Positions 1-25,145 of a stretch of 25,145 nt of DNA are shown piece after piece. The notes under the pieces are model-generated. The model saw nothing but the letters and a program-made list of their open reading frames with translations. It had not been told where the DNA came from and ran no database searches. The stretch lies in the IMG/VR virus record IMGVR_UViG_3300027836_000006; one strand, given 5' to 3'. The position numbers and the translations under genes are program-made. How positions within the stretch are numbered: position 1 is the stretch's first letter; each line of letters opens with the position of its first letter. Origin of the DNA: a virus (lineage: Duplodnaviria; Heunggongvirae; Uroviricota; Caudoviricetes).

Positions 1-1
1 A

Positions 2-1069
2 ATTGTTGACAATATATTAGTTAACCCAGGACTAACAACATTTGATTTTAACGCTGGCAGAACAACATTTGACGGTGCTACAACTAGTGTAGATCGTGTG
101 TACGAATTTACAGTAGAGGCTAGAGATCAATTTGGATACAGCGCAATTAGCAAAACATTCTTTATTACTATAGATACTCCAAACGAATTAATCTATAGCA
201 ACATTAAGGTTAGACCATTCCTAAAAACTGAACAACGTATATTGTGGCGCAATTTTATTGATAATACCTCCGTGTTTACTCCGTTAAGCATTTACAGAAC
301 TAACGATCCAAATTTTGGATTACAACAAGAATTATCCATGTTAGTGTATGCTGGTATTGAAACTCGCGATGCGGCCGCCTATATTAGTGCGATGGGTTTA
401 AATCACAAGAAAAAGAGATTTAAATTTGGAACTGTACAAAAAGCAACTGCGTTTGTTCCTGGAACTAATACAGCCGTGTACGAGGTTATATATATCAGCA
501 TGTTAGATCCGTTAGAACCTAACGGAAAACGATTACCAACTAAAGTAGGACAACTAACTTTGCAACCTGACAGTATTACCATAGACTCTAGTAATAGTAT
601 TTGGAGTAGATCTATCGGTGACTTATCTGCTGATGCTCCTGGTTCGGAGAGGCCAGAGCCGATTATCACTGTTGATAGTCGAGGATACGAAGTTTCAAAT
701 CCAAATGTTAATGAGTATTTTCCAAATAGTATTAGTATTTGGAGAGAAAGATTAAAGAATTGGAGTGATAAAGACGGCAGCGGAAATACTATTTCGTTTG
801 CTAATGAACGTAATTATTTGCCGCTTTGGATGCGCAGTATTCAACCTGGTACTAGAAAAGAATTAGACTTTCAACTAGCAGTACCTATTTGCTACTGTAA
901 AGTAGGAACAGCAGACGACATTATATTAAATATAAAGAATTATATAAACACTACAAATTTTAGCTTTAATCAGCTTGATTATACTGCCGATCGTTACATA
1001 ATAGATTCCGTTGAGGGTCTAACGGCAGATAAATACCTTATATTCAGAAATGATAGGATAACCATATGA
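2..1069 (+). CDS. C-terminal part of a large baseplate/tail structural protein (5'-truncated by the window)
   Basis: The frame is open from nt 2 (att gtt gac...), so the track start at 98 is not the true start. Ig-like segment YEFTVEARDQFGYSAISKTFFITI; C-terminus (YLPLWMRSIQ...DRYIID...DKYLIF) resembles large myophage baseplate proteins. Its TGA overlaps the next ATG. Confidence 0.6.
   Translation: MVDNILVNPGLTTFDFNAGRTTFDGATTSVDRVYEFTVEARDQFGYSAISKTFFITIDTPNELIYSNIKVRPFLKTEQRILWRNFIDNTSVFTPLSIYRTNDPNFGLQQELSMLVYAGIETRDAAAYISAMGLNHKKKRFKFGTVQKATAFVPGTNTAVYEVIYISMLDPLEPNGKRLPTKVGQLTLQPDSITIDSSNSIWSRSIGDLSADAPGSERPEPIITVDSRGYEVSNPNVNEYFPNSISIWRERLKNWSDKDGSGNTISFANERNYLPLWMRSIQPGTRKELDFQLAVPICYCKVGTADDIILNIKNYINTTNFSFNQLDYTADRYIIDSVEGLTADKYLIFRNDRITI
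1030..1035 (+). promoter_or_regulatory. Putative T4-type late promoter core TAAATA
   Basis: gATAAATAccttat, 30 nt before ATG 1066. The same motif recurs in front of several structural operons. Confidence 0.5.
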
Positions 1070-3453
1070 GCAGTCAAATAGACAACGAAAACATCGATAG
1101 TACGTACCCTGTAGCAGGACAAGATAACGATAGCCAAGGCTTTCGTGATAATTTTGCCTCGATAAAAGCTAATTTTGGCTACACTAAAACTGAAATCGAA
1201 GACTTACAAAGTAAAGCTATATTAAAGAGTGCTCTAACAGGCAGTACTTTAAGTAACGATTTAGGCGGAAGTAACATCTCCAACGGAACGTTAACTAATG
1301 TTCACGGAACTTCATATTCGCAAACTATTCAAACTACTGGCGATATTAACATTGCCAACGGTTCGTTGCAAGTGTTTGCAGTCAACGATGACGCTACCTT
1401 AACATTTAAAGATTGGCCGGTAACTGGCAAGTACGCTAATGTAAGAATTCATTTAAGAAGCGGAGTATCAGCTATAAGTGTTGGAAACGATGTAGTAGTT
1501 GGCAGACGTTATACCATCGACCAAGTTAGCAATACTAATTTTGTAAACATGGGGGCTACTCCAACTGCTGTATTTGTCGGTGGCATTACCGGTACTACCT
1601 TAACTGTTAGTTCAATTACTAGCGGAACATTAACAACTAATACTTATATTTCAGGTAATTCAGTAACTGGCGGAACTAAAATTGTATTTACAGGTGTTGA
1701 AAATCCCGGATCATTAACCGGTACCGGGGGTACTGGCACATATACTGTGTCAGTAACTTATCCAGTAGCTGTAACAAGTACAGCAATGACCGGTATGACT
1801 CCCGGAGTTATATTTGAAGCAACTAGTAAAGGGTCAGGCGGCGGAACTGTTAAAAAATGGATTGAAGTTTCATTACAAACTGAAGGGCCTGGAGAAGTTA
1901 TTGCAGCTTCTGAATTTGCTGTACCGTTAATACTGAATCCAAATCAGACACATCAAGCAATAGAAGCGTGGTCATATACTGACTCTCCTAGAAAAGTTTA
2001 TTTAGGATACATTGGCAATTTAGATCCGAATGAAATTAATTATACCGCATTAAATATTGGTACGTTACACGCACAAGAAACAACAGTATCGGATTCGACA
2101 GATACTGGAGCAGTTGTAGTAGCAGGCGGCGTAGGTGTAGGTGGCAATCTAAATGTAGGTGGCAACGTTAATATATCTGGTAACTTATCAGTTGATGGAG
2201 CCAGCGTACTAACAACTAGTTCGGTAACTATTACTGATATCGGTGATATACAAAATGTCAACATTGTCGATCCAAGACAAGGTGATAGTTTACGATACGA
2301 CCCAACTGGTGCTGGCACCTGGACCAATACTGCTGATTTAATTGAAATTGATGTAACTGTACCTAACGTTACTACCGATGTGTTTAACTTTAACGGCACT
2401 CCTATTACTACAGCGGGATTAAAATTTGCTATTGGCAAAAAATATCGATTTAATTTAGAAAATTTATCTACAACAAGTGGCCAAGGATTAGCATTTTCGA
2501 CAACACCAGAAATAGCGCCAAGTGGGCTTGGCATTGTTCCGTTTACTGGAGAAGAAAACGGTGTATATTCCAGCGGTACTCCTGGCGCTCCTGGCTCATA
2601 TATTGAAATTTTTGTAACTGAAAATACCCCAGGACCGTTATATGTATATGTGTCAGATTTTGCTACATACGGTCATACAGCAGGTGCGGCGTGGCCAATT
2701 CAAGTAGGTAATAGTCCTGTACTAGTAGTAGGAGATTATGCCCCGACTGGTACTGAATCTATCATTGTTGATACATCTACTTCAGCTGTAGAAATTACAT
2801 TGCCATCGAATCCACAATTAGGTACAACAATTACAGTTGTCGATAATGGCAATGCTGGAAATAATAATATTACAATAGTGCCGCCGAGCAGTGTTAGTAT
2901 TAACGGCGAAACATACTCAGGAGCAGGCACAGGCATTGTTATTGCTGGCAACTATGGCGGCTTAACGTTAGTTAGTGACGGTACTAATTGGACAGCACTA
3001 CGATTAAGTTTCAACGGTAGCGATGATGTAGCTGACGGAGAAGCTATTAATTTAAACACTGCAGTTAGCTATTTTGCTACTGAAGGAGATGAAACTTCAA
3101 CATTGGCAGCAGGCACCGAAGGACAAGTTAAAACTCTTGTAATGTCTGCGTATGTTGGTTCTATGACTGTTAACGTTAGCAACGCAGGCTGGCTTGTTGG
3201 TAGTGGTGCCGGTGACATTGTGTTTGACCAAAAAGGCGACTCGTGTACTTTACAATTTATTAACAATGCGTGGTATATAGTTAGTAATAGCGGTTGTGGA
3301 TTTGGCAATACTATTCCGGTATTCGCTGCAGCTATTCCAAGTACCGCTTCGGCAACCGGCAAAGCTGGCTTGATAGCATATGATTCTAACTACCTGTATA
3401 TTTGTATCGCTACTAACACATGGAAACGAGTTGCTCTTGCTACTTGGCCATAA
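1066..3453 (+). CDS. Tail fibre / receptor-binding-like protein, 795 aa
   Basis: Rich in T/G/S/V/N. N-terminal anchor-like YPVAGQDNDSQGFRDNF; beta-helix-like GGVGVGGNLNVGGNVNISGNLSVDG; C-terminal GxxGxIAYDxxYLYICIATNTWKR typical of fibre tips; follows a baseplate gene. Confidence 0.75.
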   Translation: MSSQIDNENIDSTYPVAGQDNDSQGFRDNFASIKANFGYTKTEIEDLQSKAILKSALTGSTLSNDLGGSNISNGTLTNVHGTSYSQTIQTTGDINIANGSLQVFAVNDDATLTFKDWPVTGKYANVRIHLRSGVSAISVGNDVVVGRRYTIDQVSNTNFVNMGATPTAVFVGGITGTTLTVSSITSGTLTTNTYISGNSVTGGTKIVFTGVENPGSLTGTGGTGTYTVSVTYPVAVTSTAMTGMTPGVIFEATSKGSGGGTVKKWIEVSLQTEGPGEVIAASEFAVPLILNPNQTHQAIEAWSYTDSPRKVYLGYIGNLDPNEINYTALNIGTLHAQETTVSDSTDTGAVVVAGGVGVGGNLNVGGNVNISGNLSVDGASVLTTSSVTITDIGDIQNVNIVDPRQGDSLRYDPTGAGTWTNTADLIEIDVTVPNVTTDVFNFNGTPITTAGLKFAIGKKYRFNLENLSTTSGQGLAFSTTPEIAPSGLGIVPFTGEENGVYSSGTPGAPGSYIEIFVTENTPGPLYVYVSDFATYGHTAGAAWPIQVGNSPVLVVGDYAPTGTESIIVDTSTSAVEITLPSNPQLGTTITVVDNGNAGNNNITIVPPSSVSINGETYSGAGTGIVIAGNYGGLTLVSDGTNWTALRLSFNGSDDVADGEAINLNTAVSYFATEGDETSTLAAGTEGQVKTLVMSAYVGSMTVNVSNAGWLVGSGAGDIVFDQKGDSCTLQFINNAWYIVSNSGCGFGNTIPVFAAAIPSTASATGKAGLIAYDSNYLYICIATNTWKRVALATWP

Positions 3454-3455
3454 TT

Positions 3456-3686
3456 ATGCATCCATTAGTCGATAACCTGTCTGCTTTAAAAACTTCCGAG
3501 TTGGAAAATAAAATTAATGAATTAACTCGAAAATACTTTTCAACACATAACTTTGAAGTTCAACAACAAATTGTTATGGTGTTGGAAAGTTATAAATCTG
3601 AAATGAGCAGACGACAGCAAGCAGATTACGAGAAAATGATAAATTCTCGTAATAAAGACCTTGACAAACTTATTAATGTAAGTTAA
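3456..3686 (+). CDS. Hypothetical helical protein, 76 aa (possibly fibre-associated)
   Basis: ATG 3456 lies just after the fibre stop (MHPLVDNL...DLDKLINVS). The track start at 3420 overlaps the fibre gene. Confidence 0.7.
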   Translation: MHPLVDNLSALKTSELENKINELTRKYFSTHNFEVQQQIVMVLESYKSEMSRRQQADYEKMINSRNKDLDKLINVS

Positions 3687-3689
3687 AAT
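3661..3689 (+). promoter_or_regulatory. sigma70-type promoter TTGACA-N17-TAAAAT
   Basis: Exact -35, 17-nt spacer, 5/6 -10. Lies in the 3' end of the upstream gene, 7 nt before ATG 3697. Confidence 0.7.
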
Positions 3690-3696
3690 ATAGGCT

Positions 3697-4206
3697 ATGC
3701 GCCTAGACAAGTACAGTAATCCTATATTTTCAGAACAAGATTTATTTGATGCCTTATATCAAAAGCATCAATTCGACGTCAATGACACCATGCTTGTTGA
3801 GCGTACAGAATCTATTAAACAATTAGAAACCCAGTTAGGGTTCAATTTTCTCGAACCCTACGAAACTCATTATGAAATAGCTGACTATGATTCGGCTTGC
3901 CAATCAAATTGGCTTATGCCCGAAGAATACAAAATGTTAGATATTGAAGCATGGATTTGGGAGAAAACTCCGCCGTGGGATCCGCAACATACTAGAGTCC
4001 AAGAAGAGTTAGAAGCATACAAAGCAAGAAACATGCTAGACTTACTACGATGGCTTAAATATTTTGTAGATACTTGCTCAAAAGAAAATATTGTTTGGGG
4101 GCTAGGACGAGGATCTAGTGTGGCAAGTTATATACTATTTTTAATTGGTGTTCATAATATAGACAGCATCAAATATAATTTAGACTGGCAGGAATTCCTG
4201 AGATAA
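3697..4206 (+). CDS. Stand-alone fragment of DNA polymerase III alpha (family C, GRGS-containing segment), 169 aa
   Basis: RVQEELEAY...WGLGRGSSVASYILFLIGVHNIDSIKYNLDWQEFLR aligns by eye with DnaE RLxxEL...VGPGRGSxAGSLVAYxLGITxIDPxKYxLLFERFL. It stops before the catalytic PDIDxD motif. Confidence 0.8.
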   Translation: MRLDKYSNPIFSEQDLFDALYQKHQFDVNDTMLVERTESIKQLETQLGFNFLEPYETHYEIADYDSACQSNWLMPEEYKMLDIEAWIWEKTPPWDPQHTRVQEELEAYKARNMLDLLRWLKYFVDTCSKENIVWGLGRGSSVASYILFLIGVHNIDSIKYNLDWQEFLR

Positions 4207-4209
4207 GTA
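4204..4209 (+). promoter_or_regulatory. Possible late promoter variant TAAGTA
   Basis: gATAAGTActac overlaps the stop of the upstream gene, 23 nt before ATG 4233 (SD GAGGAG). Confidence 0.35.
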
Positions 4210-4232
4210 CTACTATAATCGAGGAGATTAAT

Positions 4233-4481
4233 ATGGCAATGAAAGAACAACAAAGACAAGTTTACCGCTCAATGCAAGGCAAAGAAGTTGACATGGGCAA
4301 ACTAGTTATGCAAAACGAAATGACTATGGCAGTGGGCAATGTAAAGGTTAATGCTCGCGGAGACGAATTAGGCCCAGGTGGCAAAATTATCAAAAAGCGT
4401 GAAGATACCCTGCGTGAGGTTGCTCCAAAATCAGCACCTCAAAAGAATGTGTCAGACATGGACCCTGAAGGTAAAGAATGA
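4233..4481 (+). CDS. Conserved phage hypothetical protein, 82 aa (NARGDELGPGGKII)
   Basis: Strong SD GAGGAG; ATGA-coupled to the GroES-like gene. Confidence 0.8.
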   Translation: MAMKEQQRQVYRSMQGKEVDMGKLVMQNEMTMAVGNVKVNARGDELGPGGKIIKKREDTLREVAPKSAPQKNVSDMDPEGKE

Positions 4482-4873
4482 AAGCTCAAGCAAGTAAACT
4501 TAGACCAATTCAAGCGCATATCTTAGTTAGAGATATGAATTTTGGAGAGCAAAAGTCAGCAGGCGGAATTGTAATACGTAGCGACGACGGCAAATCAGAA
4601 GGAGTTAAGCCCCGATGGTGCCGTGTATTTGCTGTTGGCCCAGAACAAAAAGATGTCAAAGCTGGCGAGTGGATCTTAGTAGAGCACGGCCGTTGGACTC
4701 GCGGTTTAGAAGTCGAAGAAGACGATGGCACTAAATTTACCATTTGGCGTGTTGATAACACTGGCATTCTAATGTCATCAGATGAAAAGCCGGCGGGTCT
4801 TGAATTTGGAGTGTTTACTACTGCGGCACACGGTTCAGTACACAGTCCCGAAGACTTTGTTCATATGAGATAG
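4478..4873 (+). CDS. groES: GroES-like co-chaperonin
   Basis: LRPIQAHILVR, mobile loop KSAGGIVI, VFAVGP, DVKAGEWILV match the Cpn10 pattern. Confidence 0.8.
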   Translation: MKAQASKLRPIQAHILVRDMNFGEQKSAGGIVIRSDDGKSEGVKPRWCRVFAVGPEQKDVKAGEWILVEHGRWTRGLEVEEDDGTKFTIWRVDNTGILMSSDEKPAGLEFGVFTTAAHGSVHSPEDFVHMR

Positions 4874-4891
4874 TTAGTCACTAGTTCGAGT

Positions 4892-4920
4892 AAAATAGGC
4901 CTTGACATAGGCCTATTTTC
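4892..4920 (+). terminator. Intrinsic terminator-like hairpin AAAATAGGCC-ttgacata-GGCCTATTTT
   Basis: Perfect 10-bp inverted repeat (4892-4901/4910-4919) with a short T-run, 18 nt after the groES stop. Confidence 0.65.
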
Positions 4921-4931
4921 ACCTTTATAAT
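4902..4931 (+). promoter_or_regulatory. sigma70-type promoter TTGACA-N18-TATAAT
   Basis: Both hexamers are perfect consensus; SD AAGGAG at 4941 and ATG 4954 follow. Confidence 0.8.
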
Positions 4932-4953
4932 ACTAACATAAAGGAGATCTTGT

Positions 4954-5097
4954 ATGTTTTATGTTACTGTAATTTTGACCATAATGGCTATTTACTTTGC
5001 CAATAAAGAATATAACAACAACAATATTAAGATGGCAATGTTTTGGTCATTGTTACTCGGATGGGATCTCCAGGTGTTGCTATCATCATTACTATAA
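4954..5097 (+). CDS. Small hydrophobic protein, 47 aa (not in ORF track)
   Basis: MFYVTVILTIMAIYFANKEYNNNNIKMAMFWSLLLGWDLQVLLSSLL; SD AAGGAG; two hydrophobic stretches. Confidence 0.7.
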   Translation: MFYVTVILTIMAIYFANKEYNNNNIKMAMFWSLLLGWDLQVLLSSLL

Positions 5098-5106
5098 GGA
5101 GTCATC

Positions 5107-5358
5107 ATGAACGAATACGAACAAAATATTGAAATTATGAAGGATCTACGCAATCGAATAGATGCTGTATTATCCACTTCATCTACCGATACAAAAAGAT
5201 TATCAATTCCTGATCCGTTAAAACACAAATATATCAGTTTTGTCAAAAGTGGATTTCGCATTTTAGCAGGCATATCATTATGTTTTGGCGAATTTATAAT
5301 TGCCGGAGTATTGTTAATTGTTGCCGAGTTGCTAGGAGTCGCCGAGGAACTTGTGTGA
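5107..5358 (+). CDS. Membrane protein, 83 aa
   Basis: SD AAGGAG; hydrophobic C-terminal hairpin (FRILAGISL...AGVLLIVAELLGVAEELV). Confidence 0.75.
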   Translation: MNEYEQNIEIMKDLRNRIDAVLSTSSTDTKRLSIPDPLKHKYISFVKSGFRILAGISLCFGEFIIAGVLLIVAELLGVAEELV

Positions 5359-5546
5359 GAAACATTGCGCTAGTAGATGCCGTTATCCAATTACACGACA
5401 TTGCTAGACTAGTTGGTGAAGAAATTGGCATAGGTCAGTTACACGACGACATTCGTAACTGCGCTGATAGATTACATGAATGCTCGCTTTTTGACAGTAG
5501 AAATAGTACAATAACACAAGACATTATTAATAAGGCAAAAGAATGA
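5355..5546 (+). CDS. Hypothetical protein, 63 aa (GTG start)
   Basis: GTGA overlap with the upstream stop, GAGG upstream, ATGA-coupled to the clamp loader; MRNIALVDAVIQLHDIARLV... Confidence 0.65.
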   Translation: MRNIALVDAVIQLHDIARLVGEEIGIGQLHDDIRNCADRLHECSLFDSRNSTITQDIINKAKE

Positions 5547-6457
5547 AAGAACTATGGGTAGAGAAATACCGTCCTAGCAAGATTGACGGTTACGTATTTA
5601 GAGATGCTCATCAAAAAAGTCAAGTTGAATCTTGGATTAAGCAAGGTACTATTCCACACTTGTTGTTTAGTGGTAATGCTGGCATTGGTAAAACTACCCT
5701 TGCTAAAATTTTGTTTAACGAGTTAGATCTTAATCCGTTAGATGTACTAGAAATTAATGCGTCACGTACAAACTCAGTTGAAGATGTGCGTGATAAGATT
5801 GTAAACTTTGTCCAAATGATTCCGTTTGGTGATTTTAAGGTAGTACTACTAGATGAAGCAGATTATTTGTCGCCTAACGCACAAGCCGCCTTACGTGGGG
5901 TTATGGAAGAGTATCACACAACCGCTAGATTTATTCTTACTTGTAATTATCCTAACCGTATTATTCCTGCCCTTCATAGCAGATGTCAAGGATTCCATAT
6001 CGAACGGGTTGATATCGCTGAGTTTACTGCTCGCGTGGCTACTATTCTTATGGAGGAATCTGTAGAATTTGATCTTGATACACTAGATACATTTGTCAAA
6101 GCAACTTATCCAGACTTGCGTAAGTGTATCAACACAGTACAGATGAACAGTTTGGACAAAGTATTACATAGTCCAGAAAAGGGTGATAGTGGTCAAGCAG
6201 ATTATAAACTTGAAATGGTACAGCTATTTAAGGCAGGTAAGATTTCAGAAGCACGTAAACTAATTTGTAGCCAAGCTCGTCCAGAAGAAATGGAAGAAAT
6301 TTATCGCTGGTTGTATGATAATATTGCTATCTTTGGTGATGAAGAAAAACAAAACAAAGCTATCCTTATTATTAAGCAAGGCCTAGTTGATCATACATTG
6401 GTTATCGATGTTGAAATTAACCTTGCGGCTACTTTAATCAGATTGGCAATGCTGTGA
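5543..6457 (+). CDS. Sliding-clamp loader small subunit (RFC / T4 gp44-like AAA+)
   Basis: WVEKYRP, Walker A GNAGIGKTT, EINAS, Walker B LLDEAD, SRC arginine finger. Confidence 0.92.
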   Translation: MKELWVEKYRPSKIDGYVFRDAHQKSQVESWIKQGTIPHLLFSGNAGIGKTTLAKILFNELDLNPLDVLEINASRTNSVEDVRDKIVNFVQMIPFGDFKVVLLDEADYLSPNAQAALRGVMEEYHTTARFILTCNYPNRIIPALHSRCQGFHIERVDIAEFTARVATILMEESVEFDLDTLDTFVKATYPDLRKCINTVQMNSLDKVLHSPEKGDSGQADYKLEMVQLFKAGKISEARKLICSQARPEEMEEIYRWLYDNIAIFGDEEKQNKAILIIKQGLVDHTLVIDVEINLAATLIRLAML

Positions 6458-6903
6458 AAGAAAAGTTAAAACTAGCATACATGAAAACTGCGGAGACATT
6501 CGCAGAGCTCAGTCATGCTCGTCGTTTACACGTCGGTGCTATTGTAGTTAAGGATGATAGAATTATTTCTATTGGCTATAACGGTATGCCTAGCGGTTGG
6601 GATAACAACTGTGAAGATGAAATAGTTGTTGCTGTCGTTGACGGCAATCCACAACGAGAGATTAAAGAACTTAAATCAAAACCAGAGGTACTACATGCAG
6701 AAACTAATGCTATCGCTAAATTGGCGAAATCTACTGAAAGCGGACACAGGGCCGTATTGTTTGTTACTCATAGTCCTTGCTTGGATTGTTCCAAACTTAT
6801 ATATCAGTCTGGGATTGATAGCGTGTTCTATCGTAATAGCTATCGTGACGATAGTGGGATTAGGTTCCTCCAACAGTCAGGAATAACAGTAGAGCAAATA
6901 TAA
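6454..6903 (+). CDS. dCMP deaminase
   Basis: IGYNG, HAETNAI and THSPCLDC zinc-deaminase motifs; GTG start. Confidence 0.9.
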   Translation: MKEKLKLAYMKTAETFAELSHARRLHVGAIVVKDDRIISIGYNGMPSGWDNNCEDEIVVAVVDGNPQREIKELKSKPEVLHAETNAIAKLAKSTESGHRAVLFVTHSPCLDCSKLIYQSGIDSVFYRNSYRDDSGIRFLQQSGITVEQI

Positions 6904-6904
6904 C

Positions 6905-6931
6905 AAAAAAGGACCCGAAGGTCCTTTTTTT
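6905..6931. terminator. Bidirectional intrinsic terminator
   Basis: AAAAAAGGACC-CGAA-GGTCCTTTTTTT between convergent genes; reads as a cUUCGg tetraloop on the minus strand. Confidence 0.92.
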
Positions 6932-7652
6932 ATGAGTCGCCGTATATTGCTAGTATCTCCTTAACAGCATTATGACGTTCAATATCTCTATGGTCAAATT
7001 CAACTATATCAATATGTTTAGTTTGTCTATTTGCGAGTAGGCCGCAAAAATTAATCAAGCCATTATCGTTTACTCGGTCGGCTTGTGCTAAGTCTCCTGT
7101 AACTACCATCTTACTATTTTCACCCAGGCGTGTTAATAACATCTTCATCTGGTTGACCGTAGCATTTTGCATTTCGTCTGCAATAATGTATGCGTTTTTA
7201 AACGTGCGGCCGCGCATATAGGCCAATGGGCTTATTTCAATAACACCTTCCTCCAGCATTTTTGCTATGTCTTTTGTTTGATAGTACTCTCCTAAAACAT
7301 CAAAAATAGGTCTTGTCCATGGTGCCATCTTTTCATTTAGCGTGCCTGGCAAAAATCCTAAATCTTCATCTACGGAAACGGCGGGTCTGGTAACGACAAT
7401 CTTGTCTACGATTCCTTCTTGAAACAACTTAATTCCGTGCTGAACTGCCAGCATGGTTTTGCCCGTGCCTGCTGGCCCAATAGCAAATACAATACTTTTA
7501 GTATCATCTTGGAGTTTTTGTATGTATGTTTGTTGATTCTCATTACGAGGGTACAAACTCACACGTTGCTTCTTTTGAGGAAGGTATGGTTGAAAATCAA
7601 TTACTTTAACTTCTGATGTAAAGCGTTTTTTCACTCTTGTGTTTTTACTCAT
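6930..7652 (-). CDS. phoH: PhoH-family ATPase
   Basis: GPAGTGKT, TRPAV, LGFLPG, LAYMRGRTF, DEMQN, TGDLAQAD, RH motifs; SD AGGAG. Confidence 0.95.
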   Translation of the reverse strand: MSKNTRVKKRFTSEVKVIDFQPYLPQKKQRVSLYPRNENQQTYIQKLQDDTKSIVFAIGPAGTGKTMLAVQHGIKLFQEGIVDKIVVTRPAVSVDEDLGFLPGTLNEKMAPWTRPIFDVLGEYYQTKDIAKMLEEGVIEISPLAYMRGRTFKNAYIIADEMQNATVNQMKMLLTRLGENSKMVVTGDLAQADRVNDNGLINFCGLLANRQTKHIDIVEFDHRDIERHNAVKEILAIYGDS

Positions 7653-7662
7653 CTAAGTTATG

Positions 7663-7724
7663 CTCCTACTCTGGTTAGAAAGTAGGACTTGTAGCGACCG
7701 CCTCGATAACTACAGAGGTCCTAC
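7663..7724 (-). promoter_or_regulatory. Structured 5' leader of phoH with two mutually exclusive stems
   Basis: GUAGGAC/GUCCUAC (7724-7718/7688-7682) encloses UGUAG/CUACA and CGA/UCG. The alternative stem UCCUACU/AGUAGGA (7687-7681/7670-7664) covers the SD. Confidence 0.6.
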
Positions 7725-7729
7725 ACTAT

Positions 7730-7735
7730 TATTTA
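7730..7735 (-). promoter_or_regulatory. Putative late promoter TAAATA for phoH
   Basis: Minus strand gtTAAATAatagtg, immediately 5' of the structured leader. Confidence 0.5.
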
Positions 7736-7782
7736 ACAGATAAACAGAATAATAAACTGTTAGCTTATGATTTCAACCAAGC

Positions 7783-7788
7783 TAAATA
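7783..7788 (+). promoter_or_regulatory. Putative late promoter TAAATA
   Basis: gcTAAATAagtata, 25 nt before ATG 7814, divergent from phoH. Confidence 0.55.
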
Positions 7789-7813
7789 AGTATAATGAAC
7801 TCTGGAAGATAAT

Positions 7814-8413
7814 ATGTACGATATTTTAGACGTGATACGCAACATAGACGATTTGTACGAAAATAACACCAGTTTAGCCATACTCAAGGATTTTGAACGT
7901 GTGTTAGACGAAATGGACATTTACGTTTATGATAACTGGGAAGACGGTGAACTAGCCTACGGTCCGCAAGTGGACCGTCATTGGATCACGGCTGGCTTTA
8001 TGTGGCCTGCTAATAAGATGCCAGACCCAAGCGCAGGCAAGCGATTAATGGATTTAGGTTGTAAAATCAAATACGAAAAATCGCATTTCATTGAGCCCCG
8101 CAAAATTAAATCGCCGGATGACTATCGCCCTGGTACTAAAAAAGGTAAATTGGATAGAAATCCAATTTGGATTGTTGAAATCGCAATGCCTAAAAAAGTA
8201 GCATTTGATATGTACAAAGGTTACATGGATAAGATGAAAGCAGAGAATCAAGAAGTTGATAATTCTAAGACAGGCGGACAAGCAACCGCGCCTGCCGCTA
8301 TGCCGGGCATGGCTGCTCCAGGTGCTATGCCTGCTCCAGGTGCTATGCCTCCGCCAGTAGGTGGCGGTGCTCCAATGGCTCCTCCGACTGGTGCTCCGGC
8401 GGCAACAATCTAA
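7814..8413 (+). CDS. Conserved phage hypothetical protein, 199 aa, with Pro/Ala/Met/Gly-rich tail
   Basis: Globular N-terminus (DFERVLDEMDIYVYDNWEDGEL...MPDP); low-complexity C-terminus. Confidence 0.85.
   Translation: MYDILDVIRNIDDLYENNTSLAILKDFERVLDEMDIYVYDNWEDGELAYGPQVDRHWITAGFMWPANKMPDPSAGKRLMDLGCKIKYEKSHFIEPRKIKSPDDYRPGTKKGKLDRNPIWIVEIAMPKKVAFDMYKGYMDKMKAENQEVDNSKTGGQATAPAAMPGMAAPGAMPAPGAMPPPVGGGAPMAPPTGAPAATI
8315..8350 (+). repeat. 18-bp tandem duplication gctccaggtgctatgcct x2 (APGAMP)
   Basis: Exact direct repeat at 8315-8332 and 8333-8350. Confidence 0.9.
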
Positions 8414-8415
8414 GG

Positions 8416-9153
8416 ATGACTATGATTAACGAAAGTTTAAGGGCAGGCGACTTACGAGGCTTTGTTAAAAAAGTTGTAGAAATTGATAACTTTAAAAGCA
8501 AGATAGGTGACGATGAGGACATCGTTACAATGGCCTTTACAGTTGACCATGAAGACCCTGCTAAAGATTTAGAAAACTTTATTGAAATGGGTTTTGACTT
8601 TGTACTAGACGCCGATGTAAGTCCAGGCGAATTAGACGATGGTACATATAAAGTATATGTAGAAATAGAAAGAAGTCGTCATGTTCCGGATCAAATTAAA
8701 GAAATTTTTGACGGCGTAGCAAAGATTACCGGTATCAATGATTTTAGATTTCGATATTTTAAAAACTTTAAAAGCGTAGACGCAACTGAAGAAAATTTAA
8801 CATCTGAAATCCCACTGGATAAAGACGCATACAAAATTAAAACAGAACGCAGTAATTTAGATAATTTTACTGAATTTTTTAATAAGAGTTTTGCCGAAGA
8901 AATAAAATTGTTAGACGAGTCGATTACATTTCAAAGAGTGTTTAGTGGACCTGTAACATTTGAAATTTTAAATAGTGGGCCACGTCAGGCAGTTTATGAA
9001 GGCGTTAAAGGTCCCATTGTGTTAGAAGGCAAAGACATGGCCGAAGTAATGTTTTTAACTAAAATAATTGGCAACTATAATATCACTAAAATTGGTGATA
9101 CATTTATATTTGAAAACAGCAATTGGGCTGTAGCACTTAAAAGGAAACAATAA
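8416..9153 (+). CDS. Conserved phage hypothetical protein, 245 aa
   Basis: Long ORF; FKSKIGDDEDIVT, VLDADVSPGE; TAATG-coupled to the endolysin. Confidence 0.85.
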   Translation: MTMINESLRAGDLRGFVKKVVEIDNFKSKIGDDEDIVTMAFTVDHEDPAKDLENFIEMGFDFVLDADVSPGELDDGTYKVYVEIERSRHVPDQIKEIFDGVAKITGINDFRFRYFKNFKSVDATEENLTSEIPLDKDAYKIKTERSNLDNFTEFFNKSFAEEIKLLDESITFQRVFSGPVTFEILNSGPRQAVYEGVKGPIVLEGKDMAEVMFLTKIIGNYNITKIGDTFIFENSNWAVALKRKQ

Positions 9154-9782
9154 TGAGCAAATTTGATTTTGAATTTACACTGGGTAACTTAAAAGAAATG
9201 GTTCCCGGTAACCCACATATTGATAGTTGGTACGAAGCAATATGCGAAATTTTACCTGACTACGATATTAATACTAAGCCGCGTGTTGCAGCATTCATTG
9301 CTCAATGCGCTCACGAATCTGGTGGTTTTAAATTTATTAAAGAAAATTTAAATTACAAAGCGGCAAGTCTACGTAAAGTATTTCCTAAATATTTTCCAGA
9401 TGATGCTATTGCTGCACAGTACGCAGGTAAAGGTGAAAAGATTGCTAACCGTGTATACGGTAATCGTATGGGCAATGGGCCAGAAGAATCTGGCGACGGA
9501 TACAAATATTGTGGCCGTGGACTTATTCAATTGACTGGTAAGGACAACTACACCCGTTACTCACAAAGTTTAGAAATTAGTGTAGAAGAAGCTAGCGAAC
9601 ACTTAACAACTTTCGAAGGTTGTGTACAAAGTGCCGCCTGGTTCTGGGAAGCTAACAACTTAAATCAGTGGGCTGACAAGGGCGACATCCTTACATTAAC
9701 AAAACGCATTAACGGCGGCACTATTGGACTTGAAGATCGTATCAAGCATTATAATCACGCACTTCACGTCCTAGGAGCTTAA
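9153..9782 (+). CDS. Glycoside hydrolase family 19 endolysin
   Basis: FIAQCAHESGGF, ENLNY, YCGRGLIQLTGKDNY, TKRINGG. Confidence 0.9.
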   Translation: MSKFDFEFTLGNLKEMVPGNPHIDSWYEAICEILPDYDINTKPRVAAFIAQCAHESGGFKFIKENLNYKAASLRKVFPKYFPDDAIAAQYAGKGEKIANRVYGNRMGNGPEESGDGYKYCGRGLIQLTGKDNYTRYSQSLEISVEEASEHLTTFEGCVQSAAWFWEANNLNQWADKGDILTLTKRINGGTIGLEDRIKHYNHALHVLGA

Positions 9783-9783
9783 T

Positions 9784-10248
9784 ATGTGGATGATGAGCTT
9801 TGTGCCTGATGATTTCTTATTGTATGTTATTAATACAATTCTGATAGCAGGTGCTGTTGGCTCATTCCTCACGTTCTTTGCGTTGAATAGAATTCTTCGT
9901 TGGTTCCCAGCGATTGCTCCTTACTATCTCATTTTACAAATAGTTAGTGCGGCACTACTAGTAGGCGGTATTTACTTCAAGGGCGGCTACAGTGTAGAAA
10001 TGTCCTGGCGTGAAAAGGTTAAAGAAGCGGAAGCTAAAGTTGCGGTTGCTGAAGAACAAAGTAAAGAGCTTAACACTAAGTTAGAAGAAGAACGTAAGAA
10101 AAAACAAAAAGTAAAAGTAGAGTACTATAATACTGTAAAAACTGAAATAAAAGAAGTTGAAAAAGTTATTAACGCTAAATGCGAAATAGATCCGCAAGTT
10201 AATGAATTGCTTAACAAAGCTGCAACTAATCCGGGGAAAGCAAAATGA
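9784..10248 (+). CDS. Inner-membrane spanin (Rz-like)
   Basis: N-terminal TM segments followed by a charged coiled coil; lies between the endolysin and a lipoprotein. Confidence 0.7.
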   Translation: MWMMSFVPDDFLLYVINTILIAGAVGSFLTFFALNRILRWFPAIAPYYLILQIVSAALLVGGIYFKGGYSVEMSWREKVKEAEAKVAVAEEQSKELNTKLEEERKKKQKVKVEYYNTVKTEIKEVEKVINAKCEIDPQVNELLNKAATNPGKAK

Positions 10249-10514
10249 AAAAACTAGTATTGCTACTTCCTATAGTTTTATTAACAGGCTGTTTAGCAAC
10301 AGCACCAGTAGTGCCCAAGTGGCCTGAAGTTCCTAAGGAACTATTAGAATCTTGTCCGGATCTAAAAACATTAGAACCCAACAACACTAAACTCAGCACT
10401 ATAATCGAAACTGTAACAGACAATTATCAACAATACTACAACTGTAAAGACAATGTAGACAGCTGGATCATGTGGTACAAGGGACAGCAGGATATTTGGA
10501 AAACACTTAAATAA
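10245..10514 (+). CDS. Outer-membrane spanin lipoprotein (Rz1-like)
   Basis: Signal peptide with lipobox LLTG-C; Pro-rich PVVPKWPEVPKELLESCPDL; ATGA overlap. Confidence 0.8.
   Translation: MKKLVLLLPIVLLTGCLATAPVVPKWPEVPKELLESCPDLKTLEPNNTKLSTIIETVTDNYQQYYNCKDNVDSWIMWYKGQQDIWKTLK
10508..10513 (+). promoter_or_regulatory. Putative late promoter TAAATA
   Basis: Overlaps the o-spanin stop, 25 nt before ATG 10539 (SD AAGGAG). Confidence 0.45.
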
Positions 10515-10538
10515 AGTAGTACATTAAGGAGCGAGCGC

Positions 10539-10835
10539 ATGGAAGATAGAAAAATGGTAAAGTGGTTATTAGCATTACTACTGCTACCACTAGGATTGGC
10601 GTATTTTAGCGGTGATAGATATCGCTACCCATGCCAAGATCCAGCAAATTGGGAAAAAGATTTCTGTAAAATGCCAGTATGTGATGTTAACAGAACTTGC
10701 CCGGAACATATTTTTAAAGGTCAACGCGACCCTAGATTAGGACCACCAAAAGATGAACCAAATAAAACAACAACTACACCGTCTCCTCAAGGGAGTTTCG
10801 GACCTACTACACAAGGAGTCAACTGTGGAAAATAA
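10539..10835 (+). CDS. Membrane-anchored Cys-rich envelope protein, 98 aa
   Basis: N-terminal hydrophobic segment, then YRYPCQDPANW...CKMPVCDVNRTCP. Confidence 0.8.
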   Translation: MEDRKMVKWLLALLLLPLGLAYFSGDRYRYPCQDPANWEKDFCKMPVCDVNRTCPEHIFKGQRDPRLGPPKDEPNKTTTTPSPQGSFGPTTQGVNCGK

Positions 10836-11325
10836 TAACGTACCTATGATTTATACTGAAGAGCAGTTAATGGCTCGCTTAAAATTCTTTATCGGCATTT
10901 GTCTGTCATTGACATTGTTTGGTATTGTATTTGTTGTGCTGTACTCACTAATATTTGTAACACAACCACTTAATGCTATCAGCCCAATTGATCAAAAGTT
11001 CTTTGAATTGATTATCCCAATTGCTACATTCTTAACAGGTACACTAAGCGGTATTATGTTAGCTGGCGGCGACAAGGACGCACAGAAACAAGCATTGGCA
11101 GCGGCCAACGCAGGATGGTCTAAGCCACCTACACCAACAGCACCGGCTCCTAGCGCACCATCAAGTGGCGGATTTGGCGCAAATGTTGGATTTACCACAC
11201 CTGGTGGGTTTGGTATGTCTGGTAGCTTTAATGCTCCAGCTCCAGCACCAAGTTTTGGAGCGCCAATTGCAATGACAGCAAGTGGTAAGAAAATTGTTCC
11301 AGACGTTCAAATGCCAGAAATTTAA
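10825..11325 (+). CDS. Two-TM membrane protein, 166 aa (holin or accessory lysis candidate)
   Basis: GTG 10825 with AGGAG at 10814 is preferred to the track start at 10753; two TMs then a Pro/Ala/Gly tail. Confidence 0.7.
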   Translation: MENNNVPMIYTEEQLMARLKFFIGICLSLTLFGIVFVVLYSLIFVTQPLNAISPIDQKFFELIIPIATFLTGTLSGIMLAGGDKDAQKQALAAANAGWSKPPTPTAPAPSAPSSGGFGANVGFTTPGGFGMSGSFNAPAPAPSFGAPIAMTASGKKIVPDVQMPEI

Positions 11326-11350
11326 TCTAAGTTTATAACTAGAGAAAGCA

Positions 11351-11764
11351 ATGAGCGAACTATCAGCCAGCGAGAAGAAAAAAGAAGATTGGATGAACAC
11401 CAAGTGGCGTCCAATGATGGGCTGGATGTACATGGTAGTATGTATGTGTGACTTCGTTCTATTTCCTGTGTTATGGAGTTTAGTACAAGTAGTAGGTGAC
11501 GGCAAAGTGGAAACACAATGGAGTCCAATCACTCTACAGGGTGCTGGACTATTCCATATGGCAATGGGTGCTATTTTAGGAATTGCTGTATATGGTCGCA
11601 CACAAGAGAAGTTAAACGGTGTTAACAATAGTTCTGTGCCAGTACAACCGGTAACTCCGAGTGCTGTCAATACAACAAGTTATACACCGGCACCAAGTTG
11701 GGGGACAACTCCAATAGCAAGTAGCAAAAAGGTTGTACCTCAAGAAGAACAACCATCAATTTAA
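11351..11764 (+). CDS. Holin, 3TM (GTA-holin-like)
   Basis: KWRPMMGW and GAILGIAVYGRTQEK motifs; hydrophobic segments; in the lysis cassette. Confidence 0.65.
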   Translation: MSELSASEKKKEDWMNTKWRPMMGWMYMVVCMCDFVLFPVLWSLVQVVGDGKVETQWSPITLQGAGLFHMAMGAILGIAVYGRTQEKLNGVNNSSVPVQPVTPSAVNTTSYTPAPSWGTTPIASSKKVVPQEEQPSI

Positions 11765-11776
11765 AAGGAGCGGAGC

Positions 11777-11899
11777 ATGTTAGACACATTATTTTGGGTA
11801 GCAGTAGGAGCATTTGTAGGTTGGAATTTTCCACAGCCGTTTTGGGCTAAGATTATTCAAGAAAAAATCCAATCAATGATTGGTAAAAAAGGAGTATAA
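11777..11899 (+). CDS. Small membrane protein, 40 aa (not in ORF track)
   Basis: MLDTLFWVAVGAFVGWNFPQPFWAKIIQEKIQSMIGKKGV; SD AAGGAG/GGAG; fills the gap exactly. Confidence 0.75.
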   Translation: MLDTLFWVAVGAFVGWNFPQPFWAKIIQEKIQSMIGKKGV

Positions 11900-11900
11900 T

Positions 11901-12104
11901 ATGAAATTAGTATTAGCATTATTAACAAGTTTGGCACTAGTTGGCACAGCATACGCCGGTGGTGAAATGAAAGAAGTATGTACAGACAAAAAAGACAAAG
12001 CCGGTAAAGTAGTAAACGGCAAGGACGGAAAGCCTGTACAAGAATGTAAAAAAATCAAAGTACATAAGAAAGTAGAAGGCACTAAGGTTCCTGAAAAGAA
12101 ATAA
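11901..12104 (+). CDS. Secreted Lys-rich small protein, 67 aa, two Cys
   Basis: ATG 11901 with SD AGGAG; signal peptide ending AYA; track start at 11880 is unlikely. Confidence 0.75.
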   Translation: MKLVLALLTSLALVGTAYAGGEMKEVCTDKKDKAGKVVNGKDGKPVQECKKIKVHKKVEGTKVPEKK

Positions 12105-12117
12105 TTCTACCAAACTC

Positions 12118-12146
12118 TTGACAGGTTCCGCCTAGTATAGTATAAT
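12118..12146 (+). promoter_or_regulatory. Perfect sigma70 promoter TTGACA-N17-TATAAT upstream of dnaJ
   Basis: TTGACA 12118-12123, TATAAT 12141-12146. Confidence 0.85.
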
Positions 12147-12172
12147 TACTATATTAACTGGAACCTGTTTTT
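12121..12172 (+). terminator. Long imperfect hairpin plus T5 (terminator or operator) overlapping the dnaJ promoter
   Basis: ACAGGTTCC/GGAACCTGT (12121-12129/12160-12168) encloses TATAGTA-taat-TACTATA; T-run at 12168-12172. Confidence 0.5.
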
Positions 12173-12178
12173 ACGACT

Positions 12179-13033
12179 ATGACTGATTATTACCAAACCC
12201 TAGGCGTTAGCGAAAACGCTAGCCCAGATGAAATTAAAAAAGCATACCGAAGCTTGGCTAATAAACATCACCCCGACAAAGGTGGCGACCAAGCCAAATT
12301 TAAAGATATTAGTGTTGCTTATGAAAATTTAAGCGACCCCCAGAAAAAAGCCGAATATGATCAACAACGAATGTACGGAGGCGGCCCGCAAGTTAGGTTT
12401 ACATCCGGAGATCCGTTTGCCGATATGTTTGGACAAGGTGGGAATCCATTTGGAGATATATTTGGACACATGCGGGGCCAACAACGTCGAAATCGAGATT
12501 TAAATATTCAATGTCAAGTTACACTACTTGACTCATACTTAGGTAAACAACTAGAAGCAAACTATAGACTACCAAGTGGAAGAAATCAAACTGTTGTTAT
12601 TAATGTACCGCCTGGAATTAGCCACGGAGAAACTATTCGATATCAAGGACTCGGCGACGACAGTATGCCACATGCGCCTCGAGGTAACTTAAACGTAACA
12701 GTTATAGTGTTACCTGATCAAAACTTCCAACGTGTTAATGATGATTTGTATACTACAGTACACGTTAATCCTATAGAGGCTATGATTGGATGTCACAGAA
12801 CTGTTAAATTTATTACAGGCGAAGATCGAGAAATTGACATTCGGCCTGGAGTTGAAAGCGGCACTGAATATGCTAGCGCCGGTACTGGATTTAGTAATCT
12901 ACAAACTAATCGTAGAGGTAGATTTGTTATTATAATTAAAATACGAACACCAAATATAACCGATCCAGACTTAATAACACGATTGAGACAATTAGATGCT
13001 GAAATTAATCAAAGATCCCGATCCAATTCTTAA
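12179..13033 (+). CDS. dnaJ: DnaJ/CbpA-like co-chaperone (J domain + C-terminal domain, no Zn finger)
   Basis: [16 protein letters not shown] (HPD), G/F-rich linker, DnaJ_C-like [10 protein letters not shown]...GNLNV. Confidence 0.92.
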
Positions 13034-13484
13034 ACAAGAAGCAGAACAATGGGACTTTAAGAACCATGTCAATGCGGCTGTTATCGAACGAGAAATGCTA
13101 GACCTTATGCGGACTAATAACGCTATTGGCCTAGCTGGGAACCAAGTTGGACTATTACGTAGGGTGTTTGTTATGAAGTTAACAGACGGCCGTGAAATTG
13201 GTTGCTTCAATCCATGGATCATGTTTGGTGATAATGATAAAATCGAAGGCGATGAAGGTTGTTTGAGCTTTACAAATCTTTGGCTTAAGGTTAAACGACA
13301 CAATAAAATTACTGCCGCATATCTTGACAATACAGGAAAACAATGTATAATAGAACTTGAAGGCCTAGATTCTCGATGCTTCCAACACGAGTTGGATCAT
13401 TTAGATGGCATAACATTTACCGAATATGTAAGTGATTTAAAATTACAAATGGCACGGAAAAAACAAAGGAAACTAAATGGTTGA
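12996..13484 (+). CDS. def: Peptide deformylase
   Basis: [22 protein letters not shown] motifs; basic C-terminal helix. Confidence 0.93.
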
Positions 13485-15747
13485 ACCAAGCGACAATTTA
13501 CAAGCAGTATTTGAAAAAGCAATCGATACTGCTAAAAAACTACACCATGAATATCTAACAATTGAGCATTTATTGTTTGCCATGCTTATGGAGGATACCT
13601 TTAGTAAATGTTTACAAGGGTACGGTGCTGATCCAGAATCTTTAAAAAAGAATTTAGCAGATTATCTTCAACATAAATGTGCTGAAATTACAGTGGCAGA
13701 TGTAGTAGTTAAGCCACGCAAAACACAATCAGTTGAGCGTATTCTTAATCGTGCGTTTACACAAGTGCTGTTTAACGGACGTCAGCGAATTGAATCCACA
13801 GATGTATTCCTTGCCATGATGGGCGAGAAACGCAGTTGGGCTAATTTTTATATTGCTCAAGCTAACATTGACAAAGATAAATTTGCCGATTATATTAATA
13901 ATAACATTGAAGAAGACGAAGTGGAAGAACAAGATACCAATAGCGGCAAGGCTCTAGCACAATTTACAACTAATCTTAACGAAGCAGTTAAGAAAAATAA
14001 AGTTGACCCTGTTATTGGACGAATTGATGAGTTAGAAAATATTGCGTTGGCTATGGGTCGACGCAGTAAAAATAACGTTATCTTGGTCGGTGATCCCGGA
14101 GTAGGTAAAACTGCTATCGCAGAAGGACTTGCTTTTAACATTGTTAAAGGCGCAGTTCCTGACTTCTTAAAAGAATACACCGTCTTCAACCTGGATATTA
14201 GTGCTATGCTTGCTGGTAGTAAGTATCGCGGCGATTTTGAAGAACGTTTCAAAATGGTGTTGAAGGCACTTACTAAGAAAGGTAAGACTATTCTATTCAT
14301 TGACGAAGCACACATGATTAGTGGCGCAGGTTCTGCTAGTAATTCAGCTAACGATCTTGCTAACATGATGAAGCCTGCGTTGAGCAAAGGTAACATTAAA
14401 GTTGTTGCTTCAACTACATGGGAAGAATACCGTAAACACTTTGAAAAGGATCGTGCGTTGATGCGCAGGTTCCAGCGTATTACAGTCGACGAGCCTACTG
14501 TAGAAGTAACACTACAAATCCTTAAAGGTATCAAAAAATACTACGAAGGATTTCATAATGTTAAAATCAAAGACGATGCGTTACAAGCGGCTATTAAGTT
14601 GTCTGTTAAATATCAAACAGATAAAAAATTACCCGACAAAGCTATCGACTTGATTGACTTAGCGTGTAGTCGCTTTAACTTAAAGTTGGCAGACGAGCGT
14701 GTTATTACAGAACGTGAAATTCAGTTTGAACTGGCTAAAGTTGTTCAAATGCCTGAAGAAGTTATTAGCGAACAAGAAAGTGATAACTTAGCCACGTTAC
14801 AAACTAAACTTCAAGACGAAGTGTTTGGTCAAGATCTTGCTGTACAAGAAGTAGTTGACAAAATTATGGTTGCGCAAGCAGGACTTAAATCCGAAAACAA
14901 ACCTATTGGTAGTTTTGTATTCATGGGGCCAACTGGGTGTGGCAAAACTGAAACAGCTAAATCACTTGCTAAACATTTAGGTACTAAGTTGTTGCGTTTT
15001 GATATGTCAGAGTATCAAGAGAAGCACAGTATCTCTAAGCTAATTGGTAGCCCTCCAGGTTACGTTGGCTTTGAAGAAAATGCTGGGTTGTTAATCACAC
15101 AAATTCAAGAAAGTCCAAATGCTGTTTTGTTGTTTGATGAAATCGAAAAGTCGCATCCAGATGTCAGTACAATATTGTTACAAATGATGGACAATGGTTT
15201 TATTACAGGATCTAATGGTAAGAAAGCAGACTGCCGTAACTTAATCCTTATCCTAACTACTAACGCAGGCGCTAACGAAGCAGAAAAGAATGCTATTGGT
15301 TTTGGTGCCCAGGAAAAAGACTACAGCGACAAAGACCTTAAAAAGTTCTTTACACCAGAGTTCCGTAATCGGTTGGACGGTATTGTTACCTTTAACAAAC
15401 TCAGCAAGCCAACTATGGTCAAGATTGTTAATAAGTTTATCGATGAACTTAAAGAACAAGTTAAAGAAAAAGCAATTCGCATTAAAATTGATAAAGAAGC
15501 AATTGATTGGTTGATTGAAAAAGGATTTGATGCTAAGATGGGTGCTCGTCCGTTACAACGTGTTATTGACAAGGACATCAAACGTGATCTTGCTAAAATG
15601 ATGTTGTTTGGAGATTTAAAGAACGGCGGATGGTTAACTGTTAGTGTCGATAATGATAAACTACAGCTTATATCTAAACCAAAGACTGCTAAAGTGCCGC
15701 TCCTGACTATCGATACTACTGTCGAAAATGCAAACCAAGATAACTAA
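13477..15747 (+). CDS. clpA: ClpA-like Hsp100 AAA+ unfoldase
   Basis: Clp N domain (HEYLTIEHLL); two AAA modules (GDPGVGKT/IDEAH and GPTGCGKT/FDEIEK); GYVG pore loop; IGF loop; no long M-domain coiled coil. Confidence 0.9.
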   Translation: MVEPSDNLQAVFEKAIDTAKKLHHEYLTIEHLLFAMLMEDTFSKCLQGYGADPESLKKNLADYLQHKCAEITVADVVVKPRKTQSVERILNRAFTQVLFNGRQRIESTDVFLAMMGEKRSWANFYIAQANIDKDKFADYINNNIEEDEVEEQDTNSGKALAQFTTNLNEAVKKNKVDPVIGRIDELENIALAMGRRSKNNVILVGDPGVGKTAIAEGLAFNIVKGAVPDFLKEYTVFNLDISAMLAGSKYRGDFEERFKMVLKALTKKGKTILFIDEAHMISGAGSASNSANDLANMMKPALSKGNIKVVASTTWEEYRKHFEKDRALMRRFQRITVDEPTVEVTLQILKGIKKYYEGFHNVKIKDDALQAAIKLSVKYQTDKKLPDKAIDLIDLACSRFNLKLADERVITEREIQFELAKVVQMPEEVISEQESDNLATLQTKLQDEVFGQDLAVQEVVDKIMVAQAGLKSENKPIGSFVFMGPTGCGKTETAKSLAKHLGTKLLRFDMSEYQEKHSISKLIGSPPGYVGFEENAGLLITQIQESPNAVLLFDEIEKSHPDVSTILLQMMDNGFITGSNGKKADCRNLILILTTNAGANEAEKNAIGFGAQEKDYSDKDLKKFFTPEFRNRLDGIVTFNKLSKPTMVKIVNKFIDELKEQVKEKAIRIKIDKEAIDWLIEKGFDAKMGARPLQRVIDKDIKRDLAKMMLFGDLKNGGWLTVSVDNDKLQLISKPKTAKVPLLTIDTTVENANQDN

Positions 15748-16381
15748 AAAATTGTTTAGAGGACTGTACCAGTACAAGTTAGTAATAATTTGTGCTGGTG
15801 CTAGTTGGTTTCGCGGCGGCGATATGGATAGCGTGTTTAATGAACTTAAAAAAGTAACTATAACAACCGATCCATCCAAAACTGGTGCAGCAACACCGTA
15901 TTATGTTGCTTGGCGAGCTGGTATCAAAACTCAAGAAGATTTAGACTATGCGTTTAAATTACAAGCTCATCTTAAAAAGCTAAATGATGTAGAAGTAAGA
16001 GTGGAATCGCCATGGATTAGTGTTTATACGAATTCTAAATCAAGCATTGATTCTACTATCAAGCTGGATAAAACTAAAATCAAATATGTTAGTGTTCCTC
16101 CTGAAAATACTTTGTTGGAACAAAATACAATTATTATGCCTAAAGTAGGATTTGATTATAGGATTACACTGGGTAAAACTATACAAAATCACAGTGCGTT
16201 TATTGGTTGGGCTGAAGCAAACAAAAAACTTAAACTTACTAAGGCGTGCAAGCGAGAACTTAGTAGAGATCGTAGTTGGGGCGGTACTCACTTCTATATT
16301 AGCGGGGATAACAACCTTCTAATGGCTAAAATGCACTTAGGCGGTTCAATAAACAAGGTTGAACGTATAATCAAAGTGTAA
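15728..16381 (+). CDS. Hypothetical protein, 217 aa
   Basis: Long ORF overlapping the clpA end; no recognised motif. Confidence 0.8.
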   Translation: MQTKITKKLFRGLYQYKLVIICAGASWFRGGDMDSVFNELKKVTITTDPSKTGAATPYYVAWRAGIKTQEDLDYAFKLQAHLKKLNDVEVRVESPWISVYTNSKSSIDSTIKLDKTKIKYVSVPPENTLLEQNTIIMPKVGFDYRITLGKTIQNHSAFIGWAEANKKLKLTKACKRELSRDRSWGGTHFYISGDNNLLMAKMHLGGSINKVERIIKV

Positions 16382-16401
16382 TCTTAAAATCCCATTTGCG
16401 A

Positions 16402-16431
16402 TAAATACACTATCCGCAGTGGATTACTGCG
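16402..16431 (+). promoter_or_regulatory. Putative late promoter TAAATA followed by a leader hairpin
   Basis: gATAAATAcactat at 16402-16407; CGCAGT-ggatt-ACTGCG at 16415-16431; heads the 16454-onward block. Confidence 0.55.
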
Positions 16432-16453
16432 ACTATATAAAATGGGCTGAATT

Positions 16454-16825
16454 ATGCGTATTAGAGAGCTTTTAGAAGGCAAAAAATTTAATGACTTGGA
16501 CTTTGTTAAGAAGGACGGCGATAAAACTGATATCGACTATGATTTAACAGAAGACCTAGTATTTTATATGAATAACGATGACGATGTGTATCGCCGTGTT
16601 GTTTACCCAAGTGTAGTTACTTGTACAAATCGATTAGAAAGTAATCGTAAAACTAACCCAAGTATTTTTACCAATGCGGTAAAAGAAAGTTACAAGCAGT
16701 ATCTTAAAAAATTTCCAATGCGTCAATTGCCGTTAGATATTGACGAAGAAGTTTGTAAAGAAGCTTGTGAAAAAATGCATGAAGAAATATGCCAGAATCA
16801 CAGCGATAGCAACCTCAAGGACTAA
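16454..16825 (+). CDS. Hypothetical protein, 123 aa, capsid-targeting-like N-terminus (MRIRELLE)
   Basis: First gene of the late block; N-terminal motif shared with its neighbours. Confidence 0.8.
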   Translation: MRIRELLEGKKFNDLDFVKKDGDKTDIDYDLTEDLVFYMNNDDDVYRRVVYPSVVTCTNRLESNRKTNPSIFTNAVKESYKQYLKKFPMRQLPLDIDEEVCKEACEKMHEEICQNHSDSNLKD

Positions 16826-16828
16826 ACA

Positions 16829-18055
16829 GTGTTACTTAGAGAATTGTTCTATCGAGAAAATGCTCAACCAGCTGACGACAGCATGGAAAAATACGGCCGA
16901 GCTTTTAATCATCCGGAGCATTTGGTATTCTTTAAAGGATCTCAAGGCACGTTAGAAGCCTTAAATCATTTTAAACAAATTGCCGGTGAGACAGAAGGAC
17001 AAACAACTGTACGTGGTAAATGGGACGGTAATCCTCAAATTTATTGGGGCAGAGAAGTTGCCAATGGGCCATTAATTCTAGCAGGACATAATCAGTGGAG
17101 CCGTGGAGTTAAAGGCGATAGTAAAGAAACAGTATACGACTTTATTGCCAATCAAAGTGGTAAAGCAAAGACTCCTGAAGAAGTTAAACAGCGTCAACAG
17201 TTTGCTAACGAGTTTGCTAACTTGTATCCGCTATTTGATGCCGCTACTCCTAAAGACTTTGTAGGGTTCGTATATGCTGATAATTTGTTTGGAGTCGATT
17301 CGTCAAATCCTAAACGCTTAGAAAAACAAGAAGGCTATCCTAAAGGTGTTTGGACGTTCTGCCCTAATCCTAAATCCGATACTTGTTATCACGTCGATGC
17401 CGCTGGTGAGTTAGGACAGCGTATTAGTAAAGCACAAGTTATGGTTGTTGGCCATGCTAAGTTTGATACATTTGGCGCTGGTGATAGAGAACAACAGCCG
17501 ATGGACGACTTTGACATGTTTAATGGCACTAGCGGATTAATTGTACAAGGGCCTGTGTATACTAAAGGCGGAAGTAATCAAGACACGTCACAAGTTGATG
17601 AATTAATCGATTATGTAATTGATGAAGTAGACGGCGTCGGTGCCAACATCGATGCGTTTATCGGTAGCTTGCCTGATCCGGATAAAAATGGAATATTTTA
17701 TCCATTTTTTAATGCCATGAGTAATCTACATGCTAATAACGAACAAAGCTTCGATAGCATTACCGGACAAACTTTTATCGACTGGATGACAAAGAAAGGC
17801 GTAAGTAAGAATAAACAAGCACACGTGGTTGAGATGATCAAGCAACACCCTGGCGCACTTGACTCCATGTTAAAACTGATTAAAGACATTCGCAATATGA
17901 AAGATGAAGTGTATGCTTCATACCAAGGGCAAGGTAAACCAGAAATATGGGATACTAACGGAGAAGGGTACGTTCGCTACGCCCAGCCTGGGAATAAATA
18001 TGGTAACATAAAGATTGTTCCAACATCTTGGGCACCAGGGAAAAAATCAGCATGA
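16829..18055 (+). CDS. RNA-ligase-like covalent nucleotidyltransferase (probably DUF6267-like), 408 aa
   Basis: GTG start MLLRELF; HPEH, motif I KWDG (17018), motif III-like YADNLF, motif IV EGYV (17963), motif V KIV (18011). Family name recalled, not searched. Confidence 0.6.
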   Translation: MLLRELFYRENAQPADDSMEKYGRAFNHPEHLVFFKGSQGTLEALNHFKQIAGETEGQTTVRGKWDGNPQIYWGREVANGPLILAGHNQWSRGVKGDSKETVYDFIANQSGKAKTPEEVKQRQQFANEFANLYPLFDAATPKDFVGFVYADNLFGVDSSNPKRLEKQEGYPKGVWTFCPNPKSDTCYHVDAAGELGQRISKAQVMVVGHAKFDTFGAGDREQQPMDDFDMFNGTSGLIVQGPVYTKGGSNQDTSQVDELIDYVIDEVDGVGANIDAFIGSLPDPDKNGIFYPFFNAMSNLHANNEQSFDSITGQTFIDWMTKKGVSKNKQAHVVEMIKQHPGALDSMLKLIKDIRNMKDEVYASYQGQGKPEIWDTNGEGYVRYAQPGNKYGNIKIVPTSWAPGKKSA

Positions 18056-19146
18056 AATTAAGACAGTTATTTGAAAATATCTATCAAGAAGCTAGTGGCG
18101 TTACTAACGTAGCAATTATCTTTGGTAGATTCAATCCCCCGCATCAAGGGCATGCCGCCGCTTGGCGTACTGCTTCCAGTTTTGATGAATGGTTTGTTGG
18201 TACAAATGAAGGCACAGTTGGTCCGAAAGATCCTTTACCATTTAAAGTTAAGGTAGCTGCAATGAAGACTATCTATCCTGAAATTGAAGGTCACTTGGTA
18301 GCAGAACAAAGTTGGTGGACACTTGCTACAAAAGTTTATAAAAAGTACGGGCCTGTTACATTACATGTCGTTACTGATGAAAAAGATGCTAAGATATTTG
18401 TTCCTGGGTTACAGGATCAAAACGGTAAAGAAGGACCACACGGTTATTATAGATTTAAAGATATCAAGTGGGCAAAAGCTGATAGGATTTCAAGTGCCAC
18501 AGACCTACGAGCTGCAGTAGCCAATGATGATCCTAAGGCATTTGAACAGGCAGCAGGAGTACCTGCTAATATTGTTGTTGCTGGCCGGCCATTCTTTGAA
18601 TTAGTCAAGCATTATCTAACACCTTACTTACATCAGGCGGCAGAAAAAGAACAACAAAAAGCTGAAAGGGCTCGCCTTAAAGCAGAGAAAGAAGCTGCCA
18701 AAGCTGACAGGTTAGCAAGCAAACAACCAACAAGTCAAGAAGAGCCAGAAACACTCGCAGAGAAGATTCAAAAACTTGAATTGGAATTATTAGAAACATC
18801 TGAAAAACGTATTAGCAAACGTCAGCAACAAGCTACTGTAGGACTTAATACATTTGGTGATAGCGAGCATATGAACGCCGACTATACACAGTATAGATTA
18901 GGATTGGCTGTTGCTTGTGCTGACGGTGTTAATCCAATACCAGATATTGGTAAAACATGGGTAGGCAAAAGAAAATCTACGCATCCTTATACACAAGAAG
19001 AACAAGATATGCTGAAACAAGCATACAAAGCAGTTGGCGCAACTCATAAAGATTTAAACAAGGGCGATATGAAAAGTAGAGAATTAGATACTACATACAA
19101 AGTTAGCCCGGTAGCAAAACCTAAAAAGAACAAGTACGGAGTATAA
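18052..19146 (+). CDS. HxGH nucleotidyltransferase (cytidyltransferase/NMNAT-like) with an extra C-terminal domain, 364 aa
   Basis: ATG 18052 (ATGA-coupled, MKLRQLFE); FGRFNPPHQGH; ISSATDLR; then an Ala/Lys/Glu linker and a second domain. Confidence 0.8.
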   Translation: MKLRQLFENIYQEASGVTNVAIIFGRFNPPHQGHAAAWRTASSFDEWFVGTNEGTVGPKDPLPFKVKVAAMKTIYPEIEGHLVAEQSWWTLATKVYKKYGPVTLHVVTDEKDAKIFVPGLQDQNGKEGPHGYYRFKDIKWAKADRISSATDLRAAVANDDPKAFEQAAGVPANIVVAGRPFFELVKHYLTPYLHQAAEKEQQKAERARLKAEKEAAKADRLASKQPTSQEEPETLAEKIQKLELELLETSEKRISKRQQQATVGLNTFGDSEHMNADYTQYRLGLAVACADGVNPIPDIGKTWVGKRKSTHPYTQEEQDMLKQAYKAVGATHKDLNKGDMKSRELDTTYKVSPVAKPKKNKYGV

Positions 19147-19147
19147 C

Positions 19148-19585
19148 GTGGACGAAAAATACCATTTAGCATTAAAAACAGCATTTGCTAGCGAATACGC
19201 TTTTGCTATTAAAGCACAAAATTTTCATTGGAACGTAGAAGGTCCGTTGTTTGTACAACTACACGAATTGTTTGAAACTATCTATACAGAAGTATATGGT
19301 AGTATTGATACATTCGCAGAACAGTTGAGAGCATTACAAGTGTATACTCCAGCAAGTCTAGCAAAATTTAGTATGCTCACAAAAGTCGAAGACGAAAATG
19401 CTGTTCCAGAGTTTCACGGAATGTTAAGCGAACTATTAGAAGATAGCGAAAAAATGGCTAACATTTTCAAAATGGTTTTTAGTATGTCAGAGGCGGCAGG
19501 AGATCACGGCCTAAGTGACTTCTTAGCTAGTCGACAAGATGCTCACAAAAAGCATAGTTGGATGTTGAGATCTTGTTTAAAATGA
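19148..19585 (+). CDS. dps: Dps/ferritin-like protein
   Basis: KAQNFHWNVEGPLFVQLHELFETIY, DTFAEQLR, HKKHSWML. Confidence 0.9.
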   Translation: MDEKYHLALKTAFASEYAFAIKAQNFHWNVEGPLFVQLHELFETIYTEVYGSIDTFAEQLRALQVYTPASLAKFSMLTKVEDENAVPEFHGMLSELLEDSEKMANIFKMVFSMSEAAGDHGLSDFLASRQDAHKKHSWMLRSCLK

Positions 19586-19875
19586 AACAGTATAAGATAA
19601 CTACGGCAGACTTGAACCAATCTAGCGATGAAGATTGTTATTTGGCTCCAGAGGATCCTATACACGAGTTGAAAGCATTAGCTGGTATGGGCGGGCTTGG
19701 TGGCGAAGCAAGATTACACGAGTATCGTGCTAGTCAAGGAAGTAATATTAGTGTAACAGGCATGGAGAAGGGCGACTTGATGAAGCAACATAATATCAAG
19801 CCTGGCACACCTGAATGGTTTAAATTGTGGTTTAGTTTGCCGTTTATGACTGGCGAAAAACCAGTAGGAAAATAA
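19582..19875 (+). CDS. Conserved phage hypothetical protein, 97 aa (IKPGTPEWFKLWFS)
   Basis: ATG 19582 is ATGA-coupled to dps; preferred to the track start at 19558. Confidence 0.8.
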   Translation: MKQYKITTADLNQSSDEDCYLAPEDPIHELKALAGMGGLGGEARLHEYRASQGSNISVTGMEKGDLMKQHNIKPGTPEWFKLWFSLPFMTGEKPVGK

Positions 19876-19876
19876 A

Positions 19877-20146
19877 ATGAAAGTCCATGAGATTTTATCA
19901 GAAACTGCTACAGCTGGCGCTACTAGTTCAGGAAATATAGCAACAGTAGTAAGCCCACACCTTGCCATTGGCAAGAAACGTGGTAGTAAGAGTTACATCG
20001 GTGATCCGTGGGGCGGAAAATCAGGCACTAAAGCCCCTAAACCACCGAAAGTTAAACAGAAAAAGAACAAAAACGGCACTGCTGTAAATGCTTTGGACAT
20101 GAAAGGTACAAGTATTTTCGGCGGTACTACTATCAAAAGACGCTAA
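19877..20146 (+). CDS. Basic small protein, 89 aa, capsid-targeting-like N-terminus (MKVHEILSE)
   Basis: ETATAGATSSGNIA after the motif; Lys-rich remainder. Confidence 0.8.
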   Translation: MKVHEILSETATAGATSSGNIATVVSPHLAIGKKRGSKSYIGDPWGGKSGTKAPKPPKVKQKKNKNGTAVNALDMKGTSIFGGTTIKRR

Positions 20147-20149
20147 ATA
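20144..20149 (+). promoter_or_regulatory. Putative late promoter TAAATA
   Basis: Overlaps the upstream TAA, 21 nt before ATG 20171 (SD GGAG). Confidence 0.55.
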
Positions 20150-20170
20150 TATTATAACGGAGTTTAAATC

Positions 20171-21928
20171 ATGCAAGACATGCAACCAGATAACACAATG
20201 AACGCTTTGCCTAATGGCGAAGTTGACCGCGAAGGCGCAATGGCTAAAGCGGATTTATACAAGCTAGCTAACTACTCATTAAAGCTATTCAAAAAGGTCC
20301 AAGACGAAGACCAGATGGAAGCATGGGTACAGGCTAAGATTACCAAAGCCGCTGACTATATTGCCAGCGTATATCACTACTTAGAATATGAAATGAAATT
20401 TAGTGAATACGGTGATCACCTGTCCAACGCTGAAGTGTATAACGAAAGCATGAGTCCAGAGCTTAGAAACAAGTTGATGGAAGCTAAAGAAAAGATTAAA
20501 GAACTTAAAAAACTCCAAGCTGATAAACAATCTGGTAAAGAAAAGAAAGTTGCTGAAGGTATTCTAAGCGGTGGCGAAGAAACTTGTACAGAGTGTGGTG
20601 GATCTGGTATGATTTACAGAGAAGCAACACCGGTTCCAGCTCACGTTAAAGATAAAGTTGAAAAATACAAGCGTCAAACTAAAGCATACCATGCCGCGTC
20701 AAAGCGTATCGATGCTAACAAGAATGGTATTCCAGACGACGAAGAAGTTTCTGAAGACTCCGACGATAAAGAAATGAAAGTTGGCGATACAAAGAAAACT
20801 CGCACTGGCGAATTAACTAAAACTTCAACTGGCGTAATTCACAAGAATACCAGCTACAAAGATGAAGGCGATGAAATTGCTTCAAACGCTAAATCAGGTA
20901 AAGGTATTAAGAGTCATGCTAAAGCACAATCGGCCGCTGAAAAGAAAGAAAAAGCTCCGGCACAAAAGATGTCTCCAAAAAGTGCCAAGACATGGGGAAT
21001 GAAAGACAGCGAGAAGTTTGACAACAGAGACGGTGCTCCTGCTAAGCCAAAGAAAGAAAAAGAAGTTGACGAAACTTACGGCCAGGGCATTTATGCTGAA
21101 GGTAAAGGCAAGAAGCCAGATTTCCTAGATATGGATAAAGACGGTGACAAGAAAGAGCCAATGAAAAAAGCTGTTGCTGATAAGAAAGCAGGCCCAAAGA
21201 AAGGTGTCAATCCATTTGCTAAGAAAAATGAAGGTATTGTAAATACCGCCGTAAAGAGTGTTGTTGGATTAGTAAAGAAGCCGGCCGCAACAACAGCCGA
21301 GAAGAATGCTGCAGCACATGCGGCTAACAAAGGCAAGAATATGCCATCTAGTGGAAATGCCGCAGACGACTACGACTATTCCACTGGTCGGGATAAAGTC
21401 TTAGGCGGAGAAAAGAAAGTGGACGAAGCTTCAAAACCATCTGCTGGTATGTCTAAGGCAGAAAAGTCAGCAACTGTTAAAGATGCTAAAGCAGGTAAAG
21501 ACATTGGTAAGCCAGGTAAGTCATTTGACAAAGTAGCCAAGGCTGCTGGCGGCGGCGAGAAAGGTACTAAGATTGCCGCTGCCGCTATGTGGAAGAACAA
21601 AGCTAAAGCAATGAAAGAAAGTTTAGAAAGTATGCTTCCTACAATCCAAGAATCCGAAATGGATCCAGCAATAATGAAGATTGTACAAGCTGCACAACAA
21701 AAAGATCCAGATGGTTTTAAAGATGCGGCGGCAAAAGGTCCAGAAGCACTTGCTGACTACTTGAATAGTTTTGCTCCAGAGCAAAGTGCAACCGCAACTG
21801 ATCCAGGGCAAAGCGCATCCGCAACTACTCCTGATGAAGAGCCTGACATGGCATACAATACAGAATCAATTAATGAATCAGCTGATTTGGATCGTATGAA
21901 GCAATTTTTAACACGCTTAAACGGATAA
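20171..21928 (+). CDS. Highly charged modular protein, 585 aa; probable prohead core/internal protein
   Basis: K/E/D/A-rich; EAWVQAKITKAADY helix, CTECGGSG, DANKNG, DMDKDGD; many xxE-(S/G/A/D/T) junctions. Confidence 0.55.
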   Translation: MQDMQPDNTMNALPNGEVDREGAMAKADLYKLANYSLKLFKKVQDEDQMEAWVQAKITKAADYIASVYHYLEYEMKFSEYGDHLSNAEVYNESMSPELRNKLMEAKEKIKELKKLQADKQSGKEKKVAEGILSGGEETCTECGGSGMIYREATPVPAHVKDKVEKYKRQTKAYHAASKRIDANKNGIPDDEEVSEDSDDKEMKVGDTKKTRTGELTKTSTGVIHKNTSYKDEGDEIASNAKSGKGIKSHAKAQSAAEKKEKAPAQKMSPKSAKTWGMKDSEKFDNRDGAPAKPKKEKEVDETYGQGIYAEGKGKKPDFLDMDKDGDKKEPMKKAVADKKAGPKKGVNPFAKKNEGIVNTAVKSVVGLVKKPAATTAEKNAAAHAANKGKNMPSSGNAADDYDYSTGRDKVLGGEKKVDEASKPSAGMSKAEKSATVKDAKAGKDIGKPGKSFDKVAKAAGGGEKGTKIAAAAMWKNKAKAMKESLESMLPTIQESEMDPAIMKIVQAAQQKDPDGFKDAAAKGPEALADYLNSFAPEQSATATDPGQSASATTPDEEPDMAYNTESINESADLDRMKQFLTRLNG

Positions 21929-21932
21929 TAGT

Positions 21933-22676
21933 ATGGACATGAAACGCATCTTAGAAAAGTTAGATCAAGCTGGTTCTAAGCCAGCTGTTGATTCAAACGA
22001 CATGAAACGATTTGTGTCTATTGTCAATGAAGGTGCGAATCCTCACAAGGTTGCATTGCCAGTACAAATGGCAATGCAACATTATCAAGAAGTAACCGCA
22101 GAAAAAACTCCTGTTAAAGAGTCATTACTTAAAAAGTATTTTGCCGAAGCACAAGATGTGGCGGTACAAGCGGCTGAACAACAAGCAGTTGAAAAGCAAC
22201 AACAATTAAGTATGTACGCACAACGTATTGCTAAAAAGGTTTTAGAAGGTCACAAAGACGATGCTTGGACTAGAGACTATAAGTCTAGCACTAGCGGCTT
22301 TGATCGTAAAGATTCACTAGCATACCAAATGGACGGTGGTGCTAATGATGAAGGCTGGGATGAAGAAGAACCAAGACAGCATAGACATTATAAAAAATAC
22401 TCGCCTAATAACAAATCAAAAGAAAATCCTAACGAAGGCATTCTAGGTGATATTAAAGATGCTGTTGTTGGCAAGAGCGCAGAAGACTGGGCTAAAACAA
22501 GTACACAAATGGCCGCATTAATTAAAATGCGAGCACAATATCCAAACAATAAAGAATTAGAACAACGTATTAGCGATTTGGCATTTAGACTAAATCAAGG
22601 GTCTGGAGAAGTAATGGACTACGATCCTAAAACAGGACGACAATTTCCAAAATCGCCACTGCCACCAAAACAATAA
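21933..22676 (+). CDS. Hypothetical internal-protein-like, 247 aa (MDMKRILEKLD)
   Basis: Long ORF with composition like its neighbours. Confidence 0.8.
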   Translation: MDMKRILEKLDQAGSKPAVDSNDMKRFVSIVNEGANPHKVALPVQMAMQHYQEVTAEKTPVKESLLKKYFAEAQDVAVQAAEQQAVEKQQQLSMYAQRIAKKVLEGHKDDAWTRDYKSSTSGFDRKDSLAYQMDGGANDEGWDEEEPRQHRHYKKYSPNNKSKENPNEGILGDIKDAVVGKSAEDWAKTSTQMAALIKMRAQYPNNKELEQRISDLAFRLNQGSGEVMDYDPKTGRQFPKSPLPPKQ

Positions 22677-22689
22677 TTAGGAAAGAGAC

Positions 22690-25145
22690 ATGGATTTAAG
22701 ATCATTAATTAACAAACTAGACGCTATTGAACAAGCTAAACTATTACTTGAATCAGAAGAGTTAATGGAACGAGTGGGTCTCAGATTACAAGACATTGAG
22801 CAAGCCGCTGGTCGCGAGCTCGATGACACAAAACGTGCAGCTATAATTGGCGACTTTGCTAGAAAGTTTGGCTATGCTGGGTTGTTTGATCCAAACACAG
22901 GTAAGTTTGTTAACAAAGATGGTAGGTTTGCTAGTTTCGGTGCTTATCAAAGCGAAGTTGAACAGCTAGAAGACGAAGGTTTAATTCCTAACAGCGCAAA
23001 GACATCCGCACTATTAGGCTTTCTAGGCAAAGATGAAAAAGCATCAAAGCCAACGGCATTTGCTAGAGCAGATTTGTTTGGTGCTATTGATAAGGCGGAC
23101 GGATTACTTGATAAAGCACTTGCTGAATCTGTTACAATGTCAAGCAATGTGTTAGAAGGTAAGAGTATTGCTAGCGCATTATTGGCCGAATTTGGGCTTA
23201 ATACAACTATTTTAGAAGCTATTACTCCAGAAGAACATCAGTTTCTTAAAAAGACAGTTAAGGATGCTGAATCAATTAAACACAAAGCAGATGCTATTGC
23301 TTTAATAACTAGATACAATAAAGAATATATTCCAGCACGTGATAGATTAATCGCAGAAATTAAAAAAATTATTGCTGCCATGGCTCCAGCGGCAGCTCCT
23401 GCTGCACGTGCTCCTGGGCAATCAGCTAGTGAGAGCGTATCCAGTAATTATAAAAAACCTATATTTGAATTAAAAGCAACCAAGCCAGGAATTACAATAC
23501 ATCAACCAAATTTCCTTGGATATCTCAGTCCCGAGAAAGCTAAACACAATGCCGACATGTTGAGGACAGGTAAAGCAGAATTAGAACCTTCAGATCATGT
23601 TGGTCAAAACGTAGCCGATTTGGCTAACGGATTAACATTTGGATTTGCTGACAAAGCGGCCGCATATTTAGACAGTGTAGCTACTGGTACTAAGTACGAT
23701 GACCAATTGGCAAAATATAAAGGTGGAACCGACGCATACAATAAAGACAAAAATGCTCTTAATGTACGTAACGCGGCCGGTGCCCTTGGCTATGAGATTG
23801 ACAAAGATAACATGCTAGGAAATATTACACCAGGTGACTTGCTTAGTTTGTTTGGCGGCGCTGGATTAATTAGAGCAGGAGCCAAGGGCGCAGCCAAGGT
23901 AGGCGGTGGCAAAGTTGCTCAAACTGCCGCAGGTCTTGGTACAGGTGTTGTCGCTCCAGTTGCGGCAGCTTTGACCATAGGTAATCCTGAAGAAGCCAAA
24001 AAGGCTGCTAAAGGCATGGATTCGAATACTATCAAAGCAATGCAAGCAGATCTTGTTAAGGCCAAAGCTAACTTAGGAAAATTTGGCCCGGATAAAAACG
24101 GTGTCGATGGCAAACTTGGTAAACTTACCCTAGCGGCTATGGCAGATCCAAAGTATTCTGATATTGTTCAAAAATATATTAAACCAAGTAGTGCTCCGGC
24201 AGCGGCAGCACCTGCGGCGGCAGTTCCGGCGGAAGCACCTGCGGCGGCAGCGGCAGCTCCAGCATCGGCAGAAGCACCGGCAGCGGCGGCAGCACCAGCG
24301 GCAGCTCCAGCATCGGCAGAAGCACCGGCAGCGGTGGCGGCACCAGCGGCGGCACCTATTAGACGCTCTGATGGATCTAACGGCGCTTATCCAGCATCAG
24401 CAACTGTTGCTTCAGCACCCGAATTAGATTCATTTGTACAAGATCCAAGTATAACCCCTCAAGTAGTTAAAGCGGCATTAGCAAAAGTTGGTGTAACTGG
24501 CAATAGCATTACTCCTGAACAATTATTAGCCTTAGCAACATCGTTAGGAATCAGCGAAGTAGCTGAGTCTACTGAATTAGATCGTATACGAAAATTATCT
24601 GGTTTGTCTGAGAGAACAGATCTTAATGAAGGACCGCGTGATAAATTTGCCAGTTGGGTGCTCGATACTATGATTGGCGCTGGAGGAAGAAAGGCAGAAC
24701 AAGCTACAATTGCAAATTTAGATGCTATTGGGCCAAGAGCGGCTGAAATTGCGGCAGCGAAAAAAGTTGCAAGAGAAATTCAAGCTCGAGGGGCCCCAGG
24801 CACGGCAGCAGTTCCGTCAGCACCGGCAGCGGCAGCAGTTCCGTCAGCACCGGCAGGGGCAGTTGCCGCTTTAGATCCAGTAGCAGATGCTGCCAAACAA
24901 ATGGCAGGTAAAAGTGCGGCTGAACTCCGAGCATTGGCAAACAATCCAAGTCTTACTGCGTTGCAAAGAAAAGCCGCTAATGCTGAATTACAAAGAATTG
25001 GTGGGGCTGTAGATAATGCAGCAGGTGCCGCAGATAATGCAGCAGGTGCTGTAGATAATGCAGCAGGTGCTGTAGATAATGCAGCAGGAGCAGGTTCTAG
25101 AGTAGCAGGTGCCGCAGATAATGCAGCAGGTGCTGTAGATAATGT
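22690..25145 (+). CDS. Large Ala-rich protein (>818 aa, 3'-truncated) with a peptidoglycan-binding domain; probable ejection/virion protein (absent from ORF track)
   Basis: I translated ATG 22690 to the window end with no stop. SD-like AGGAAAGAG; GLTFGFAD; Gly/Ala hydrophobic tract; PG_binding_1-like IKAMQADL...GVDGKLGKLT. Confidence 0.85.
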   Translation, partial: MDLRSLINKLDAIEQAKLLLESEELMERVGLRLQDIEQAAGRELDDTKRAAIIGDFARKFGYAGLFDPNTGKFVNKDGRFASFGAYQSEVEQLEDEGLIPNSAKTSALLGFLGKDEKASKPTAFARADLFGAIDKADGLLDKALAESVTMSSNVLEGKSIASALLAEFGLNTTILEAITPEEHQFLKKTVKDAESIKHKADAIALITRYNKEYIPARDRLIAEIKKIIAAMAPAAAPAARAPGQSASESVSSNYKKPIFELKATKPGITIHQPNFLGYLSPEKAKHNADMLRTGKAELEPSDHVGQNVADLANGLTFGFADKAAAYLDSVATGTKYDDQLAKYKGGTDAYNKDKNALNVRNAAGALGYEIDKDNMLGNITPGDLLSLFGGAGLIRAGAKGAAKVGGGKVAQTAAGLGTGVVAPVAAALTIGNPEEAKKAAKGMDSNTIKAMQADLVKAKANLGKFGPDKNGVDGKLGKLTLAAMADPKYSDIVQKYIKPSSAPAAAAPAAAVPAEAPAAAAAAPASAEAPAAAAAPAAAPASAEAPAAVAAPAAAPIRRSDGSNGAYPASATVASAPELDSFVQDPSITPQVVKAALAKVGVTGNSITPEQLLALATSLGISEVAESTELDRIRKLSGLSERTDLNEGPRDKFASWVLDTMIGAGGRKAEQATIANLDAIGPRAAEIAAAKKVAREIQARGAPGTAAVPSAPAAAAVPSAPAGAVAALDPVADAAKQMAGKSAAELRALANNPSLTALQRKAANAELQRIGGAVDNAAGAADNAAGAVDNAAGAVDNAAGAGSRVAGAADNAAGAVDN
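24193..24357 (+). repeat. Ala/Pro linker with a 48-bp-period duplication
   Basis: cagcggcagctccagcatcggcagaagcaccggcagcgg at 24248-24286 and 24296-24334. Confidence 0.9.
24802..24855 (+). repeat. 27-bp tandem repeat x2 (xAAVPSAPA)
   Basis: Units at 24802-24828 and 24829-24855. Confidence 0.9.
25003..25145 (+). repeat. 21-bp coding tandem repeat (GA[VA]DNAA), at least 7 units, running off the window
   Basis: Units start at 25003, 25024, 25045, 25066, 25087 (divergent GAGSRVA), 25108 and 25129. Confidence 0.95.

Follow-up and report, generated by a model that had tools for sequence, protein, structure and literature searches.

Organization of the phoH Locus

The window analysed here is the whole stretch of 25,145 nucleotides of a virus assigned to the Caudoviricetes (IMG/VR record IMGVR_UViG_3300027836_000006). 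In this window phoH (6930..7652, minus strand) encodes a protein of 240 amino acids with a single PhoH domain (Pfam PF02562, 4.7e-74) and stands alone on the minus strand amid a run of genes on the plus strand, divergent from a virion structural gene at 7814. phoH is among the most widespread auxiliary genes of phages and serves as a marker of viral diversity, and we know of no function described for it in phages.

The region preceding the phoH start codon (AUG, 7652-7650) contains a series of segments able to pair with one another, all of which are given here with coordinates of the minus strand, that is, the phoH sense strand. A T4-type late-promoter-like hexamer, TAAATA (7735-7730), lies 5 nt upstream of the base of a hairpin. 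The 5′ arm of this hairpin, arm a (GUAGGAC, 7724-7718), resembles a Shine-Dalgarno (SD) sequence and represents the anti-anti-SD strand. The inner domain (7689..7717) consists of the internal loop CUC (7717-7715), strand b (UGUAGU, 7714-7709), the apical part AUCG-AGG-CGGU (7707-7697) and strand c (GCUACA, 7695-7690, or GGUC-G-CUACA, 7699-7690, in its longer form). It is followed by the shared anti-SD strand d (GUCCUAC, 7688-7682, extending to 7679 together with UUU), the loop CUAACC (7678-7673) and strand e (AGAGUAGGA, 7672-7664, or, taken to 7663, AGAGUAGGAG). Strand e contains the Shine-Dalgarno GGAG, and the SD itself reads GUAGGAG (7669-7663).

An earlier note, made from the letters of the window alone, had described this leader as a candidate two-state RNA switch, and the leader sequence, both alternative helices and both promoter-like sites indeed lie on the minus strand within 7653-7776 at the positions given there. 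Two further ideas were rejected. A leader peptide appears absent as no AUG is present between arm a and the phoH start (inspection by eye, in which GUG and UUG were not systematically checked). A likeness of c-d to the 3′ end of 16S rRNA (helix 45 plus the anti-SD tail) was abandoned as well, for the shared words pair differently and these words (GUAGG, GCGGU, CCU.CUU) are absent from other clades.

Elsewhere in the window, four further genes (4478-4873, 12996-13484, 13477-15747, and 9153-9782) encode a GroES-like co-chaperonin, a peptide deformylase, a Clp-type ATPase/protease of 756 aa and a glycoside-hydrolase-19-type endolysin, respectively. The 414 nt at 11765-12178, for which no open reading frame had been listed, contain two small ORFs behind a holin-like gene, one starting at 11778 and encoding a membrane peptide of ~40 aa, the other starting at 11902 and encoding a signal-peptide- or lipoprotein-like product of ~67 aa; both look spanin-like. 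A near-consensus TTGACA-N17-TATAAT promoter is located at ~12119-12147.

Occurrence and Conservation of the Leader Element

Relatives of the locus were found on hundreds of IMG/VR contigs encoding PhoH proteins 63-95% identical to that of the window. The first set selected by PhoH comprised 80 loci in addition to the window, three of the 80 being cut by contig ends. Every locus with upstream sequence carried the element, and 77 leaders (window included) matched it in full together with its flanks. The stretch from a to d showed a mean pairwise identity of 88% compared to 89% for codon positions 1 and 2 of phoH, whereas the controls reached 57.5% (codon position 3) and 71% (45 nt further upstream). 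In conservation the element equals codon positions 1 and 2 of the gene that it precedes. Across the readable phoH leaders of ~150 uncultured phage contigs the order was always the same, with TAAATA, 4-5 nt and then a hairpin whose 5′ arm resembles the SD region (GUAGGAC) and whose 3′ arm resembles an anti-SD (GUCCUAC).

A covariance model of State A, the fold in which a pairs with d, yielded matches in 70 of the 83 sources searched (window included), each directly upstream of phoH. It detected one site in the 25-kb window and also recovered the leaders of most of the distant relatives. A motif scan of IMG/VR likewise placed the full element directly upstream of phoH wherever the locus reached into the gene; scan matches that lacked the remainder of the motif lay in unrelated sequence and were put down to chance. 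Among 185,579 genomes of bacteria and archaea (one per species) the single true copy was found on a phage fragment. Altogether the leader was seen only in front of phoH, on hundreds of contigs of uncultured freshwater phages. With 11 copies observed versus 7.8 expected, GTAGGA shows no enrichment in the window, making a signal repeated throughout the genome unlikely.

The phage fragment (JBBALS010000393.1, 2316 bp) had been binned with a Flavobacteriales MAG, and its PhoH is 84% identical to that of the window; the binning may point weakly to the host or may be an artefact. On another contig (L150:1-1554, minus strand) the leader element is intact and the phoH frame runs on for more than 518 aa, the match to PhoH being confined to residues 6-181 (68% identity). 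This gene may represent a fusion or may carry an insertion, for example, an intein.

The earlier note had suggested looking for the leader in Rfam. The search was run and returned no matching family: with Rfam 15 no match reached the gathering score in the whole window, and a permissive scan of 7600-7830 (E up to 10) gave three spurious matches only, all with E > 4. No description of a phoH leader or a phoH riboswitch was found in the literature searched, and the omics paper on phage PA5oct reports general promoter motifs only. We conclude that the leader is a real, conserved and apparently undescribed RNA.

The closest cultured phages encode PhoH proteins at most 56% identical to that of the window. 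The PA5oct leader contains TAAATA and a 9-bp hairpin beginning with UGUAAAG, with no clear anti-SD logic. In Atu_ph07 and Phosso only (T)ATAAATA is kept and the leaders are short, and upstream of phoH in Erwinia phage EarlPhillipIV neither TAAATA nor the hairpin was found. In PA5oct (NC_071039.1, 190192-191839) the synteny is as in the window, a lone phoH being divergent from a virion structural protein gene; its upstream region reads CATAAATA, followed after 4 nt by the 9-bp hairpin (UGUAAAGAU/AUCUUUAUA). This suggests that the phage of the window is distantly related to the PA5oct jumbo-phage group.

Alternative Folds of the Leader

In State A, helix a:d (7 bp) is combined with b:c (6 bp) and AUCG:CGGU, and the SD region is free. 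State B contains the 9-bp helix d:e, by which the SD is sequestered, and strand c parks arm a. The partner of arm a is thus d in State A and c in State B. In a third conformation, State C, arm a is free and both b:c and d:e are formed, so that the SD is sequestered as well (predicted energy -19.0). The two-state layout proposed in the earlier note, with a single central strand contested by the 5′ arm and the SD, is supported by the relatives, as both helices are conserved and show compensatory changes. Helices a:d and d:e share strand d, and the leader thereby possesses mutually exclusive helices tied to the SD. The minimum free energy (MFE) fold is State B together with an a:c hairpin (GUAG/CUAC plus GACC/GGUC), which had been absent from the earlier note.

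The folding energy of the leader is unremarkable (-23.5 kcal/mol, z -1.73), with 12 of 200 shuffled sequences folding as well, and the case therefore rests on the comparison with relatives. For the 102 distinct leaders of the window's clade, energies of -21.1 ± 2.0 kcal/mol for State A and -22.3 ± 2.1 kcal/mol for State B were calculated; the window's own leader is predicted at -21.2 and -22.0, respectively. The A-minus-B difference over these 102 variants amounts to +1.15 ± 2.06 kcal/mol at 37°C, which makes the two folds nearly isoenergetic by prediction, all energies and barriers given here being nearest-neighbour predictions with an error of 1-2 kcal/mol that is as large as the A/B difference itself. 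In most of the distant clades d:e is weak and State A is the more stable fold, by 1.4-11 kcal/mol; the balanced switch is hence an elaboration within the window's clade. The near-isoenergetic switch is a feature of this clade and not of the whole family; the more general layout is a 5′ domain with two alternative partners for arm a.

The earlier note had also named temperature as a possible input. An RNA thermometer would shift the balance with temperature and open the SD in warmer water, and SD-sequestering helices with G-U pairs are typical of such elements. The predicted A-minus-B difference is, however, +1.15 kcal/mol at 37°C versus +1.30 kcal/mol at 20°C. As both folds contain similar numbers of pairs, no temperature-dependent switch is predicted, and we consider a thermometer very unlikely.

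Access to the SD is predicted to depend on arm a. Opening the SD would cost 3.5-4.5 kcal/mol in the presence of arm a and 6.7-8.2 kcal/mol in its absence (3.8 versus 8.2 kcal/mol in one comparison), and removal of arm a is thus predicted to raise the cost by 3.5-4.5 kcal/mol. When folding of a growing chain was modelled, a:c was the MFE structure of the 35-nt chain, chains of 43-60 nt adopted State A, and those of 65 nt or more State B, meaning that a conserved alternative 5′ hairpin is predicted to form before the final helix. The predicted barrier from a:c to State A is ~10.5 kcal/mol, that from State A to State C ~6.5 kcal/mol via a UUU/AGA toehold, and the step from C to B ~11 kcal/mol; nucleation of d:e would require ~4.6 kcal/mol.

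Covariation in the Competing Helices

Covariation, which the earlier note had proposed to look for among related phoH leaders, was found in a:d, in the inner stems and in d:e. Helix a:d is 98-99% paired, with compensatory changes at five of its seven pairs across clades. Within the window's clade a:d and the inner stems are 98.5% paired and show single compensatory events (GUAGAAC/GUUCUAC and GUAGGGC/GCCCUAC), and across clades the arms change together as GAAGGAC/GUCCUUC, GCAGGG/CCCUGC and GUAGGGC/GCCUUAC. The inner hairpin is exchanged for unrelated sequence in clades that keep a, d, and e. Helices P2 and P3 are 98% paired, with U-G/C-G exchanges. Two alignments were used, A2, gathered with a motif filter, and A3, fitted to the structure of the model, both of which lean towards structure. 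In the model-fitted alignment double changes occurred in 13 of the 16 pairs of a:d and the inner stems, and the 63 double-change cells counted compare with 13.8 ± 2.9 for shuffles and a maximum of 18 for slid controls, whereby the shuffle tests overstate significance since the sequences are related. Matched a/d pairs were more stable than permuted ones (-10.4 versus -8.0 kcal/mol, p = 2e-4).

Helix d:e is 96-97% paired, and none of 500 shuffles, to which the same relatedness applies, reached the observed covariation score. A U-A to A-U exchange in d:e was detected in 9-10 sequences and is accompanied there by a change of the base upstream of arm a. In clade 2 the columns common to both helices change in concert, and all three strands a, d, and e have changed jointly to GAAGGAC/GUCCUUC/GAAGGAG in a distant clade whose start codon is TTG. 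Matched d/e pairs were modestly more stable than permuted ones (-7.9 versus -7.2 kcal/mol, p = 0.006). Within the window's clade, where the element is highly conserved, d:e shows ~2-3 independent compensatory events.

The third helix, a:c, is 97.5-98.5% paired; in the window's clade it is invariant and consequently carries no covariation information. In other clades a different internal segment complements the local version of arm a, such as CCUGC for GCAGG, GCCUUAC for GUAGGGC or a second perfect GUCCUAC, so that most clades possess a decoy. Complementarity to arm a exceeded that of shuffled sequences (mean z -2.9), with p < 0.05 in 74% of the leaders. Judged by conservation and covariation together, the element is clearly beyond chance.

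These data bear on several other readings of the leader. The main rival is a plain 5′-terminal stabiliser, in which a:d would protect the mRNA from 5′-end-dependent decay and the complementarity between d and the SD would be a by-product. It agrees with the fact that what all clades share is a hairpin at a fixed distance from TAAATA, and with the dominance of State A and weakness of d:e in distant clades. A stabiliser, however, could have any sequence, whereas GUAGGRC/GYCCUAC persists even where the inner hairpin has been wholly replaced. Moreover, the extension on the SD side covaries with d (UUU/AGA versus AU/AU; GAAGGAG with CUUC), a decoy partner of arm a recurs across clades, and one leader (L231) keeps the pair at a changed position in d:e but loses that pair in a:d. 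We therefore regard stabilisation as the sole function as rather doubtful.

A small-molecule riboswitch, with the State A hairpin as aptamer and a ligand shifting A and B, would fit the anti-anti-SD/anti-SD/SD layout, which is that of translational expression platforms, and the high sequence conservation within the clade. Yet Rfam offered no match even at a cut-off of E = 10; neither the apical loop nor either linker is constant in length or sequence; the two alternative pairings account for the conserved bases; and sister clades in which a, d, and e are retained have an unrelated inner domain. Invariant unpaired nucleotides that could form a pocket were not found across clades. Because of this lack of a conserved pocket, the ligand dependence considered in the earlier note is highly improbable.

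Finally, the leader could act as a transcription attenuator or terminator, or as a palindromic operator at the DNA level. Part of the clade has a run of 3-6 U after the hairpin, and the arms form an inverted repeat beside a promoter. A scan, however, detected no terminator-like site, the combination of a G+C-rich stem and a U tract expected of a terminator being missing, and clade 2 has CAUUCCCC in place of the U run. With respect to an operator, the frequent G-U pairs and the compensatory changes point to pairing within one RNA strand, and the frequency of G-U pairs assigns the structure to the phoH sense RNA. Both variants are, in our estimation, extremely unlikely.

Promoter-Like Sites and Predicted Transcript Start

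Besides TAAATA, a consensus scan identified a sigma-70-like promoter candidate, TTGAAA-N16-TATTAT (7749..7776, minus strand), with 10 of 12 matches. Its transcript would have ~25 nt before arm a, and the TA...T pattern of its second hexamer is kept in most relatives. TAA[A/G]TA was present upstream of arm a in all 154 PhoH-selected leaders (154/154), at a distance of 2-7 nt, mostly 4-5 nt, the gap itself being variable in sequence. In the window TAAATA is also found 27-52 nt upstream of five other gene starts, which corresponds to 5 of the 14 same-strand copies compared to ~1 expected (hand estimate). PA5oct and Phosso, related cultured jumbo phages, have CATAAATA and TATAAATA, respectively, upstream of phoH.

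The five copies are located on the plus strand at 7782-7788, 1030, 10508, 16402 and 20144. One of them precedes the virion structural gene divergent from phoH, and two late-promoter-like motifs thus stand back to back in the phoH intergenic region at a distance of ~48 bp. A hairpin (CCGCAGU...ACUGCG) also follows the copy at 16402.

In T4, TATAAATA spans positions -13 to -6. By this rule we infer that the 5′ end of the RNA would coincide with the first base of arm a, and the hairpin is predicted to begin 0-2 nt from the transcript 5′ end. The earlier note had suggested that the choice between the two promoters gates translation. This is unsupported because both promoters are located upstream of arm a. 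For starts between -30 and +2 the predicted A/B balance shifts by less than 1 kcal/mol; only starts at least 4 nt inside arm a would matter, and they would close the SD instead of opening it, the predicted cost of SD opening rising from 3.5 to 6.7-7.2 kcal/mol upon truncation into arm a. An internal promoter giving rise to a shorter, translatable RNA without the sequestering arm, as in T4, was not found in the leader.

A Proposed Gate on PhoH Synthesis

With moderate confidence, we propose that the conserved phoH leader acts in cis as a translational gate specific to this gene, with five of its segments competing for pairing. In the ON state (State A), the 5′-terminal arm a would pair with the anti-SD strand d and close a long hairpin, c would be engaged in the inner stems and the SD would be free. 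In the OFF state (State B), arm a would be held by the internal decoy c, and the freed strand d would form the 9-bp helix with the SD region e. State C may be an intermediate reached from State A by strand invasion from the UUU/AGA toehold. Transcription presumably starts from TAAATA, with the RNA beginning at or beside arm a, and the nascent chain would form a:c first. Formation of a:c as the first helix would steer the chain to the OFF fold unless it is remodelled, as far as the rough predicted numbers allow. The partition between A and B would then set the output of PhoH.

Our best guess for the input that moves this partition is a factor acting on helices, candidates being the 30S subunit during initiation, RNA helicases or chaperones, and PhoH; we consider a small ligand less likely. 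In view of the strict phoH specificity of the element, feedback by PhoH is the most interesting possibility. YbeZ, a member of the PhoH family, binds YbeY, an RNase of 16S rRNA maturation (PMC5101352). PhoH2 homologs couple RNA helicase and RNase activities, and lineage-specific structured RNAs are reported to adjoin PhoH2 genes (2026 bioRxiv preprint 10.64898/2026.10.21.760802).

The earlier note had raised autoregulation, which is made somewhat more plausible by the gene-specific association and the PhoH2 preprint. The leader would then serve as operator or RNA partner, and the PhoH ATPase (or some other protein of the phage) would set its own synthesis by binding or remodelling the leader. 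The element is strictly phoH-specific across hundreds of contigs, and PhoH-family proteins are linked to RNA by the YbeZ-YbeY interaction and the PhoH2 homologs. On the other hand, no conserved single-stranded nucleotides mark a protein site, and the PhoH2-associated RNAs are long, multi-stem and bacterial, unlike a 75-nt leader. Taken together, we judge autoregulation of this kind to be unlikely. A more specific proposal, that the leader is the cis partner of the PhoH ATPase, which would recognise or unwind GUAGGAC/GUCCUAC and thereby feed back on its own translation, likens strand d to the ribosomal anti-SD tail following a hairpin; to this we assign a distinctly low probability.

Conservation like that of nonsynonymous positions and the occurrence in front of phoH only imply a tight post-transcriptional control of PhoH dosage. 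The design found in the window's clade is compact, with ~75 nt, five competing strands and two folds predicted to lie within ~1 kcal/mol. The leader may offer a handle on the function of phage phoH. If the input is PhoH or the translation machinery, it would represent an experimental entry point to PhoH function and add a phage example to the link between the PhoH family and structured RNAs. If the leader is indeed the cis partner of PhoH, it would mimic the natural RNA substrate of the protein and provide the first direct assay for phage PhoH action.

Comparison with Known Systems

The 5′-terminal stem-loops of the ompA type are mRNA stabilisers, and the phoH hairpin resembles them in its predicted location within 0-2 nt of the 5′ end. 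It differs from them in that both its arm sequences, which are complementary to the SD region, and an alternative fold are conserved.

The RNAs associated with PhoH2 are likewise structured, lineage-specific and recurrently tied to a gene of the PhoH family. Compared by description, they are ~350 nt in length and located beside bacterial PIN-PhoH genes, whereas the phoH leader measures 75 nt, lies 5′ of a gene for a phage PhoH with a single domain and overlaps the ribosome-binding site.

Sequential folding is a hallmark of the metastable 5′ hairpins of hok mRNA and of the leader of the MS2 maturation gene. As in these systems, a conserved early 5′ hairpin (a:c) competes with the final long-range helix, and predicted barriers of ~10 kcal/mol make the folding path matter. 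The phoH leader is, in contrast, much shorter, possesses neither an antisense RNA nor 3′ processing, and its kinetics are predicted ones.

In T4, genes e, soc, and 49 carry SD hairpins that depend on the transcription start site. What the phoH leader has in common with them is that it belongs to a phage with a late-promoter motif of the T4 type and that a complementary strand located upstream buries the SD. The T4 late promoter is, however, situated inside the hairpin, and the shorter late RNA is the one that can be translated, whereas TAAATA of the phoH leader lies upstream of everything and a shorter RNA is predicted to be less translatable, which is the opposite of the situation in T4.

Translational riboswitch platforms have three strands and mutually exclusive helices, and here, too, the fate of the 5′ strand decides on access to the SD. 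Unlike them, the phoH leader has neither a visible conserved ligand pocket nor an Rfam family, and its 5′ strand, located where the transcript is predicted to begin, has a decoy partner. The leader belongs to the class of SD-sequestering two-state leaders, an assignment in which its architecture is well supported.

What the first reader, a model, noticed from the sequence alone, without database searches (positions are those of the whole stretch)
16829..19146. Coupled RNA-ligase-like and HxGH nucleotidyltransferase pair, both with cargo tags
Seen: the 408-aa protein has KWDG, EGYV and KIV in the order of motifs I, IV and V. It is ATGA-coupled to an FGRFNPPHQGH...ISSATDLR enzyme. Known: KxDG/EGYV define covalent nucleotidyltransferases (T4 Rnl1/Rnl2 have EGYV); HxGH enzymes include NMNAT, PPAT and cytidylyltransferases; phages counter tRNA-cutting and NAD-depleting defences with RNA repair and NAD rebuilding. 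No end-healing kinase/phosphatase is in the window. From memory a similar pair occurs in other T4-like phages without a known function. Inference: a two-step nucleotide-transfer system delivered at infection (anti-defence, RNA or protein adenylylation, or cofactor/signal synthesis).
Basis: partly seen in the sequence, partly recalled or inferred. Interest (0 to 1): 0.75.

Follow-up and report, generated by a model that had tools for sequence, protein, structure and literature searches.

The report
Capsid-tagged ligase-like and NMNAT-like enzyme pair
An uncultivated T4-like jumbo phage encodes, back to back, a very divergent RNA-ligase-type enzyme (family DUF6267, so far without a function) and an NAD-synthesis-type adenylyltransferase; both start with a peptide like the one T4 uses to load proteins into its head, so they are probably injected with the DNA, but what they act on is unknown.

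Summary
ORF A (16829-18055, 408 aa) has K64-WDG, E379-GYV and I-K395-IV in ligase motif order. These residues are invariant or nearly so in 51 homologues.

ORF A is Pfam DUF6267, which no paper in the library mentions. A confident AlphaFold model (pLDDT 90) matches only ATP-dependent RNA and DNA ligases at the top of the list (best Z 7.2, Naegleria RNA ligase). No sequence-profile link to ligases was found.

ORF B (true start ATG 18052, overlapping A's TGA; 364 aa) is an HxGH nucleotidyltransferase whose closest folds are NadM/NMNAT, NadD and PPAT.

The pair is linked:
- 28 of 28 evaluable metagenomic relatives have it adjacent.
- 13 of 16 marine cyanomyoviruses have it adjacent (T4-GC71 and T4-GC190).
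- Single polypeptides carry both domains, in both orders.

Both proteins begin with a T4-CTS-like peptide. Tagged ORF B orthologues are found in purified S-SM1 and S-CREM2 virions. Untagged cyanophage DUF6267 orthologues are not.

Joint action, substrates and packaging of ORF A remain inferred. This scan has reached the same reading on at least six other genomes. Verdict: a new variant of a known kind, of moderate interest.

The parts
16829..18055 (+). ORF A, 408 aa: DUF6267 protein, a divergent RNA-ligase-type covalent nucleotidyltransferase
   Evidence: Pfam PF19782 at E 4.2e-12, 46.6 bits against a cut-off of 27. AF2 model pLDDT 90.4, pTM 0.88. The top 50 VIA-align matches are all ATP-dependent RNA or DNA ligases, Z 4.8-7.2.
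16829..16858 (+). N-terminal tag of ORF A (M-LLRELFYRE, Glu at position 10), like T4's capsid-targeting sequence
   Evidence: Residues 1-21 are disordered or helical in the model and lie outside the conserved domain. The tag and Glu10 are kept in close homologues. T4's CTS is MKTYQEFIAE.
17018..17029 (+). Motif I, K64-W-D-G: the presumed AMP-accepting lysine
   Evidence: K64, D66 and G67 are invariant and W65 is conserved in 90% or more of 51 sequences.
17576..17926 (+). Helical insertion of about 115 aa between the front and back halves of the nucleotidyltransferase fold. It contains the invariant K358.
   Evidence: Helices 253-366 in the model. K358 is invariant.
17963..18019 (+). Motif IV (E379-G-Y-V) and motif V (I-K395-I-V)
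   Evidence: E379 and G380 are invariant; V382, K395, V397 and R399 are conserved in 90% or more. The order and spacing resemble T4 Rnl2's EGYVLK...AIKCK.
18052..19146 (+). ORF B, 364 aa: HxGH nucleotidyltransferase (NMNAT/PPAT-like), a long charged helix, and a conserved C-terminal module. It is an orthologue of the cyanophage 'cytitidyltransferase' T4-GC190.
   Evidence: PF01467 at 21.6 bits against a cut-off of 21. phrog_3041 and phrog_395. Foldseek matches NadM, NMNAT, NadD and PPAT at E 6e-5, probability 1.0. tblastn hits to P-SSM4 and Melnitz.
18052..18075 (+). N-terminal tag of ORF B (MKLRQLFE). Its ATG overlaps ORF A's TGA.
   Evidence: The tag is nearly invariant in 26 aligned homologues and in the 27 related loci where a tag was recognised. 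The overlap is read directly from the sequence.
18121..18153 (+). FGRFNPPHQGH: the HxGH nucleotide-binding motif
   Evidence: F, G, R, N, P, P, H, G and H are invariant in alignment A2.
18487..18510 (+). ISSATDLR: the second signature (ISxxxxR) of HxGH adenylyltransferases
   Evidence: R145, A149 and R153 are invariant in A2, where they are numbered one higher.
18814..19143 (+). C-terminal module of ORF B (about 110 aa, ending ...KKNKYGV), conserved but with no known family
   Evidence: Conserved blocks in A2. Low model confidence. No Pfam, PHROG or Atlas hit.
16454..16825 (+). Upstream 123-aa gene with the same tag (MRIRELLE); first gene of the tagged block
   Evidence: A gene of 123-124 aa is conserved at this position in relatives.

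Best explanation
ORF A and ORF B are two active adenylyl-transfer enzymes that this T4-like jumbo phage probably loads into its head and injects with its DNA.

ORF A (DUF6267) has the adenylyltransferase fold of ATP-dependent RNA ligases. Inferred mechanism:
- K64 in KWDG attacks the alpha-phosphate of ATP (or NAD+) to give enzyme-AMP.
- E379/G380 (motif IV) and K395/R399 (motif V) hold the nucleotide.
- AMP then passes to a 5'-phosphate end, which is sealed or left adenylylated.
- RNA is the more likely substrate, because the protein has no OB domain and its best matches are RNA ligases.

ORF B is an NMNAT/PPAT-type HxGH enzyme. It would join AMP from ATP to a phosphorylated small molecule; NMN to NAD+ is the leading guess.

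Each protein starts with an amphipathic peptide of about 10 residues ending in Glu, like T4's capsid-targeting sequence. By analogy with T4, this peptide would dock the protein into the prohead core and be cut off by a gp21-type protease.

Shown here: the folds, the motifs, their conservation, the gene linkage, and the tags. Taken from published proteomes: virion presence of tagged ORF B orthologues. Inferred: catalysis, substrates, packaging of ORF A, and any cooperation between the two enzymes.
For: Fold of ORF A:
- The model is confident.
- In the wide PDB search, 20 of the top 21 matches are RNA or DNA ligases; the 21st is an unrelated designed helical bundle, and a capping enzyme follows at rank 25.
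- In the second look, all 50 listed are ligases: best is NgrRnl 6vt3 at Z 7.2 with 183 residues aligned, then Trl1, REL1, T4 Rnl2 and T4 Rnl1.
- Motif residues K64, D66, G67, E379 and G380 are invariant and K395 nearly so.

Fold of ORF B:
- Foldseek matches NadM, NMNAT, NadD and PPAT at probability 1.0.
- The HxGH and ISxxxxR motifs are invariant.

Linkage:
- The overlapping start and stop codons.
- An HxGH ORF lies directly downstream in 28 of 28 evaluable related loci.
- The pair is adjacent in P-SSM4, and near-adjacent in Melnitz.
- It is adjacent in 13 of 16 cyanomyoviruses in Sullivan 2010 Table S2 (PMC3037559).
- Both domains occur in one polypeptide: P0152, P0157 and P0259 in one order, P0153, P0183 and P0210 in the other. 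One Atlas DUF6267 cluster carries CTP_transf_like in 30% of members.

Packaging:
- Four neighbouring genes share the tag, against 0.015 expected by chance.
- T4's CTS is MKTYQEFIAE.
- S-CREM2 gp154 (MKNFSSFLTE..., HxGH) is in the virion proteome.
- S-SM1 T4-GC190 (MKKFSAFLNE...) was detected in virions with 25 peptide counts.
- gp21-type proteases are present in PA5oct (the closest cultured phage by clamp loader) and in 121Q, S-CREM2, Melnitz and T4.
Against: - No sequence or profile similarity to any ligase family was found: Pfam and PDB profile searches gave nothing, and hhalign against T4 Rnl1, T4 Rnl2 and an Rnl2 profile gave probability below 1%.
- The fold Z-scores (5-7.2) lie under the tool's own caution line of 8.
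- Cyanophage DUF6267 orthologues (T4-GC71) have no tag and are absent from the S-SM1, S-PM2, Syn9 and S-CREM2 virion lists. In S-SM1 four neighbouring genes, two on each side, are present. So packaging of ORF A rests on its tag alone, and in cyanophages the two enzymes are not delivered together.
- ORF A is acidic (pI 5.5), unlike T4's basic internal proteins.
- This phage's own protease gene could not be checked, because its genome is not held.
- No end-healing enzyme is in the window.
Confidence: 0.55

Rival explanations
1. One coupled pathway. The NMNAT-like enzyme makes the adenylyl donor (NAD+ or another A-pp-X compound), the ligase-like enzyme uses it, and the leaving group (for example NMN) is recycled. 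The pair would then be a self-contained NAD+-dependent sealing or adenylylation module.
For: The genes are translationally coupled. They are adjacent in 13 of 16 cyanomyoviruses and in 28 of 28 relatives. They are fused in both orders. Both families are present in all 16 cyanomyovirus genomes.
Against: ORF A shows no NAD+-ligase Ia domain or LigA-like match; its best matches are ATP-dependent ligases. In S-SM1 and S-CREM2 only the HxGH partner is in the virion. In S-CREM2, P-SSM2, S-SM2 and S-SSM7 the two genes lie far apart. DUF6267 is also fused to unrelated domains.
Confidence: 0.15
2. Independent cargo. The two enzymes are neighbours only because both sit in the phage's block of head-packaged proteins. 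Each has its own target, for example NAD+ or cofactor supply for ORF B and nucleic-acid ends for ORF A.
For: The block 16454-20146 holds four tagged genes of unrelated sequence. The cyanophage clusters likewise mix kinases, HxGH enzymes and proteins of unknown function that are virion proteins. DUF6267 is fused with Cu/Zn SOD, HAD and Pol-beta-like domains, which suggests concatenated cargo.
Against: The specific A-then-B order with overlapping codons persists from this jumbo phage to marine cyanomyoviruses whose proteins are less than 30% identical. That is more than a loose cluster would predict.
Confidence: 0.2
3. ORF A acts in the producing cell, not the next host. It would be an assembly or cargo-modifying factor, as T4 RNA ligase 1 (gp63) doubles as the tail-fibre attachment catalyst. 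In this reading the N-terminal peptide of ORF A is not a packaging signal.
For: Cyanophage DUF6267 sits among virion-protein genes, yet was not detected in four virion proteomes.
Against: ORF A here, and roughly a third to a half of single-domain DUF6267 representatives, carry the same kind of N-terminal peptide as proven virion proteins. The invariant catalytic-type residues argue for chemistry rather than scaffolding.
Confidence: 0.07
4. The resemblance to ligases is a coincidence of a common alpha/beta arrangement plus short motifs. DUF6267 would then be a different kind of enzyme or a non-enzyme.
For: Z is at most 7.2, and no profile-level homology was found.
Against: All 43 chains with Z of 5 or more in the second look are ligases. 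The only residues invariant across the family fall on KxDG, EG and a downstream K, in the ligase order.
Confidence: 0.03

Closest known systems
ATP-dependent RNA ligases of the covalent nucleotidyltransferase superfamily (Naegleria NgrRnl/Rnl5, T4 Rnl2 and trypanosome REL1, fungal Trl1 ligase domain, T4 Rnl1)
   Same: The adenylyltransferase fold (Z 6.0-7.2 for NgrRnl, Trl1, REL1 and Rnl2, with 169-214 residues aligned; T4 Rnl1 Z 5.0-5.5, 165-167 aligned). KxDG, EGYV and a downstream lysine in the same order. No OB domain.
   Different: No detectable sequence-profile similarity. A helical insertion of about 115 residues lies before motif IV. The family has its own invariant H28-x-E-D element and K358. 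It carries a capsid-targeting-like N-terminus. No associated end-healing kinase or phosphatase is present. Activity is untested.
Cyanomyovirus gene pair T4-GC71 (hypothetical, DUF6267) and T4-GC190 ('cytitidyltransferase'), e.g. P-SSM4 gp154/gp155 and S-SM1 gp189/gp190
   Same: The same two families in the same order, often with overlapping codons. The HxGH member carries a CTS-like tag and is a virion protein.
   Different: In cyanophages the DUF6267 member has no tag and is not detected in virions; here it is tagged. Identity to the window's proteins is below 30%. The host phage here is a PA5oct-like jumbo phage rather than a member of Kyanoviridae.
NadM / archaeal NMN adenylyltransferase, NadD and PPAT (HxGH nucleotidyltransferases, Pfam PF01467)
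   Same: The Rossmann-like fold, the GRFxPxHxGH motif and the ISxxxxR motif.
   Different: ORF B has an N-terminal tag, a long charged helix and a C-terminal module of about 110 residues of unknown fold. Its substrate is not determined. It has no Nudix or Nampt partner of the kind seen in known phage NAD+ salvage systems (the comparison with those systems is from my own knowledge).
T4 internal proteins IPI, IPII, IPIII (and Alt), loaded through the capsid-targeting sequence MKTYQEFIAE
   Same: A short N-terminal peptide with hydrophobic residues at positions 6-8 and a Glu at position 8-10, shared by a block of otherwise unrelated genes.
   Different: The cargo here consists of sizeable enzymes, one of them acidic. 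Cleavage and packaging have not been shown for this phage.

Membership tests
Covalent nucleotidyltransferases (ATP-dependent RNA/DNA ligases, capping enzymes) | Motif I KxDG with the nucleophilic lysine | tested here: met
   K64-W-D-G. K, D and G are invariant and W is conserved in 90% or more of 51 sequences.
Covalent nucleotidyltransferases (ATP-dependent RNA/DNA ligases, capping enzymes) | Motifs IV (EGxx) and V (lysine on the next strand) downstream of motif I, in order | tested here: met
   E379 and G380 are invariant and V382 is conserved in 90% or more. K395 is conserved in 90% or more, on strand 393-396. Compare T4 Rnl2's EGYVLK...AIKCK.
Covalent nucleotidyltransferases (ATP-dependent RNA/DNA ligases, capping enzymes) | Motifs III and IIIa (an acidic and an aromatic residue on central strands, contacting ribose and adenine) | tested here: inconclusive
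   D151 (90% or more) on strand 146-154 and Y187 (90% or more) on strand 186-190 are candidates. No model coordinates were available to check the geometry.
Covalent nucleotidyltransferases (ATP-dependent RNA/DNA ligases, capping enzymes) | The adenylyltransferase domain fold | tested here: met
   All 50 best VIA-align matches are ligases, Z 4.8-7.2, with 147-214 residues aligned. In the wide search, 20 of the top 21 are ligases. The Z-scores are modest.
Covalent nucleotidyltransferases (ATP-dependent RNA/DNA ligases, capping enzymes) | Significant sequence or profile similarity to a known ligase family | tested here: inconclusive
   There were no hits from the profile search against PDB sequences. 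One of 51 members hit RNA_lig_T4_1 at E 0.048. hhalign against T4 Rnl1, T4 Rnl2 and a shallow Rnl2 profile gave probability below 1%.
Covalent nucleotidyltransferases (ATP-dependent RNA/DNA ligases, capping enzymes) | Formation of a covalent lysyl-NMP intermediate | not testable with these tools
   Needs labelling with [alpha-32P]ATP or NAD+, with a K64A control.
DNA ligases / mRNA capping enzymes (a subset of the above) | An OB-fold domain after the nucleotidyltransferase domain | tested here: not met
   The protein ends 13 residues after motif V. The model has no OB domain.
Pfam DUF6267 (PF19782) | Score over the curated cut-off | tested here: met
   46.6 bits against a cut-off of 27. 50 of 51 aligned homologues match.
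HxGH nucleotidyltransferases (PF01467; NMNAT, NadD, PPAT and others) | The (H/T)xGH motif and the ISxxxxR motif on a Rossmann-like fold | tested here: met
   H31-Q-G-H34 and I146-SSATDLR153 are invariant. PF01467 scores 21.6 bits against a cut-off of 21. Foldseek gives probability 1.0 to NadM, NMNAT, NadD and PPAT.
NMN adenylyltransferase specifically | NMN-binding residues and NAD+ synthesis | not tested
   NMNAT, NadD and PPAT matches are tied. The substrate pocket was not analysed.
T4-type CTS-loaded internal head proteins | An N-terminal peptide of about 10 residues ending in Glu, shared by otherwise unrelated neighbouring genes | tested here: met
   Four tagged genes against 0.015 expected. 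Compare MKTYQEFIAE.
T4-type CTS-loaded internal head proteins | A gp21-type prohead protease in the same genome | not testable with these tools
   The window's own genome is not held. Two fragmentary relatives gave no hit. The protease is present in PA5oct, 121Q, S-CREM2, Melnitz and T4.
T4-type CTS-loaded internal head proteins | The protein is present, processed, in purified virions | not testable with these tools
   Published proteomes detect tagged ORF B orthologues. Untagged ORF A orthologues are not detected.

The most novel reading that the evidence does not exclude
A phage preloads its capsid with a working nucleic-acid sealing or adenylylating enzyme and an NAD+-type dinucleotide synthase that act together: the ligase-like enzyme draws AMP from the partner's product. 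The pair would form an injected enzymatic kit that repairs or marks RNA or DNA ends and restores NAD+ in the first seconds of infection, before any phage gene is expressed.
Probability: 0.15. Interest if true: 0.8.

Novelty: new variant of a known kind. Interest (0 to 1): 0.55.

Why it matters
DUF6267 is one of the commonest uncharacterised gene families of aquatic T4-like phages. It is found in more than 1,000 protein clusters, in 462 cultured phage genomes, and in all 16 cyanomyoviruses of the Sullivan 2010 set.

Assigning it to the ligase superfamily gives a direct, cheap test: lysine adenylylation.

If the tagged forms are injected, they would extend T4's internal-protein idea from small inhibitors to catalytic cargo. 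They would also be candidates for counter-defence against RNA-cutting or NAD+-depleting immunity.

Tried and rejected
- DNA and protein searches of cultured phages with the window's own ORF A found nothing. The family only appeared when more typical DUF6267 members were used as queries.
- PDB sequence searches with ORF A, alone or as a profile, gave no hit.
- Plain Foldseek gave no match at E of 0.001 or better, though ligases were enriched in the list.
- hhalign of the DUF6267 alignment against T4 Rnl1, T4 Rnl2 and a 16-sequence Rnl2 profile gave nothing. That profile was shallow, with all members at least 56% identical.
- A complex prediction of ORF A with the ORF B catalytic domain returned 'no answer' (score 0.00). 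It is no evidence either way.
- The search for a gp21-type protease in two related viral contigs found nothing, but those contigs are only 13-25% complete.
- The T4 late promoter TATAAATA is absent from the whole window. No sigma-70-like promoter stands before the tagged block, so expression timing could not be inferred.
- The Atlas search of ORF B's C-terminal module gave no usable hit.
- A literature search for 'DUF6267' returned 0 papers.
- I considered a DNA-ligase or capping-enzyme reading and rejected it as less likely, because there is no OB domain.
- I considered that the tag might be a ClpA-related degron, because clpA lies two genes upstream. I rejected this because the same kind of tag marks proteins found in purified virions of phages without that operon.
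Full report
**Setting**

The window comes from an uncultivated T4-like phage. It carries a gp44-type clamp loader, a gp31/Cpn10-like gene, dCMP deaminase, PhoH, and a dnaJ-def-clpA operon.

Relatives continue downstream into T4 dsbA and a family-B DNA polymerase. The closest cultured phage by clamp loader is the jumbo Pseudomonas phage PA5oct, at 56% identity. The window's own genome is not held.

**The observation**

ORF A runs from 16829 to 18055 (GTG start, good ribosome site, 408 aa). It has K64-WDG, E379-GYV and I-K395-IV in that order.

ORF B starts at ATG 18052, overlapping ORF A's TGA at 18053-18055. It carries FGRFNPPHQGH and ISSATDLR. The upstream TTG listed by the ORF tool is not used, because all homologues begin at M-K/R-L-R-E/Q-L-F-E.

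**ORF A**

It belongs to Pfam DUF6267, a family that no paper in the library mentions.

The family is very large:
- 1,097 clusters at 90% identity were found by word search.
- 273 clusters at 50% identity were found by an exhaustive HMMER search, many of them in proteins of 600-1,259 aa.

In an alignment of 51 members (22-79% identity) the invariant residues are H28, K64, D66, G67, G74, K358, E379 and G380. W65, R75, D151, Y187, V382, K395, V397 and R399 are nearly invariant. So conservation falls on KxDG, EG-x-V and a downstream K. These are the positions of ligase motifs I, IV and V.

The AlphaFold model is confident (pLDDT 90.4, pTM 0.88). Residues 1-21 are unstructured, and helices 253-366 form an insert.

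- Foldseek found no significant match, although ligases were enriched in its list.
- A full VIA-align scan of 48,161 chains put 20 RNA or DNA ligases in the top 21 places, at Z 4.9-6.6. The 21st was an unrelated designed helical bundle, and a capping enzyme followed at rank 25.
- A second look gave 50 ligases out of the 50 listed. Naegleria RNA ligase scored Z 7.2 with 183 residues aligned. Trl1, REL1 and T4 Rnl2 scored 6.0-6.7, and T4 Rnl1 5.0-5.5.

These Z-scores are below the tool's caution line of 8. The large insert probably depresses them. The uniform family of the hits, together with the motif conservation, makes me accept the fold.

Sequence-level links were not found. There is no OB domain, so the protein resembles RNA ligases more than DNA ligases or capping enzymes.

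**ORF B**

Residues 20-200 model at pLDDT above 90. They match NadM, archaeal NMNAT, NadD and PPAT with Foldseek probability 1.0.

Pfam PF01467 is just over its cut-off, and PHROGs calls the protein a cytidyltransferase. After the catalytic domain come a long charged helix and a conserved module of about 110 residues of unknown fold, ending in KKNKYGV.

The protein is an orthologue of the cyanophage 'cytitidyltransferase', T4-GC190.

**Linkage**

- In related metagenomic and viral contigs an HxGH gene follows DUF6267 directly in all 28 loci with enough downstream sequence.
- P-SSM4 has the same overlapping pair. Melnitz has one small gene between the two.
- In Sullivan et al. 2010 (PMC3037559, Table S2) both families occur in all 16 cyanomyoviruses. 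They are adjacent in 13. The exceptions are P-SSM2, S-SM2 and S-SSM7.
- Both domains also occur in one polypeptide, in either order.

A caution applies. The same family is fused to a Pol-beta-like nucleotidyltransferase domain (motifs EGGNVFK...GTTG...SGDLDxAVD), to a HAD phosphatase, and to Cu/Zn superoxide dismutase. Fusion may therefore partly reflect strings of co-packaged cargo rather than a shared pathway.

**The tags**

Four start codons in the window, all between 16454 and 19877, give M-[KRL]-[ILV]-[RH]-[EQ]-[LI]-[LF]. The shuffle expectation is 0.015.

T4's capsid-targeting sequence is MKTYQEFIAE. It is cut once by the prohead protease and is enough to load foreign proteins. ORF A matches it at F7 and E10. 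ORF B matches it at F7 and has Glu at positions 8 and 13.

In ORF B homologues the tag is the best-conserved part outside the catalytic core. Many distant DUF6267 proteins carry similar leaders, while others start directly at the domain.

**What published virion proteomes say**

- S-CREM2 gp154 (MKNFSSFLTE..., HxGH) and its neighbours gp155, gp156 and gp160 are in the virion (PMC10665884).
- S-SM1 T4-GC190 (MKKFSAFLNE...) was detected with 25 peptide counts. Its neighbours GC1453, GC1454 and GC1455 were detected too.
- By contrast, T4-GC71 (DUF6267), which has no tag in these phages, is absent from the S-SM1, S-PM2 and Syn9 lists.
- The S-CREM2 copy at 58914-59762 is also absent from that phage's virion list.

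So the tag tracks virion presence. This supports the packaging reading for ORF B here. By inference only, it supports the same reading for the tagged ORF A.

It also means that in cyanophages the two enzymes are not delivered together, which weakens the idea of an obligate injected two-step system.

gp21-type proteases are present in PA5oct, 121Q, S-CREM2, Melnitz and T4. This phage's own protease could not be checked.

**Mechanism**

I commit to two active adenylyl-transfer enzymes:
- ORF A is a lysine-AMP ligase-type enzyme acting on a 5'-phosphate end, RNA more likely than DNA.
- ORF B is an NMNAT/PPAT-type enzyme making an A-pp-X compound, with NAD+ as the leading guess.
- Both are loaded into the head by a CTS-like leader and injected.

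Whether they cooperate is open. I put an NAD+-coupled pathway at about 0.15 and independent cargo at about 0.2. A role for ORF A in the producing cell, like T4 gp63, remains possible.

**Novelty**

The gene pair and the virion presence of the HxGH protein are already in the cyanophage literature as unnamed clusters. The ligase-fold assignment of DUF6267 and the tagged form in a jumbo-phage lineage are not.

This scan has reached the same reading on at least six other genomes, which agrees with my independent result. Another note covers the tagged block on this genome.

Noticed in passing
window 19148-19585: A Dps/ferritin-like gene (PF00210 at 1e-19; phrog_3636 'DNA binding protein') starts two bases after ORF B ends. 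It is conserved at this place in relatives but has no tag. It may be a DNA-binding or iron-handling partner of the packaged block.
   Followed up: partly
P0152, P0157, P0159, P0194, P0223, P0259 (N-terminal ~250 aa): Many long DUF6267 proteins begin with an unannotated domain carrying EGGNVFK...GTTG...SGDLDxAVD, which looks like a Pol-beta-type nucleotidyltransferase signature. Its nearest named Atlas clusters carry NTP_transf_2. Some proteins thus join three different nucleotidyltransferase types.
   Followed up: partly
ESM Atlas cluster, row 2: A viral cluster of 65 proteins fuses DUF6267 to a Cu/Zn superoxide dismutase domain. This is an odd partner for a ligase-like enzyme and hints at concatenated cargo.
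   Followed up: no
L046 (S-SM1) 947-5833: In S-SM1 the genes on both sides of DUF6267 (GC1453, GC190, GC1454, GC1455) are virion proteins, but DUF6267 itself, which is untagged there, was not detected.
   Followed up: yes
window, whole: The T4 late-promoter box TATAAATA does not occur at all (0 against 2.9 expected). Perfect sigma-70 promoters stand before dnaJ (12118-12146) and at 13324-13351, inside the def gene just upstream of clpA.
   Followed up: partly
window 21933-22676 and 22690-25143: These two ORFs share a different N-terminal pattern (MDMKRILEKLD / MDLRSLINKLD) from the M-K-L-R-E-L-F type tag. It may be a second leader class.
   Followed up: no
L038 (S-CRM01) 3495-7641: In S-CRM01, DUF6267 (g132) is followed not by an HxGH gene but by two tagged genes (MNFSEFLE..., MISFDQFLSE...). 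The second is an 821-aa kinase-like protein, apparently the kinase-like protein reported from S-CRM01 virions.
   Followed up: partly
window 3697-4206: A 169-aa ORF matches only a short part of the DNA Pol III alpha NTPase domain (PF07733, positions 23-94).
   Followed up: no
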